DNA of 64,000 nt, from contig JBECUI020000025.1 of assembly GCA_040954595.2 (NCBI GenBank), positions 372,001-436,000 on the forward strand. Reading direction: 5' to 3'. Every line of letters starts with the position of its first letter. Positions within the stretch are counted from its first letter, which is position 1. This document shows, piece by piece, positions 1 to 64,000 of the stretch. A program made the position numbers and the translations under genes. The DNA comes from Balanoglossus misakiensis (lineage: Eukaryota > Animalia > Hemichordata). The notes beneath the pieces were generated by a model. It searched no databases. It was not told the DNA's origin and saw nothing but the letters and a program-made list of their open reading frames with translations.

Positions 1-2242
1 AGATAACTCCAAAGTTGATGCTCTTCGCAATGGTCCGTTGCATGCTGCTTACAGTTTCACTACCAAATAATAACCGAGCAGTCTCTTCATGAATATCCAG
101 TCCCTCCTGAAAAGCTGCCAAAAGTGCCGGGTCCTGAGAAAAATGTGCTAATACAATGAGCTCTATCTGTGAATAGTCGGCACTGACAAATGTCCTGCCC
201 TCTGTTGCATAGAAGGCTTTTCGTATACGCCTACCCTCCACAGTCTTAACCGGTATGTTCTGCAGGTTCGGGTCCTTACTTGCAAGTCTTCCGGTTGCCG
301 CTCCAGTCTGTATATAGTTCGTGTGCAAACGCCCGCTACTCGGATGGATCAGCTGCGGCAGTGAGTCGATATAGGTCCCCTTTAGTTTGTTCAGCATCCG
401 GTAACGCAAAATTTGTTTCGGAAGCGGATCTTGCACTGCAAGTTGTTGAAGAACTGTATTGTCGGTACTATAGCCGGTCTTTAACTTACGAACCGGTTGT
501 AATCCCCGCTCTTGAAACAATACCTCCTGTAGCTGTTGCGGCGAATTAATGTTAAATTCATGCCCGCATAGAGAAAATATCTCCTCTTTTACTTCGGAAA
601 TGTTTGTAGCTATAGTTCTTGCCTGCTTCTGTAGTATGTCCTGATCAAGAAAGATGCCCTTCATTTCCATGTCTACCAGCACGGTAATAAGCGGCATTTC
701 CAAATTATGAAATATCTCGGTTAATCCGGCAGTTTCCAACTCCTTTGACAAGACATGAAACAATCGTAGAGTTATATCAGCATCCTCAGCGGCATAGAAG
801 GTGGCAAGATCAAGGGGAACCTTATCGAAGGTTATGACATTGCATTCGCGCATAACGTTCGTATATGCAACCGGCTTGTAGGAAAGATATTGATCAGCCA
901 ATCGGTCCATACCGTAGGCATGAGAATCGCTATCAAGCAGCCAGGCGGCAATCATGGTATCAAAGTATAGATTCTTTACCTCAAGCCCCCAATTACGAAG
1001 AACCTTGATGTCATATTTCGCATTTTGACATACAAGCTTCAAGTTCTGATCGTGCAGTATATCCTGCAATGCTATCCGTACCTGCTCTGCGGGTAAGACT
1101 GCTCCAGTTGGTCCGACAAGTGGAATATAACAGCCCTTGCCTTTCTCTACCGATAGGGAGAATCCAACCGGAACTGCTACCATGTCATTGGTGCTATCGG
1201 TCTCGGAATCAAAAGAATATATCCCCGCTTGCCGTACAAGATTCAACCAGTGTTCCAGTTTTTCCATGCTGTCTACACAGTCATAGTTTCCTTGCCTGCT
1301 CTTCTCCTGTAGCGAGACGGATTCCAATGAGACATCATCCTGCTCCTGATCAATAAGCGAATAGCCGGCAAGACCCAATTTCCCCCTAAGGTTATCAAGC
1401 AGAGAGCGAATGCCGTAACTCTGAAATTGCTCCCGCACCGCAGCAAAATTGATCTCTTTTACCATTACATCATCCAGCGTTTCCACATTAAGGGGAAGAT
1501 CGTCTTTCAAGCTGACCAGCTTCTTACTGATCTCTACTTTTTCTCGTCCAGCTATGAGTTTCTTTCGATGATGCTCTTTTATCTTATCAATATTATCATA
1601 TATTGCTTCCAGACTACCATATTCAGTAAGAAGTCGGACTGCTCCCACCTTCCCTATGCCGGGCACTCCGGGAATATTATCTGAACTGTCCCCGGCAATG
1701 CTCAAGAAATCAAGCATCTGCTCCGGATATATCTGCCAGGATTGAAATACAGTTTCCCGATCGAATGAAATAAAATTTCCGCCGAGTTGTGGTTTCAGTT
1801 GCTCTATCTTGTCATCAACAAGCTGCAAAAGATCCTTATCCGACGAAATAATAGAACAGTGGCAGGAAGAAGAAAATTTCTTGCATAGAGTAGCAATAAT
1901 ATCATCTGCCTCGTATCCGGTATGAGAACAAACAGCAATTCCGAGGCCTTGTAACATGGAATAAATTGGCTTTATCTGTTGGATCAAGTCTTCGGGGGGG
2001 GAATCCCGATGTGCCTTGTATTCTGGGTATAAGGTATGCCGAAAGGTATCACCCTCTGCATCCCATGCCACTACAAAATATTTCGGATTGTATCGAATAA
2101 AGATTGAAAAAAGAACATTAAAGAATCCGAATATAGCAGATGTATTTTTTCCATCATACTTTAAGGGCTGTCGGATATGTGCGTAGTAGACACGAAAAAC
2201 CAGTCCTAAGGCGTCTAGAATGTATAGTGAATTGTTATTCAT
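1..2242 (-). CDS. polA: DNA polymerase I (3' end runs off the window start)
   Basis: Manual translation from ATG 2242 gives MNNNSLYILDALGLVFRVYYAH (5'-3' exonuclease N-terminus). The same frame at the window start gives motif A (FVSADYSQIELIVLAH) and motif B (RTIAKSINFGVI). Absent from the ORF track, presumably because its stop codon lies outside the window. Confidence 0.97.
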   Translation of the reverse strand, partial: MNNNSLYILDALGLVFRVYYAHIRQPLKYDGKNTSAIFGFFNVLFSIFIRYNPKYFVVAWDAEGDTFRHTLYPEYKAHRDSPPEDLIQQIKPIYSMLQGLGIAVCSHTGYEADDIIATLCKKFSSSCHCSIISSDKDLLQLVDDKIEQLKPQLGGNFISFDRETVFQSWQIYPEQMLDFLSIAGDSSDNIPGVPGIGKVGAVRLLTEYGSLEAIYDNIDKIKEHHRKKLIAGREKVEISKKLVSLKDDLPLNVETLDDVMVKEINFAAVREQFQSYGIRSLLDNLRGKLGLAGYSLIDQEQDDVSLESVSLQEKSRQGNYDCVDSMEKLEHWLNLVRQAGIYSFDSETDSTNDMVAVPVGFSLSVEKGKGCYIPLVGPTGAVLPAEQVRIALQDILHDQNLKLVCQNAKYDIKVLRNWGLEVKNLYFDTMIAAWLLDSDSHAYGMDRLADQYLSYKPVAYTNVMRECNVITFDKVPLDLATFYAAEDADITLRLFHVLSKELETAGLTEIFHNLEMPLITVLVDMEMKGIFLDQDILQKQARTIATNISEVKEEIFSLCGHEFNINSPQQLQEVLFQERGLQPVRKLKTGYSTDNTVLQQLAVQDPLPKQILRYRMLNKLKGTYIDSLPQLIHPSSGRLHTNYIQTGAATGRLASKDPNLQNIPVKTVEGRRIRKAFYATEGRTFVSADYSQIELIVLAHFSQDPALLAAFQEGLDIHEETARLLFGSETVSSMQRTIAKSINFGVI

Positions 2243-2274
2243 AAGCTATAATATCACATTATAGAGACTTAAAA

Positions 2275-2709
2275 CTATGCACTGACATCAACAAAGGAGG
2301 GAGAACGGTGTTTGTTCTCTTTCTTGTTATTCGGTGAAATTTTCTCCTGCACCGCTTGAATGTCCTGTTTCATGCGTTCAAGAAGTCCTTCGCTGTGTAC
2401 CACCGCCTTATTCTGCAATGATACCAGCTTGCTTTGTAGTGCTTCTACCGATTCGTTTTGTTCGGGACAGAACTCGGCATAAAATTGTTGCAGAGGTGTA
2501 ATAACCTTTTTGATATCCGTTAATTTGACTGAAATTCCACTGGTCTGTCGAATGCAGGCTTCCACTTGTTCGACATTGCCGGTTCCCATTGCTTGTTCCT
2601 GAATACGGAGGTACCGCAGATAGGATTCCAACTCGGATACCTGCTCTGCTAGTCGAGACCGTAAATGCTTAATAATTATTTCCGGTTGGGAGTTGACCTT
2701 TGTATTCAT
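2275..2709 (-). CDS. FlgN-like flagellar export chaperone
   Basis: 144-aa coiled-coil protein directly downstream of fliS, ending PSFVDVSA, a FlgN-like terminus. Confidence 0.55.
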   Translation of the reverse strand: MNTKVNSQPEIIIKHLRSRLAEQVSELESYLRYLRIQEQAMGTGNVEQVEACIRQTSGISVKLTDIKKVITPLQQFYAEFCPEQNESVEALQSKLVSLQNKAVVHSEGLLERMKQDIQAVQEKISPNNKKENKHRSPSFVDVSA

Positions 2710-2710
2710 T

Positions 2711-3139
2711 TTACCCCGAAAGATCTACCGATGGCTGCGAATTTTGCCCGGTATGCGCTGTGTTGCTAATCTGAGACCATGTATCTCGGAGTTCTACCAG
2801 CAACTGTCGTACAGTTTGCAGTTGCACACTGCCCTCTTTTTTAATATTCGTTTCGCTGAGAACTCGATTAAAATAAAAGTACAACCGAGATAGGTTCTTC
2901 GCAATATCGCCACCTCTCTCCAAGTCAAGAGAAACAAGTAACTCCGTAATGACATCTTGGGCTTTCCCGATGGCATTGTTAATAACATCAAGTTTCTTAT
3001 TCTTTTGCTCTAATGTATCCAGCACCAAGTCAATTTGCTTGATAGCTTCATCATACAACATAATAATAATGCGTAGGGGGCTTGCTGTTTTTATATCAGT
3101 CTCACGGTATAAATCGATGCCTCGCATCTCATCCTCCAT
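2711..3139 (-). CDS. fliS: Flagellin chaperone FliS
   Basis: YRETDIKTASPLRIIIMLYD...KAQDVITELLVSLDLERGGDIAKNLSRLYFY...ELRDTW matches the FliS signature. Confidence 0.95.
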   Translation of the reverse strand: MEDEMRGIDLYRETDIKTASPLRIIIMLYDEAIKQIDLVLDTLEQKNKKLDVINNAIGKAQDVITELLVSLDLERGGDIAKNLSRLYFYFNRVLSETNIKKEGSVQLQTVRQLLVELRDTWSQISNTAHTGQNSQPSVDLSG

Positions 3140-5417
3140 TCTTATTTAATTCTGAAACAGGAACAATGACATATCCATTGTTTTGTATGGCTTTTATTAG
3201 TATTTCAAGGCCGTTAAAGAAGTACGACAATCGTCTGGACACTAACTGCTCATCCGGGATGCTGATGTTAAAGGAAACTATCATGCCATCCTTACTATTT
3301 GATATAACTGCATTAATGAGCTGTGTTATACTACTGTATGCAACTCCGCTAATATTCCGAAGCGGTGCAGGGTCAAGAATATAGCTGCTGAGATTAATGT
3401 CGGGTTTAATAAATTGTGCATTTGCAATCTCTCCTTCAACAAAATTCAGATCGTTCTGATAGAAATATGGCACATGCCAGATCTTGACTAGATTCTTACC
3501 TGTAATTTTTTGATAATCGGTCTCAAGCTGCTTAAAATTATCCTGAATAAAGGCAGGGGTAACCAAATACTGTCTATCTCCTACATTCGTACGGACAAAA
3601 AACTGTGCTCCTACCTCATGAACGCTGTTCGCAACAATACGGCTGAGTGTGGGGTGTCGTCGCAGGAACTCTCCATTAATAAACACGGTGGATTGAATAC
3701 CCAGTTGACGCAAGATATTAAGACTGGAGATGAACCCTACATGACTTTGGGTAACATCCATTGCAAACCCAATAAGAGCTTCCCCTTGTCCAACATTTCC
3801 ATAGAGCACGCGGCTAATGTTATTTCGAAAATCAAAGGGGCTATGGTATGTATTATCCAGTTGATCAATAATAATCGGTTGATTACGAAAGGAAATGCTG
3901 CTGCTTGTCTCAAACTCGATGCGGTAGTGATCGTTGGATAATGTATCCGGTAATATTTTATACACTTCCTCTGGTTTTCTCCACCATGAATCATAGATAT
4001 GATGGATGGTCTCATCATTATTAATCCGAATGTACATTCCACCATCTGCAAGGAATCCATACGTCAATGCCTGCGAGACCGCTATAAAGTCGCTGTTTCC
4101 CTTTAGATCCATCAGTACTATCTTTCTTTGTCCACCAAGTACTATTTTTGTTGGGCTGATCCACGACAGAGTAAAAAAGTGGTCATTATTATCCGTCAGT
4201 ATCGGACGACTGAAATTATTGATGGAATATAGATTGAGTTCTCCATTCTTATCAATGATTGCAAGATGTCGCCCATCGGGAGACAGGTCTGCATTCAATA
4301 CCTCGTATATAAGAGACTTGCTTTCCAGTTTCCAATGATCCGCCTCTTTTCGAACTCCGAATATATTCCCATGTATGCCTCCAGCCGTATGAGTGTTCGA
4401 TATTGCCGTAATACTGTTTCCAGGATGCCAAGCTAATAATACCACCTGTTCGTGAGGAGCAAAATGAAAAACCGGCATTATTTCTCGTTCATCAATAACA
4501 TCATTCTTATCAATACGCTGGACAAGAAGGATGTCACCCTGCCGAAGCACTGCTATATACTTCTGATCGGGGGATACAAAGAATGCATCGATGGTAGGGC
4601 GAAACGAAACGTTGAGCCGATCTTGCATCAATTCAGTTGTAAGAATATCCCGATAGAGTGTGCCGAGAAAAAGTTGCGCTGGATGAAACTGATAAATGAC
4701 CGAATCCAAAATATAATAAAGAGAATTATCATCCTGCCATTCCACGCTGTTCAGCGTTCCAGGACCGAGCATGCGAAATTTTTCCTGAACTACTGTCTGC
4801 TCCGTTGCAAAGTAGTATATCTTATTGAAAAGCTCATAGATAAAGTACTCGCTATTCGCTGACCACTTAACCGGTTCGGTGCTGATCCGAAGAGGATATT
4901 CCTGAATGACTACCCGTTTTGTGCCGTCCTCCATGTTTAATAAGATCAGATTGCCGGTTGACGCACTGGTGGGATGATAGTACAGAAGATATTTCCCGTT
5001 CGGAGACGGGGCGATGGAATAGGGCTGCCCTATCATTTGATAATCAATAAATGAAGGAAATCCCTCTACCGGCTTTATATTGCCGAACTGTATATTTGAA
5101 CGAAATAATCCGAAGTGATTATAAATAAGTAGTTGCCGATTGTCCGGTTTCCCTACCGTTTTAATATATTCGGGGAAAAAGGTAACCGTGTCCCATTTCT
5201 TTTCCGCAATATCATAGTGTAGGAGGGTTGATGTATCGCCATACCGTGCTGCGGTTGTTTTTGCTTCAAAGATGGCGTTGTAGTCATTATCAATAATAGC
5301 TTTTGAAAATGTAGTCTGCGTCTGTACAGACGTAGCAGATAGTAAGAATAAAATTACGCATAAGACAGTCTGTATCATTATTATTAATTTCGGCAAATAC
5401 CGATGAAAATTTGACAA
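3129..5417 (-). CDS. Exported beta-propeller protein with a C-terminal degenerate polysaccharide-deacetylase (NodB-like) domain
   Basis: Signal-peptide-like N-terminus; propeller-blade motifs SPNGKY, WSANS, SPDQKY, SPDGRH; C-terminal STVFINGEF..HEVG..WHVPY resembles a NodB fold. Start codon uncertain. Confidence 0.55.
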   Translation of the reverse strand: MSNFHRYLPKLIIMIQTVLCVILFLLSATSVQTQTTFSKAIIDNDYNAIFEAKTTAARYGDTSTLLHYDIAEKKWDTVTFFPEYIKTVGKPDNRQLLIYNHFGLFRSNIQFGNIKPVEGFPSFIDYQMIGQPYSIAPSPNGKYLLYYHPTSASTGNLILLNMEDGTKRVVIQEYPLRISTEPVKWSANSEYFIYELFNKIYYFATEQTVVQEKFRMLGPGTLNSVEWQDDNSLYYILDSVIYQFHPAQLFLGTLYRDILTTELMQDRLNVSFRPTIDAFFVSPDQKYIAVLRQGDILLVQRIDKNDVIDEREIMPVFHFAPHEQVVLLAWHPGNSITAISNTHTAGGIHGNIFGVRKEADHWKLESKSLIYEVLNADLSPDGRHLAIIDKNGELNLYSINNFSRPILTDNNDHFFTLSWISPTKIVLGGQRKIVLMDLKGNSDFIAVSQALTYGFLADGGMYIRINNDETIHHIYDSWWRKPEEVYKILPDTLSNDHYRIEFETSSSISFRNQPIIIDQLDNTYHSPFDFRNNISRVLYGNVGQGEALIGFAMDVTQSHVGFISSLNILRQLGIQSTVFINGEFLRRHPTLSRIVANSVHEVGAQFFVRTNVGDRQYLVTPAFIQDNFKQLETDYQKITGKNLVKIWHVPYFYQNDLNFVEGEIANAQFIKPDINLSSYILDPAPLRNISGVAYSSITQLINAVISNSKDGMIVSFNISIPDEQLVSRRLSYFFNGLEILIKAIQNNGYVIVPVSELNKNGG

Positions 5418-5432
5418 TAAATGTATTCTTTC

Positions 5433-5461
5433 TTGCAGTAATAAGATGTCATTGATATGCT
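5433..5461 (+). promoter_or_regulatory. Sigma70-type promoter with extended -10
   Basis: TTGCAG-N17-TATGCT with TG at the extended position, 6 nt before ATG 5468. Confidence 0.5.
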
Positions 5462-6433
5462 ATGAGTATGCAAATCATGTTCTTGGACGCAAGCACCTTT
5501 GCTGATGGCATATCACTAGAACGATTTAATGACTTTGGCAAACTAGAAGTCTATAATAATATCTCCCGCGAAGAGCTATTGAGAGTTGGTACTAATGTCG
5601 AAATAATTATCAACAACAAGATCAAACTCGACCGTCCCTTCCTTTCTTCCTTGCCAGCCTTGCGACTCATTTGTTTGACGGCAACTGGTACAAACAATGT
5701 CGACTTGCTTGCTGCACGTGAATTAGGCATTGCAGTTACTAATGTTGCCGGATATTCAACCGACAGCGTCGCACAGCATACATTTGCTATGCTTCTCTCC
5801 CTACTAGAACATCTGCCGAAATATGATCACTACGTAAAATCCGGTGCATATTCACAAAGTGCTCTATTCACGAACTTGGAATATTCGTTCTGGGAATTAA
5901 CCGGAAAGGATTGGGGCATTATCGGACTCGGAACAATTGGTCGACGAGTAGCAGAACTCGCACAAGCATTCGGATGTAGAATTTCATATTATAGTACGAG
6001 TGGTATCCAGCGAGACGAACCCTACCCGCACCTCTCCTTATCCGACCTGCTGCAACAATCCGATATCGTTTCCATTCATGCACCGCTGAATGAAAAAACA
6101 AAAAATCTCATTGATGAAAAAGAGTTTGCACTCATGCAATCTCATGCAATTCTCTTGAACCTCGGACGAGGCAAAATTATTAATGAACATGCTCTGGCAA
6201 AGGCTCTTCGAGAAAATACAATTGCCGCCGCCGGACTGGATGTTATGAGCCGTGAACCAATAGAAGCCGACAACCCTCTTCTTGACCCTGCAATCAGTGA
6301 TAAAACTATTATAACCCCCCACATGGCATGGGGAAGCACCGAATCGCTGCGGCGACTATTCGATGAGATTTACAAAAACATCGTTGCCTTTATGGCAGGG
6401 GAAAAACGAAACCGTGTAGAACTGGAGCATTAA
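5462..6433 (+). CDS. D-2-hydroxyacid dehydrogenase (glycerate dehydrogenase-like)
   Basis: TATGTNNVD, GIIGLGTIG Rossmann motif, SIHAPL, NLGRG, GLDV, TPHMAW. True start may be ATG 5468. Confidence 0.93.
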   Translation: MSMQIMFLDASTFADGISLERFNDFGKLEVYNNISREELLRVGTNVEIIINNKIKLDRPFLSSLPALRLICLTATGTNNVDLLAARELGIAVTNVAGYSTDSVAQHTFAMLLSLLEHLPKYDHYVKSGAYSQSALFTNLEYSFWELTGKDWGIIGLGTIGRRVAELAQAFGCRISYYSTSGIQRDEPYPHLSLSDLLQQSDIVSIHAPLNEKTKNLIDEKEFALMQSHAILLNLGRGKIINEHALAKALRENTIAAAGLDVMSREPIEADNPLLDPAISDKTIITPHMAWGSTESLRRLFDEIYKNIVAFMAGEKRNRVELEH

Positions 6434-6445
6434 CTGAAGAATAGC

Positions 6446-7846
6446 TTAGTGCAAATCCCTCATAAAAATTTCAGCCTGCTCCAATGCCTGTGCATGGAAC
6501 ATTTCTCGTCCGTTAATGACCTTGCACCCCGCATTCCGGGCTCGTTGTAAAAGTGGCGTATATTCCGGCGTATAGATAATATCATACACGACCTCATTTC
6601 CCGTAAAAGAATAGCCGGCAATCGGATCTCCAGGATTACTATCCATCCCGACACTGGTACATTGCACAATGATGTCCGTATATGCCCTCATTGCCTCCAT
6701 GTCATTGAGAATCGCAACCTTCACTCCCGGAAATTGTTCTGCTACCTGTTTTGCCCGCTCAGTACTGCGATTCAATAAACATATCTCTATCTGCAGACGG
6801 GTAAGGGCATATACAATAGCACGTGCTGCCCCGCCGGCACCGATAACAACTGCTCGTTTCACATGAGTTAATCCTGCTTGTTGCAGGGTTTTCAGGAACC
6901 CTCCGGCATCAGTATTATAACCATACAGATTGTTCTTGCTCCGTACAACAGTATTGCAAGAACCGATAGCTTGTACCTCATCAGAGGGATGGGTCAGCAG
7001 GGAGACTATCGTTTCCTTATGGGGAACAGTAACTGAAAACCCTTGTATATCCAACTGCGGCATTAACTGCACAAAGGCACGAATGTCATCAACAGTACAG
7101 GGAATATATACCGCATTAACCCCCTTTTCAGCGAAAGCGGCATTGTGCCAAGCAGGTGAATGGGAATGCTGTACTGGATTTCCGATAATAGCGTATACAG
7201 GGGTCTTATCCTGAATCTGCCGAAAGCGATACATCTCTGCCATTTTCCGTGCAGTACAATGGCCAGGGACAATGGGGAGATTGTCGGAAACATAGCTGAA
7301 CTGCGAGCCGAGTTTTTGTGAAAGCACTCGCGTCGGGATGCCGTACTCACCCATGCCAATTAATATGAAGGGACGATGCTGTTCTTTCAGCCGTCTTCCT
7401 ATTAACCATAGACGCGATAAATTGCTGCAACTGTTGAGCATAACCGCAGCTTTTATAATATCTCCCTTGGCAGATTGCATGAGCTCTTCCAGATTTTCAG
7501 GCATTTCGGTAAAGCAATGAAAGGAACGGATTATTTTACTATTACATGTAAAATCAGGATAGTCTATTTCCACGTCGCAGTAGGTAAAATACTGCGCATA
7601 TCGTCGCAAGCGGGACAAGCGCTCTTCTTCGGACATATTCCATGCCCCACCGTCCTGCATACGCCGAATGGTAAGAATACTCGGCATTTTTGCAGGCAAA
7701 CAGGAATGAAGCCGCGAGATGTGGGAAAATTCCGAATCATCAAGATAATCAGCTCGAAGCTCAATGGCATCGATATAGGAAAGATGCCGCTGAACTTGGG
7801 AGCGCACCTCGTCCATTGTTCGTGCTGATAATGAGAGACAGATCAT
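6446..7846 (-). CDS. aroDE: Fused type I 3-dehydroquinate dehydratase / shikimate dehydrogenase (AroD-AroE)
   Basis: N-half has IELRADY, IIRSFH, IIKAAV, IGMGEYG; C-half has HSHSP, SVTVPHK, NTDAGGF, GAGGAA, YDIIYTP. Confidence 0.93.
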   Translation of the reverse strand: MICLSLSARTMDEVRSQVQRHLSYIDAIELRADYLDDSEFSHISRLHSCLPAKMPSILTIRRMQDGGAWNMSEEERLSRLRRYAQYFTYCDVEIDYPDFTCNSKIIRSFHCFTEMPENLEELMQSAKGDIIKAAVMLNSCSNLSRLWLIGRRLKEQHRPFILIGMGEYGIPTRVLSQKLGSQFSYVSDNLPIVPGHCTARKMAEMYRFRQIQDKTPVYAIIGNPVQHSHSPAWHNAAFAEKGVNAVYIPCTVDDIRAFVQLMPQLDIQGFSVTVPHKETIVSLLTHPSDEVQAIGSCNTVVRSKNNLYGYNTDAGGFLKTLQQAGLTHVKRAVVIGAGGAARAIVYALTRLQIEICLLNRSTERAKQVAEQFPGVKVAILNDMEAMRAYTDIIVQCTSVGMDSNPGDPIAGYSFTGNEVVYDIIYTPEYTPLLQRARNAGCKVINGREMFHAQALEQAEIFMRDLH

Positions 7847-7862
7847 AGTACTAGTATAACAT

Positions 7863-9674
7863 CTATTCGGACGTACTATCTACTGCCGACTCGGAGTACT
7901 GCTCTGTATCGGGTAGCAACTTTGCTGTTTCCTTGCTAGCATCTGTAGTGCTATGCAAAAAATTCTTTAACTCGCTAATATGGTGTCTGACATTCTGATT
8001 ACTATGCTTAATCATACTTAGGAATTCTAATGATTCTTGCACGAAGTTTTGAACATGGCTAATTTTTTCTTGAAACTTCTCTGTTTTGTTCACAAAATGC
8101 TTTTCTGTTTTTTCTATGTCCAAACTAGTTTCTAGTATCTTTTTTAGTGTCGCTTTATTTCTCTGAAACATAAGAATCTCATCCGGTATTTTGCTAATGC
8201 TCCTATGCATACCTTCACGTAGAGAATAGATTTGACTATCAAACTGTATTTGCATCTCTTGTAGTGATGATCTCTTAGAAATAAGATTCGACCAATGTTT
8301 ATGTGTAGCATGACTATGATGCTCTACTTGTATAAGATCCTGCATAATCTGTTCCATAATATCCTGTATTTTTCCAGTAAGGGAGTCGGATAATCCATAT
8401 CCTCTATTCTTGCTATCCATAACAGCATTGACTACCAGTACAATTACTCGCTCGGCCGCATTACGAGTTCTCTTATTGATAAATGCAATATTTTCATGCT
8501 CCGAGACAATATTATCCATAAGATATGCTATCTCATTCTGGTTCTGATAAAATACAGTAAAACAATCTTGCATGCTGGTTACCTCCTTACCGAGGCCCCG
8601 GAGAAGTGTCTGGTTCTTATACATGTTATCCTTCAAACGTTGAAACCGTTCATTGACCTGCCTAATATTTTTTATATCTTCATTCCGGCTTTTATATGGG
8701 CGAGCAAGGAGAGCGACTGTTTCAAAATATTCTTGTTGTAGATGGCTAATGCTCTTTTTAAAGCTTAGCCCCTGTTCCTCCAGGTGGATAACGCTATTGA
8801 TAATATCATCCCATAACGTAGCGATCTCATCGGTCTTGCCAACGGACAAGGAATAAGAGCTATCCACAAGATTCTTTTCATAGTCATACATCTTGGAGAT
8901 GTTTTTTGTGCCCAATATGGCATGATCAATAGTCTGTGCAAGAGCCGACATGTCATCTATTTTATTTGATTTATCTTTCCACAGAACCGGTACGCTACGC
9001 TGGAGCGAATCTATGCAGCGAGCAAAAAAGAGTCTTGTTTCCTTTTGGGAATGGGCAATAAAATAAATGCAGGGTATTGCAAGAAGAATAATTATACTAA
9101 ATAATTGAACAAAAAGAGTTAGCAAGGCATCTTGCTCAGTATGCGATGCAAAATGTTGCCTCTGCACATACCTATTGATGTATGCGACCAATTTTGCAAA
9201 GGTCTCGAGTAGTTCCTGCGCATGGGAAATCATAATGCTTTTTTCAAGAGAACCATGGTTATCAGAATGAAAAATGGAATTTTCCATCACCTGTTTGCGT
9301 TTTATATTAATCACTTCAACCAGAGAAAAAGTTCCGCTACTTGCATACGATACGTTCTTAAAAAACAATAATTTTTCAAAGGCTATCGTACGTTCGATAT
9401 TATCTCTTATCTCCTTCATGAGCACATCAACCTTTGCATCCCATTGGCGCACAAAAAGAAGAAACTCCTCGGAAGAAAAGTGTACCAAATGGTCTCCCAT
9501 TCTATTAATAAGATTCTGTAAGACAGTTGTATTAAGCTGTATGCTTTCGGTTATATTCACGTATTCTTGCAAACGTGGGGAAAAATATGTTTCTATAACG
9601 AGTCCGATAATACCGGTAATTAATACCATACCAATAAGAACAATTACGACTAAAAATGTTTTACGCAACCTCAT
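7863..9674 (-). CDS. Chemoreceptor-like (MCP-like) membrane protein, highly diverged
   Basis: Two TM helices flanking a ~165-aa helical domain, then a long coiled coil with a degenerate hairpin tip AAERVIVLVVNAVMDS. ATG 9674 follows GGGA. Confidence 0.5.
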   Translation of the reverse strand: MRLRKTFLVVIVLIGMVLITGIIGLVIETYFSPRLQEYVNITESIQLNTTVLQNLINRMGDHLVHFSSEEFLLFVRQWDAKVDVLMKEIRDNIERTIAFEKLLFFKNVSYASSGTFSLVEVINIKRKQVMENSIFHSDNHGSLEKSIMISHAQELLETFAKLVAYINRYVQRQHFASHTEQDALLTLFVQLFSIIILLAIPCIYFIAHSQKETRLFFARCIDSLQRSVPVLWKDKSNKIDDMSALAQTIDHAILGTKNISKMYDYEKNLVDSSYSLSVGKTDEIATLWDDIINSVIHLEEQGLSFKKSISHLQQEYFETVALLARPYKSRNEDIKNIRQVNERFQRLKDNMYKNQTLLRGLGKEVTSMQDCFTVFYQNQNEIAYLMDNIVSEHENIAFINKRTRNAAERVIVLVVNAVMDSKNRGYGLSDSLTGKIQDIMEQIMQDLIQVEHHSHATHKHWSNLISKRSSLQEMQIQFDSQIYSLREGMHRSISKIPDEILMFQRNKATLKKILETSLDIEKTEKHFVNKTEKFQEKISHVQNFVQESLEFLSMIKHSNQNVRHHISELKNFLHSTTDASKETAKLLPDTEQYSESAVDSTSE

Positions 9675-9702
9675 ACATATCCCGTCACAAAGACCACATA
9701 TC

Positions 9703-9731
9703 AATATAAAGTATTACATTAAATATGTCAA
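9703..9731 (-). promoter_or_regulatory. Sigma70-type promoter for the MCP-like gene
   Basis: TTGACA-N17-TATATT on the minus strand. Confidence 0.55.
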
Positions 9732-12005
9732 TTATTCTATGAGAACTTTTCGCGCTTTACTGCCGTTTGCGGGACCAACAATGCCCCGTTCTTCCATTAT
9801 CTCTATAATTCTTGCGGCTCGATTATAGCCTATTTTTAACCGGCGCTGAAGGTATGAAGCAGATGCCTTGCGACTATGTCGTATAATCTCAAGAGCATTG
9901 TTCATAAGTGGGTCATCATCTTCCGTGTTCTCTGATATTTCTTCTTCATCAAAGAAAATTTCATCGTCTATATACTCCGGCTGACCGGTTTTCTGCACGT
10001 AATCAACCAGCGTTTCCATTTCCTGCTCGGAAATATACACTCCCTGAATACGGAGGGGGAAAGGCTGCCATGCTGAGGAAAATAGCATATCTCCTCTGCC
10101 CAATAGTTTTTCAGCACCAATGCCATCCAACACAATGCGGGAGTCAATTTTGCTTGCAACCATAAATGCTATACGAGAAGGGATGTTTGCTTTAATTAAA
10201 CCAGTAATAACATCCGTAGATGGGCGTTGCGTTGCAAGAACTAAATGAATGCCAATGGCACGCGACATTGCTGCTAAACGAGCAACAACCGATTCCAACT
10301 CTTTTCCGGTGCTTGCCATAAGATCGGCAAATTCATCAATAATTACTACAATGTATGGTAGCAACTCGGCATTCGGGTCTAGCTCGCGTACCTTCTGATT
10401 GTATGAAGAAATATTACGTACTCCAACCGACTCAAGAAGATTATAGCGATGTTCCATTTCATAGATACAGTATTGGAGTGCCTGAAATACCCGTGATGCC
10501 TGCGTAATAACAGGTGTAAGAAGATGTGGAACGTCATTATATATCTTCAATTCTACGATCTTGGGGTCAATAAGGAGCAGTTTTACCTGCTTGGGTGAAC
10601 AATGTGTAAGAATCGAACAAATAATGCTATTAACACAGACTGATTTTCCCGAACCGGTTGCACCCGCAATAAGAACATGCGGGGTCATAGCTAAATCAAT
10701 AACGTTTTTTTCACCAGAAACTCCCTCACCGAGAATAATAGGAATGTGATGTTTGTTTTCCCGGAACTCCAGACTCCGTACTATATCACCAAAATAAACG
10801 ATATCACGTACTCTATTCGGAATTTCAATTCCGACTGCATGTTTCCCAGGAATAGGGGATACGATTCGAATGCTCTCAGCTGCAAGCCGCAGAGCTATAT
10901 TATCTGCTAAGTTGCTAATACGAGCTAGTTTAATGCCCGGGGCAGGAAGTACTTCATAGCAACTAATGCTTGACCCTCTACTAACTCCGGTTACCTCTAC
11001 TTCTATGCCGAACTCATCGAGTACTTCACGGAGAAGAAATTTAATTCTTTCATTTTCTTCCCCATCATCATACTCGTTCCGCGTACCGAAGGTGAAAATT
11101 TTTGAAACTGGTATATGATAATGTGCTCCTTCGGTATCTGTCCCCTCATTAAAGGCTGCCAGATTGTTCTCGCTTTCCGGCTCATTCACCGATACAAGAT
11201 CGGCTATCTCTGCTTCTCCCGTTACCGCCTCATCGAAGTCTTCCGGATAGGGTTTCTCTTCCATTTCATCCACCGGCACAACATCGGCTATCTCTGCTTC
11301 ACTCGTCACCGGCTCATCAAAGATCACTGCTGGCGGCTCAACCCCGCTTTCCACTACCAAATCGCTATCAACAATCAGTGCTTCTGTCACCTGATTGCCA
11401 AAAGAATTCAACCGAAAGCCGTTTTCGCCTTCTGTCAAAACAATGGGGGCATGCTTCGGGGACTGCAATCTGAGAAGAGGCTGCGGAATGGGATCCCCCG
11501 ACAAGGGCTGTTCGATATAACGTTCTTCAAACTTATCGGGCATAATACGAACTGGCGAGCTGGTCTCTTCGGGTTTCTCCCTATCCTGATCCCTTCGGCG
11601 TACTGCTTGATAAAAGAGAACCAGCAATATCATCTCAACTACAAAAAAGACAGATGCCAATGCGATGCTAAATACCTGCCCGAGATTCTGTACTACGGCG
11701 TCAATGACAAGACTGCCCGTAGGACCCTGCCAGACAATAATACGAATGAGTAATGCCATAGTTAAAAAGGGGAAAAGAAAAGAAAACCAGATTAGAACAT
11801 ATTGCCAGTACTGCTTTTTCTTGGGCACGAGTACAAGCAAGGAAATAATATGCACTGGTATAAGAAAGGCAACATTATGAAATGATAAAAGGAGTATTTT
11901 TCCTGGGAGATCAAAGAGAATGCCCGTAATGTTCGTGAAAGCAAACAACATTGAACATAGGATCAGAAGAGCAAGCAAAATAACTGTTGTTTGAAGTGCA
12001 CGCAT
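9732..12005 (-). CDS. ftsK: DNA translocase FtsK/SpoIIIE
   Basis: N-terminal TM domain, Walker A GATGSGKS, IIDEFADLM, LATQRPS, GAEKLLGRGDML and gamma domain LQRRLKIGYNRAARI. Confidence 0.97.
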   Translation of the reverse strand: MRALQTTVILLALLILCSMLFAFTNITGILFDLPGKILLLSFHNVAFLIPVHIISLLVLVPKKKQYWQYVLIWFSFLFPFLTMALLIRIIVWQGPTGSLVIDAVVQNLGQVFSIALASVFFVVEMILLVLFYQAVRRRDQDREKPEETSSPVRIMPDKFEERYIEQPLSGDPIPQPLLRLQSPKHAPIVLTEGENGFRLNSFGNQVTEALIVDSDLVVESGVEPPAVIFDEPVTSEAEIADVVPVDEMEEKPYPEDFDEAVTGEAEIADLVSVNEPESENNLAAFNEGTDTEGAHYHIPVSKIFTFGTRNEYDDGEENERIKFLLREVLDEFGIEVEVTGVSRGSSISCYEVLPAPGIKLARISNLADNIALRLAAESIRIVSPIPGKHAVGIEIPNRVRDIVYFGDIVRSLEFRENKHHIPIILGEGVSGEKNVIDLAMTPHVLIAGATGSGKSVCVNSIICSILTHCSPKQVKLLLIDPKIVELKIYNDVPHLLTPVITQASRVFQALQYCIYEMEHRYNLLESVGVRNISSYNQKVRELDPNAELLPYIVVIIDEFADLMASTGKELESVVARLAAMSRAIGIHLVLATQRPSTDVITGLIKANIPSRIAFMVASKIDSRIVLDGIGAEKLLGRGDMLFSSAWQPFPLRIQGVYISEQEMETLVDYVQKTGQPEYIDDEIFFDEEEISENTEDDDPLMNNALEIIRHSRKASASYLQRRLKIGYNRAARIIEIMEERGIVGPANGSKARKVLIE
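11180..11325. repeat. 84-bp-period imperfect duplication in the FtsK linker
   Basis: ATCGGCTATCTCTGCTTC occurs at 11199 and 11283; protein FDEPVTSEAEIADVV / FDEAVTGEAEIADLV. Confidence 0.8.
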
Positions 12006-12142
12006 ATTATTTTTATCGGAGCATGAGAAAAAATGATGAGATTATTATACATCCATGTAACATACAGAAAGGTTCTATATGACTGTAATCGCTTATAGGA
12101 GGACTTGATGTGTATATTACTTATTGTTTCATCATTATTGTA

Positions 12143-12907
12143 CTATTGCAAAAAACAGACAACTGAAAGAAGTAAAAGATAGGGAACAAAAAAATACAAT
12201 TTTCCCTTCTGCAAAAGATACAGCAAGACTTTTAACGATGCATACCCGGAGAGAAACGCTGCAAGCATACCACTACCAAGCAAAGAAAGAGGAATGTTCA
12301 ATCCCTGAACATCAGGAAGACTAATGAGTACTGCTCCCAAAATAACAGGTATCGATAGCATAAAGGAAAACTCTGCTGCCTCTTTTTGTCTTAATCCGGC
12401 AAATAAACCGGCCGCAATAGTAATTCCGGAACGAGATATTCCCGGTAATACTGCAATCCCTTGCACCAAACCGATGGTACAGGCACTCCAAAATTGGAGG
12501 GCTGCGGTCCTACGGCGAATAAAGAACGTTGCACCAAGGACACAGGAAGTTACTAAAAAAGTTATACCAAGAAAAAACAAGTCTGTAAACAAAAAGGATC
12601 TGAACCATATAGCAAATCCGGCAGTTATTGCAGTCGCTAATACGAGCATAGCAATCTCGCTCCTCTCCTTATGCCCATTCTTGCGAAAAGATAAGACCAG
12701 TGCACGCAGTAGGTGTTGTATGTTTGTACGAAATACAATACAGACCGCACAGAGGGTTGCACCGTGTAACATGATATCAAAAATAATGGGAATATCAGCT
12801 ATATTAAAAAACTGTTTGATAAGTAGAAGATGCCCGGAACTAGAAACGGGAAGAAATTCAGTTACTCCTTGTACCAACCCAAGAATGACTGCTTGTACGA
12901 GTGTCAT
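12143..12907 (-). CDS. uppP: Undecaprenyl-diphosphate phosphatase
   Basis: LGLVQGVTEFLPVSSSGH and PGISRSGITI are BacA/UppP motifs. Confidence 0.96.
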   Translation of the reverse strand: MTLVQAVILGLVQGVTEFLPVSSSGHLLLIKQFFNIADIPIIFDIMLHGATLCAVCIVFRTNIQHLLRALVLSFRKNGHKERSEIAMLVLATAITAGFAIWFRSFLFTDLFFLGITFLVTSCVLGATFFIRRRTAALQFWSACTIGLVQGIAVLPGISRSGITIAAGLFAGLRQKEAAEFSFMLSIPVILGAVLISLPDVQGLNIPLSLLGSGMLAAFLSGYASLKVLLYLLQKGKLYFFVPYLLLLSVVCFLQ

Positions 12908-12911
12908 GGGG

Positions 12912-15143
12912 CTAAAATGGAATTTCCTCTTTGCTTAGCCGTAACGGTGCAAAAGGATCCCAAAAGAAGTTTTCAAGAGAAGACATTGCCTGTAGATATA
13001 AAAACAGATATCCAATAACAACCAAGACCAGAAGAAAAAAGAGAATCAGCGCAATAATGCTGACAACACGACTTAAAAAAGTCATGCCAAAAACAGGATT
13101 TTCAATTATCATGTGCAGTTTTCGTTTCCTACTGCTTGTATCCTTCCAAGTTTCTTCTTCCGTACGAGATTTTTTCTTCTGCAATGGCTTTTTTTTCATA
13201 CTAGTACTGGTAGATAGTCCGCCTATCTGTTCCAAGTCAAAGCTATTATCATTCGTAGCAATCCTTTCGGAACTATGAGAAAATTCTTCCCTTACCTGTG
13301 TAGCCGTACTATCTTCTAATGCAGGTGCCCAGAAACTGCTCTCTTCTCCTGCCTGCTCTTCGGGTAGGCCCATCTCCGGCTCAACTGACCCAGCAGACTC
13401 CAGCCCCGCAAGAATATCCTCTCCCATTCCCAACTCTTCGCCAAACCCTTCTCCTGCCTGCTCTTCGGGTAGGCTCATCTCCGGCTCAACTGACCCAGCA
13501 GACTCCAGCCCCGCAAGAATATCCTCTCCCATTCCCAACTCTTCGCCTACCTGTGCTTCGGACGGACTCTCCTCCGACCCAACTAGCCCCAGTCCCGCAA
13601 GAATATCCTCTCCAATTTCTAACTCTTCGCCTGCCTGTGCTTCGGACGAACTCTCCTCCGACCCAACTGGCCCAGCAGACTCCAGTCCCGCAAGAATATC
13701 CTCTCCAATTTCTAACTCTTCGCCTGCCGGTGCTTCGGACGAACTCTCCTCCGACCCAACTGGCCCAGCAGACTCCAGTCCCGCAAGAATGTCCTCACCA
13801 ATTTCCAATTCTTCTCCTGCCTGCTCTTCGAGCGGACTCACCTCCGGTCCATCCGATCCAATAGACCCAAGTCCTGCAAGAATGTCCTCTCCAATTTCCA
13901 ATCCTTCTCCTGCCTGTGCTTCGGACGAACTCTCCTCCGACCCAACTGGCCCAGCAGACTCCAGTCCCGCAAGAATGTCCTCACCAATTTCTAACTCTTC
14001 GCCTGCTTGTGCTTCGAGCGGACTTATCTCCTCCGACCCAACTGGCCCAGCAGACTCCAGTCCCGCAAGAATATCCTCTCCAGTTCCCTGCTCTTCTCCT
14101 GCTTGTGCTTCGGACGGACTCACCTCCGGTCCATCCGATCCAATAGACCCAAGTCCTGCAAGAATGTCCTCTCCAATTTCTAACTCTTCGCCTGCTTGTG
14201 CTTCGGGCGGACTTATCTCCTCCGACCCAACTGGCCCAGCAGACTCCAGTCCCGCAAGAATATCCTCTCCAGTTCCCTGCTCTTCTCCTGGCTGCTCTTC
14301 AAGCGGACTCACCTCCGGTCCATCCGATCCAATAGACCCAAGTCCTGCAAGAATGTCCTCTCCAATTTCTAACTCTTCGCCTGCTTGTGCTTCGGGCGGA
14401 CTTATCTCCTCCGACCCAACTGGCCCAGCAGACTCCAGTCCCGCGAGAATATCCTCTCCAGTTCCCTGCTCTTCTCCTGCTTGTGCTTCGGACGGACTCA
14501 CCTCCGGTCCATCCGATCCAATAGAGCCCAGTCCTGCAAGAATGTCCTCACCAGTTCCCTGCTCTTCTCCTATCTCTTCTCCTAGCTCTTCTCCTGCCTG
14601 TGCTTCGGGCGGACGCATCTCCTGCTCCGCAATAAACATCTTTTCGGAACTGGTCTTTTCTTCCACTTCATCCTGTACGGAGACTGCCTCGACAGGAATA
14701 TCCGCCTCCATAGAGCCGCTACTGCGAAGAAGATTTTCCATCTGTATAAGCCCAAGGTCTTCTATTTCTTCATTGCCCAAAAGAGCGTTTATCTCGCTGA
14801 TTCCCCCATCATCTATTGCTTCTAACTCTTGGGGAGCTACCAGAGCAGTTACATCTAAACTTCTTTCGGTAAAGAGTGCCATATCAGGAGTATGCACCTG
14901 TACCGATAAGACATTACTCTGATCTATGGAAACAGTTACAATAGCTTTTTTATGAGAAGGAATACTAACAGGATAGCGAAGCAATTCTATATGTGTAGAA
15001 TCACTTTGTATCGCAATAAGAATAATATTTGCCCGCGGAGGTGTTGGTAGAGTTATAATAAATCGTTTCGATCCATATGTGCCAGCTGAAAAAAGCTGAA
15101 CTATACTATTATCAACTTGTTTAATGCCTAATGCAACTTGCAT
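12912..15143 (-). CDS. Acidic tandem-repeat protein with a C-terminal membrane anchor
   Basis: ~100-aa N-terminal beta-rich domain, 13 GEDILAGL repeats, basic stretch, then one TM near the C-terminus. Confidence 0.8.
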   Translation of the reverse strand: MQVALGIKQVDNSIVQLFSAGTYGSKRFIITLPTPPRANIILIAIQSDSTHIELLRYPVSIPSHKKAIVTVSIDQSNVLSVQVHTPDMALFTERSLDVTALVAPQELEAIDDGGISEINALLGNEEIEDLGLIQMENLLRSSGSMEADIPVEAVSVQDEVEEKTSSEKMFIAEQEMRPPEAQAGEELGEEIGEEQGTGEDILAGLGSIGSDGPEVSPSEAQAGEEQGTGEDILAGLESAGPVGSEEISPPEAQAGEELEIGEDILAGLGSIGSDGPEVSPLEEQPGEEQGTGEDILAGLESAGPVGSEEISPPEAQAGEELEIGEDILAGLGSIGSDGPEVSPSEAQAGEEQGTGEDILAGLESAGPVGSEEISPLEAQAGEELEIGEDILAGLESAGPVGSEESSSEAQAGEGLEIGEDILAGLGSIGSDGPEVSPLEEQAGEELEIGEDILAGLESAGPVGSEESSSEAPAGEELEIGEDILAGLESAGPVGSEESSSEAQAGEELEIGEDILAGLGLVGSEESPSEAQVGEELGMGEDILAGLESAGSVEPEMSLPEEQAGEGFGEELGMGEDILAGLESAGSVEPEMGLPEEQAGEESSFWAPALEDSTATQVREEFSHSSERIATNDNSFDLEQIGGLSTSTSMKKKPLQKKKSRTEEETWKDTSSRKRKLHMIIENPVFGMTFLSRVVSIIALILFFLLVLVVIGYLFLYLQAMSSLENFFWDPFAPLRLSKEEIPF
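13335..14615. repeat. Coding tandem repeat, 13 units of ~84-105 bp, partly in a 189-bp A/B higher-order period
   Basis: Recurrent GCAAGAAT(A/G)TCCTC core; units GEDILAGLGSIGSDGPEVSP.. and GEDILAGLESAGPVGSEE.. Confidence 0.95.
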
Positions 15144-15190
15144 ACCTATACCTACACGGTGATGGTTGTTTTATAAAAACTACCAATATA

Positions 15191-15219
15191 TTGACCACAA
15201 TAATAGTAATTGCTATAAT
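15191..15219 (+). promoter_or_regulatory. Sigma70-type promoter with extended -10
   Basis: TTGACC-N17-TATAAT (TG-C-TATAAT), 5 nt before ATG 15225. Confidence 0.65.
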
Positions 15220-15224
15220 TAGTC

Positions 15225-16568
15225 ATGCTGTATCCAACACCTCTAGCTATTACTATTGTCATTATAATTAGCTTTTTATTCGCACTGTTTATTATATTAC
15301 AAACTAGTAAGAATAGCAAGCCATTAAAAAAAACAAAAAAAAAAGTAACGAATTCTGAGTTAGCAAAAAATATCCGGAACAGTATGAGTACCTTATCTCA
15401 TTTTCCCAATAACAGCAAGGCAATGAAAACATTGGCCGATTCCTACTATGAATTAGAAGAATGGGAAAAAGCGAAAAAGGCATACCAACAACTACTCTCC
15501 AGTCATGACCCGCTGGTTAAAACTGCAGACGTATTTATAAAACATGGATTAGCCGCCATGAATCTCAAACAATATAATCAGGCACTTTCTTCCCTGCAAG
15601 AAGCATATAAATACGATCCGCAATCGACAGAAGTAAACTATAACTTGGGCAAACTGGAATACAGGAAAAATAACTATGCAAAAGCAATCACCCATCTGCG
15701 GCTTGTACTTCTAATAGATCCTAATCACTCCCGCACAAAAAAATTACTCTGTCTCTCGCTTAGTAGTTTGAAACGCTACAGAGAACTGCAACCATTGCTG
15801 GAACAAGAAATAGCACATGCCCCCAATGACGAAGCCCTTGTCTTTGCCTATGCTCAGTGCTGTGCCTATTTTGGTCATACGAGTAAGGCAGTGCAGTATT
15901 ACAAGAAAGCAACAGATTCATCACGTTTTGGACCGGCTGCCCTCCTGGAATTAGGCAATATAATGATGAAAGACAAGAAAACAAATGAAGGCATACAGTA
16001 CTACAAACAGGCCTTGCAGTTTCCGCAAATGTCACAGAACACTCTTCTCGACTTACATTATAATCTTGCCAACATCTATTCAAAACAAAATAACCTGAAA
16101 GAAAGTACTACTCATCTGCAAGAGATAAAGAAAATAAACCCAGCATATAAGGATATTAGCAAGCAACTCCTTCTGCACGAAAATGAAAATCTATACACCT
16201 ATATGAGTGGTGATACCCGGTCATTTGTGCAACTATGCACATCGTTATTGCCCCACCTGTTTCCCGGCAAAGAGGTGCGTTTCTTGTCTGCTTCATCCGA
16301 AAGCATATATACTGATTTGATAGCAAAAGTTTATACCAATCCTAGAAGAGACCCCATCTCTTATATTATACGCTTCATACGAGCAAATAAAGAAGTAAAT
16401 GAAACATTGCTACGTAACTTGAATGCACGTTTTAAGGAATCCGAGACAACCGCATCAGTATGCGTAACTGCGGGAACATTCTCCGCGAGCGCAAAAAATT
16501 ATGCAGCAGTCCGTCCCATTGAGCTCCTCGATAAAAAAGAACTTCCAAGACTCTTGAACAGGGTATAA
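15225..16568 (+). CDS. Membrane-anchored TPR protein with a C-terminal Mrr-like (restriction endonuclease fold) domain
   Basis: N-terminal TM, multiple TPRs (YNLGKLEY, YNLANIY), C-terminal VCVTAGTFSASAKNYAAVRPIELLD. Confidence 0.8.
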   Translation: MLYPTPLAITIVIIISFLFALFIILQTSKNSKPLKKTKKKVTNSELAKNIRNSMSTLSHFPNNSKAMKTLADSYYELEEWEKAKKAYQQLLSSHDPLVKTADVFIKHGLAAMNLKQYNQALSSLQEAYKYDPQSTEVNYNLGKLEYRKNNYAKAITHLRLVLLIDPNHSRTKKLLCLSLSSLKRYRELQPLLEQEIAHAPNDEALVFAYAQCCAYFGHTSKAVQYYKKATDSSRFGPAALLELGNIMMKDKKTNEGIQYYKQALQFPQMSQNTLLDLHYNLANIYSKQNNLKESTTHLQEIKKINPAYKDISKQLLLHENENLYTYMSGDTRSFVQLCTSLLPHLFPGKEVRFLSASSESIYTDLIAKVYTNPRRDPISYIIRFIRANKEVNETLLRNLNARFKESETTASVCVTAGTFSASAKNYAAVRPIELLDKKELPRLLNRV

Positions 16569-16570
16569 GT

Positions 16571-18007
16571 ATGTCAGGTTTCCCTCTTACCCTATCCGGT
16601 ATTAAGATACATTTAATCGGCGTTAAAGGAAGTGGTATGCTATCTCTTGCGGAAATGCTACAGAAACAAGGCGCCATACTGAGTGCATCTGATGTTGCCG
16701 AAGAATTTCCGAATGATGGAATTCTGGATCAGTTGCAGCTATCCTATGCAAAGGAGTTTTCTGCTGATAATATCCCACCCGATACACAGTACGTTGTGTA
16801 CTCGCGTGCATGGGAAAAGCAGGATAACCCGGAAATGCTGGAAGCAACCCGGCGTGCCCTTCCATTAATGAGCTATAACGAAGCACTCAGCAGTCTCAGC
16901 GAACAGAGTTACTGCGCTGCAGTAAGCGGCACACATGGAAAAACAAGCACCTGTGCAATGGTCGCCTGCCTTATAGATAAAATGGATATGCCGGGCATGG
17001 TATTTTGTGGTGGGGGAATGGTAAACTTTGCAGGACATGGACTGTTTTATAACGGCAAGGATATATCTATCATCGAAGCATGTGAATACCGACGTAGTTT
17101 TCTTGCTTTTCACCCCAATATAATTCTAATAACAAACATCGAATGGGATCATCCCGATTACTATGCAAATGAGCAAGCAGTAGTCCAGGCATTTGGCGAA
17201 TTTGTAGATCGCCTTCCACAACATGCATCTCTGATACATTCTTCCGATAACCAGGGTAGTGCCCGCTTAGTTGCGGATATAAAAAAACACCGCGGTGACA
17301 TTTCCATTCTCTCATACGGACATGCGAAAAATGATGCCTACCGTATGACAAACATACAAGAACATGTAGGAGCAACTACCTTTCAGGTAAATGGCAACCC
17401 CATCCGGATAAGCCAACCCGGACGTCATCTTATGAGGAACGCCTGCGCCGCAATAGCATTGGTAGATACTATTCGACGCAACCGCAATGAATCCCCCTGT
17501 CCGGCAGATGGCATATATAGCGCATTATCTCATTATCAGGGAGTACAGCGGAGAAGCGAGGTAAGAGCACGGATAGGAGGCATTATCTGCATTGATGACT
17601 ACGCACATCATCCCAGTGCCATTGCACAAACGCTGAGATCGTACAAGCAATTCTTTAATGCTAAACGTATAATTGTCGACTTTATGCCGCATACCTACTC
17701 CCGAACCGAAAACCTGCGAGAAGAATTTTCCCGTTGCTTTACCGATGCTGACCACGTGGTATGTAATGATATTTATGCCTCACCACGGGAAATACGAACA
17801 AAAGATGCTATTGACGGAGCGGCATTTGTACGGTATATTGGAGAACAGCACCCATCTGTCCATTATGAACCCGATTTCGAACAAGCAGCGAAACATATTA
17901 CCGACATGCTTCAAGACGGGGATATTTGTGTATGTATGGGAGCAGGAAATAACTGGAAGATTACAAATAAGATCATGAAACGACTACAAGGAAAAAACAA
18001 TGTATAG
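16571..18007 (+). CDS. murC: UDP-N-acetylmuramate--L-alanine ligase
   Basis: HLIGVKGSGM, SGTHGKTST, EACEY, TNIEWDHPDYY, DDYAHHP, MGAG. Confidence 0.95.
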   Translation: MSGFPLTLSGIKIHLIGVKGSGMLSLAEMLQKQGAILSASDVAEEFPNDGILDQLQLSYAKEFSADNIPPDTQYVVYSRAWEKQDNPEMLEATRRALPLMSYNEALSSLSEQSYCAAVSGTHGKTSTCAMVACLIDKMDMPGMVFCGGGMVNFAGHGLFYNGKDISIIEACEYRRSFLAFHPNIILITNIEWDHPDYYANEQAVVQAFGEFVDRLPQHASLIHSSDNQGSARLVADIKKHRGDISILSYGHAKNDAYRMTNIQEHVGATTFQVNGNPIRISQPGRHLMRNACAAIALVDTIRRNRNESPCPADGIYSALSHYQGVQRRSEVRARIGGIICIDDYAHHPSAIAQTLRSYKQFFNAKRIIVDFMPHTYSRTENLREEFSRCFTDADHVVCNDIYASPREIRTKDAIDGAAFVRYIGEQHPSVHYEPDFEQAAKHITDMLQDGDICVCMGAGNNWKITNKIMKRLQGKNNV

Positions 18008-18857
18008 TATGACAAGTTATGCTACAACACTATACGAAGAAGATCAGTACACGATAAACATAGAAGTAAACACGCGCAATAACAGATTTCGGGAAATCAA
18101 CCTCCATCTCCCTCAATTTCTACGATCCTTAGAACAGGATGTTCGGGCATTAACTGAAAATATACTTAGCCGTGGAACGATAGAAATATCCGTATACATG
18201 AAGAATCACCAAAAAAAAATTCAATTCCATATTAATGAGTACGTTGTCGAGCAAGTTCACAAGATACAATCGGAACTTGGCTGCAAGGATATTAGCATTG
18301 CCGATCTCTTTTCCATTCCGGGAGCCATTGAAACAAAGGAGGAGCAAGATACCCACCAGTATCAGGCCCGTATTCTGTCTGAATTGGGAACACTCCTCCA
18401 TGACTGTAAAACGATGCGCCAATCGGAGGGGAAGCGTATTGCCGACAAGATAACAAGCTACGTACAAAGCATCAAGGCAGGAATAGAAGAGATACAGAAA
18501 GAATTACCAATGGTAGAAGAAACTATTCGCCAAACCGTTCAGCAACATATCAAGGAATGGGTAAAAGAACCACTTGATACCCAACGTCTCTATCAAGAAA
18601 TTGCTGCACTTGCCATGAAGTCCTCTATAGCAGAGGAACTGGAACTGTTAGAATCACATGTCAAAGCCATATGGACTACTATGGCAACATCCAAGAAGCA
18701 CCCGGTAGGGAAGAAACTTGATTTCATTTGTCAAGAAATGAATAGAGAATTGCATACAATTGCCGGAAAATCTTCAAATCACACAATACAGTTGACTACC
18801 ATCACCATGCGCGAGACAACAGAAAATATACGAGAATTATTAAGAAATATAGAATAA
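18000..18857 (+). CDS. yicC: YicC/YloC family endoribonuclease
   Basis: MYSMTSY, NNRFREI, EELELLESH, GKKLDFICQEMNRELHTI, C-terminal NIE. Confidence 0.9.
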   Translation: MYSMTSYATTLYEEDQYTINIEVNTRNNRFREINLHLPQFLRSLEQDVRALTENILSRGTIEISVYMKNHQKKIQFHINEYVVEQVHKIQSELGCKDISIADLFSIPGAIETKEEQDTHQYQARILSELGTLLHDCKTMRQSEGKRIADKITSYVQSIKAGIEEIQKELPMVEETIRQTVQQHIKEWVKEPLDTQRLYQEIAALAMKSSIAEELELLESHVKAIWTTMATSKKHPVGKKLDFICQEMNRELHTIAGKSSNHTIQLTTITMRETTENIRELLRNIE

Positions 18858-18861
18858 ACAG

Positions 18862-19449
18862 ATGAAGCTATTTCCGAAACAGCAGAAGCCACCAATACCT
18901 GTTACCCTGCCACCGACAAACACCCCCCCGGTAGCAGTATCAGGGAAAAGCGGCTGTGGAAACTCGACTGTAAGTAACATGTTGGCAAAGGAACTCGGCA
19001 TCATTTCCGTCAATTACACCTTCCGCAACCTCGCAGCAGACTTAGACATGGAAATGTCCGCCATTGCAAAACAGGCATTAGAAGACCGCAGCATTGATTG
19101 GTACATTGAAAGCAACCAGATAAAAATGATACAGGCACAGCCCTGCGTACTTGCATCGCGGTTGGCTATTTGGCTCGTACAGGGAAATGTTGTTCGAATC
19201 TACCTATACGCCTCACCCCAGGTACGAGCGAATCGTATTGCCATGCGGGAAGGGAAGACTCCGCAATCTGCATACACAAAAACCATGCAACGCGATAAAG
19301 ATGACCGTGCCCGACTCCTCCGGTATTACAACATAGATATCGACAAGTATAGTTGTGCCGATTACGTTATTGACACAGATGAAAAAAAGCCCGGCGAGAT
19401 TATCAATGAAATACTACTGCTTCCCGCGCTGAAAGACTATCGTATCTAA
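18862..19449 (+). CDS. cmk: Cytidylate kinase (archaeal/type 2)
   Basis: SGKSGCGNSTVS P-loop variant, VLASRLA, RDKDDRAR..YYNID. Confidence 0.85.
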   Translation: MKLFPKQQKPPIPVTLPPTNTPPVAVSGKSGCGNSTVSNMLAKELGIISVNYTFRNLAADLDMEMSAIAKQALEDRSIDWYIESNQIKMIQAQPCVLASRLAIWLVQGNVVRIYLYASPQVRANRIAMREGKTPQSAYTKTMQRDKDDRARLLRYYNIDIDKYSCADYVIDTDEKKPGEIINEILLLPALKDYRI

Positions 19450-20438
19450 TCCCAACGCAAGGCGCCACCGGTTTGATATTCAGTTACGCGACGTTCAAAA
19501 AAGTTTTTTTCCTTTGATAGATCAGTAGAGACACTCATCCATGGAAATGGATTTTCAGTCCCATAATGTCGTGGAAGACGAATGCGTTCCAACCGACGAT
19601 CAGCAATATATTCCACGTAGTCACAAAATTGTTGAGAGGTCAGTCCGACAATGCCGTTGGGGCATGCTTCACGTGCATAGATATGTTCCAACCGCACCGA
19701 TTCTAAAATAAGCGAATGCAGAAGTTCTTCAAATTCCTTATTCCATACATCAGGGTTTTCGTCGCGGATCGTATTAATAAGATCAGCACCAAAGGCAAGA
19801 TGCAGACTTTCGTCTCTCATAATATATTCAAACTGTTCCCCAATGCCAACCATCTTCCCATCCCGCTTGAGGGCAAGCATCATGGCAAAGCCAGCATAAA
19901 AAAAGATGCCCTCCATGATAATATAGTATCCAACAAGATCTTTCAGAAATTTACGAATATTCTCGGTACCTAATGTATGGAAATTAGGCACAAAGACATT
20001 CTTGGTAAGTTCGACGACGAAGCCATCCTTTTCTTCTATGGAAGGAACATCCTTATACATATTATATATCAGATCGGGATCCAATCCTAAGGAATCACAA
20101 CAGTAGATAAAAGTATCAGTATGAATTGCCTCTTCAAAGGCCTGTCGCAACATATACTGCCGGCATTCAGGGTTTGTTACATGCTGATAGACCGCAAGAA
20201 CAATGTTATTTGCAGTTAAGGATTCCGCAGTTGAAAAGAATCCAAGATTCCACAATATCAGTTTCCTTTCTTCTTCTGATAATACATGTTGGGATTTCCA
20301 CTGCTCAATGTCTTCCTGCATTGAAATTTCTTCGGGAACCCAGTTATTTGCAATGCCATTTCGATAATATTCGCGCGCCCACATATATTTCATTGGTAAT
20401 ATCTTATTCGGATCTGTTTTTGAACTGTTAATAATCAT
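19446..20438 (-). CDS. nrdB: Ribonucleotide reductase small subunit, class Ic (R2c) type
   Basis: FFSTAES, EEAIHTDTF, MEGIFFY, RDESLH, NFFERRVTEY. GGAGG RBS before ATG 20438. Confidence 0.95.
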   Translation of the reverse strand: MIINSSKTDPNKILPMKYMWAREYYRNGIANNWVPEEISMQEDIEQWKSQHVLSEEERKLILWNLGFFSTAESLTANNIVLAVYQHVTNPECRQYMLRQAFEEAIHTDTFIYCCDSLGLDPDLIYNMYKDVPSIEEKDGFVVELTKNVFVPNFHTLGTENIRKFLKDLVGYYIIMEGIFFYAGFAMMLALKRDGKMVGIGEQFEYIMRDESLHLAFGADLINTIRDENPDVWNKEFEELLHSLILESVRLEHIYAREACPNGIVGLTSQQFCDYVEYIADRRLERIRLPRHYGTENPFPWMSVSTDLSKEKNFFERRVTEYQTGGALRWD

Positions 20439-20447
20439 CAATTCCTC

Positions 20448-23252
20448 CTACGAAGATATTTCGCTACCTTCTATGTTATTTTGGTATACTCTCTTTTGTG
20501 TATAGCCGTATTTTTGCGCATTTAATGTTGATTTCTCAATCTGGGTTGCTCCCAGACTGCGAAGATAGTATGTTGTTTTTAGTCCCATCTCCCATGCACT
20601 CTGATATACTTCATCTAATTTCTTCCCGGAAATGGTCCGCAAGAATACATTATGCGACTGACTCTGATCGATCCATTTCCCCTGAACTGCAGCAATGCGA
20701 AGAAGTTGTATCGGATCAATATCAAATGCCTCCTTATAGAGATGTTTTATCCCTGCTGGCAGTTGTGTAATCATAGACAGGTTACCATCATAGTATTTTA
20801 GTTGCTCCAGCATAGAATCATTCCATAACCCGGCATCTTTCAGATCATCAATCAGATAGCGGTTAATAACAACAAACTCGCCGCTCATATTGGATTTCAC
20901 ATACATGTTTTTGTATATTGGTTCATTACAGGGAAAACAGCCGGCAATATTAGATATTGTTGCCGTTGGTGCAATCGCCATTGTATTGCTATTGCGCATA
21001 CCATGTCTTGCGATATGTTGTCGAACAGAATCCCAATCCATGTGCTGTTCACGATTGACCCGAACCGGCATGCCCCGCTCCTCTTCCAATAAATTGATGG
21101 TATCTAGTGGAAGAATATTACGATCCCATTTTGATCCTGGGTAGCTCTCGTAGGTGCCCCTTTTTGCTGCCAATTCGGAAGATGAAAGAATGGCGTAGTA
21201 GGAAATAAGTTCGGTTACTCGGTCACTGAAACTAATGGCCTCATCGCTGTCCATAGGAATACGCATAGTATACAGAGCATCCTGCAAACCCATCATTCCC
21301 AGTCCAATTGGGCGGTGTTTCATATTGCTGAATTTTGCCTCTTCGGTGGGATAATAATTAATATCAATAACATTATCTAACATCTGCATGGCAATAGATA
21401 TTGTCTCACGAATTTTAAACTCGTTTATTCCCTCGCTACTGCAATGCTTCTGCAGATTAACCGAACCTAAATTGCAGACAGCAGTCTCATTTTCCGATGT
21501 ATTAAGGGTTATCTCGGTACAGAGATTACTGGAATGGATAACTCCCGCATGATCTTGAGGAGAGCGTATATTACAGGGGTCCTTAAAGGTTAACCAAGGA
21601 TGTCCGGTCTCAAATAAACGAGTTAACATCCGACGCCAGAGTTGTACAGCTTTTATCTGCCTGTGTAAACGCAGTGCACCCTGTTCGGCTTGTTTCTCAT
21701 AGTAGTGATAGCGATCTTCAAATTCCCTGCCGTATATATGATGAAGATCAGGAACTTCTTCGGGACTGAAAAGCGTCCATTTCCCACCTTCCCGTACACG
21801 TTTCATAAACAGGTCTGGAATCCAGCATGCAATGCTCATATCATGTGTTCGCCGGCGATCGTCGCCTGTATTTTTTCGTAAATCGACAAACTCTTCTATG
21901 TCATAATGCCAGACCTCAAGATAGGCACAGGTCGCCCCGCGACGTTTTCCGCTACGGTTAATGGCAACAGTGGTATCATTTGTAATTTTCAGAAATGGGA
22001 TGACCCCCTGACTCTGTACCTTCGTACTATGTATCAAGGCACCGGTGGCTCGTATATTGCTCCAATCGTTTCCAACACCCCCCGACCACTTAGACAGTTG
22101 TGCATTATCACTAACACATTTGAAAATATGTTTGAGATCATCGTTTACAGTCGTAATATAACAAGAACTGAGCTGCGGACGGAGAAGTCCCGAATGGAAG
22201 AGAGTGGGAGTCGAAGGAACGAATCGTAATGTCGACATAATGCGATAAAAATCCTGTGCCCGTTCGGTCGGTTCTTCTTCATTCACTGCCAATCCCATGG
22301 CAATACGCATCCAAAATGCTTGCACCGTTTCCAGTAGACTTCCCTCATCGAATCGCAGGAGATAGCGGCTATAGAGAGACTGCATGCCAAGGTACATGAT
22401 ATAGTCATCATGTTCCAGCTTAAGTTCTCTTGCAAGTACATTAAGATCAAACTTGTTGACTAGATCAGCATCGAGCATCTGTCCGTCCACTCCACGACGT
22501 ATCCCGTCAATAAAGGCCTCACAGTACATTGTATTGTACTCTGGGACATCTATTAATACCGATGAACTAGGATAAATAGAACGAAATATTTTTAGCCGAA
22601 TCAGTCTTGCCGCAAACACATCGTAGTCGGGATCTCGTTCTATGAGCGATACCGCCGCATAGAGCACCAATTCCAGGATCTGATCGCTCGTAATGCCATC
22701 AAATAAACCCTTCGAGACTGCCTGGAGAACAGGATTCGAGTCAAGACCCTTCTGATCGTGTAGTAAGCGCTGAATAAAACCTTGAAGTCGAGGTGCACTA
22801 AAAGACTCTATTGTACCTTCACGCGAATGAACACGTATATCAGTATCGCTGCCCTTTTCCTGCACTCGTTCGGCACGGGCGTCTGCATGTTGCTGCCTGT
22901 AAATGATATATCGCTTCACTACCGGATACAAGCGGTGGGATACCAGTGTTTGTTCAACAATGTCCTGAATCTTCTCAACATCAGGAATATCCGATTTGTG
23001 TACGTGCTGAATTTCGTCGACAACATCTTTGACCAATACTTCTAGCTGCTTATCCGTACACTCCATCTCAGCTGCATTAAAAGATGCAATAATTGCACGT
23101 TTAATACGTTCGCGAGCAAAAGGTATTATTTGCCCGTCCCGTTTACGCACATGAGTAATATGTTTATTGTCTAAAGAATTTTCTTGATATATTGTTGCTA
23201 CCCCCCTTTTTTTAGTTCTCGTCTTACCACAAGTGTACTGTATAGTTTCCAA
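20448..23252 (-). CDS. nrdA: Ribonucleotide reductase class I large subunit with N-terminal ATP cone(s)
   Basis: VRKRDG ATP cone plus a second cone-like region; QLSSCY, SNLCTEI, VCNLGS, APTATIS, KTTYYLR. Start uncertain (TTG 23252 or ATA 23192). Confidence 0.96.
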   Translation of the reverse strand: METIQYTCGKTRTKKRGVATIYQENSLDNKHITHVRKRDGQIIPFARERIKRAIIASFNAAEMECTDKQLEVLVKDVVDEIQHVHKSDIPDVEKIQDIVEQTLVSHRLYPVVKRYIIYRQQHADARAERVQEKGSDTDIRVHSREGTIESFSAPRLQGFIQRLLHDQKGLDSNPVLQAVSKGLFDGITSDQILELVLYAAVSLIERDPDYDVFAARLIRLKIFRSIYPSSSVLIDVPEYNTMYCEAFIDGIRRGVDGQMLDADLVNKFDLNVLARELKLEHDDYIMYLGMQSLYSRYLLRFDEGSLLETVQAFWMRIAMGLAVNEEEPTERAQDFYRIMSTLRFVPSTPTLFHSGLLRPQLSSCYITTVNDDLKHIFKCVSDNAQLSKWSGGVGNDWSNIRATGALIHSTKVQSQGVIPFLKITNDTTVAINRSGKRRGATCAYLEVWHYDIEEFVDLRKNTGDDRRRTHDMSIACWIPDLFMKRVREGGKWTLFSPEEVPDLHHIYGREFEDRYHYYEKQAEQGALRLHRQIKAVQLWRRMLTRLFETGHPWLTFKDPCNIRSPQDHAGVIHSSNLCTEITLNTSENETAVCNLGSVNLQKHCSSEGINEFKIRETISIAMQMLDNVIDINYYPTEEAKFSNMKHRPIGLGMMGLQDALYTMRIPMDSDEAISFSDRVTELISYYAILSSSELAAKRGTYESYPGSKWDRNILPLDTINLLEEERGMPVRVNREQHMDWDSVRQHIARHGMRNSNTMAIAPTATISNIAGCFPCNEPIYKNMYVKSNMSGEFVVINRYLIDDLKDAGLWNDSMLEQLKYYDGNLSMITQLPAGIKHLYKEAFDIDPIQLLRIAAVQGKWIDQSQSHNVFLRTISGKKLDEVYQSAWEMGLKTTYYLRSLGATQIEKSTLNAQKYGYTQKRVYQNNIEGSEISS

Positions 23253-23366
23253 ACAGGCAAGATTTTATCAAATTAAGTACTGTATCTTCGTAAAATTATT
23301 GTCTTGAATAACTACTGACTTTATAGTATTATGTATCGTTGTAAGAATACTATAAAGAAAATAAAT

Positions 23367-26048
23367 ATGCAATCAATCAACTTAAATCCGACATTTAACA
23401 GTAAAGACTTTGAAAAGCGTATCTACGCATTATGGAAAAACAACAATTGTTTTTCCCCAAAAGGCAAGGGAGATAGCTATGCAATTGTTATTCCTCCACC
23501 AAATGTAACCGGCATTCTGCACATGGGGCACGGACTTAATAGTACCTTGCAAGATGTCCTGATACGTTATCACCGCATGATGGGAAAAAATACACTCTGG
23601 ATCCCCGGCACCGACCACGCAGGCATTGCCACACAGAGCATCGTTGAGAAGAAACTCAATCAAGAAGGAAAAACACGAACCAGCATCGGCAGAGAAAAGT
23701 TTGTCGAGCTGACTTGGAAACTCTGTAATGAGCATAAGGATCAGATAACCAAGCAACTGGAAGAACTCGGGGTCTCATGCGATTGGTCGCAGTACCGCTT
23801 TACCTTGGATGACAGTCTTTCAGCTGCCGTTACCGATGTCTTTGTCCGCCTCTACGAAAAAGGACTGATTTACAAGGGAAACTACATGGTAAACTGGTCG
23901 GTAGAGAATCAAACTGCAATTAGTAATGAAGAGGTAGAGTATAAAGAGACACGGGGACTCTTATATTATATCCGATACCCTTTTGCCGACAAGAGCGGCG
24001 AGCTACAGATCGCAACAACCCGTCCGGAAACGATGTTTAGCGACACGGCTGTTGCTGTCCATCCGGAGGATGAACGATATAACACATTGATTGGCAAGGA
24101 ACTCATTCTTCCCCTCAGCGGAAGGAGCATTCGCATTATTGCAGACAAGTACGTTGATCCATCATTTGGAACCGGTGCACTCAAGGTTACCCCCGCTCAC
24201 GATCAGAATGACTACGAAATAGGACAACGCCATAACCTTGAAGTACGCATCACCATGACCCCAGATGGGCATCTGAACGAACTCGTACCCCCACCCTACC
24301 AAGGCATGGATATGAAAACTGCCCGCAAACAAGTAGCCCACGACTTAAAAGAAGCCGGCTACCTTATTAAAACAAAAGAACATCTACACCAAGTCGGATA
24401 CTGTTACCGGACAGGAGATATTATAGAACCCTATATATCCCAGCAATGGTTTGTAAAAATGGGACCCTTGGCAAAAAAAGCATTGCAAGCCTGGGAAGAA
24501 AAAAGTGTTCGCTTCTTTCCTGAAAAATGGTCAAATACATATCTGCATTGGTTACACAATATCCGTGATTGGTGTATATCACGACAACTATGGTGGGGAC
24601 ATCGTATACCTGTATGGTACAATGAAGAGGGAGAAATGATCGTTGTACGAGAAGATCCGAACACCCTGCCGAAATATGCAGGACAAAAATTTACGCAAGA
24701 CGAGTCTACCCTTGATACATGGTTTTCATCATGGCTCTGGCCCTTTACAACCATGGGCTGGCCGGAGCAAACTGATGCTCTGCGCACCTTTTATCCCACG
24801 AATACGCTGGTTACCGGATACGACATTATCTTTTTCTGGGTCGCACGGATGATTATGGCGGGTCTGGAATTTACCGATACCGTGCCCTTTCATGATGTAT
24901 ACATTACCAATCTCGTCCGCGATAAACAGCGACGAAAAATGTCAAAAAGTTTAGGGAACGGCATTGATCCGCGTGATGTTATTAACGATGTCGGAGCAGA
25001 TGCACTGCGCTTCACCCTTACCTTTCATACATCACAGGGGTCTGATATATTACTGGATGTCAATGACTTTCAGTTTGGTTCGCGCTTTGCAAACAAGATA
25101 TGGAATGCGACGCGGTATATTTTTATGAATATGGAAGACCGCACTATCCTGCCCTTTAATGAGATTCGACTGGACCCTGTTGATACATGGATATTTCATC
25201 GCCTCAATGAATCTATTACGCAGGCACATGAAGGAATGGCCCAGTACCGGTTTAACGATGCATCTCGGAGCATATACGAGTTTTTCTGGAATGATTTCTG
25301 CGATTGGTATCTGGAAGCATCAAAACTACATCTGCATGGGGAATCGGAGGAGGAACAAAACCGTATTGCATCCCTTCTTCTCTACCTCTTAGAAGAGATT
25401 ATTCGCCTTATTCATCCCTTTATGCCTTTTATCAGCGAAGAAATATACCAAAATATTCCCGATCTTCCCGGTAATATCAAGAACACGACTGCAATACAAG
25501 CAGAGTTTCCCCGCATAGATTCCAGGCGATCTAATACTGAGCAGGCGCTATTGTTTTCCCAACTTCAGGAAATTGTTCGCAATATTCGTACTGTGCGAAG
25601 TGAATTTACAATTGCTCTTTCTCGCCCTATTTCCTTTACAATTCGACATGCCGCCGACTGGGATGCCCTAGACTATATCCGAGACTCACTGCCACTCATC
25701 AATCTTTTAACAAACGGAAGAAATGTTACTCTGACAACAGACATTGTTGCAGAAGACGACAAAGCTATTGTAAATGTTGGGAAAAATTTTGAAGCATATA
25801 TATTTATTAAAGATATGATTAATATTGATGCCGAAATAAGTCGCCTCACACGCTCCATAGAGAAAAAAGAACGTTTGCTGCAGCAATGTCGAAAAAAATT
25901 ATCAAATAAAGACTTCCTAAGCAATGCAAAGGAAGAGATTATTGTTCGAGAACAAGAACGCGAAAAAGACTTGCACGAACAGTTGACGAAGAACCGAAAG
26001 GTATTAGAAAGTCTACACCACGGACTAACGAGGAGGAGCTTATCATGA
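23367..26048 (+). CDS. valS: Valyl-tRNA synthetase
   Basis: PPPNVTGILHMGH, TDHAGIATQ, DWCISRQLWWGHRIP, KMSKS. Confidence 0.98.
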   Translation: MQSINLNPTFNSKDFEKRIYALWKNNNCFSPKGKGDSYAIVIPPPNVTGILHMGHGLNSTLQDVLIRYHRMMGKNTLWIPGTDHAGIATQSIVEKKLNQEGKTRTSIGREKFVELTWKLCNEHKDQITKQLEELGVSCDWSQYRFTLDDSLSAAVTDVFVRLYEKGLIYKGNYMVNWSVENQTAISNEEVEYKETRGLLYYIRYPFADKSGELQIATTRPETMFSDTAVAVHPEDERYNTLIGKELILPLSGRSIRIIADKYVDPSFGTGALKVTPAHDQNDYEIGQRHNLEVRITMTPDGHLNELVPPPYQGMDMKTARKQVAHDLKEAGYLIKTKEHLHQVGYCYRTGDIIEPYISQQWFVKMGPLAKKALQAWEEKSVRFFPEKWSNTYLHWLHNIRDWCISRQLWWGHRIPVWYNEEGEMIVVREDPNTLPKYAGQKFTQDESTLDTWFSSWLWPFTTMGWPEQTDALRTFYPTNTLVTGYDIIFFWVARMIMAGLEFTDTVPFHDVYITNLVRDKQRRKMSKSLGNGIDPRDVINDVGADALRFTLTFHTSQGSDILLDVNDFQFGSRFANKIWNATRYIFMNMEDRTILPFNEIRLDPVDTWIFHRLNESITQAHEGMAQYRFNDASRSIYEFFWNDFCDWYLEASKLHLHGESEEEQNRIASLLLYLLEEIIRLIHPFMPFISEEIYQNIPDLPGNIKNTTAIQAEFPRIDSRRSNTEQALLFSQLQEIVRNIRTVRSEFTIALSRPISFTIRHAADWDALDYIRDSLPLINLLTNGRNVTLTTDIVAEDDKAIVNVGKNFEAYIFIKDMINIDAEISRLTRSIEKKERLLQQCRKKLSNKDFLSNAKEEIIVREQEREKDLHEQLTKNRKVLESLHHGLTRRSLS

Positions 26049-27820
26049 AAATAAAGCTCATAGGGTTATTATTATTTGCTATTTGCGTATTGCCTGCATA
26101 CACACAGTTTTCATCTGATCCATTAGATGAAATATATCAGCACATTGATATTTGGGAAGGGGCAGGATATATCAAGCAGCTTCCACCGTTCCGACCATAC
26201 CCGCAACAAGTAATTCGCGAAATACTTGAAACCGTCATTACTCAGGGCAATGAAGAAGCCCGAAAACAAGCAGAACATTATCTCGATCGCATGCTCATGT
26301 ACGTAGACTGGAAAATCAATACTGAACATCAAAGTCAGACAGACTTCGCACTACATCACTGGAAGATCGGGATCGGTCCATCTTTGCAAGGATTCATCGG
26401 TACACCACTTGTCGGCTATTCGGCAAAGGTCATGATATATTTTGTCCCACAAGGCAAGAGTGCTACTCCTATCTTGCCTCAAAATATTCGTACTCGCTAT
26501 GATCTCACCTACGATACTACCGGTTTAGGAGATTCGCTTAACTACTATTTCCAGCTTAATGCATCAGCCTCAATCGGCAAGCCTAATCTCTACCTGCAAA
26601 CAGGTGTTATGCGTCGTTCCTTCGGCCCATTTCAGGACGAGAACGTTGTATATAGCTCCCGTGCATCAGCTGCCCCGGGACTGGTATTCTTTTGGCGCGG
26701 AGAGAAAATGAAGTCCCTATCCTACACAGCCAGCATGTTTATGTTTGAGGCAACATCATTATATCGGGCAAGAGAAGAAGGCGATCCCGAAGCAGATGCA
26801 CAGCAGTATATGCCTGGATCATGGGAGGCTTCCGGTATTAACACCGCCCCAACATGGCGACCGCCACATTACATTGATCTTATGCGGACGAACTCTGTAT
26901 CAGCACCCAATAAATTCATGATGTTACAGATGTTGTCTTTCTATCCCGTCTCCTGGTTTGAAATGGGCATATTTGAGTCGATTGTCTGGGGACCACGATT
27001 TGATTTTAAGTACATGCTTCCATTCAAAATTCTCTTCCAACTACAAAGTCTTGGAAATTTTCCAGATAACACCCTTGTTGGTATGTACTTTGATTTTCGG
27101 GCATCTGAAGAATGGAAATTTCCTCTTATGATTTATGTTGATGACATCCATCCGATTGATGCCTTGACCTTCTCGCCGACAGCAAAGGTCAAGCTGGCAT
27201 TTCAAGCCGGATTACGCTGGACACCCAATATTCCATGGCTAACAAGATTGTCGCTAGAATACACGTTGGTAACGCCGTACATGTATACTCATACTCAGGA
27301 TACGCAGAATGGTCCCTATACTACGGAACCCAACTATACCAATTATACCCACAACGGAACCAGCATCGGTTCTTCATTGAGACCGAACTCCGACCTTCTT
27401 GCATTTCGTCTCCTCTTCAATCCAATACCGTCCTTAAACCTTGCCTTGCTCGGCCGTTTTTCACAACACGGGAATGCATCGGACGGACGACTTGAGGGTC
27501 CTTTGAACAATGACAATGGCACAATCTGGGATGATGGCTTTTATACAGCCTACGATGGTGCAGACAAACAAGGAGAGCCATCCTTTGCTTCCTTCCCACG
27601 TTTTCTTGGTCAGAAAGTTATTGAACGGACGTTTCAGATTGGCCTTGATATTTCAGGACTCTTTCATACCACCTCTTTTATGGATGTCTCGGCACAGATA
27701 GAATATATGTTTGAATACATTATGAACAAGGATTTGATAGAGGGTAAAACCGCACTTACTAACTACATTGATTTCAACATAACTTTTTCATTTTTTAGTC
27801 CGACGCCAACAAGAGATTAA
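26045..27820 (+). CDS. Putative outer-membrane beta-barrel protein (possibly Wzi-like)
   Basis: Signal peptide, helical N-terminus, many alternating aromatic amphipathic strands, and a terminal strand YIDFNITFSF. Confidence 0.45.
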   Translation: MKIKLIGLLLFAICVLPAYTQFSSDPLDEIYQHIDIWEGAGYIKQLPPFRPYPQQVIREILETVITQGNEEARKQAEHYLDRMLMYVDWKINTEHQSQTDFALHHWKIGIGPSLQGFIGTPLVGYSAKVMIYFVPQGKSATPILPQNIRTRYDLTYDTTGLGDSLNYYFQLNASASIGKPNLYLQTGVMRRSFGPFQDENVVYSSRASAAPGLVFFWRGEKMKSLSYTASMFMFEATSLYRAREEGDPEADAQQYMPGSWEASGINTAPTWRPPHYIDLMRTNSVSAPNKFMMLQMLSFYPVSWFEMGIFESIVWGPRFDFKYMLPFKILFQLQSLGNFPDNTLVGMYFDFRASEEWKFPLMIYVDDIHPIDALTFSPTAKVKLAFQAGLRWTPNIPWLTRLSLEYTLVTPYMYTHTQDTQNGPYTTEPNYTNYTHNGTSIGSSLRPNSDLLAFRLLFNPIPSLNLALLGRFSQHGNASDGRLEGPLNNDNGTIWDDGFYTAYDGADKQGEPSFASFPRFLGQKVIERTFQIGLDISGLFHTTSFMDVSAQIEYMFEYIMNKDLIEGKTALTNYIDFNITFSFFSPTPTRD

Positions 27821-27822
27821 GC

Positions 27823-29010
27823 ATGTTTAGGCCCTTACGCATAGCGTTTGTTTTTGAAATATTTCTACCGACAGTAAACGGCGTTATAACTGCAACCGAA
27901 AACTTGGCTCAAAATCTCGTAGATATGGGACATATGGTATTTTGCATTGTTCCGAAATGGAAAAAAACACCAAACCAGTTATTAGAAAGGGGTGCTGATG
28001 TCTTTCAAGTTCCGAGTGTGCCCAGTTTCATATATCCTGGGCTGCGCATCGCCCTTCCTTGGAGCGTTATGCCCGAAATACTTATAAAGAAGTACAATAT
28101 TGATATTCTGCATATCACCGGTCCAGGTTCACTTGCTTTTGCCTCCATAATGAGTGCAGAAAAACTAAATATTCCCATAGTACATACCTGGCATACTAAA
28201 CTAAGCGAAGAAAACTATATGAAACTCCTTGTCAGATACAATGTTCTTGTCCCGCTTTTTAGCAAACTCTCATGGAAATACTACAAACCCTTCATTTATA
28301 AGAGCAATGTCATTACAACGCCAACAACAGAGATGAACAGAATTCTCTCACAGCATTATCCCGATGTAGACATACGTACGATCAGCAACGGGGTTGATAT
28401 GGACACCTTTCGGCAGCATGCCAGTTTAGAGCAGTTACGTACCATCTTACCAGAGTTTGATACAAACAGTTTTATCTTTGTCGGGCGCATCAGTTTGGAA
28501 AAATCCATCGAACGAATTATTTATGCCCTTACCAAGGTTATTAAGAAGATCCCGCATCAAAAACTATTTATTATTGGTTCAGGTCCCGCAACTTCGTCTT
28601 TGCGTTCGTTAATACGGAAACTAGGTTTACAACGCAATGTATTCCTTACCGGTCCGATACCGCATCACAAATTGCTTTCAAGTGGGGTCTTCCACCATGC
28701 TCGAGCTATGGTAAGTGCATCAGAGACCGAAGTGCAAAGCATCACCTTTATTGAATCACTCTGCAGCCACACCCCCCTCATTGTCATTGATTCTGATGTT
28801 ACCCGCGACATTGTCGGGGAGGCGGGAATACTTTTCCCATCTGGAAACGTCAATGCACTTGCCAATGCAATGATTGCCATATCGGAGGATACTGCCTTGT
28901 ATCAGCGTTGCAGCAATGAAACACCGAAACAAGCAAGCAAATATGACGGGAGGCTTGTAAGCCGTCACTTCATTTCCCTTTACAATGAATTACTAGGCAG
29001 AGGTAGCTAA
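27823..29010 (+). CDS. GT4 glycosyltransferase (monoglycosyldiacylglycerol synthase-like)
   Basis: FLPTVNGV, VHTWHT, SNGVD, FVGRISLEKSI, SETEVQSITFIES. Confidence 0.85.
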   Translation: MFRPLRIAFVFEIFLPTVNGVITATENLAQNLVDMGHMVFCIVPKWKKTPNQLLERGADVFQVPSVPSFIYPGLRIALPWSVMPEILIKKYNIDILHITGPGSLAFASIMSAEKLNIPIVHTWHTKLSEENYMKLLVRYNVLVPLFSKLSWKYYKPFIYKSNVITTPTTEMNRILSQHYPDVDIRTISNGVDMDTFRQHASLEQLRTILPEFDTNSFIFVGRISLEKSIERIIYALTKVIKKIPHQKLFIIGSGPATSSLRSLIRKLGLQRNVFLTGPIPHHKLLSSGVFHHARAMVSASETEVQSITFIESLCSHTPLIVIDSDVTRDIVGEAGILFPSGNVNALANAMIAISEDTALYQRCSNETPKQASKYDGRLVSRHFISLYNELLGRGS

Positions 29011-29070
29011 ATCTTGTTTTTTCCGTGCACCCATGCTACTATGGTAGAGATAATAAGGAGTTAAAAGCAC

Positions 29071-30681
29071 ATGGAAATATCTACATTACAAAAAGCACGA
29101 TATTCGTACATGCCGGAAAAACCAACAAATATTTTGGCACCGGTCGGAGAGTTAATCGTACAAACACTGCATAAAACAAAGACCTTGAAAGATGTACGGG
29201 AATTCTTTGAACATGTTCCCGCCGATCAACAAGTCGTTACCATTGCACCGGGCAGAAATGCCGCTGCAGAGAACCCAAGAAATATTGGCATTATTTTATC
29301 GGGCGGACAGGCACCGGGGGGACATAATGTTATCTGCGGACTCTTTGATGCACTAAAAGGGGCAAACCCATCCTCTACCCTTATTGGTTTTTTGAATGGA
29401 CCAAGCGGGCTTATTGATGATACAAGTTGTATTATTACCGAAGAAATGGTACAGCAGTACCGGAACACCGGTGGCTTCAATATGATTGGGTCGGGACGGA
29501 CCAAGGTTGAACTCCCCGAACAGTTTGAAGCTGCTTTGAACACTGCACAAAAACATAAGATTGATGCTCTTGTTATTGTTGGTGGTGATGATAGCAATAC
29601 CAATGCCCTCATGTTAGACGAGTACTTTCGTGCACACAATGCAAATCTGCAGGTTATCGGGGTCCCCAAAACCATAGACGGAGATCTTCAGAGTAAGTAC
29701 ATCGACTGTTCCTTCGGGTTTGATACCGCAACAAAGGTCTATTCCGAACTGATCGGCAATATTGCGCAAGATGCCATGAGTGCACAAAAGTACTGGCATT
29801 TTATTCGGCTTATGGGTCGTTCAGCGAGTCATATTGCATTAGAATGTGCCCTCCGAACACAACCGAATATTTGCATTATATCAGAAGAGGTTACCGCAAA
29901 AAAGAAAACCCTCAATTCTATTGTAAAAGAGATCGCTCATACAATTATGTCTCGTGCAGAGCGGAAAGAGAATTTCGGAATTGTCTTGCTCCCCGAGGGA
30001 CTGATAGAATTTATTCCTGAAATAAAGACCCTGATTGAAGAAATTAATCAGCTTCTGGTAGAAGGAGTATCTGCTCACCCAGACACTATTTCAAAAAATC
30101 TCCGTTCAGATAATAGAACTCTCTTTCGGCAGCTACCTGAAGAAATTCGGCATCAGTTGTTATTCGATCGCGACCCCCATGGCAACGTACAGGTATCCCG
30201 CATTGAAACGGAGAAACTGATTCTCCACATGCTCACAGCCTATCTTGAGGAGCAAAAAACAAATGGAAACTATCACGGCAATTTTTCTTCGCAATGCCAT
30301 TTCTTCGGCTACGAAGGTCGTGCCGCATTTCCCAGTAATTTTGATGCAGACTACTGTTATGCACTGGGACAGACTACCTTTTTGTTGATAGCCAACAAAC
30401 TGAGTGGATACATTGCAACAATCTTTAATCTTGCACAAGAAAAGAAAGAATGGGAAGCTGGGGGTGTTCCCTTGCTCTCTATGATCAATTTAGAAAAGCG
30501 TCACGGTGCTATGAAGCCGGTTATTAAGAAAACACTGGTAGATATGCGCGGAAAAGCCTTTTATAGATTCTCAGAACAACGCGAACACTGGGCACAGCAT
30601 ACCTGTTATCTTTCACCAGGTCCAATACAGTACTTCGGACCTCCCGAAGTTACCCATACTTGCCCGACCTCAATCCAGTAG
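29071..30681 (+). CDS. pfp: Pyrophosphate-dependent phosphofructokinase
   Basis: SGGQAPGGHNV, GGDDSNTNA (PPi-type Asp), PKTIDGD, RLMGRSASH; AAGGAG RBS. Confidence 0.96.
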   Translation: MEISTLQKARYSYMPEKPTNILAPVGELIVQTLHKTKTLKDVREFFEHVPADQQVVTIAPGRNAAAENPRNIGIILSGGQAPGGHNVICGLFDALKGANPSSTLIGFLNGPSGLIDDTSCIITEEMVQQYRNTGGFNMIGSGRTKVELPEQFEAALNTAQKHKIDALVIVGGDDSNTNALMLDEYFRAHNANLQVIGVPKTIDGDLQSKYIDCSFGFDTATKVYSELIGNIAQDAMSAQKYWHFIRLMGRSASHIALECALRTQPNICIISEEVTAKKKTLNSIVKEIAHTIMSRAERKENFGIVLLPEGLIEFIPEIKTLIEEINQLLVEGVSAHPDTISKNLRSDNRTLFRQLPEEIRHQLLFDRDPHGNVQVSRIETEKLILHMLTAYLEEQKTNGNYHGNFSSQCHFFGYEGRAAFPSNFDADYCYALGQTTFLLIANKLSGYIATIFNLAQEKKEWEAGGVPLLSMINLEKRHGAMKPVIKKTLVDMRGKAFYRFSEQREHWAQHTCYLSPGPIQYFGPPEVTHTCPTSIQ

Positions 30682-31474
30682 ACTTAGAACGCCCGTAGCT
30701 ACGAGGCAGTGGATTTTTGGACCAAACAAAAAAGTTCGCAATAAACATAAAGAGAAACAAAAAAAGACCCGGGAAAACTATAAGCCAGGGTGCCGTATAG
30801 ATATACCGTTGTGCATCACGCAACAAAATGCCGATGCTTGCCTCTGGTGGTTGAATTCCTATGCCCAGAAAAGATAAGGATGCCTCCAGTCCCACTATAA
30901 TCGCAATAAATGATATGGACTGCTCTATGAGTTGGGGGAAGATGCTCGGCAGTAAATGTCTCATAAACAAGCCCGAGGCGGGCACAGCAAAGGAACGACA
31001 GGCAAGTATGTACTCTTCTTTCATTAAGATTCTCATCTCATCACGCAGGAGCCTTCCGAAAATAGGTGAGAGGAGAAACGATAAGGTAATCAGCAGTTGA
31101 ATCTTCCCACTGCCAAAACTCGCCGCCATAATGAGAGCAAAGAGCACTGTGGGAATGGTAAGCATAATGTGAAGGAGGGCATCAACAATCCGGGAGAGTG
31201 CAGGCAGGAATACAATAATTAAGGCAAGGGTAGTTCCAATACAGAGAGCTAATGCCAGCGATTGGAATGCAAGCATAATACTGGTGCGTAATCCCGTCAG
31301 AATACGCAGGAATAGATCCCTTCCAAACTCGTCGGTTCCCAACCAGTGTTGGCTTGTCGGCGACATGAGACGAAAATTAAGATTATGGCCTTGTGTCTGA
31401 ACAGGAATAAAAAACAGACTAATAACAAACAGAAAAAAGAATATCTGCTTACGGAGCAAGAATGTTGGTCTCAC
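30650..31474 (-). CDS. Dpp/Opp-family ABC permease (DppC-like)
   Basis: HWLGTDEFGRD, EEYILACRSF EAA loop, EASLSFLGIG. Confidence 0.9.
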   Translation of the reverse strand: MRPTFLLRKQIFFFLFVISLFFIPVQTQGHNLNFRLMSPTSQHWLGTDEFGRDLFLRILTGLRTSIMLAFQSLALALCIGTTLALIIVFLPALSRIVDALLHIMLTIPTVLFALIMAASFGSGKIQLLITLSFLLSPIFGRLLRDEMRILMKEEYILACRSFAVPASGLFMRHLLPSIFPQLIEQSISFIAIIVGLEASLSFLGIGIQPPEASIGILLRDAQRYIYTAPWLIVFPGLFLFLFMFIANFFVWSKNPLPRSYGRSKSTGLRSGKYG

Positions 31475-32927
31475 TAAAGTCGTAAGTATCTAAGGTTGTA
31501 TCAACCTGAAACCCACGAACTCCCTTCTGTAAAGCAATGTACCGATACGGAGTACCAATAAAAACAAAGGGACGCTCACGTGCCATAAGGGATAATAACT
31601 GCTCATAGAGTTCTCCCCTCTTCTGAACATCAAATTCAGTACGGGCAAGATCAATTAATTGAACTGCATCTTCATTTATCCATCCAACATAGGTAGCATC
31701 GCTACCGTAACCGAACAAGCGTCCATGCGGGTCCAACTTCCCAGTATGCCCGATAACCGTTAAGTCAAACTGAAATTGTCGGTAGACAGTCGATAACCAA
31801 GCCGACCATTCCAATAACTCAATCTTGGTTTCCAGACCTGCCTTTGCAAGCATATCCTGATATAACTCTGCAGCCTTCCGGTGAGGATCAAAATTTTGTG
31901 GAACAGAAATAATCAGTGGACGGGCAGGCTTTTTGCGCAAAAAAACCTCCGCAGCAAACGCAGGATCATAATGATGTTCATCATTCATATCTACGTAATA
32001 CTGGTTGGCCGGATCCATAAAACTTCCCACTACCGTTCCCCCACCGTAAGCAATATCCAGGACTGCTTCTTTATCAATGGCGGCATCAATGGCAGTCCTG
32101 AATTCAAGGTCATCTAGTGGTGATCTTCGGTTATTCAGTGCAATAACCAATACTAATGATGAAGATGATCGCTGTATATCAACCGATGAGATCTTTTGTA
32201 GCCGACTCAATTCCGGGTCAACAACCAGATCTATCCCCTGTATCGTCCCATCAATAAGTGCCTGTGTGCGCAGAGTCGGTTCCGTTAGAATATCAAAGCT
32301 GATTCCTTGAATATACGGAAGATCCGGATTCCGGTAATCCACATTTCTTTCAAGTTCAACTGCAATGCCCCTCTTCCATTGAAGAAATCGAAATGGGCCT
32401 GTGCCCACCGGATGCTGTGCAAACTCATGTTCGGCATCAATTAAATCGGAAGGAAGAATTGCCGACCATCCCGAGGCTAATATAGCAAGAAAGGGTACAA
32501 ACGGTTCTTTGAGATGTATTTCAAGATTGTAATCATCAACAATGACAATCTCGTCAATGACCTCATACTCAAACGCATGGGGAGACGCAAAATCAGGATT
32601 ACGTAAGCGATCCAGGCTTGCTTGTACATCAACGGATTGAAGCAACTTGCCATGATGAAAGCGGATATCCTTACGTAGCTGTATGCGAATAGTTTGCCGG
32701 TCGGCATCAATCTGCTCAGCCAAGGTAAGAATAAGTTTGCCCTGTTTCCCTATCCGAAACAAGGTGTCATACACGTTTCCAACAACCTGAAAAGTAATGG
32801 TACCTGTTGTTGCATGGGGGTCAAGGGTATCCGGTTCGCCCGACAGAGCAAAATGAAACGTATCACTTTGTTCTACAACACAGGACACAAGCATAGCTGA
32901 TAAAAAAAAGATAATTCCATATTTCAT
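31449..32927 (-). CDS. Family-5 (Dpp/Opp) substrate-binding lipoprotein
   Basis: Lipobox LVSC, PDTLDP, IRFHHG, PVGTGPF. Confidence 0.9.
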   Translation of the reverse strand: MKYGIIFFLSAMLVSCVVEQSDTFHFALSGEPDTLDPHATTGTITFQVVGNVYDTLFRIGKQGKLILTLAEQIDADRQTIRIQLRKDIRFHHGKLLQSVDVQASLDRLRNPDFASPHAFEYEVIDEIVIVDDYNLEIHLKEPFVPFLAILASGWSAILPSDLIDAEHEFAQHPVGTGPFRFLQWKRGIAVELERNVDYRNPDLPYIQGISFDILTEPTLRTQALIDGTIQGIDLVVDPELSRLQKISSVDIQRSSSSLVLVIALNNRRSPLDDLEFRTAIDAAIDKEAVLDIAYGGGTVVGSFMDPANQYYVDMNDEHHYDPAFAAEVFLRKKPARPLIISVPQNFDPHRKAAELYQDMLAKAGLETKIELLEWSAWLSTVYRQFQFDLTVIGHTGKLDPHGRLFGYGSDATYVGWINEDAVQLIDLARTEFDVQKRGELYEQLLSLMARERPFVFIGTPYRYIALQKGVRGFQVDTTLDTYDFSETNILAP

Positions 32928-32936
32928 AAGTGTTTA

Positions 32937-33881
32937 CTATATAATATTCTTCACAGCTGATTTCGTCAATCTTGGACGTAAGCGCGGATGAATAAGATGA
33001 AGAAGAGTGTCTGCAAGGTTCATACAGAGAATGAACAATGCCGCAAAGAAAAGAACCGATGCCTGTACTAAGGGATAATCGCGGTTAAAAATTGATTGCA
33101 ACAGAATGCGTCCGAGTCCCGGAAGGGAGAAAATAACTTCAATAATAATATTTCCCCCAAGAAGATAGCCAAACTGTATCGCTGCGATATGTATGAAAGA
33201 CACAAATGCGTTTGGACCGGCGGAGTGGAAGAGCAAGTAAGAGAAGGGAAAGCCGCAGGCACGAGCAAAGAGAATGTACGGCATTTCCAGCTCCCTTGTC
33301 AATGATAGACGCAGATGGCGAATTAACAGGGGGCTATTGACCAATACCAGACTGATAACCGGAAGAATATAGTATTGTCCACCATCAGCGCCATAGGCAG
33401 GTAGAAGATTCAACTGGACCGAAAAGAGAATTATAAGAAACAGCGCTATCCAAAACTGTGGGACAGAGAGAAATACAACCTCTATAACTCGTACGATCTG
33501 CAAAAAAAAAGATGAACAGGTCGCAAGAAATGCCACCAGTATGGAAAAACAAACGCTTATCAAAAATGCCAGAGAAGCTAGGAGAAGGGTAAAGGGAAAG
33601 CGCTCAGCAATTAATTGTAGCACCGAGACATTATGAACAAGTGAAACTCCGAAGTTTCCGGACAAAATATCACTTATCCAGCTAAGATATTGCTCCCATA
33701 TCGGTCTGTTTGTACCGAGTTTCTCCTGCATGCGTTCAACTGATGCTTGGTCCGCATCTATGCCCGCCATACGAATTGCCGGGTCCCCGGGGAGAATACG
33801 CATGACAAAAAATATAAAGCTAACAAGAAAAAAAAGAGTAAGTAATAGTTTGAGAAGCTGTGCAAAGAGAAGTCGAGACAT
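32937..33881 (-). CDS. Dpp/Opp-family ABC permease (DppB-like)
   Basis: ILPGDPA, GNFGVS, EVIFSLPGLG, NRDYPLVQ. ATG 33881 sits 4 nt after the racemase stop. Confidence 0.9.
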   Translation of the reverse strand: MSRLLFAQLLKLLLTLFFLVSFIFFVMRILPGDPAIRMAGIDADQASVERMQEKLGTNRPIWEQYLSWISDILSGNFGVSLVHNVSVLQLIAERFPFTLLLASLAFLISVCFSILVAFLATCSSFFLQIVRVIEVVFLSVPQFWIALFLIILFSVQLNLLPAYGADGGQYYILPVISLVLVNSPLLIRHLRLSLTRELEMPYILFARACGFPFSYLLFHSAGPNAFVSFIHIAAIQFGYLLGGNIIIEVIFSLPGLGRILLQSIFNRDYPLVQASVLFFAALFILCMNLADTLLHLIHPRLRPRLTKSAVKNII

Positions 33882-33885
33882 GCCC

Positions 33886-34644
33886 TTATTCTCGTATGCG
33901 TTCCGGATATATTTCCCGCAAAAGTGTACGCGCAACAATATTTAACGGATCAATACAAGGCACAGGAAGATTGAGGGGAACAAGAGATAGCTCTGTACAT
34001 CCCAATATTATTCCCTCTGCACCCATGCGAATAAGATCGAGAGACTGAGCTGTAAGAGCATCTATAACCCGTTGGTCTATCGGACGAGGACATTGTTTGA
34101 TTCCCCATTCCGGGTGATAAATAGCATTATGTACCTCATTACGTTTTTCTTCTGTCTCAGGTAAAAGCATAGTGAGATCGGGTGCAAGCTCAGCTGCAGC
34201 CTGTGCATGTATCCGGGAAAAATAACTTCCTTGTGTTGCAAGTAAGCCAATTTTCTTTTTCTCCGGATACGTTTCAAGGATATACCTGAAGGTTTCACGA
34301 AGAAAATGGAGTATGCGAATGTTATAGTGACGTCTCCTTATCCCTTCCAGTACTGGAAGAAAGATTTTCGGGGCATGAAAAGTAATACAAGGCACAGCAC
34401 ATATATGTAGGTTTAATAATTCAAGTTGTCCGATGGCATCCAGTATAGCATCTATAGGATTGGGTTCCGAATCCGGGTGCAAAAGATAACTACTCCTGTC
34501 AGGAATTTGTGGCAGATTGAGCAAGACGAAGGGAACATGATCTTGCTCTTTTATTGACTTGGTGTTTTGAAGGAGCAACTCCACAAAGCGTAAACTTGCA
34601 TACGGTCCTACTCCTCCTAGAATCCCTATCTTGGCATTTGTCAT
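33886..34644 (-). CDS. PLP-independent aspartate/glutamate-family amino-acid racemase
   Basis: IGILGGVGPYAS, PDRS and two catalytic Cys motifs PCITFH and GCTEL. ATG overlaps the upstream stop (ATGA). Confidence 0.9.
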   Translation of the reverse strand: MTNAKIGILGGVGPYASLRFVELLLQNTKSIKEQDHVPFVLLNLPQIPDRSSYLLHPDSEPNPIDAILDAIGQLELLNLHICAVPCITFHAPKIFLPVLEGIRRRHYNIRILHFLRETFRYILETYPEKKKIGLLATQGSYFSRIHAQAAAELAPDLTMLLPETEEKRNEVHNAIYHPEWGIKQCPRPIDQRVIDALTAQSLDLIRMGAEGIILGCTELSLVPLNLPVPCIDPLNIVARTLLREIYPERIRE

Positions 34645-37600
34645 TTTTCTCGGAACATAACAACCCCATCCCAATCACTGGGAGGAGGACTCTGATAAAA
34701 GTTATAACAACGAAGATACATGAGTTTGGCGCATAAATCATGTTTACGCATATTGTAGGCACGTGCAAAGTAATGAACTGCCTTACTCCATTCCCGCTCC
34801 TGATAATAGCGTGCGCCTAATTTATACAAAGACAAGAATGACTGCAATTCCGACATGGGTTCGCCACTTTTCTGTAAGAGATCCAGTCGACCCTTTTCCC
34901 CAAGCACCTCATATATCCGTATCCCTTCTATCTTACCCTTTACTGCAACATGATCAAGGAAACGAACTTCAAATGAATCACCAATTTGTTCTAATGTCGT
35001 GTCACTAATAATAATGCCTGTGCCATAGTACTTATTCAGGTTTTCTAGTCTACTCGTCATATTAACGACATCGCCGATAGCAGTATAGTTTAATCGCTTA
35101 CTGGAACCAACATTCCCAACAACAGCAATTCCGGTATGGATCCCGATACGAGTAAAAAACATATCATCCAACCCGTTCTTGCGCAACTCGCATTGGAACT
35201 GTACCGCTGCATGGCAAGCATGCCGCGCATGATTCTTGAGAGCTCCTGGAGCACCCCAGAATGCCATAATAGCATCTCCGATATACTTATCGATTGTTGC
35301 ATGCGATTGCAAAAGAAGAGTGCTAAATAAATCGAAGTAGACCTCTAATTTTTCAAGCAATTCCTCAGGCGGTAACTGCTCGCTGAGGGTAGTGAAATTC
35401 CGAATATCGGAGAACATGAGTGTTATTTCTTGCCGATCCCCGCCAATTTCAGGTGAACCCTGTAACTTTATCAGACGTGTAACAAGATCTGCCGGAACAT
35501 ATTTTTTGAAAGAAATAAGCCCGTTTAACATACTATCGAAAGCAATATTCATATTCCGAATTTCTACAATGCGCGAAGGAGTACGCTGACTAACCGATTC
35601 CAACTGTAAATCACGGACTTCTTCCATTTCCATTGCAAGCTGGACAATGGGATCTGAAATTTTTGATGCAATGGTCGACCCGATAAGTCCGACAACAATA
35701 ATCAGGAATAACGCGAAGATAATAAGAACGTTGTTATTCTGACTAACACCACCCATAAAGTCATTAACATTCAGTATCAGACAAAGTTGCCAGTTAATTC
35801 CTTCATCGGGCGATAAGTCTCGAACGGTGATAAGATAATCTTCGTTTTCGTACTTGAACCCATAGGTCTCCAACAATCGGGAATCTGTCCAAAGTTGCCC
35901 TAAGAGAAAGAGGAAAAAGCTAAAGAGTGGGTCGCTTGTCTTTGCTATCGTAGCATTATTCGTGTAGGCTTCATAGGCAAGACTGTAATAGGGAGAAACG
36001 GTTGTCTCTATAGATATACGTTGCACCTCTTCATCCGCAGTTACCGGCAGGTACAGATCGTTTGCCGCACGATTGGCTGGTTCAGAAATTGCTACTAACT
36101 CTTTGCTCCCTTTCTCCATAACAAAGGCATGCCCATTTTCGCCAAGATCCAATTCATATAGGAAGTTGGAGAAATCCCGCAACCCAACATCAATACCGAA
36201 AACACCAAGTAAGATGCCCTGTTGATCGTATACCGGCAAAGCAACGGTCAACCCGAGTTGATTATCCGATGCAAAGACATATATGTCACTCCATACAGAA
36301 GAATCACTATTTTCAGCCGCCTGATACCACACACGCTTCCGGGGATCATATCCTGTTTCAATCGGCGACCTTGTGTTCGAAAACGTTGTGTTATAATCTG
36401 CGTTCTCATGAACCCATTCCCGAACTATCTCATTACCACGTGGATCAATGTAACGAATGCTTAAACTATCGTCCTGCATACGCTTTACCATCCGGTGTGT
36501 TCCGCTATTGGAACCGTAGTATAGAGCTTCAAACTCGATATGCCCTTCCATAATTCGCTGCATAAATGAAAGCAGCTCTTCATCAGTTTCAAACATCCCC
36601 CGCTCTTTTATCATGACATCCATATCATGCAGAGTCTGTACGGGACGATCAAGATATGCATCAATACTGTCGGCGGCATTCTGTGTTAAGGTGTGAAGGA
36701 ATGTATCAGCTAAGTCATACAGAGACACCTTACTTCCCGTATAGGCAATAACATTACTTAAAAGACCATACATAATAATAAGCATAGTTGTTAAGATAAC
36801 AATGCTCAGTCGGAAGGGAATAGCAAGAAACCTGGCCCTCTGTGCAACTCGTTTCGGCAACACTTTATCTTCTTTTCTTGGCTCTGCTTCTCCAGAAACT
36901 TCTGTTGTAGCAAATAAAGTCTCTGTATCTTGTACTGTTGTAACTTGCTGTTCGACCGGGTCTTTGGCGGATTGTTCGGAGGCTTGAATCCCTGCAGCTT
37001 CTTCAATAATCAGTTCTTCGTCTACAGGTTCAAGCGATTCTTCCTCCGCTGGTGGTACTGCTCCCTGTAGGACGGGCTCCGTTTCTCGTACCATGGGAAT
37101 AGCCGGAAGCGGCTCTTCTGCCGGCTCCATTGCTTGATCAGCAGTCGTAAGTTCTTCTTCATCTCTAAACAGCTTGGAGTCCGGTATCTGGGTGGGTTCT
37201 ACAAAGGACTCAAGAGTAATATCGCCAATATCTACATCTTCTTCGATCACCAGAGTTGTATCTTCTACTTCCCGCTGCACAGTAGGAAGAACAGTAGCGG
37301 TAATAAAAATGTTCATAATTACCGAATACAGAATCTGCAGTGGACGCACCAACTGAATAACAATGAACCAGAACCCTCCGGTAAAATACGAAACTATCCC
37401 AACCTGTGCAAGCATAGAATAAAATATTTCACCGTTGTCAGTCGCACTCGTAGTCGTACTAAAAGCCATTCCTCCAGTTACCGATAGAAGAAATGAGGTA
37501 GAGAATATTGTCAGCATAGTATAGGAAGTTATGGGAATATCGCTAATAGATAGTGCAAGAAAGGCAAAGATATTAAGAAATAAGAAATATCCGAGGTTTC

Positions 37601-38597
37601 CTAAAGAGAAAATAACGGGAATAATTGTACCTGAATTTTTATAATCTGCCGGGTCATCTAAAGCTTTTCCGATTGTAAAAACACGCAAAGCCTCGGGTAA
37701 TGCAATAATGTGGTTATTTGCTGAGATCGCAAGAAAGGCCGGATATAATACCTGTCTGCAAGCATGAAAAAAGTTACACCGCCGCCGAATGGTAAATACT
37801 ATAATGCTAACCGCAGTCCCGATTATAAAGACCCCGGTGAAAACCATCATCAATAGTAATACCGGTCGGACAAAGGAAAAATCACTCTTATACACGTATT
37901 CGGCTGTTAGTATTAAGACCATAAAAGGCAAAAAATACAAGAGCCAGTGAAATATCTTCTGAAAAGACATGTGCAGACTGTTTATCAGACTGGAAAGAAC
38001 TCCGACAAATTCATGCTTAAGAATACTCAATACCAATCCAAGCAGAACTGCAAAAAACAAAAGTGCAGGTATTTGCACGAGAATCAAAGATTGAAAAACA
38101 TTATTTGGTATTATTGATAAGAAAAAACGTTGAACAACATTCACCGCTTCCGTTTGGTCCCCATTTCGAATATCAAGTGGAATATTGTGTTCAACAATAT
38201 TTTCTTGAGTTCCGACAATGTAAGAAATATCCTCGTTATTCAGAGGATAAACATTCGACACCACAACGTACAACAAAAACGCAAGTGCCATTGAGACAAT
38301 TAAAGTCGGCAAGACAACAATAATAAGTTTGGCGAGTATGCGCAGTAATCGTTTTGCCCGAGCGAGTATCGAAACCGAGAATGTCAAAGAAAATACTAAA
38401 ATCGGGACAACTGTAAGAGCTAGCAATAAAAAGTAGAAACGGACAAACAGTGGTGCAAGTGCCAAGAATCCATCAATGTTTACTAGATTCTGGATCCCCA
38501 ATAGACCACCAAGCAGAAAGGCTATAAGAAGCATCCAACTGCTTAATAAGAAAGAAGTGAGGGTAGAATGCTTACTTTTAACGCTTGTTGTATTCAG
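34641..38597 (-). CDS. Fusion protein: DAACS (GltP-like) domain - acidic linker - TM - dCache - TM - HAMP - class III adenylate cyclase
   Basis: N-terminal ~430 aa with DAACS hallmarks (IIPNNVF, LLFFAVLLGLVL). dCache motif YDPRKRVWY. Cyclase motifs FSDIRNFT, DKYIGDAIMAFW, RIGIHTG, YTAIGDVVNMTSRLE and a WDGV tail. The frame is open upstream of ATG 38534 to a CTG at 38597 preceded by GGGGG. Confidence 0.88.
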   Translation of the reverse strand: MNTTSVKSKHSTLTSFLLSSWMLLIAFLLGGLLGIQNLVNIDGFLALAPLFVRFYFLLLALTVVPILVFSLTFSVSILARAKRLLRILAKLIIVVLPTLIVSMALAFLLYVVVSNVYPLNNEDISYIVGTQENIVEHNIPLDIRNGDQTEAVNVVQRFFLSIIPNNVFQSLILVQIPALLFFAVLLGLVLSILKHEFVGVLSSLINSLHMSFQKIFHWLLYFLPFMVLILTAEYVYKSDFSFVRPVLLLMMVFTGVFIIGTAVSIIVFTIRRRCNFFHACRQVLYPAFLAISANNHIIALPEALRVFTIGKALDDPADYKNSGTIIPVIFSLGNLGYFLFLNIFAFLALSISDIPITSYTMLTIFSTSFLLSVTGGMAFSTTTSATDNGEIFYSMLAQVGIVSYFTGGFWFIVIQLVRPLQILYSVIMNIFITATVLPTVQREVEDTTLVIEEDVDIGDITLESFVEPTQIPDSKLFRDEEELTTADQAMEPAEEPLPAIPMVRETEPVLQGAVPPAEEESLEPVDEELIIEEAAGIQASEQSAKDPVEQQVTTVQDTETLFATTEVSGEAEPRKEDKVLPKRVAQRARFLAIPFRLSIVILTTMLIIMYGLLSNVIAYTGSKVSLYDLADTFLHTLTQNAADSIDAYLDRPVQTLHDMDVMIKERGMFETDEELLSFMQRIMEGHIEFEALYYGSNSGTHRMVKRMQDDSLSIRYIDPRGNEIVREWVHENADYNTTFSNTRSPIETGYDPRKRVWYQAAENSDSSVWSDIYVFASDNQLGLTVALPVYDQQGILLGVFGIDVGLRDFSNFLYELDLGENGHAFVMEKGSKELVAISEPANRAANDLYLPVTADEEVQRISIETTVSPYYSLAYEAYTNNATIAKTSDPLFSFFLFLLGQLWTDSRLLETYGFKYENEDYLITVRDLSPDEGINWQLCLILNVNDFMGGVSQNNNVLIIFALFLIIVVGLIGSTIASKISDPIVQLAMEMEEVRDLQLESVSQRTPSRIVEIRNMNIAFDSMLNGLISFKKYVPADLVTRLIKLQGSPEIGGDRQEITLMFSDIRNFTTLSEQLPPEELLEKLEVYFDLFSTLLLQSHATIDKYIGDAIMAFWGAPGALKNHARHACHAAVQFQCELRKNGLDDMFFTRIGIHTGIAVVGNVGSSKRLNYTAIGDVVNMTSRLENLNKYYGTGIIISDTTLEQIGDSFEVRFLDHVAVKGKIEGIRIYEVLGEKGRLDLLQKSGEPMSELQSFLSLYKLGARYYQEREWSKAVHYFARAYNMRKHDLCAKLMYLRCYNFYQSPPPSDWDGVVMFREK

Positions 38598-38608
38598 TGT
38601 ATCCCCCG

Positions 38609-39421
38609 CTATTCTGCAAAAATATCAGGAAACTCATCTAGCAGGGTATCTGCTGTATACGATAAATTGAGTGAAGCTAGATAGCGATCGACCCAGTAGA
38701 CAAGCTGTGGATTATTCCACCGCATGGCAATGGCTATATCATCACGGGTGTCTGTTAACAATATCGTTTTTAACCGTAATGATGCGTTCGGATTTGCCTT
38801 GATAATTTTCTTAATTTCCAACTCATCACGATATGCTGCCAAAACCTTGCCGCTGTAAACTGCTTCAATAACCTCTTCCCATGTAGGAAATTCGACTACC
38901 TCTGCAGAAGGGAAATTCCGCCGAGCATATGTTGCATACGAAGAATTAGCAACGACCCCTATTGAACCACGAAAGTTACGAACAAATGCTGGTAACTGAT
39001 CTTCGGGAATAAACTCTGCTAAACGAAGACGATTAACAATAAGTGCCTGCCGAAAAGTAATATAGGGGTTGCTGTATTGAACAAGTTGCGCCCGTTTCAA
39101 GGTCAAGCTCAACTTCGAAATAACCATGTCGGCCTGACGATTGGCAACAATTGTTACCAGGTCATTAAAACTCTGTGCATCTCTATTAAATTCCAGTTCC
39201 ACACCCAATGTTTCTGCTATGCCTTGAGCTAATTGAACATCCAAGCCATCAAGTCTTCCTTCTTTATTAGTATAGAAAAAAGGTGGCTGTTCACGAGAAT
39301 GCAGTGCCACAACAAGTTTATTGCGTGCCAATATTTCTCCGATTCCCGGAGAGAAATCTTGTGCGGTAACTAATAGGGTAACAAACAATAGACAGACGAT
39401 AATAAATGTATTACGTATCAT
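38609..39421 (-). CDS. Family-3 (polar amino acid) solute-binding protein
   Basis: Signal peptide, QPPFF, GLDVQLAQGIA, ADMVISKLSLTLKRAQLVQYSNPY. Confidence 0.9.
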   Translation of the reverse strand: MIRNTFIIVCLLFVTLLVTAQDFSPGIGEILARNKLVVALHSREQPPFFYTNKEGRLDGLDVQLAQGIAETLGVELEFNRDAQSFNDLVTIVANRQADMVISKLSLTLKRAQLVQYSNPYITFRQALIVNRLRLAEFIPEDQLPAFVRNFRGSIGVVANSSYATYARRNFPSAEVVEFPTWEEVIEAVYSGKVLAAYRDELEIKKIIKANPNASLRLKTILLTDTRDDIAIAMRWNNPQLVYWVDRYLASLNLSYTADTLLDEFPDIFAE

Positions 39422-40827
39422 ACCATAGTACCTGCTTTCTTTAGTTTACTTACTCGATCTATAACTTCTTGTTGTGCCTGCGCACCTTCTCCACTGGGGC
39501 CTGTCTGCGGTGCTGAAGATTCCGGAGGTCCTGCCTCACTTGCACGAGGAGCTACCAGTGATACAAGCACCAGGTTCGGCTGTGTAATGAGTAATGTTCG
39601 CATGGGATCAATAATTGGATCAATAGAATAGAGTACGATCAGTATCGCCTCACTCGGCAAACCAAGCAGATCAACTAACAAAATAGAGATCATCCCGAGG
39701 GTTGCAAACCCAGTTGACCCAGCGGTTGCCGTTCCGGCAACTACTGCACCAAAAACAATAAGAAGAATCTGTGACAGGGTAAAGGTTATTTCGTAGATCT
39801 GTCCGACATAGACAGCACAAAGTGCGAAGTAAAGAATATTTCCAAATCGACAAAGGGTAATGCTCAGCGGCACAATAAGACTGGTAACAACTCGTTCACA
39901 TCCAAGCTGATCTCGCAAAGCCTCAATTCCTAATGGAATAGTAGCAATGCTGTTTCTCGTTGAGAAGGAAACAATAAGTGGCTGTACCAATGCTTTAACA
40001 ACATAAAAAATATTGCGTTTCGTCCGAATGCTGATGACTATAAAAGATACCACCACAAAGAACACACCAATACCGTAAAATGTCAATAATAACTGCAATG
40101 ATGCAACAAGACTCAGTACTCCCGTATCTTTTACCTGTTTAGCAACTAATACGAATAGACCTATGGGTAATGGATACATTGCCCAGTCAACAATACGTTG
40201 AAAGGCAACAAAGGTGCTGGACATAAAGGATATGAGCAAATCGCCTTGTTGCCGTTGTACAAGAGCAATAGCAACTCCAAAAAGGATACAGAAAAAGACC
40301 AATTCAAGAGTACGCCCCAATGCTAGCGATTCAAAAACATTAGATGGAATAAGCAGATTAAGAAAGCGATAGACCCAACCACTGGAATTGCCAAGGGTAT
40401 TACCCCCTGTCGTCTGAATACCGTCCGCCGTGTCCATGGAACTATTTAATGCAATGCCTAAATCGGTTTCATACGGAGATAACTCAATAATTTGTCCAAT
40501 CGCATCCTGTTGTGTTTCGTTCAAAACACCCGGAGATGTAAGTAATCCAACACCTACTGCTGAAAAACTCGCAATAAACATTATACAAGTAGAATATGTT
40601 ACATAACGTAAAAAGACATTCCCAACATTTGGAGAACGAAACAGTCGGGCAATACTAGATATAATTGCTGAAACTAAAATGGGTATGACACTCATTTCCA
40701 ACAAATTGATGTACAAATCCCCAATAGGGGCAATGAGGTTTACAGTTTCTTTACTTGCAAATAAACCAAACAGTACTCCGCCAACTGCAGATAGAAAAAT
40801 AATCCATGTATTTTTTAATATCTTCAT
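39418..40827 (-). CDS. Dicarboxylate/amino acid:cation symporter (DAACS) family protein with atypical motifs
   Basis: GDLYINLLEMSVIPIL, LIPSNVF, FSTRNSIATIP (HP1), IDPIIDPMRT (TM8). Confidence 0.9.
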   Translation of the reverse strand: MKILKNTWIIFLSAVGGVLFGLFASKETVNLIAPIGDLYINLLEMSVIPILVSAIISSIARLFRSPNVGNVFLRYVTYSTCIMFIASFSAVGVGLLTSPGVLNETQQDAIGQIIELSPYETDLGIALNSSMDTADGIQTTGGNTLGNSSGWVYRFLNLLIPSNVFESLALGRTLELVFFCILFGVAIALVQRQQGDLLISFMSSTFVAFQRIVDWAMYPLPIGLFVLVAKQVKDTGVLSLVASLQLLLTFYGIGVFFVVVSFIVISIRTKRNIFYVVKALVQPLIVSFSTRNSIATIPLGIEALRDQLGCERVVTSLIVPLSITLCRFGNILYFALCAVYVGQIYEITFTLSQILLIVFGAVVAGTATAGSTGFATLGMISILLVDLLGLPSEAILIVLYSIDPIIDPMRTLLITQPNLVLVSLVAPRASEAGPPESSAPQTGPSGEGAQAQQEVIDRVSKLKKAGTMV

Positions 40828-40893
40828 TCCTAACGTCTTCTATGTCGGCATAATAAAGCCGGCTCATTACCCCTTGTGCAAATAAATCGTTCC

Positions 40894-40910
40894 CAAACTT
40901 GCAAAGTTTG
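40894..40910. promoter_or_regulatory. Perfect inverted repeat at the predicted start of the DAACS operon transcript (candidate operator or 5' hairpin)
   Basis: CAAACTT-GCA-AAGTTTG. Confidence 0.45.
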
Positions 40911-40919
40911 CACTTTTAC

Positions 40920-40949
40920 AGTATACAATAATGTATAGAACATATACAA
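40920..40949 (-). promoter_or_regulatory. Sigma70-type promoter for the DAACS operon
   Basis: TTGTAT-N18-TATACT on the minus strand. Confidence 0.45.
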
Positions 40950-40953
40950 GAAC

Positions 40954-41072
40954 AAAAAAAGGGGGGACGAGGGTCGTTTCAAATAAATGAAACGACCCAA
41001 GTACAAGGAGGAATAAAGCATTGTGATCACATGCAGATTGTAGAAGGCAATCGAATTTCATCGACTGTCCTT
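40954..41072 (-). ncRNA. Candidate ~120-nt structured small RNA or leader RNA
   Basis: Preceded by TTGACA-N17-TATTGT; 5' hairpin, unpaired CCUCCUU, perfect 11-bp hairpin, then C6-U7. Confidence 0.45.
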
Positions 41073-41078
41073 TAAGTA

Positions 41079-41107
41079 ACAATACTCTTTTATTTCTAAT
41101 ATGTCAA
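41079..41107 (-). promoter_or_regulatory. Sigma70-type promoter driving the candidate sRNA
   Basis: TTGACA (41107-41102)-N17-TATTGT (41084-41079), with an A-rich region upstream. Confidence 0.6.
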
Positions 41108-41152
41108 ATGTTTTTACTGAAATATGTACTTATTTTTATCTTTTTTTATTTT

Positions 41153-41172
41153 TACTTAACATTTGTTAAGTA
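41153..41172. promoter_or_regulatory. Palindrome upstream of murD (candidate operator)
   Basis: TACTTAACA-TT-TGTTAAGTA, a perfect 9-bp inverted repeat. Confidence 0.35.
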
Positions 41173-41193
41173 GTTTTGCCCTGGATGAGGAAT

Positions 41194-42606
41194 ATGGAGC
41201 AAAAATTCGACTTTTCTAACATGTCTGGCATGAACATTACCATTATGGGACTCGGTCTTCATAGTGGAGGGCTTGCATCCGCCATGTTTTGCCTGAAACA
41301 GGGTGCAAACGTTACCGTAACCGATTTGCGAAATGAAACAATTCTTGCACCGAGCATTCAAAAACTTTCTCCTTACCAAGTCCAATACGTACTAGGAGAG
41401 CATAGGGAAGCCGACTTTACTAATGCTGACATGGTCATAAAAGGCCCCGGAGTAGCCCGAAATTCCCCCTACCTTGAATATGCGCAGCACATAGAAACCG
41501 ATCTCTCACTTTTTCTTCGTAGCAATACAAACAGGATGGTGGCCATTACCGGAACGAAAGGGAAATCCGTCGCAGCATCCCTCATAGACTATGTTTTGTC
41601 CGCTTCCGGCAAAACAAGTTGGCTTTTGGGAAATATAAGCGCCTCCCCTCTCGATGTTCAAGACAAGATCAAACCCGATGATTGGCTTGTTATGGAACTC
41701 TCCTCATTCCAGCTTGGAGACCTGGCTTGGCTGCAACGGAACAACAAGTCTGCCCCCTTTCGCTTCCAACCTGAAATAAGTTTGATAACAAACATGGGAG
41801 ATGACCACCAAAATTATTATCGTTCGTTTGATGCCTACCGCAGCGACAAACTCTTTCTTGTTGAATCTCAACTGCCGGGCAGCTGGGCGGTTATTCATGA
41901 AGGGCAGCTATGCCGCCCTTTCTTCGAGCATACGCAGGCAAATAAGGCTATATTCGGCATAGGGGATTCATCATTCCCGACACGGGCATGGTACAAAGAC
42001 TCTACGGTGCATATCAGAATTGCAGATGCACACGAACAACAGATCAAGCAGATCGACGAAAGACTCAGCACAGGCATTCGTATGAGTGGCAAGCATTACG
42101 AGAGCATTGCCGGAGTAGCTCTTCTGCTTGCTCTGCTGGAAGTGCCAAAAAACTATATATTTCAGAACATCGCAGAGTTTCCCGGCATTGCTCATCGTCT
42201 GGAATACCTGCGAACACTCAATGGTGTTTCCTACTACAATGATAGTGCTGCCACTATTCCGGAAGCAGTCCTTGCCGCGGTCGATGCCTTCCACGAACCA
42301 ATCCACCTCATAACAGGAGGAACCGATAAGAACACTGATATTCAACCATTTGCCGGACTTGTCGACAAGGTGGCTAGTGTTACCCTGCTGAAAGGAAATA
42401 TGAGTATCCGCTTGCAAGAGTTCCTTGCGGATAAAGGAATAGAAATACAGGGAATCGATGATATGCACTCTGCTGTCATGAGAGCTAAAAAACTGGCAGC
42501 TCCCGGCGAGATAGTCCTACTTTCCCCCGGTGCCGCATCCTTTGAACTCTTTGTCCATGCCTACGAACGCGGAAATTCTTTTAAGAAGATCGTTATGAAC
42601 CTATGA
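41194..42606 (+). CDS. murD: UDP-N-acetylmuramoyl-L-alanine--D-glutamate ligase
   Basis: MGLGLHSGG, ITGTKGKS, ELSSFQL, HRLE, YNDSAAT, LLSPGAASF. Confidence 0.95.
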   Translation: MEQKFDFSNMSGMNITIMGLGLHSGGLASAMFCLKQGANVTVTDLRNETILAPSIQKLSPYQVQYVLGEHREADFTNADMVIKGPGVARNSPYLEYAQHIETDLSLFLRSNTNRMVAITGTKGKSVAASLIDYVLSASGKTSWLLGNISASPLDVQDKIKPDDWLVMELSSFQLGDLAWLQRNNKSAPFRFQPEISLITNMGDDHQNYYRSFDAYRSDKLFLVESQLPGSWAVIHEGQLCRPFFEHTQANKAIFGIGDSSFPTRAWYKDSTVHIRIADAHEQQIKQIDERLSTGIRMSGKHYESIAGVALLLALLEVPKNYIFQNIAEFPGIAHRLEYLRTLNGVSYYNDSAATIPEAVLAAVDAFHEPIHLITGGTDKNTDIQPFAGLVDKVASVTLLKGNMSIRLQEFLADKGIEIQGIDDMHSAVMRAKKLAAPGEIVLLSPGAASFELFVHAYERGNSFKKIVMNL

Positions 42607-43641
42607 TCTTAGCCGTCTCATAGTCCGTTTGAGAGGCTTCGTCATTGCTTGGAGACCTTCCAGTGTTATGGCAGGGTGATACCAAAGCTTTCGTAACGCA
42701 ATATCCCAACAGCCAAGTCGATGGAGCATTCTCCCGCCAAAGCCGCACTTAAACCGGTAGAGACCATGCAAAGCATGCCCTGGATCGGCAGATGGGGCAA
42801 TGCCGAATAAATCATACACCTTCGCACCGGCTTTTCGTGCATTACAAATTGCCTTCCATTGTAATAGATGTGGTGCCATGAGATTCCGCTTTATTCCAGA
42901 TGATGCCCCGTAGAGATAGGTGGCAACAGAGGCATACTGTAAGACAATAATTCCGGCAAGAATGTCATCTTCATGACTCGCCATGTATAATCGAATGCTT
43001 CCCCCACTATCAGACTGCTGCCATTGCTGAAAGATCGTTTGATAATAAGAAAGCCTATGAATGCCCATGCCCTGTCTCCTCTGAGTGCTGAGATACATGG
43101 CATACCAGGACTCAATGTCAGTCGTTTCATATATCTCTACCCCTTTTTTATCCGCTAAACGGATATTGTACCGAGTCTTCTTGCTACATGCCGCCAGGAG
43201 ATCCTCCTCTTTTGCGCTGAGGTCTAAATGGATGGTATCAGGTACCTGCACGGAAACAGGTGCGGGAACAAACCCTGCCTTCCGTAAACTGGGAGGTGGA
43301 CAATGTTCTCTTTCAAAAGGGATATCCCAACGCAGAAGGATTGCAGCAGGAAATGATTTGCGCCCAATCTCATACAGGGTATCCCGAAATGCGCGTAAAA
43401 CCGATGGCTTACATAGTTCGGCATTGTTATCGTACAAGGCATAGGGGGCGTAGATCATGCTGAACCCCCGAATAAGAGAGCGTTCAAGTAAAATAAACAT
43501 GAACTCCTTGCCTTCATGCTCAACCGCAAATGCTTTCACGGTCCAGCCCATCTGCTCTCTTATTGCACCCCATAACGGACTCTGAAGAAAATGATTAGCA
43601 TGTACCTGACTTCGACTGATTGACCGCCAGCAAAGCATCAT
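42601..43641 (-). CDS. FemABX/MurM-family lipid II aminoacyltransferase
   Basis: HFLQSPLWG, KKTRYNIRLA, YLYGASS, LQWKAI, YDLFGI, GLYRFKCGFGG. Confidence 0.9.
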   Translation of the reverse strand: MMLCWRSISRSQVHANHFLQSPLWGAIREQMGWTVKAFAVEHEGKEFMFILLERSLIRGFSMIYAPYALYDNNAELCKPSVLRAFRDTLYEIGRKSFPAAILLRWDIPFEREHCPPPSLRKAGFVPAPVSVQVPDTIHLDLSAKEEDLLAACSKKTRYNIRLADKKGVEIYETTDIESWYAMYLSTQRRQGMGIHRLSYYQTIFQQWQQSDSGGSIRLYMASHEDDILAGIIVLQYASVATYLYGASSGIKRNLMAPHLLQWKAICNARKAGAKVYDLFGIAPSADPGHALHGLYRFKCGFGGRMLHRLGCWDIALRKLWYHPAITLEGLQAMTKPLKRTMRRLRS

Positions 43642-43643
43642 GC

Positions 43644-45780
43644 TTACTCGACGCCGCAGTCTTGTAATCGGCTAGCCACAATGGGTTTGTTGTTGCATAG
43701 AATGGGGGTTCCGTCTACTGTTAATTGCCCATCGCCGTTTAACCGAAGTGCGAAGGAACGAAATTCATTAATAGATAAGGTATTTGGAGAAGCGTCCTCC
43801 TGACCCTCAACCCTGAGAACCTCACCAGCCGGGAAGTCATCAAGAAAAAGCACTTCAAGATCATCGTGCTTATGTGCTGCAAGGAGCATGCCGTTGCTCT
43901 GTATGCCACGTAGTTTTGCCGGTTGTAGATTGCCAACAAGAATGATGGTATGACCAAGGAGCTCTTCTGGGGTGTAGTAGCCTACCAGTCCGGAAACGAT
44001 GGTCCGCTCTTCGCCGATGTCCAAGGTTAAAACATAGAGTTTGTCTGCATTGGGATGTGGCTCTGCTGATACAATGACTGCGGTCAAGAGTGATACCTTC
44101 CGATTAAACTCGGCTGGTATGTCTCGTTCGACAAGCGTCTGCTCGCCGGAAAACTGCGTAGATAAACGCCTTATCTGTTTGTCATCAAGATATGTAAAAA
44201 GTTTTTTCGGGCGATTGACAGTGTGTATACCGGAATACTTGCCTAACTGATCCCATGATAACTCAGAAAGGTTGAGAAATCCTGCTATCGTGGCGGCGGT
44301 ATCCGGTAAAAAGGGCTCAATTAAAATTGCAAGGTCGCGAACGAGATAAACTAACATGGAAATAAAATGATGTGCCTTCTTCAAATCGGTTTTAATGAGC
44401 ATCCATGGTTCACGATGCTGAAATAAGCGATTGATGTAGTGACACACGTCAAATATTTCGCGAAAGGCGGTGCGTAAAGAAGTATTTCTCCATGGCGTTT
44501 TCAATCGCCTGGTACCGTTTAAGAAGTTCTTGCTGAACATCTTCCTCCGGTTCGACAGTAGTTACCTGACCGTCAAAAGATCGAAGTGAAAAACTGAGTA
44601 CCCGATTGACGAGATTGGAAAAGTTTCCAATGAGCTCGGTATTGGTCATTTGCTGAAAATCTAACCATGAAAAATTGTAGTCCGCATTCTCCGGTCGATT
44701 GTACATAAGGTAAAAGCGCCAGATAGCAGCAGGAATACCGCTCTCTTTGGCATCATCTGCAAAAATACCGAGTCCCCTGCTCTTCGAGAAGACCTTGCCC
44801 TCGTAGTTCATGTACTCAGTCGAAGAAATGCTATGTAATTTAGTCCATGCATGAACACTGTTTTGCAGGATTGCAGGAAATAATACTGTGTGAAAAAAAA
44901 TGTTATCCTTGCCGACAAACTGAAATAACTCAACCTTATCCGGTGCTTGCCACCAATCCTTCCACTTATCCGTATAGGCGGCTGTTATGGAAATGTATCC
45001 AATGGGGGCATCGAACCATACATAAAAAACCTTGGAGGTATACCCCTCCTTCGGTACTGGGATTCCCCACTTTAGATCGCGCGTAATAGCACGTGGCTTC
45101 AATCCTTCCTTGAGCAAGGCCTGCGTTTGTTTCTGCGCATTCCGAGACCAATGTCCCCCCTCTATCGATGCGGTAACCCATGTTAACAGCTTGTCGGTTA
45201 TGGCAGGTAAATCAAAATATAAATGACTCGTCGACCGAAGCACCGGTTTGGACTTGTCCAATGCACTGCGGGCATCTATAAGTTCGGTTGGCTCAAGAAG
45301 TTTCCCACACTGTTCACATTGATCTCCGCGTGCTTGCTCATAAGCACAATAAGGACAGGTGCCCACAATGTATCGATCCGCAAGAAAGCGCTTCGCTGTT
45401 TCGGAATAGAACTGCTCGTTCTTTTTCTCAAATAAAAATCCCTGCTCGTCCAGTTCCCGAAATAACCCTTGGGTAATGTCGGTATGGATTGATTCGGAGG
45501 TGCGACCGAAATGAGTAAAGCCAATTTGAAACCAGCGATATAGATCGGCATGAATCGCATAGTACTTGTCGCATAACTCCTTTGGAGTAACATTATCAAG
45601 GTATGCCTTCGTTTCCGTCGCAGTTCCATACTCGTCAGTGCCACAAATATATAGCGTTTCGTACCCGCGCAACCGACAGTAACGGGCAAAAACATCGGCA
45701 GACAATACCTGTATCAGGTTTCCAAGGTGGGGAATATTATTAACATAGGGTAATGCTGATGTTATGAGTCGTCGTTTCAT
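43644..45780 (-). CDS. metG: Methionyl-tRNA synthetase with a C-terminal tRNA-binding domain; one frameshift at ~44486 (probable sequencing error)
   Basis: TSALPYVNNIPHLGN, Zn knuckle, YVWFDA, FSKS in ORF 44449-45780; anticodon domain and HPNADKL/Trbp111-type domain in ORF 43644-44540. Confidence 0.93.
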
Positions 45781-45843
45781 CTACGGATTATGATACCCTA
45801 TCGCCGTATCCGCAGTCAAGCAAAATAATGACCACTCCATGCC

Positions 45844-45872
45844 TTGACATAAAAGATAAAATGTGCTAGTTT
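45844..45872 (+). promoter_or_regulatory. Sigma70-type promoter for hflKC-murE-ddl
   Basis: TTGACA-N17-TAGTTT with extended TG; AAGGAG RBS before ATG 45898. Confidence 0.55.
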
Positions 45873-45897
45873 AATGCCTTCTTATAAGGAGATAAAC

Positions 45898-46873
45898 ATG
45901 GCAAATGTATCATTGCCTCCATTTCTGAGGCATAAAAAAGTTATTGCACTTATAGTAGTAGTCATCCTTGCAATTATTGTTGCTACTAGTAGTGTATTTG
46001 TTGTTGACCAGACCGAGGAAGGGGTCGTATTATTTTTGGAAAATATAATCGAACGGTTCCCCCTGGTCTTAATGTAAAAATACCGTTTGGTATAGAACAA
46101 AGTTACAACGTACCAACACAAATTGTTCAGAATATGAGTTTTGGATTTCGAACAGAACGACCGGGAATTACAACTGTTTTTCTAATGTTGACTACCCCGA
46201 AGAATCAATTATGCTTACCGGCGATTTGAATATCGTCGATGTAGAGTGGATTATTCAATACCGTATCGTTGACCCGAAAAGGTGGTTATTTAATGTCGAT
46301 AACAGAACAAAAACAATTCGCGATATATCACAATCAGTTGTCAATAGACTGGTCGGAGATAGAACTATTATTGGTGTACTTGGAGATGAACGTACTACGA
46401 TTGAGTTTGAAGCACAGGAGACTATGAATAGAATCCTGTCGGGATACAAACTCGGCATTCAGGTTACCGCTGTTCGATTGCAGAATATCGTGCCCCCAGT
46501 AGGACGAGTGCAAGATGCGTTTGAAGATGTAAACCGTGCTGTGCAGGATATGAACAGACTTATTAATGAAGGTAGGGAGGCATACAATAAAGAAATCCCA
46601 CGTGCTCGGGGAGAGGCGGATCAGATCCTACAAATCGCACTAGGATACGCAGCAGAACGCGTAAACAATGCTCGCGGAGATGCGAACCGATTCCTGACGG
46701 TATTAGAAGAATTTCGACGTGATCCAAATACGACACGTACCCGTCTGTATTACGAAATGATGGAAGATGTCTTTGGCAATGAAGCATCGGTCGAGTTGAT
46801 TGACAAAAACCTAAGCAATTTTATTCCATTTCTCAACCTTAATAATTCATCAACTGGAGGATTACCCGAATGA
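45898..46873 (+). CDS. hflK: FtsH modulator HflK; two single-T frameshifts (probable sequencing errors)
   Basis: Adding one T to each of the T5 runs at 46033-46037 and 46177-46181 joins EEGVVLFFGKYNRTVPPGLNVKIPFGIE...EESIMLTGDLNIVDVEW into a full HflK. Confidence 0.9.
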
Positions 46874-47859
46874 AAACATTTATAAAAATACTTATTGTTA
46901 TTGCCGTATTGGTCGCGTTGTTCCTTATAGCCGGTCCATTATACATTTTAGAAGAAGGAACACAGGCAGTCGTTATCCGTTTTGGACAAATTATTCATGA
47001 AGAACGCGATGCAGGATTAAAGTATAAGATGCCCTTCGTTGATAACGTTGTACGTTATTCCAAGAAAATACTCTCATGGGATGGCGACCCACGACGTGTT
47101 CCGACAGCAGAGAATCAGTTTATCTGGGTAGATGTCGCTGCACGATGGCTTGTTATTGACCCGACACTGTTTTACTCCTCCGTAACTACTATGGAACAGG
47201 CATATTCTCGCCTGGATGATATTATTGAGAGTGCCGTGCGTACGACTATTGCAGAAAACGAACTGAGCGAAGCAGTGCGAGACAGTAATATTATTAATGA
47301 AGATGACAAGAGTGAACTCATCTATACTCCTGAGGGAGAAGAATACCAGGGATTGGCGGAAATACAGCGTATGCTGGTTTCGGTAGATAAACAACAAAAA
47401 ATACACAAGGGAAGAAATGCCCTTGGAGAAGAAATGTTGCAGTCTGCCCGCAGACTTACCCCGGATTTCGGCATAGATTTAATTGATATTGTTATTCGCC
47501 AAATTCGATACTCAGATGACCTTACCGAGAGTGTGTATAACCGCATGATTTCCGAACGAAATCAAATTGCAGAAGCATACCGATCCTACGGTCAGGGAAG
47601 AAAACAACAACTGCTCGGACAACTCGACAACAATAAGCGCTCAATTCTATCAAAGGCATACGAGGAATCCGAAGGGATCCGCGGTGAGGCAGATGCTGAG
47701 GCTGCTGTAATTTATTCGAGTGCATACAGCACTAATGTAACATTCTTTGAATTCTGGCGTGCTTTAGAATCATATAAAAAAGTTTTGCCTAAGTTCAAAA
47801 AGACCCTTACAACCGAACCACGTTATTTTCAATTTCTATACGATGCAACAGGGCAATAG
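46870..47859 (+). CDS. hflC: FtsH modulator HflC
   Basis: QAVVIRFG, GLKYKMPF, VYNRMISER, FFEFWRALESY. Confidence 0.95.
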   Translation: MKTFIKILIVIAVLVALFLIAGPLYILEEGTQAVVIRFGQIIHEERDAGLKYKMPFVDNVVRYSKKILSWDGDPRRVPTAENQFIWVDVAARWLVIDPTLFYSSVTTMEQAYSRLDDIIESAVRTTIAENELSEAVRDSNIINEDDKSELIYTPEGEEYQGLAEIQRMLVSVDKQQKIHKGRNALGEEMLQSARRLTPDFGIDLIDIVIRQIRYSDDLTESVYNRMISERNQIAEAYRSYGQGRKQQLLGQLDNNKRSILSKAYEESEGIRGEADAEAAVIYSSAYSTNVTFFEFWRALESYKKVLPKFKKTLTTEPRYFQFLYDATGQ

Positions 47860-49333
47860 CCATACCCTGTTACAACTCATAGCTAATTACCCCCTCTCTG
47901 CCCGATACGGCAGAGAGGATATTTCTATCCAATCTATAACATACGATTCCCGTCGCGTGCGAAAGGGTGATATGTTTGTAGCATTTCCCGGAATTCACAG
48001 TGATGGACAGCTGTTCATTGATGAAGCTGTTGCCAAGGGAGCAGCAGCCATTCTCTGCAGAAAAACTCCTGCAGTAATACAAAAAAATGTTGCCTACCTG
48101 GTGGTCAAGAATCCCCGCCATGCCTTCTCGGTCTTTTCCGATACCTTCTGGAATTACCCTTCTCGTGATCTCTACGTCATTGGTGTAACTGGTACCGATG
48201 GGAAGAGCACAACCGTACAAATGATTCATCAACTACTAGAAGCAACTGGAAAACGGGCGGGCTTTCTTTCGACTGTCGCACGCAAATCCGGAGCTAGCCG
48301 CGTTGCCAATACGGCTCATCAATCTACACCGGAAGCATTTGAATTGCAATCCTGTCTAGCACAGATGCGCAATCACGGCATGCAATACGCTGTTATTGAG
48401 GCCTCCTCGCATGCACTGAGCAAACAAACCCATCGCCTCTCTTCGGTTCGATTTCATGCCGGACTTATCTGTAATATCAGCCATGAACATCTTGATTTTC
48501 ATGGAAGCATTGCACAGTACCGGAGCGATAAGGCAGAATTGTTGCGTATTCTGCCGAAAAACGGCAAGGCAATACTAAACGCCTGCGACCCATCGAGCGT
48601 ATACGCGGCAGAACAAAGTGCGGTTTCTCCCCTCTACTTTGCGTTGCAGAAAGCAGCCGCAGACCTTAGCGGCGAAATCGTTTCCAATGAGTTTACCCGA
48701 TCGAGAATTACATTTCATTACAGAGGGGCAAAGAAAACTGTTGATATGCCCTTTTCCTGCTTGAATGCTGATAATACTTTGGCAGCTATGCTGACCGTTA
48801 GTGCCTGTCTTGAAATAAATCCTCTGGAACTATGTGAATACATTCCCCATCTCTCTCTTCCGGAGGGGCGGATGCAAATTCTTTCTCATGCTCCAACTGT
48901 TCTCGTTGACTATGCACATACCCCAGCTGCCTTTATCCGATTGCTGCCCTTAGCAAAACAATATAATACCGGTCGGTTGATAGTCCTCTTCGGCGCAGCT
49001 GGAGAACGAGACCGCCAAAAGCGTGCACAGATGGGAAAGATGGCAGCATCCTATGCAGACATTATTATCCTCAGCGATGAAGATCCACGAGGAGAAAGCA
49101 GCGATGCAATTATTACCGATATTGCTACAGGCATCGGTTCACTGCAGGAAGGACAGACCTTACTGCGTATTCCTAACCGCGAAGAAGCTATCTTTCATGC
49201 TATGAGCATTGCAAAAGCAGCGGATGCCGTACTCCTGTTGGGAAAGGGTCATGAATCGACGATAGAATACGATAATTATTCTATACCGTGGAACGAACGA
49301 GAAGTCGCATTACGGGCATTAAAAGAACAATGA
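47843..49333 (+). CDS. murE: UDP-MurNAc-tripeptide synthetase
   Basis: YDSRRV, GVTGTDGKST, EASSHAL, HEHLDFH, VDYAHTP, EDPR, GKGHE. Confidence 0.95.
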   Translation: MQQGNSHTLLQLIANYPLSARYGREDISIQSITYDSRRVRKGDMFVAFPGIHSDGQLFIDEAVAKGAAAILCRKTPAVIQKNVAYLVVKNPRHAFSVFSDTFWNYPSRDLYVIGVTGTDGKSTTVQMIHQLLEATGKRAGFLSTVARKSGASRVANTAHQSTPEAFELQSCLAQMRNHGMQYAVIEASSHALSKQTHRLSSVRFHAGLICNISHEHLDFHGSIAQYRSDKAELLRILPKNGKAILNACDPSSVYAAEQSAVSPLYFALQKAAADLSGEIVSNEFTRSRITFHYRGAKKTVDMPFSCLNADNTLAAMLTVSACLEINPLELCEYIPHLSLPEGRMQILSHAPTVLVDYAHTPAAFIRLLPLAKQYNTGRLIVLFGAAGERDRQKRAQMGKMAASYADIIILSDEDPRGESSDAIITDIATGIGSLQEGQTLLRIPNREEAIFHAMSIAKAADAVLLLGKGHESTIEYDNYSIPWNEREVALRALKEQ

Positions 49334-50469
49334 AACAAGAACGGATATTAATCCTATACGGCGGGCGCTCCACCGAACATGAAATCTCCTGTCTTTCAGC
49401 CGCAACAATCTTGCAAGGACTTGCTGAGTTAGGCTATGAGACGGACATTGTCGGAATAACAAAAAAAGGACATTGGTATCGCCAAGAGTACAAGAAACAA
49501 TTAGAACGAGCAATGGCAGGAAAGGGATTGAGCATTGACCTGACAGAAGACGCCGTCTATGTTATGCCCGGGAAGGGAATATATCATGGGAAGAGTCCAA
49601 TCCCCTGCACCTGCGTATTCCCGATTGTACACGGAAGTTTTGGCGAGGACGGTAAACTCCAGGGCGTGCTTGAATGTGCGCAGATCCCCTATGTCGGTGC
49701 CGATGTCTGCGGCAGTGCTATCGGCATGAATAAGAAATACTGCAAACTGCTCTGGCAAGCGCATAAACTTCCAGTGCTTCCATTTCTCGCCATTGAGCAT
49801 CATCAATATAATCAGAACAATAAGAATGGTCGGGAAGAAATACTTGCCCGCATTAAAGAAAAATTACGGTTCCCTATATTTATCAAGCCAAACTCAGGCG
49901 GATCATCGGTTGGAATTAGCCGCGTGAACCACTCTGCTGATCTTCCAGCTGCCATTTCTCATGCCTTTTGTTATGACCGAACTGTTCTTGCAGAGCAGGG
50001 CATTCATGCACGGGAAATTGAAGTATCCCTTATCGGGACAGATCCCCTTACCGTATGTACACCGGGTGAAGTTATTCCTGCTCATGAATACTATAGTTAC
50101 CAGGCAAAGTATATTGATAAAAATGGTGCCCGAACAGTCATTCCGGCAGATATTGATATAGATACTCAACAAAAAATACGAGAACTCGCAGCTGCGGCAT
50201 ACCGATCAGTTCAAAGTACCGGGTTTGCCCGCATCGATTTTTTTATGGAGGGGGAACATGTATATCTCAATGAAATTAACACTATGCCCGGCTTTACTGC
50301 AATTAGTATGTTCCCACAAATGGCACGGGAGAGTGGCATTTCCCTTAATGCACTTCTATCTTCGTTGATAACACTCGCCCATACACATAAAAAACAAAGC
50401 GATGCCTTACAGTACGATTTCTATACCCCTGAAGGGACGGAATGCCCCCTGGAAGGAAACTCAGATTAA
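49330..50469 (+). CDS. ddl: D-alanine--D-alanine ligase
   Basis: GGRSTEHEIS, HGSFGEDG, GSSVGI, YSYQAKY, NEINTMPGFT. Confidence 0.96.
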   Translation: MKQERILILYGGRSTEHEISCLSAATILQGLAELGYETDIVGITKKGHWYRQEYKKQLERAMAGKGLSIDLTEDAVYVMPGKGIYHGKSPIPCTCVFPIVHGSFGEDGKLQGVLECAQIPYVGADVCGSAIGMNKKYCKLLWQAHKLPVLPFLAIEHHQYNQNNKNGREEILARIKEKLRFPIFIKPNSGGSSVGISRVNHSADLPAAISHAFCYDRTVLAEQGIHAREIEVSLIGTDPLTVCTPGEVIPAHEYYSYQAKYIDKNGARTVIPADIDIDTQQKIRELAAAAYRSVQSTGFARIDFFMEGEHVYLNEINTMPGFTAISMFPQMARESGISLNALLSSLITLAHTHKKQSDALQYDFYTPEGTECPLEGNSD

Positions 50470-50479
50470 TTGCTGCCGG

Positions 50480-50992
50480 CTACCAATGATTATACGCACA
50501 TATCTCACCAATCGCATGGCGAGTCGACTTGTCGATTTTTTTCTCGTTAGTATATCCAAGTGCCAGTAGCATAATAATGCGCATAGAAAACGGCACAGAT
50601 AGGAGTTCCTGAACATTAGCTGTTTGAAACGTGGTAGTCGAACAGACACCCAGTCCTTCGTGCCTTGCTTGAAGCATCATGAATGATGCAGCAATAGCAA
50701 TGTTGATGGGATAGGCATGAATGCCATTAGGCATAACATAGTTTACATTAGTTGTGCAGAGAGCAATAATATTGGGGGCATCGCGAAGGTACTGTTGATT
50801 ATACGCACAACTACAGATTTTTTCTCGTAACTCGACATCATCAACGACTATAAAACGCCAATCTTGCCGGTTTTTAAATGACGGAGCTCGTCGTCCTGCT
50901 TCGACAATCAGGTCTATCGTTTCTTTCGGCACCAACCGCGGAAGAAATGATCGGGTACTTTCCCACTGCTCAATTTCCGACAATAACACCAT
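50480..50992 (-). CDS. Nitroreductase family protein
   Basis: STRSF, RAPSFKNRQDWRFIVV, MLQARHEGLGVC, LALGY. Confidence 0.88.
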   Translation of the reverse strand: MVLLSEIEQWESTRSFLPRLVPKETIDLIVEAGRRAPSFKNRQDWRFIVVDDVELREKICSCAYNQQYLRDAPNIIALCTTNVNYVMPNGIHAYPINIAIAASFMMLQARHEGLGVCSTTTFQTANVQELLSVPFSMRIIMLLALGYTNEKKIDKSTRHAIGEICAYNHW

Positions 50993-51042
50993 ACGCCCTC
51001 ACTTTATTAATTCTGAAGAACACCCTATACTTTACTTAATAA

Positions 51043-53181
51043 ATGATAAGTATTTTTAGATTACTCCTTTTCATTCTTATTCTACTACATTACAACGTAT
51101 TCGCACAAGTACCCTACGAGGATGAGCGCAGACTTGCAACTATTATATCCCGCGTTAACAATGCAATCGGACAAGAGAACTCCACAAGAGACGGTGCATT
51201 AGGCATAACTATAGCAGAATTGAATCGCCTGGAGGTCCCTTTCGAGCTCATTGACTTCCCCGAATATGGCAATAAACCCTCGTTTTACCCATCACTGCAT
51301 GTCGGAGACCCTGAAAACTCGTCTCTTTTGCTTGTTTTTCCGCTAAGTGCAAATAAATTGCTCCTTTCAACTGCAATCTACGCTGCATCAATCAGTAGGA
51401 ATAATCCTATCGAAGTGCTCCTGATAGCACCCTTCGGTAACTTAAACAATAGTGTAAATATCATAAGTGAAATGCTTGTGCATAGAAGCAGGGCAGTTAT
51501 TTGGCTCGATGACTCATTAAGGGCCTCGCCATTGACTAGTTGGGGTGGTAAAAGCAAACATGTAACCCCACTAACACTCAACCAAATAATAACATCCGAG
51601 TTACAGGAACTGGAGATACGCGTTTCTAGTCATGTCCTCCAACACCATGACATACTGAATTATACGACCCATAATCTCCCGCTGGAAACACTACTGGGTG
51701 AGTATATTCCGGCACTCTACTTAACAAGCGACGACGTGGCAACAATGGATGACTGGCAGTGGATAAATATCTTCACGCAAGGCATACAGGATTCTGCAAA
51801 GCGGTTAAAAGAACATTACCCAACTAATGACTACCGACTTGACTGGGAGGAAAACTATCTTTCATGGAATCTCTTCGGCACGGTAATATATATATCGGAA
51901 CTATTCCTGATTGTCTTTTTTCTTCTGTTGATGATGTCAACCCTCATGTACGGCACATTCTTCCGCTCAATTCTTACCGTATACGCATCACGCATTATTA
52001 AACACTGGTTTGTCATTCTTTGTCTCCTTCTCATTACGTTTATGGTTGTTGCCATATCCAGTGCACTTGTACAGTTTCTTGTTATCTTTATGGGAAACTT
52101 CCTGCTTTTCGATCGCTGGATGCTCTTTCTCAAACCTGCCCTAGCCCTGTTTCTTTTTGCCGAACTCTACAACGTGCTTGCACACACTCCTGCCTTTTGG
52201 GCAAAAAACCGCTACCTCTCGGCAACGGCACTGTTTATACTTGGCATAGTTTTTCTCGTAGTCAGCAGCCTGTCCTTATCCTTGGCATTCTACTTTGGCA
52301 TATCCTACCTAATGACCTTTTGCTTCTCAATTAGTAGGCGAACAAAGAAAAAGATACTATTCGCTGTCCTTGCAATCCTTCCCCAGTTATACAGCATATA
52401 CAGCATCATTATGATTCCATCGCGTGAAATTATTTCATTTCTCCTCTACGACCAACTACTGGGGAATGTTATTTGGGTTATCCTCCTATTGCCCTACATA
52501 ATGATTATAGTCCGCATTGACCATCTATACCCATATCAAAGAAAAAATTCTTCATCAATCCTTGTCCGTTTCTCCTTAGTGCTTGTGCTTGGTGCAGTTA
52601 TTGCTATTCCCTTTTTGAATAATCCGCGGGTACCGATAGAGTTTCATGAGACCATAGACATGACCCAAGAAACACGAACACTTATCATCAGTAGTAATAC
52701 AACTGTGGCCGGAACATTTAGTTTTACACTGGGAGCAGAAAAGTTTACATTGCCGCTACAATCCGGAATCCGGGAAATTACCCTTCCCTACCAAGTACCT
52801 CCTTTACAAGCGGTACTTGAAATTCAGGCTATCAGCAATGAAACCTACAGGTATACCTATCAGTTTTATAGTCCACAGGAGAACGCACGCCATTTTCTCG
52901 TTACTCATTCTGTTCCCGCTCCATTCCTTCTTACTCTTCGTTATGCAAGTATCCCCCTCTCCGATTCTATCGGTCAGACTGTTCCTTATTCCATACTGAA
53001 CCTTGGTACCTACCCGCCGCGTTCCCTGCATATGAATAGCCTTATTAAGAGCCCTGTTCCGCCGACGAGTAAGATTACTGCACAATATGAGACCCTAAGC
53101 GAACCCTTCTCGTTAACATCAGAGCAACAAATAGAAGCACAAGTTTTTCGAACGGTATTGCTTAACCCAACCGAAAAATAG
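51043..53181 (+). CDS. Polytopic membrane protein of unknown function (exported N-domain, ~8-9 TM, C-terminal beta-rich domain)
   Basis: Signal peptide and hydrophobicity pattern only. The architecture loosely recalls membrane-anchored M28-like proteins, but no catalytic motif was recognised. Confidence 0.6.
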   Translation: MISIFRLLLFILILLHYNVFAQVPYEDERRLATIISRVNNAIGQENSTRDGALGITIAELNRLEVPFELIDFPEYGNKPSFYPSLHVGDPENSSLLLVFPLSANKLLLSTAIYAASISRNNPIEVLLIAPFGNLNNSVNIISEMLVHRSRAVIWLDDSLRASPLTSWGGKSKHVTPLTLNQIITSELQELEIRVSSHVLQHHDILNYTTHNLPLETLLGEYIPALYLTSDDVATMDDWQWINIFTQGIQDSAKRLKEHYPTNDYRLDWEENYLSWNLFGTVIYISELFLIVFFLLLMMSTLMYGTFFRSILTVYASRIIKHWFVILCLLLITFMVVAISSALVQFLVIFMGNFLLFDRWMLFLKPALALFLFAELYNVLAHTPAFWAKNRYLSATALFILGIVFLVVSSLSLSLAFYFGISYLMTFCFSISRRTKKKILFAVLAILPQLYSIYSIIMIPSREIISFLLYDQLLGNVIWVILLLPYIMIIVRIDHLYPYQRKNSSSILVRFSLVLVLGAVIAIPFLNNPRVPIEFHETIDMTQETRTLIISSNTTVAGTFSFTLGAEKFTLPLQSGIREITLPYQVPPLQAVLEIQAISNETYRYTYQFYSPQENARHFLVTHSVPAPFLLTLRYASIPLSDSIGQTVPYSILNLGTYPPRSLHMNSLIKSPVPPTSKITAQYETLSEPFSLTSEQQIEAQVFRTVLLNPTEK

Positions 53182-53200
53182 TATACTTACCTCAGTACCA

Positions 53201-54445
53201 ATGATTTACATGAATGAACATTTCCAGCAGCTGCAACCGAATTACCTCTTCAAGGAAATTGAAGACCGCGTAACTAAATTTCTTCGAAATAACCCACAAG
53301 AACTTATTAATCTTGGCATTGGTGATGTTACCAATGCTCTTCCGCAAGTTGTCGTTGAGGCCTTGCATAAGGCATGTGATGAGATGGGCAAGCAGGAAAC
53401 GTTTCGTGGATACGGTCCGGCGGAAGGCTATGAATTTCTCCGGGAAGCAATAGTCAATTTTGATTACCGGAGCAAAGACATTTATCTCTCACCCGATGAG
53501 GTCTTCATAAGCGACGGAACAAAATCCGATAGTAGCAATTTTCAAGAACTCTTTAGTACTGATATTACAGTTGCAGTGCAAGATCCAATCTACCCGGTGT
53601 ACGTTGAATCAAATGTCATGGCAGGCAGAAGCGGTAAATGGAAGGACGGACATTACCAAAACATTGTCTACCTGCCGGCAATAAGTAGTAATAACTACAT
53701 TCCGAAGTTACCGGATAAAAGGGTCGATCTTATCTATCTCTGCTTTCCCAATAACCCAACCGGTGCGGTAGCTACACATAAACAGCTGCAGGAATACGTA
53801 AACTATGCACAAAAAAACAAGGCACTTATTCTTTTCGATGCTGCATACACTGCATTTATTCGAGACGATACATTGCCGAGTAGTATCTACGAAATTGAAG
53901 GAAGCAGATCTTGTGCTGTAGAGTTCAAAAGCCTTTCAAAAAATGCAGGTTTTACCGGATTGCGTTGTGCATATACGGTGGTACCTCAGGACTGCATGGT
54001 ATGGGACAAGGCGGGAAATTCCCACTCCCTTCGAAATTTGTGGAAACGTAGACAAAATAGTAGATTTAACGGGCTTTCATACCCTGTTCAGCGAGCGGCA
54101 AGTGCTGTGTTTACCCCATCGGGACAAACGCAGATTCGCGAGTTTACCGATGAATACCTGAAAAACACGGTTATTATCGGTGCTACCCTCGACGAGCTAC
54201 ATATCCCCTGGGTTGGTGGGAAGAACTCACCCTATATCTGGGCAGAAACGGCTCTTCCCAGCTGGACTGCTTTTGATCTCTTTCTGCAAGAGGGTGGTGT
54301 TATTATTACCCCCGGCGAGGGATTTGGACCTGCCGGCAAGCAGTACATTAGATTTAGTGCCTTTAATTCACGGGAAGTCGTTTTTCAGGCTGTGCGTAAG
54401 ATTCGTGAGGTCGTAATAAACAATGCAACACTCGTTCCAAAATAA
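53201..54445 (+). CDS. dapL: LL-diaminopimelate aminotransferase
   Basis: YLFKEI, NLGIGDVT, GYGPAEGY, SDGTKSD, CFPNNPTG, SLSKNAGFTGLRC, TPGEGFG. Confidence 0.93.
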   Translation: MIYMNEHFQQLQPNYLFKEIEDRVTKFLRNNPQELINLGIGDVTNALPQVVVEALHKACDEMGKQETFRGYGPAEGYEFLREAIVNFDYRSKDIYLSPDEVFISDGTKSDSSNFQELFSTDITVAVQDPIYPVYVESNVMAGRSGKWKDGHYQNIVYLPAISSNNYIPKLPDKRVDLIYLCFPNNPTGAVATHKQLQEYVNYAQKNKALILFDAAYTAFIRDDTLPSSIYEIEGSRSCAVEFKSLSKNAGFTGLRCAYTVVPQDCMVWDKAGNSHSLRNLWKRRQNSRFNGLSYPVQRAASAVFTPSGQTQIREFTDEYLKNTVIIGATLDELHIPWVGGKNSPYIWAETALPSWTAFDLFLQEGGVIITPGEGFGPAGKQYIRFSAFNSREVVFQAVRKIREVVINNATLVPK

Positions 54446-54446
54446 G

Positions 54447-54860
54447 ATGCTGGGTGAAGCCTTGAAAGAGGCGATTCAGATTCGAAAGAATGCATACGTT
54501 CCTTATTCTCACTTTCCTGTCGGTGCGGTCATTAAGTTGTACAATAATGACCGACTATTTTCAGGCTGCAACGTGGAGAATGCAAGCTACGGGGCATGTA
54601 TCTGTGCAGAACGCGGAGCTATTATGACTGCAATTGCTGCCTGTGGGAAACAGAAGATTGAATTTGTTTTAGTCAGTGCAGTCGGTACCGAACCGGTTTT
54701 CCCATGTGCACAGTGTTTGCAAGTTATCAGTGAGTTTGCTGATGATACAACGATGGTATACCTCGCAGATACCGAAAAGATTACAACTGCTCTGCCGTTT
54801 AGAGAATTGCTTCCCTACTACTTTTCCGGAAAGACAATGCCGGATTTCTCGGAAGAATAA
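54447..54860 (+). CDS. cdd: Cytidine deaminase (homotetrameric type)
   Basis: AYVPYSHFPVGA, GCNVENASY, CAER, PCAQC. Alternative start at 54423. Confidence 0.92.
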   Translation: MLGEALKEAIQIRKNAYVPYSHFPVGAVIKLYNNDRLFSGCNVENASYGACICAERGAIMTAIAACGKQKIEFVLVSAVGTEPVFPCAQCLQVISEFADDTTMVYLADTEKITTALPFRELLPYYFSGKTMPDFSEE

Positions 54861-54918
54861 TTGAAGAATATACAGTACATACTTCTCATAGATAACACAT
54901 CAATGTAGAATAACAGGT

Positions 54919-55149
54919 ATGGAAACAAAACATATCGGCATTATTGATTTGCAGGGTGCTACTTGTACCTCGTGTGCTATCGGCATTGAACATATGGGAC
55001 GAAGACTACCGGGTGTTACCTCAGTAGAGATTAATAAGATAGACAATAGCGTACAAGTCGCCTACGACGGGAATGCAGAGACGCTCGATAAAATCTGTGA
55101 ATTTGTTCACAGTATCGGGTACAGTGCAACTGTACGCCAAACCCTGTAA
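54919..55149 (+). CDS. Heavy-metal-associated (CopZ-like) chaperone
   Basis: 76 aa with GATCTSC and a C-terminal IGY loop. Confidence 0.85.
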   Translation: METKHIGIIDLQGATCTSCAIGIEHMGRRLPGVTSVEINKIDNSVQVAYDGNAETLDKICEFVHSIGYSATVRQTL

Positions 55150-55161
55150 CGCTACTTCAAC

Positions 55162-55785
55162 TTACTTTGAGTAGTACTCAACTACTAACTGTTCTTCTGC
55201 AACAGTAGGTATTTGCTCGCGTGTCGGCAAGGTCTTAATTTCTGCACGAATATCGTCCGGCGACATTTCTATCCATTCCGGAACAGCTCGCGAGGAGTTC
55301 TCCGAGAGCAAGCGACGTACGAAATCGACAGTTTGTTTGCGTTCGGCAACGGTTATGACATCCCCGGGACGAATGAGTATTGACGGGATATCAACTTTCT
55401 GCCCATTGTGCCGCACATGCCCATGACTGACAAGCTGCCGTGCTTGCTGACGGCTTGTACCAAATCCTAAGCGATATACGACATTATCTAATCGGCGCTC
55501 AAGGAGAACCAACATATTGTATCCGGTTACGCCATCCATTGCTCGTGCCTTATAAAACAAATTGCTAAATTGACGTTCCGACAGACCGTATGCAAACTTC
55601 AGCTTCTGCTTTTCCACAAGCTGTCTGCCAAACTCGCTCATACGATTGCGTGTCGGTCTTCCTTTTCTCGCGGTTCCCGGCTTGTAGGGCTTGCGCTTTA
55701 AAAGCCTATCATATTTAGGGTTGCCGAATATGTTCAACCCAAACCGTCGTACTATTTTTCCTTTTGCCTTCATTAATCGTGCCAT
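55162..55785 (-). CDS. rpsD: 30S ribosomal protein S4 (stand-alone, no Zn-ribbon Cys)
   Basis: MARLMKAKGKIVRRFG, QLVEKQKLK, LERRLDNVVYRLG, ARQLVSHGH, VVEYYSK. The longer track ORF overlaps the upstream permease gene. Confidence 0.96.
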   Translation of the reverse strand: MARLMKAKGKIVRRFGLNIFGNPKYDRLLKRKPYKPGTARKGRPTRNRMSEFGRQLVEKQKLKFAYGLSERQFSNLFYKARAMDGVTGYNMLVLLERRLDNVVYRLGFGTSRQQARQLVSHGHVRHNGQKVDIPSILIRPGDVITVAERKQTVDFVRRLLSENSSRAVPEWIEMSPDDIRAEIKTLPTREQIPTVAEEQLVVEYYSK

Positions 55786-55793
55786 AGAGAGAT

Positions 55794-55823
55794 AGTATAT
55801 CATACTTGCATTATTTATGCAAG
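55794..55823 (-). promoter_or_regulatory. rpsD promoter overlapped by an inverted repeat
   Basis: TTGCAT-N17-TATACT with extended TG; IR CTTGCAT-N5-ATGCAAG at 55805-55823. Confidence 0.55.
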
Positions 55824-55826
55824 AAT

Positions 55827-56687
55827 TTATCCCTTTACGGAACCAAGTGTTAACCCGGAAATGAGCCAACGAGAGGAAAGAAGGAAGAGCAACATAATTG
55901 GTACCGATACCATAAGCGAGGCGGCTGCAAACTGCCCCCACTGTGTTTGATACTGGGCAACCATTCGTTGTAATCCCAAAGGCCAGGTAGCAAACTCCGG
56001 CTTCTGCAACATAATACGTGCCAAGAGAAAATCGTTCCAAACTTGCGTAAAATTAAAGAGAAAAGCAATAGCAAGTGCCGGTGTGGAGAGGGGTAAAATA
56101 ACACGAAAAAAACTACCCATCGGTCCAAGACCGTCAATCATGGCTGCCTGCTCCAGTTCTCGAGGGATTGTATCGTAATACCCCTTGAGTATCCATATCG
56201 AAAACGGAATTGCTCCCACTGAATAGGCAACTACAATACCACGCCAGGTATTAATTAAGCCTAACCGTGCTGAAAGAATGTAGATGGGAACCATAAGCAT
56301 CGCGGCAGGAATCATTTGAGTAGCAAGAAGGAGTATCAATCCTGCCTTCCTTCCCGGAAAACGCCAGCGAGAAAAGGCATAGGCTGATGTTGAAGCAATA
56401 ATAATACCAATAATCGAGGTCGTAACTGTTATTATCAGACTATTCCATAACCAGAGAAGAAAGTCCTTTTCAAACAGAACTACTTTGTACTGATTAAGAT
56501 CAGCATCGTCGGGAAGGATAGAGAGGGTTGCCGTCAGTAAGCGATTCCCAGGACGCAGAGAAACTCCAACAATGCGGAGAATGGGATAGACCGCAATAAG
56601 ACAACAAAGAATAAGAGCAAGATGTACGAAAACTCGTTTAATAATGCTATCCCTGTCTAACGATGATTTATATAAATGACGTCTCAT
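55827..56687 (-). CDS. Sugar ABC permease (MalG-like)
   Basis: AYAFSRWRFPG, LKGYYDTIPRELEQAAMIDG. Confidence 0.92.
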   Translation of the reverse strand: MRRHLYKSSLDRDSIIKRVFVHLALILCCLIAVYPILRIVGVSLRPGNRLLTATLSILPDDADLNQYKVVLFEKDFLLWLWNSLIITVTTSIIGIIIASTSAYAFSRWRFPGRKAGLILLLATQMIPAAMLMVPIYILSARLGLINTWRGIVVAYSVGAIPFSIWILKGYYDTIPRELEQAAMIDGLGPMGSFFRVILPLSTPALAIAFLFNFTQVWNDFLLARIMLQKPEFATWPLGLQRMVAQYQTQWGQFAAASLMVSVPIMLLFLLSSRWLISGLTLGSVKG

Positions 56688-57715
56688 GAAGACCTCTCAA
56701 ATTGTACATCCGGTTTACTAATATGCAGATACAGAATCGTAAACAGAACAAGAATCAGAAAAATAACAATAGCAAATGCCGATGCAAACCCATATCGGTT
56801 GTACTCAAAGGCAGCCCGAAATAAGGCGGTTACAAGAATATCGGAACTCTCCAGTTCCTGCTGATTGATAAAGTAGGAGACGTTGAAGTTATTAAATGTC
56901 CATATAATACCGAGTATCACTGCCGGCGTAAGAATCGGTTTTAATAGAGGGAGGGTTATGTACCGAAAGCGCGTTGTTCTTTTCGCTCCGTCCATCTCTG
57001 CCGCCTCGTAGTATTCCCTGCTAATACTCTGCAATCCGCCTAGCAAAACAACCGACATAAAGGGAACCCCCAGCCATATGTTTGTAATGTTTATAGCAAA
57101 AAAGTTCCAGAAGGGGTCCGACATCCATGCAATCGATTCCAAACCGAGGCTCTGTAAGAGTGCATTGATGTACCCATACTGATAATTAAACTCACCACGG
57201 AAAGACATAACGGCTATGACCTGCGGAACTGCCCAGGGCAAAAGGATAATAGTACGATATACACCGCGCATCTTCATTGGGCGGTTTAACAACATGGCAA
57301 TGCCAAGACCAAGGGTTGTATGCGCAGTTACCTGAATGCTTGTCCACAGTACCGTACGCAAAAGAAGTGGTGCAAAGGTCTGCCGCTTTAATATTGGTTC
57401 GGTAAAAAGAATCTGTATGTTGTGAAAAAATTCCCCTATCCCTACCGTCATTCCGCGTTCCGGGGTAAAGCTACGGAGACTCATATTACTAAAGGCGAGA
57501 TAGATGTTATATATAACCGGATAGATAACAAGAATAGTTATCCCTATCGCTGCCGGCGTAATGAGCATGATCGGTAATGCATGCTTCGTATGCAGACAGC
57601 GAACAAGGACAACATAAAGAATAGACTCCAGTCCGACAACAAATACTACAATAAAAAGTACTGTTGTACTGACTTCGGAAAAACTATCTGATAATATCGC
57701 TATATACTCAGACAA
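56684..57715 (-). CDS. Sugar ABC permease (MalF-like)
   Basis: LLPWAVP, WLGVPFM, GLQSISREYYEAAEMDGA, FNNFNV. Confidence 0.92.
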   Translation of the reverse strand: MSEYIAILSDSFSEVSTTVLFIVVFVVGLESILYVVLVRCLHTKHALPIMLITPAAIGITILVIYPVIYNIYLAFSNMSLRSFTPERGMTVGIGEFFHNIQILFTEPILKRQTFAPLLLRTVLWTSIQVTAHTTLGLGIAMLLNRPMKMRGVYRTIILLPWAVPQVIAVMSFRGEFNYQYGYINALLQSLGLESIAWMSDPFWNFFAINITNIWLGVPFMSVVLLGGLQSISREYYEAAEMDGAKRTTRFRYITLPLLKPILTPAVILGIIWTFNNFNVSYFINQQELESSDILVTALFRAAFEYNRYGFASAFAIVIFLILVLFTILYLHISKPDVQFERSS

Positions 57716-57728
57716 ATACGATTACAAC

Positions 57729-58961
57729 CTACATAGCACGTATGCCGGCTTCCGCTGCTTCCTGCATGCCCGCTGCTGCCTGCTGGGGCGTAGAACTCCC
57801 GGCAAGCACCGCATTTAATTCAGGCTTCATTGCATCCCATATTGCACGCATTTCCACGACAGACGGCATAGGAGTACCAAACTGAACCTGTGCAGCTGAA
57901 TTTCTGAGTATCTCATCTCCTGCTCGTACTACATTTGAATCCAGAACTTGCAATAATGCGGGAAGTCGCTTAAAGGTGTTGAGCATCTCTATCTGAATTG
58001 CCTCAGATGTAACAAAGGCAATAAACTGCTTAATTGCTTCACGTTTTGCACCTACAACACCATCAGCTACCATGAAGTACTTACCGGATGTATAGGGTGC
58101 CGGATACAGACCCGTTTCCGAAGATGCCGGAAGCGGCGCAACGGCGAAGTCATCGCCAAGTACACTGCTGTAATCGCCTAATGCCCAGTCCCCGTTTATA
58201 ATCATGCCTGCCTTGCCTTCCTTAAACAATGTGTCCATAGTACTGTAGTCAGACTCGGGAGGAACAATTTTATGTGTGTACTTCAAGTCGTAGAGGAACT
58301 GTAAGGTCGAAACCATAGCTCTGGTATTAAGTGTTGGGGTTACCCCGTCCTCGGCAAATACCTTTCCGCCAAAGGCACCTAGCCAGGGTACAAGCCAGAA
58401 TGGTTCTAACTGATTGTACACTAATCCGTAGGTATCTCCACTCGTCAAATTCTTTCCCATACGGATAAACTCTTCGGTGTTGGTCGGAGCTACTTCCACA
58501 AGTTTCTTGTTATACATAAGCATAAGATGATTACCGCTGGATATTGGAACGCCATAGATTTGACCATCAAAAGCGACTGATTCAATAAATGCATTGCTGT
58601 CATAGAGATCATCAACTGGTGATATTAATCCGGCTGCGGTAAAAGGACCGGCATGGTCATTAACTGTCCATAATAATTCAGGCGGAGTACCGGCAAAACT
58701 TGCTGTCTGGAAATCCTCTCGCAAAGCCTCGGTATCTTTCGTTACCGTCTCAATGGTAATGCCCGGATTGTCTGCCATAAAACGATCGGTTAGATCAACT
58801 ATCCAGTTATATACCCCTTCCGATTCACCTTCCTGCGTCCATAGAACAAAGTGCACTGCCCCATCGGAAGCGGCTGCATCTTCTCCTGAACCACCCATTT
58901 GCACAAGTAAAAAAATTGCAAGAGTAAACATGCAAACTGAACGTATAATATTATTCATCAT
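57729..58961 (-). CDS. Sugar ABC substrate-binding protein (MalE/CUT1 family)
   Basis: LMYNKKLV, FKEGKAGMIINGDW, PMPSVVEMRAIW; GAGGGGGG RBS before ATG 58961. Confidence 0.9.
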   Translation of the reverse strand: MMNNIIRSVCMFTLAIFLLVQMGGSGEDAAASDGAVHFVLWTQEGESEGVYNWIVDLTDRFMADNPGITIETVTKDTEALREDFQTASFAGTPPELLWTVNDHAGPFTAAGLISPVDDLYDSNAFIESVAFDGQIYGVPISSGNHLMLMYNKKLVEVAPTNTEEFIRMGKNLTSGDTYGLVYNQLEPFWLVPWLGAFGGKVFAEDGVTPTLNTRAMVSTLQFLYDLKYTHKIVPPESDYSTMDTLFKEGKAGMIINGDWALGDYSSVLGDDFAVAPLPASSETGLYPAPYTSGKYFMVADGVVGAKREAIKQFIAFVTSEAIQIEMLNTFKRLPALLQVLDSNVVRAGDEILRNSAAQVQFGTPMPSVVEMRAIWDAMKPELNAVLAGSSTPQQAAAGMQEAAEAGIRAM

Positions 58962-58989
58962 AAGTCCCCCCTCGAAAATAGTATCACGC

Positions 58990-59055
58990 ATTGTAGCATA
59001 TTATATCGTTCATTGCAAGAGTATGCTTGCAACAGCGCTAAAAATATGATATTAT
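58990..59055. promoter_or_regulatory. Back-to-back divergent sigma70-type promoters
   Basis: Minus: TTGCAA(59018-59013)-N17-TACAAT. Plus: TTGCAA(59027-59032)-N17-TATTAT. Both have extended TG. Confidence 0.55.
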
Positions 59056-59064
59056 TGTTTTTAA

Positions 59065-59556
59065 ATGAAAGATACATCCTTGAACGCTTGCAAAGGCATT
59101 TTCTTCTGCATATTGCTGTTAACATTGCTGTTGATCTGTATCCCTCTTTCGGCACAACCAAATGATGCTGAATTACAGTTGAAAGATGACTACGCTATTG
59201 GCGGGTACGATGTAGTGGCATATTTTACAATGCAAGAAGCAGTGCCGGGAAATGCATTGTTTCGTCATGAATGGGATGGAAAGATATGGCTGTTTAGCTC
59301 CGAAGAGCATAGGGTTCTGTTTCAAGAAAATCCCGACACCTACGCTCCCCAGTACGGTGCGTACTGTGCATATGCTATGGCACATAACTACCTTGCACCC
59401 ATCGATCCGGAGGCATGGAATCTGTACGAGGATCGATTATATCTCAACTTTAATACGAACTATCGAGATAAATGGCTGGAGAAAAAAGTGGAATATATTC
59501 AAGCAGGAGATGCGAACTGGCTGGTTAAAAAAGAAGAAATTCAAACATCACCATGA
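59065..59556 (+). CDS. Exported YHS-domain protein
   Basis: AIGGYDVVAYF, WLFSSEEH..F..NP..YAPQYGAYCAYAM, DPEAW. Confidence 0.88.
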   Translation: MKDTSLNACKGIFFCILLLTLLLICIPLSAQPNDAELQLKDDYAIGGYDVVAYFTMQEAVPGNALFRHEWDGKIWLFSSEEHRVLFQENPDTYAPQYGAYCAYAMAHNYLAPIDPEAWNLYEDRLYLNFNTNYRDKWLEKKVEYIQAGDANWLVKKEEIQTSP

Positions 59557-59624
59557 ATAAACTTTACTGACTTATGGAATACCTATATTAATTGGGGTCG
59601 TGGATTCTGATTACAAAATACAGA

Positions 59625-59880
59625 CTATCCAAATATTTTTTTGAAAGTATCCACAGACTACCTAAACCCATCTATATATGTACCACCTTCAGGAGCATAT
59701 ACACTTTCAAGCGTTATCGCACCAGAATATCCATCGTCCTTAAGAGCCCTTGCAATCGGTTCCAAATAGGGTCTCATCTCCCCTTCTCCTAAAGGACAGC
59801 AAGTAACCTCTGCCTTAGGAATGTCGACAGTAACATCTTTCATATGAATATGTCCAAGAACATCTTTTATCTCATTGAGG
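59625..59880 (-). pseudogene. 3' remnant of a sugar-phosphate isomerase/epimerase (xylose isomerase-like TIM barrel)
   Basis: DVLGHIHMKD...PLGEG...GYSGAITLES...GFR*SVDTFKKIFG*. The 5' part is missing and there is an internal TAG at 59658-59660. Confidence 0.7.
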
Positions 59881-60028
59881 GACGATTTTTTTCTAACATA
59901 TCTTTCTTAGTCGCTAGCATGAGTGCAAGTGTTCCGTTTTCGGCTCCACTTAAACTAACAGAACTTGAATTTCTTTTACATAGCCATTGGGATAAGTGAT
60001 TGAACCAAAGTTAAGTATTTTTATTTTC

Positions 60029-60979
60029 TTAATTCCCAGAATCAATCAAAGAGTCTAGCTTCTCTAGGTTTTTTACTAATAATTCAATGAACTGATCTCT
60101 TTTAACATCAATCAGTACATTTACATTTGGAGGATTTTCCATAATTTTTCTATTATCTGCAACTGTCATCCCTCTAGTAATGCTTCCTTGAGTCTCCACT
60201 TTTATTGAGTGTTTTGTAGATGTAAATAACTCAGGAGCAATCAGCCAGACTGCAGCACAGGGATCATGCAGGGCACTTCCATCATATCCGAATTTTTTTG
60301 AATATATTGAATAAAAGTCTAATAGTTCTGCTGTGAATTTTGACGCTCTACCCTTATCTCTTAACTTGTCCCATTCCTCTTTATATATCATGGCTTTATC
60401 AGTTACATCCAACCCACTCATAGTAATTGGCACACCAGAATCATATACAACTTCAGCAGCCTCGGGATCAACGTATACATTAAACTCAGCAGCTCTAGTA
60501 ATATTTCCTCGAATTAGACCTCCACCCATGAATGATATCTCTTGGATATTATCTTTTATCGAAGGATTCTTCATAAATAGCTTTGCTAAATTTGTCAGAG
60601 GACCAAGTGCCAAAATTGTAATTTTTTCAACACTCTGAAGAATCAATTCTTCCATAAAAATTACACCATTTTTTGAAACAGGCTTTATTGAAGGTTCAGA
60701 TAAGACTGGTCCATCCATCCCAGTTTCTCCATGAGCTTCGGCTCCAGTCTCCAATTCTCTGTTTAATGGTTTAGATTCACCCATTGCAACAGGTATATTA
60801 CTTTTTGTCAGCTCTATGATTTTTAACATATTGTTAGTAACTTTTTCCAAGGACTGATTCCCAGCGACTGTTACAATTCCAAGAATTTCAAATTCTTCAG
60901 GCATAGCCAGCAAAGACATTATTGCCATAGCATCATCATGACCCGGATCTGTATCTATAATTATTTTTCTTCTACTCAT
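60029..60979 (-). CDS. Inosine/uridine-preferring nucleoside hydrolase (Rih family)
   Basis: IIDTDPGHDDA, HGETG, LGPLTNLA, AEFNVYVDPEAA, LHDP. Confidence 0.95.
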   Translation of the reverse strand: MSRRKIIIDTDPGHDDAMAIMSLLAMPEEFEILGIVTVAGNQSLEKVTNNMLKIIELTKSNIPVAMGESKPLNRELETGAEAHGETGMDGPVLSEPSIKPVSKNGVIFMEELILQSVEKITILALGPLTNLAKLFMKNPSIKDNIQEISFMGGGLIRGNITRAAEFNVYVDPEAAEVVYDSGVPITMSGLDVTDKAMIYKEEWDKLRDKGRASKFTAELLDFYSIYSKKFGYDGSALHDPCAAVWLIAPELFTSTKHSIKVETQGSITRGMTVADNRKIMENPPNVNVLIDVKRDQFIELLVKNLEKLDSLIDSGN

Positions 60980-61905
60980 TTTGATTCCTTTAATCTACCT
61001 TTTTTTCTGGTATGTGAAATTGCATATGCAGATAGGCCGATTAAAGTACCCCAATATGGGAGCGTATTAAGAAGTTCTGCCGGGATATTTACAATTTGCA
61101 ATGTGTTCGAGAGTGCATCTGTCATTCCAAAAATGAAAGCTGTAATCGTGGTTTTTAATACGGATCCTCCTCCCATAGCTTCAGAAGCGAGTGCTATCCA
61201 ACCTCTTCCTGCCGACATATTCCTTGAAAACCATGAAACATAACCCATTGAGAGAAATGCTCCACCTAAAGAGGCCAATACACCACTTAATATCAAAGCA
61301 AGGAATTTGATTTTATATACATCAATGCCAACAGATTTTGCAGCATCAGGATTTTCACCAACTGCTTTAATCCATGCTCCCAATGGTGTGTGTTTTAATA
61401 AATACCAAACACCAAGAACTGCAATAAAACATATGTATGTGAGAAGATTATGACCTGAAAAGATTGGACCTATAACAGGAATATTCTCAAAGAGATGAAT
61501 GTTTATTTGGGGAAAAACTTTACTGGGCAAAGAAGCAGATGTTCCTTTATCTCCAGTTACAAGATATAGGATAAAAATCGATCCGCCATCAGCAAAAAGA
61601 TTGATTGCTATTCCTCCGAGAATAATATGTGTTTTCAATTTTAGAGTGAACCATGCCAGAATGGATGAAATCATAATTCCGACAAGTATAGCTCCGATTA
61701 ATCCGACTAGAACACTTCCTGTAAAGCTACTGAATATGACACCTCCCAGAGCTGCAAGTAACATTATTCCCTCTAGCCCAATATTTACAATTCCAGCTCT
61801 ATCTGAAATTAGTGCTCCCATTGCAGCAAATATAATAGGTGTACTAACTCGAATTATTGAAAATGCAAAATCTGATGTAAAAATTAAATCTGTAAATATA
61901 TTCAT
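60976..61905 (-). CDS. Nucleoside ABC permease (NupC-like)
   Basis: GIVNIGLEG, AVGENPDAA.SVGI, GRGWIALA, LPY. Confidence 0.9.
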   Translation of the reverse strand: MNIFTDLIFTSDFAFSIIRVSTPIIFAAMGALISDRAGIVNIGLEGIMLLAALGGVIFSSFTGSVLVGLIGAILVGIMISSILAWFTLKLKTHIILGGIAINLFADGGSIFILYLVTGDKGTSASLPSKVFPQINIHLFENIPVIGPIFSGHNLLTYICFIAVLGVWYLLKHTPLGAWIKAVGENPDAAKSVGIDVYKIKFLALILSGVLASLGGAFLSMGYVSWFSRNMSAGRGWIALASEAMGGGSVLKTTITAFIFGMTDALSNTLQIVNIPAELLNTLPYWGTLIGLSAYAISHTRKKGRLKESK

Positions 61906-62945
61906 CTCTCAGCCGCCTTAAGTAGTTGTCTCTGTCTCCAGTAAAATAAAAATCTTTCTGCAGAAACCAGTAGGATTATTACGGCCTGTACAATTGATAC
62001 CATTTCAGCTGGAACATCGCTTTGCCATGCCATGATATCTGCTCCAATTCTGATGTAGGCAATGAATAGTGCTGCCCCAAGGACGGAAAGAGGCTTATTC
62101 CTTGCCAATATTGCAACAAGAGCCCCATCAAAACCAAGTCCAGGAAGTGATGCCCACCTGAATCTGTTATACATACCTAAAACTTCAACAGAACCACCAA
62201 GTCCAGCCAATGCTCCAGCAATTAGATGTGCAATGAGAATGAGTTTTACAGAACTAAAACCAGAATATTCTGTATAACTTTTGTTCATACCAAACAGTTT
62301 GAGAATGTATCCCCATTTAGTGTGATTAAAGAATATATAAACAAGAGCTACTGCGACTAAACAGATAATAAGACCTATATGTATTCTTGTACCGGGAAAC
62401 AACAGATTTAATCTAGCAGTATCGGCAAATTTCAATGATGCAATTTCTGTAAGATTCTTATCTCTTATATAATAATTTAAAAAATATAGACCGACTCCTG
62501 CTAAAATACTATTAAGCATAAGGGATGATACCAACTCACTGGCATTCCATTTTGCTTTTAAGATTCCCGGAATAAAAGCCACTGTCATTCCGACTAAAAC
62601 TCCAAGGAAAATTCCCACTATTGGATGAAAAAATTTTGATTGTATAGGTAGCAGTACTGCAATAAATGCAACTGTCAGTCCACTAATATAAAAGATTCCT
62701 TCTGCACCTAAATTAAATAGATTTGCCCGAAATAGAATTGCAGTTGATAATCCGGCAAAAACTAATGGTATCATCAATTCAATTACATTACCCATATAAC
62801 GCATATGTTTGAATGGACCCAATAGAAGTAAACTCATTGTCTTTAATGGTGTTTCACTGACAAATAGAATTAGCAAAAAAGCCAATCCCAATGCAATCAG
62901 GATTGCCAGCAGTGTTCTGACTCTATTAAATGACTGGTCTTTCAT
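61902..62945 (-). CDS. Nucleoside ABC permease (NupB-like)
   Basis: LFNLGAEG, ELVSSLMLN, GALAGLGG, GFDGALVAILARNKP. Confidence 0.9.
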   Translation of the reverse strand: MKDQSFNRVRTLLAILIALGLAFLLILFVSETPLKTMSLLLLGPFKHMRYMGNVIELMIPLVFAGLSTAILFRANLFNLGAEGIFYISGLTVAFIAVLLPIQSKFFHPIVGIFLGVLVGMTVAFIPGILKAKWNASELVSSLMLNSILAGVGLYFLNYYIRDKNLTEIASLKFADTARLNLLFPGTRIHIGLIICLVAVALVYIFFNHTKWGYILKLFGMNKSYTEYSGFSSVKLILIAHLIAGALAGLGGSVEVLGMYNRFRWASLPGLGFDGALVAILARNKPLSVLGAALFIAYIRIGADIMAWQSDVPAEMVSIVQAVIILLVSAERFLFYWRQRQLLKAAER

Positions 62946-64000
62946 ATTTTCAAATCTTTCTGTTTTAAACCGAGCATATATAAACCTAGCTCCTTTTCAT
63001 TCAAATCTGAGATATCATCAAACCGTGCAGTAACCTTCCCTTCAAACATGACGATTACACTTGTGCACAAAGCCAAAATCTCATTCAAATCTGCAGAGAC
63101 CATTAATATAGCTGTATCTTTCTGACTTAATTCGACTATTTTGTGATGGATACTTTGAGCTGCTCCAACATCAACACCTCGTGTGGGCTGATCTGCAATT
63201 AATATTTTTGGAGAATTAGAACATTCCCTGGCGACAACAACTTTTTGAATATTTCCTCCAGAGAGTAAACCCACATGACTATTAACATCCGGGCATAATA
63301 TCCCAAACGCTTCAACTTTCTCATGTGCATAATCAGAAATTGCAGCCCTTTTGAGAAAACCATTTTTAGCGAAATCTACATGCTCTATTTGATTTGTAAT
63401 TAGATTTTCCCAGATTGAACCTTGAACTGCACATCCATCCTTCATGCGATCTTCAGGTATGTATGAAACACCCCAGGATCTTACTTTGTGAATACCTTGT
63501 GCATGCAAATCATTATTTCCAATCCGAATAGTACCAGCTGTCATCTTCTCACGCCCTGTAAGAATCTGAATTAATTCTGTTTGGCCATTACCTTCTACAC
63601 CGGCAATTCCCAGTATCTCACCTTGTCTTAGAGTGAAGTTCAAATCATTAAGCAATTTTTTACCGCTATTACTTGACAGAGCTAACTGAGAAACATCAAG
63701 AACAACCTTCCCAAATTTTTGCTTCTCTTTTTTACTGGTTTTAATTAGATTTTTTCCAATCATACACTTAGAGATCTCTTCTTCAGAGACATCTTTAGTC
63801 AAATAAGAACCTGTCACTTCACCCTTTCTTATGATTGTAACTCGATCACTTATAGCTTTTACTTCCTTAAGCTTGTGAGAAATAAATACAATCGTATGAC
63901 CTTTATCTTTTAATTGTAATAATTCATCAAATAATTCATCGGTTTCCTGTGGAGTTAAAACAGCTGTGGGTTCATCCAATATTAAAATCTTTGCCCCTCG
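62942..64000 (-). CDS. Nucleoside/sugar (CUT2) ABC ATP-binding protein (5' part outside window)
   Basis: ILILDEPTAVLT, FISHKL, GIAGVEGNGQ, LSGGNIQK, QPTRGVDVGA. Confidence 0.93.
   Translation of the reverse strand, partial: RGAKILILDEPTAVLTPQETDELFDELLQLKDKGHTIVFISHKLKEVKAISDRVTIIRKGEVTGSYLTKDVSEEEISKCMIGKNLIKTSKKEKQKFGKVVLDVSQLALSSNSGKKLLNDLNFTLRQGEILGIAGVEGNGQTELIQILTGREKMTAGTIRIGNNDLHAQGIHKVRSWGVSYIPEDRMKDGCAVQGSIWENLITNQIEHVDFAKNGFLKRAAISDYAHEKVEAFGILCPDVNSHVGLLSGGNIQKVVVARECSNSPKILIADQPTRGVDVGAAQSIHHKIVELSQKDTAILMVSADLNEILALCTSVIVMFEGKVTARFDDISDLNEKELGLYMLGLKQKDLKI

Follow-up and report, generated by a model that had tools for sequence, protein, structure and literature searches.

The window is a stretch of 64,000 nucleotides from the Balanoglossus misakiensis assembly GCA_040954595.2 (contig JBECUI020000025.1), and it holds an operon that we assign to a spirochaete. 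The operon encodes a permease, a binding protein, a racemase and a membrane adenylate cyclase with a permease-derived front half. The four genes are co-directional on the minus strand, in the order DAACS permease, SBP_bac_3 protein, SDF–linker–dCache–cyclase fusion and aspartate-racemase-like enzyme. The features are as follows.

41079..41107, minus strand: promoter-like site TTGACA-17-TATTGT, within the 349-nt gap that precedes the DAACS gene
39418–40827, minus strand: free DAACS permease gene, 469 aa
38609–39421, minus strand: SBP gene, 270 aa
34641–38534, minus strand: fusion gene, 1297 aa counted from the ATG at 38534
37275..38534, minus strand: pseudo-DAACS domain of the fusion, residues 1–420 (SDF match, motif tables, AF2, Foldseek)
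36837..37274, minus strand: linker, residues 421–566, acidic, proline-rich, poorly conserved
36741..36836, minus strand: sensor TM helix 1, residues 567–598 (hydrophobicity scan; aligns with the TM of all family members)
35751..36740, minus strand: predicted periplasmic dCache_1 domain, residues 599–928 (Pfam 52.2 bits; motif Y-R-W-Y-Y-D)
35652..35750, minus strand: sensor TM helix 2, residues 929–961 (hydrophobicity scan)
35475..35651, minus strand: HAMP-like segment, sub-threshold, at the expected place
34920..35474, minus strand: class III cyclase catalytic domain, adenylate-type (K, T), Guanylate_cyc 81.8 bits
34644..34919, minus strand: conserved C-terminal tail, weakly TPR-like (TPR_2 18.8 bits, below the cut-off), ending in PPxxWxGV
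33886–34674, minus strand: racemase ORF, 252 aa if counted from the in-frame ATG at 34644 (33886..34644)

Two ATGA overlaps proposed in an earlier, sequence-only reading of this DNA were confirmed, one at 39418–39421 (DAACS stop and SBP start) and one at 34641–34644 (fusion stop and in-frame racemase ATG). That reading also proposed a CTG start for the fusion. An in-frame CTG (38597–38595) does follow the SBP stop codon TAG (38611–38609) after 11 nt, but as a start it is a candidate only. P0005, a relative with 54%–60% identity, starts at the position equivalent to the ATG at 38534, and in locus L097 the fused gene starts 3 nt past the SBP stop. The promoter-like site matches at 10 of 12 positions and is weak evidence, as the promoter scan total of 25 shows no excess over the shuffle mean of 27.8. 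As first proposed, the transporter–cyclase fusion is one uninterrupted ORF of 1297 codons, and both its recurrence and a second assembly show that it is not an artefact. In this second assembly, a contig of run X1 that may derive from the source sample itself spans 33800–41000 unbroken, with four substitutions and no indels. Elsewhere, PF00375 and PF00211 occur in a single chain in 32 of the 120 homologues listed (32 protein clusters), and metagenome loci contribute 11 full-length fused ORFs.

The SBP (SBP_bac_3, 78.9 bits) has a signal-like segment at its N-terminus and is a predicted periplasmic binding protein. Its orthologues share 43%–60% identity, and in all 72 metagenome loci with enough sequence the SBP orthologue is immediately followed by a DAACS gene. 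Counted from the SBP side, a racemase is present in 55 of 80 loci and a dCache-cyclase in 19. Judged from these sequences, the conserved core is SBP, DAACS and racemase, with the sensor an add-on of some lineages only. This core had been overlooked in the earlier reading. Compared with the respective window protein, the SBP reaches a median identity of 46.7%, the cyclase 34.7%, the DAACS 33.0% and the racemase 30.4%.

The free DAACS (SDF, 229.5 bits) was aligned to PDB 9bgz, which showed CRFGN in TM7 where NMDGT is expected and a retained D..D..RT in TM8. The protein clusters with the free DAACS from split operons, and its motifs place it in the NMDGT-less 'x-R-x-G-x' clade; its own substrate residues are kept. 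In all DAACS of the metagenome SBP loci x-R-x-G-x replaces NMDGT and the Na+-site residues are missing; given this replacement, the canonical Na+ sites are lost throughout the clade. The earlier reading had noticed neither loss. The racemase (Asp_Glu_race, 72.1 bits) scores 106.2 with TIGR00035, above the cut-off of 93.1, and 126.7 with CuyB, below the cut-off of 190. Its closest solved relative is the aspartate racemase 1jfl, with which both Cys motifs align, and it is predicted to be aspartate-racemase-like and PLP-independent.

The front half of the fusion matches SDF with 90 bits over residues 2–352 (profile positions 5–328 of 387). The earlier description of a full-length GltP-like domain does not hold, as the HP1, TM7, HP2 and TM8 motifs are all gone. 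Most relatives of the fusion have an intact DAACS domain; all SDF motifs are kept in 43 of 45 aligned sequences, the only exceptions being the window protein and P0005, and beyond these 45 the motifs are likewise lost in L097. With all four motifs lost, the window fusion cannot be a transporting receptor, and its front half is a pseudo-transporter. The term 'transceptor' thus fits relatives such as L003, L101 and others, but not the window protein, whose substrate site is lost. AF2 predicted a transporter fold for the domain (pLDDT 76.2, pTM 0.75), in a model biased toward that fold because the input alignment consists mostly of intact DAACS; Foldseek best matches were EAAT3, ASCT2, GltPh and GltTk. 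The context is known for two of the degenerate cases, the window and L097, and both have an intact free DAACS gene upstream of the SBP gene. Between the window protein and P0005, identity is 61% over the cyclase but only 43% over the SDF part; in seven other fused pairs the two identities are about equal. Nevertheless, blocks within the fused domain remain 58%–73% identical in this pair, and those of the former HP1/TM7 and TM8 58%–63%, indicating that the domain is maintained.

The linker is acidic, as claimed, with 32 D+E, 12 K+R and 14 P in residues 441–600 (n=160), and AF2 pLDDT is below 50 from residue 422 onward. A Pfam scan found the expected SDF, dCache_1 and Guanylate_cyc in one chain, but HAMP stayed below threshold (13 bits, E 0.13, cut-off 25); some relatives have precomputed PF00672 matches. 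In the dCache domain the amino-acid motif as defined previously (PMC8915833) is complete (Y121, R126, W128, Y129, Y144 and D173), and 43 of the 49 cyclases aligned also have it. Among solved structures, the domain is closest to those of amino-acid chemoreceptors, e.g., PctA, PctB, PctC and Mlp. The completeness of this motif is a further feature that the first inspection had missed. The catalytic residues D, K, D, T, N and R are all present in the window cyclase and in 49 of 49 related cyclases aligned, and alignment to the solved 2w01, 6fht and 3r5g supports the proposed assignment as an AC-type enzyme with intact catalytic residues.

Neighborhood analysis revealed that DAACS, SBP, cyclase and racemase co-occur elsewhere in two phyla. 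All four are present again, either with the fusion or as separate genes, in Spirochaetota and two alphaproteobacterial records, which supports the proposal of a functionally linked gene set. Among 80 loci of related dCache-cyclases, four have all three partners, one at a contig edge has the racemase alone, and 75 have none; co-occurrence is all-or-none. In the spirochaete genomes G093, G102 and G024 the operon is split and runs SBP, DAACS, cyclase, racemase; the first three follow the same order in G050, with no racemase within the 19.5 kb examined, and the gene order differs in Caedibacter (L016) and an alphaproteobacterial MAG (L029). The sensor output beside the core varies between cyclase (fused or split), none and PP2C. 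Output-less dCache–HAMP proteins stand beside the core in L106, L113, L120 and L127, and a dCache–HAMP–PP2C protein in L114. An output-less TM–dCache–TM–HAMP protein of about 485 aa directly follows the DAACS gene in four loci, and the class II dCache–HAMP proteins lack the motif residue D173. SBP–DAACS pairs have no sensor nearby in the class III loci and in L111, L130 and L138. L122 fuses an intact DAACS to a decayed cyclase-like domain, and the fused clade includes the solitary cyclases G007 and G101, which lack a DAACS domain and have no partner genes in their vicinity.

Our literature searches brought up no account of this gene combination, in agreement with the earlier view that no such system is known. 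The nearest precedents are DctA/DcuS of E. coli and DctS/DctA/DctB of B. subtilis, which likewise pair a DAACS transporter with a Cache/PAS-type periplasmic sensor, in Bacillus together with a binding protein, into a single sensory unit. According to PMC8307970, DctA touches DcuS through helix 8b, and loss of DctA leaves DcuS permanently ON; contact of the transporter C-terminal region beside the second TM helix of the sensor is described in PMC8307970 and PMC6978683, the latter also presenting DctS/DctA/DctB as a tripartite unit. The window sensor is attached exactly at the DAACS C-terminus. Unlike the Dct systems, the family signals through a class III adenylate cyclase instead of a histidine kinase, and many of its members have the partners covalently fused; the likely ligand is an amino acid where the Dct systems use a C4-dicarboxylate, NMDGT is missing from the DAACS clade, and the fused DAACS copy of the window has lost its binding site. 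CbrA (SSS and histidine kinase) and Ks-Amt5 (Amt and histidine kinase) also join a transporter-family domain to a cytoplasmic signalling enzyme in one polypeptide; the window protein differs in its elevator-type DAACS, its cAMP output, a second periplasmic sensor domain between the parts, and a transporter domain without a substrate site. The dCache_1AA sensors PctA, Mlp24/37 and Tlp3 belong to the same dCache_1 fold family and also have the full AA motif, but they lack the cyclase output and the N-terminal DAACS-like domain; ligand binding by the window domain is predicted. TRAP and TTT secondary transporters are of the elevator type, and there too a binding-protein gene lies directly beside the transporter gene. 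However, the window set has no DctQM/TctAB homology, and its SBP is a family 3 member, as is usual in ABC systems; no ABC components were found near the SBP–DAACS loci. SBP dependence of DAACS transport is here putative, and a 2018 review names ABC, TRAP and TTT as the only SBP-dependent families (PMC5812351). The best solved match of the free DAACS is AncInt (PDB 9bgy/9bgz), of an 'uncoupled' intermediate clade of prokaryotic glutamate transporters that, according to PMC12668577, lacks ion-coupling signature residues and often neighbors amino-acid enzymes. The reconstructed protein keeps NMD (same source), whereas in the window clade the M311 position is always taken by Arg; the terms 'binding protein', 'periplasmic' and 'racemase' are absent from the main text of that paper.

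These comparisons enable us to propose a putative model, which we regard with moderate confidence as the best explanation: a conserved operon in which a dCache-sensor class III adenylate cyclase, joined to a decayed copy of the adjacent DAACS permease, forms an amino-acid-responsive cAMP module coupled to an uptake unit. The earlier interpretation thus survives as to the linked gene set, the AC-type cyclase and the lack of a described counterpart, but not as to a full-length transporter domain or a transceptor. The operon likely ties cAMP signalling to amino-acid uptake. The cyclase would make cAMP in response to an extracellular amino acid, probably acidic and Asp-like (D or L), as the D..D..RT motif, the similarity to aspartate racemase and analogy suggest. 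The SBP likely passes this ligand to the free DAACS, itself without canonical Na+ sites, and once inside the cell its D and L forms are likely converted into each other by the racemase. Direct binding of an amino acid in the dCache pocket is likely, and the pseudo-DAACS is likely an adaptor that holds the cyclase close to the functional permease, possibly within mixed oligomers. The cAMP output would then report both ligand presence and transporter occupancy, as in DctA/DcuS and DctA+DctB/DctS. This model is favored by the motifs, the conserved fusion, the strict SBP–DAACS synteny, the recurring gene set, the maintained fold and the DctA precedent. The long, disordered linker of about 145 aa counts against it and suggests tethering instead of rigid mechanical coupling. 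Moreover, the full ligand motif of the dCache domain means that the DAACS-like domain is not needed for amino-acid sensing, and the solitary G007 and G101 indicate that the sensor can work alone. Since DAACS proteins form trimers and class III cyclases dimers, the stoichiometry of the fusion is not a simple fit.

The same observations leave some room for a rather unlikely alternative, in which the fused DAACS-like domain is only a leftover membrane anchor. The protein would then be a usual adenylate cyclase that senses amino acids through dCache, co-expressed from the operon with an uptake system to which it is coupled neither physically nor in its regulation. The complete dCache motif, the linker, the solitary cyclases inside the fused clade and the 75 of 80 related cyclases without partner genes all fit this alternative, as do the loss of every transport motif and the faster divergence of the domain than the rest of the protein. 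However, a domain of 420 residues and about eight TMs is retained in three lineages, and blocks of 58%–73% identity exceed the need of a mere anchor. Furthermore, the same SBP–DAACS core is repeatedly accompanied by a fused cyclase, by an adjacent separate one or by recruited sensors whose outputs differ, and output-less dCache–HAMP proteins can act through protein contacts only.

It is unlikely, to a somewhat greater degree, that the SBP is the real signal input, with ligand-loaded SBP docking on the dCache domain to switch the cyclase and the DAACS parts serving uptake only. Modelled on LuxP/LuxQ, ScrB/ScrC and DctB/DctS, this scheme is compatible with our preferred model and not exclusive of it. 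SBP-stimulated dCache-type receptors are well documented (PMC8050422), including ScrB/ScrC with an SBP_bac_3 partner. The SBP being the most conserved of the four parts fits several contact surfaces, and the class II dCache–HAMP proteins without D173 may need a protein ligand. Yet SBP–DAACS pairs without a sensor point to the DAACS as the constant partner of the SBP, and the cyclase-linked dCache domains retain the small-molecule motif.

Control in the reverse direction, in which direct contact with the dCache–HAMP sensor would gate or tune the DAACS and the cyclase was added secondarily in some lineages, is very doubtful. The output-less proteins directly after the DAACS gene and the intact DAACS with a decayed cyclase-like domain in L122 would suit it, but the six intact catalytic residues beside a decayed fused transporter in the window indicate selection on cAMP synthesis, and we know of no precedent for such control. 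An assembly error or pseudogene, suggested by nothing more than the unusual architecture, is refuted as far as sequence data can do so by the uninterrupted ORF, the indel-free second assembly and the recurrence of the fusion, and its probability is negligible.

As to possible cAMP receivers, each of the four module-carrying spirochaete genomes searched has 7–10 matches to cNMP-binding genes, which favors the preferred model, whereas a search of the Caedibacter genome gave no cNMP-binding domain, which counts against it.

The operon comprises four genes arranged head to tail on the minus strand, encoding a free DAACS permease, a substrate-binding protein (SBP), a long fusion protein and an aspartate-racemase-like enzyme:

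39418-40827, minus strand: ORF of the free DAACS gene
38609-39421, minus strand: ORF of the SBP gene
34641-38534, minus strand: fusion ORF, 1297 codons
In-frame ATG at 34644, minus strand: racemase gene, overlapping the stop of the long ORF

Two ATGA overlaps, one joining the DAACS stop to the SBP start and the other the stop of the long ORF to the in-frame racemase ATG, are seen in these ORF coordinates, which bear out the tight coupling of the four genes claimed from the sequence. The proposed CTG start of the fusion, 11 nt past the SBP stop, is putative; the closest relative of the fusion, P0005, starts at the equivalent of the ATG at 38534, and the choice between the two codons affects none of the fusion results. 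The long ORF is not an assembly accident, since a contig of run X1, a sequencing run whose assembly also covers the locus and which may be the source sample, spans 33800-41000 unbroken with 4 substitutions and no indels, and 32 of the 120 long homologues listed likewise combine SDF with a cyclase domain in a single chain. The source names of four of these 32 are Treponema sp. or Spirochaetaceae. The fusion thus stands as one uninterrupted ORF. Three of the four domains expected in this chain were recovered by Pfam, namely SDF (90 bits, residues 2-352, cut-off 27.9), dCache_1 (52.2 bits, cut-off 45) and Guanylate_cyc (PF00211, 81.8 bits); HAMP (PF00672) lies at the expected place and covers profile positions 2-51 of 53, at a sub-threshold 13 bits (E 0.13, cut-off 25). 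The dCache domain is bounded by hydrophobic segments at residues 567-598 and 929-961, and the preceding linker (residues ~421-566) is acidic, proline-rich and variable in length among relatives, with AF2 pLDDT below 50 from residue 422 to 470, the end of the modelled part. No exact match to the window proteins was found in a 15-billion-protein collection, in which P0005 is a singleton, and a search of the ESM Atlas returned generic SDF clusters only. A promoter/terminator scan of the locus gave totals not above those of shuffles.

The free DAACS matches SDF (PF00375) at 229.5 bits (cut-off 27.9). Alignment to PDB 9bgz revealed that it keeps the HP1 Arg and Ser (R276 and S278; TRNS) and the TM8 residues D394, R397 and T398 (D..DPMRT). 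NMDGT is absent and CRFGN stands at TM7 in the same alignment, and positions 401 and 405 hold I and N, against N401 and D405 of the family. According to PMC5110648, NMDGT is 'essentially conserved' in TM7 of DAACS proteins and N310, D312, N401 and D405 (GltPh numbering) are Na+-site residues; the TM8 D..D..RT residues of GltPh and GltTk hold the substrate amino group and side-chain carboxylate (in part from the same source). Judged from the alignment, the free permease has lost its ion-site residues and kept its substrate residues. Furthermore, the 57 aligned DAACS whose genes directly follow an SBP gene all carry Arg in place of M311 (x-R-x-G-x) and keep D..(D/N)..RT, and none has NMDGT. The DAACS tree was built after 17 near-redundant Treponema rows were dropped, and all trees are quick or FastTree trees.

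The window SBP matches SBP_bac_3 at 78.9 bits, and it and its orthologues have hydrophobic signal-like N-terminal segments. SBP orthologues of 43-57% identity were gathered from 80 metagenome loci. In 72 of these the sequence continues for more than 250 bp past the SBP gene, and in all 72 the gene immediately downstream encodes a DAACS; the other 8 are cut off. In 14 loci the ORFs upstream of the SBP, 46 in total, include one unrelated MalK-type ATPase and no ABC permease (BPD_transp_1). What the SBP is constantly paired with is therefore the NMDGT-less DAACS and no ABC system. Of the 80 metagenome loci, 55 have the racemase and 19 a dCache-cyclase (15 complete, 4 cut by contig ends), with 11 full-length fused ORFs and one more running off its contig; many loci have a second DAACS without a sensor. 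In a quick tree, the SBPs form three clades that correspond to the types of operon, and those linked to a cyclase occur at more than one position in it. Pairs of SBP and NMDGT-less DAACS span the metagenome loci L097-L176 together with L081-L084, L091 and L092, usually with the racemase. The window racemase matches Asp_Glu_race (PF01177) at 72.1 bits and scores 106.2 with TIGR00035, above the cut-off of 93.1, and 126.7 with the CuyB equivalog, below the cut-off of 190. Both of its Cys motifs, whose Cys residues we take to be catalytic, align to aspartate racemase 1jfl. A 703-aa fusion of an intact DAACS and a C-terminal SBP_bac_3-like domain in a Spirochaetaceae MAG (L001:6853-8964) was considered as a Rosetta stone for periplasmic docking and rejected, since it has no TM segment between the two domains, so that its SBP-like part would be cytoplasmic, and since that part has only 25% identity to the window SBP.

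The cyclase domain of the fusion aligned best to the solved adenylate cyclases 2w01 and 6fht and to CyaB 3r5g. Its D-K-D-T-N-R catalytic set is complete, as in all 49 aligned related cyclases, itself included, so the two metal Asp residues, the ATP-type Lys and Thr and the Asn/Arg pair reported from the sequence are all kept; it has K where chain 2w01 has E. We take the two D to bind metal, K and T (Thr/Asp) to specify ATP as substrate, and N and R to be transition-state residues. The closest solved relatives of the window dCache domain are the ligand-binding domains of the amino-acid chemoreceptors PctA, PctB, PctC, Mlp24 and Mlp37. Alignment to PctA revealed a complete amino-acid motif (Y121, R126, W128, Y129, Y144 and D173), as defined by Gumerov et al. 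in PMC8915833; the dCache_1AA test used here was a dCache_1 profile match plus Y121, R126, W128, (Y129), Y144 and D173. The motif YRWYYD is intact in 43 of the 49 related cyclases. Given the complete motif and these chemoreceptor relatives, the fusion sensor could plausibly bind an amino acid by itself.

The gene set recurs beyond the window. Related dCache-cyclases were located at 80 loci of species-representative genomes and partners sought within 7 kb; all three were found at four of the loci, in a Spirochaetaceae MAG (L001), a Treponema sp. MAG (L003), Candidatus Caedibacter acanthamoebae (L016) and an alphaproteobacterial MAG (L029). The racemase is the sole partner at one locus, at a contig edge, and 75 loci have no partner. 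The fusion profile matched 59 of 401 Spirochaetota genomes at E<=1e-100, most matches covering the cyclase part only. In 16 regions examined around such matches, SBP followed by DAACS was found in six, with a separate dCache-cyclase gene next in four of the six and then the racemase in three of those four. Since these split operons keep the same gene order, the fusion is one form of a unit that also occurs with its parts separate. The locus of genome G050, which seemed broken by stop codons within the match, is in fact a split operon. Upstream of two solitary cyclases, which nest within the fused Treponema clade, the DNA is noncoding. In four loci, the DAACS gene is followed immediately by a gene for a TM-dCache-TM-HAMP protein of ~485 aa with no output domain, in which D173 of the amino-acid motif is changed to G and Y121 to F:

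L106:10163-11611, output-less TM-dCache-TM-HAMP protein
L113:10089-11543, output-less TM-dCache-TM-HAMP protein
L120:9600-11111, output-less TM-dCache-TM-HAMP protein
L127:9894-11357, output-less TM-dCache-TM-HAMP protein

In addition, a sensor of dCache-HAMP-SpoIIE (PP2C phosphatase) architecture that has the amino-acid motif in full is convergent to an SBP-DAACS pair at L114:10402-12552 (minus strand). At L082:5510-6979, between two dCache-cyclase genes that share an operon, the C-terminal tail of the cyclase is matched by four short, tandem-like stretches; the second of these cyclases has lost most of the amino-acid motif (LSWYID).

In most relatives the fused DAACS-like domain resembles the free permease, with substrate residues kept and ion-site residues lost. 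Among 45 SDF sequences, 32 from fusions and 13 free or in other arrangements, 43 keep all four motif blocks, and 30 of the 32 fused chains thus carry a substrate-binding transporter domain in one chain with a signalling domain. Only the window protein and P0005 have lost the HP1, TM7, HP2 and TM8 motifs together, the window domain having ANNH at HP1, GNLGY at TM7 and RPLQI at TM8. A third protein with all of these motifs lost, 22% identical to the window domain, was found at L097, on a contig that shares gene order and flanks with the window. In the window and in L097, the two degenerate cases whose context is known, an intact free DAACS lies upstream of the SBP gene. The sequence-only reading of the window protein as a transceptor with a full-length GltP-like domain consequently fails, all binding motifs of that domain being lost. 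A decay of the reverse kind was noted at L122:1161-3287, where an intact DAACS is fused directly, without dCache and without TM helices, to a cyclase-like domain with the metal Asp and transition-state Arg replaced.

The window domain is nevertheless predicted to keep the glutamate-transporter fold. Its AF2 model, built from an alignment dominated by intact homologues, has pLDDT 76.2 and pTM 0.75, and Foldseek gave 128 PDB hits at E<=1e-3 with EAAT3, ASCT2, GltPh and GltTk at the top; TMq lies mostly at 0.54-0.65 against structures in outward or intermediate states and at ~0.40-0.46 against inward-facing ones. Between the window and P0005, identity is 43% in the fused domain and 61% in the sensor-cyclase part, against about equal values in both parts of seven other fused pairs. 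The window domain thus evolves faster than the rest of the fusion. Its residues 31-60, 271-330 and 391-420 are 58-73% identical to those of P0005, and the domain is maintained despite its motif loss. Similarity to intact DAACS is highest in the N-terminal blocks (0.27-0.40) and lowest (0.10-0.13) at residues 211-330, the stretch of highest conservation among intact members. With the blocks mapped to helices as we presume, this pattern fits a retained scaffold part and a remodelled transport core.

We infer separate roles for the operon parts in uptake and interconversion, sensing and coupling. The SBP, the free DAACS and the racemase likely import and interconvert an Asp-like amino acid, and the dCache pocket of the cyclase itself is the likely site of amino-acid sensing. 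The role of the pseudo-DAACS domain is probably to hold the cyclase at the working permease, and through this domain the transporter state would modulate cAMP output. Four points argue against tight coupling: the fusion sensor has a complete ligand motif of its own, the linker is long and disordered, solitary cyclase relatives exist, and trimeric DAACS and dimeric class III cyclases mismatch in stoichiometry. Three less likely alternatives are considered. In the first, the fused DAACS-like domain is an anchor only. A second alternative has the SBP signal to the dCache domain, and in a third the sensor regulates the transporter. As for possible receivers of cAMP, 7-10 cNMP-binding matches were found in each of the four module-bearing spirochaete genomes searched, and no cNMP_binding match in the genome of Candidatus Caedibacter acanthamoebae (G003), which has a split module with an intact cyclase. 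At L120:5750-6307, a gene for a 185-aa cNMP_binding protein lies directly upstream of a racemase-SBP-DAACS-dCache-HAMP set without cyclase.

The closest worked-out analogue of the proposed permease-cyclase coupling is DctA/DcuS, in which, as reported in PMC8307970, the C-terminal helix of the DAACS contacts the sensor beside its second TM helix, and DcuS is locked ON without the DctA transporter. In Bacillus, the DctS/DctA/DctB unit also includes a binding protein (PMC6978683); in the window, sensor, DAACS and binding protein are joined by gene linkage. Co-sensing by a DAACS (DctA/DcuS) is known already, as are fusions of transporter and sensor (CbrA, Ks-Amt5), and our finding falls among co-sensing transporter-sensor systems, extending the DctA/DcuS principle from kinases to cAMP and amino acids. 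No description of a DAACS-cyclase fusion, including PF00375 and PF00211 together, was found in a literature search with most subscription journals outside its scope, in agreement with the earlier statement that no characterised system of such architecture is known. In a 2021 review of receptors stimulated by SBPs, adenylate cyclases are mentioned in the introduction only. A 2025 study on 'uncoupled' homologues of glutamate transporters points out amino-acid enzymes in their neighbourhood, and its main text contains none of the terms 'binding protein', 'periplasmic' or 'racemase'. In class III adenylate cyclases, the role of large membrane domains is open, and a transporter role, put forward in 1989, has never been shown (PMC12414865). 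The present locus provides a natural series on which this question can be tested: the fused transporter-family domain is intact in most members, decayed in the window, and in others separate or missing.

That a family-3 SBP is strictly paired with a DAACS devoid of the canonical ion sites suggests that binding proteins assist a class of secondary transport outside the list of a 2018 review, which gives only ABC, TRAP and TTT as SBP-dependent transporters. A joint reading, which we hold as a whole to be possible but rather doubtful, goes further. The SBP-linked NMDGT-less x-R-x-G-x DAACS would be a fourth binding-protein-dependent kind after these three, in which the invariant TM7 Arg replaces the lost Na+ sites, the SBP gives affinity and direction for D/L acidic amino acids and the racemase acts as a metabolic sink. 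The dCache sensors would have been recruited repeatedly to read the transporter state, the spirochaete proteins being true transporter-cyclases and the window fused transporter an end point, a dedicated docking and allosteric domain in mixed oligomers with the working permease.

The racemase suggests that gut or rumen-type spirochaetes and amoeba symbionts use D-amino acids. Peptidoglycan genes surround the operon, namely three of Mur-ligase type, one of the FemAB family and Ddl (window 16571-18007, 41176-42606, 42601-43641 and 47843-50469; also L097:1070-2470); they may reflect a link with D-amino acids or muropeptides, or merely common ancestry. Peptide ABC genes downstream of the operon (30650-33938) and a MurD-like neighbour are syntenic in L097, a hint that the peptide ABC genes may be part of the operon. 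Finally, methionyl-tRNA synthetase is encoded at 43644-45780 on the minus strand as two overlapping ORFs, which could be a split gene or a frameshift:

44449-45780, minus strand: ORF of the catalytic part
43644-44540, minus strand: ORF of the anticodon-binding and tRNA-binding part
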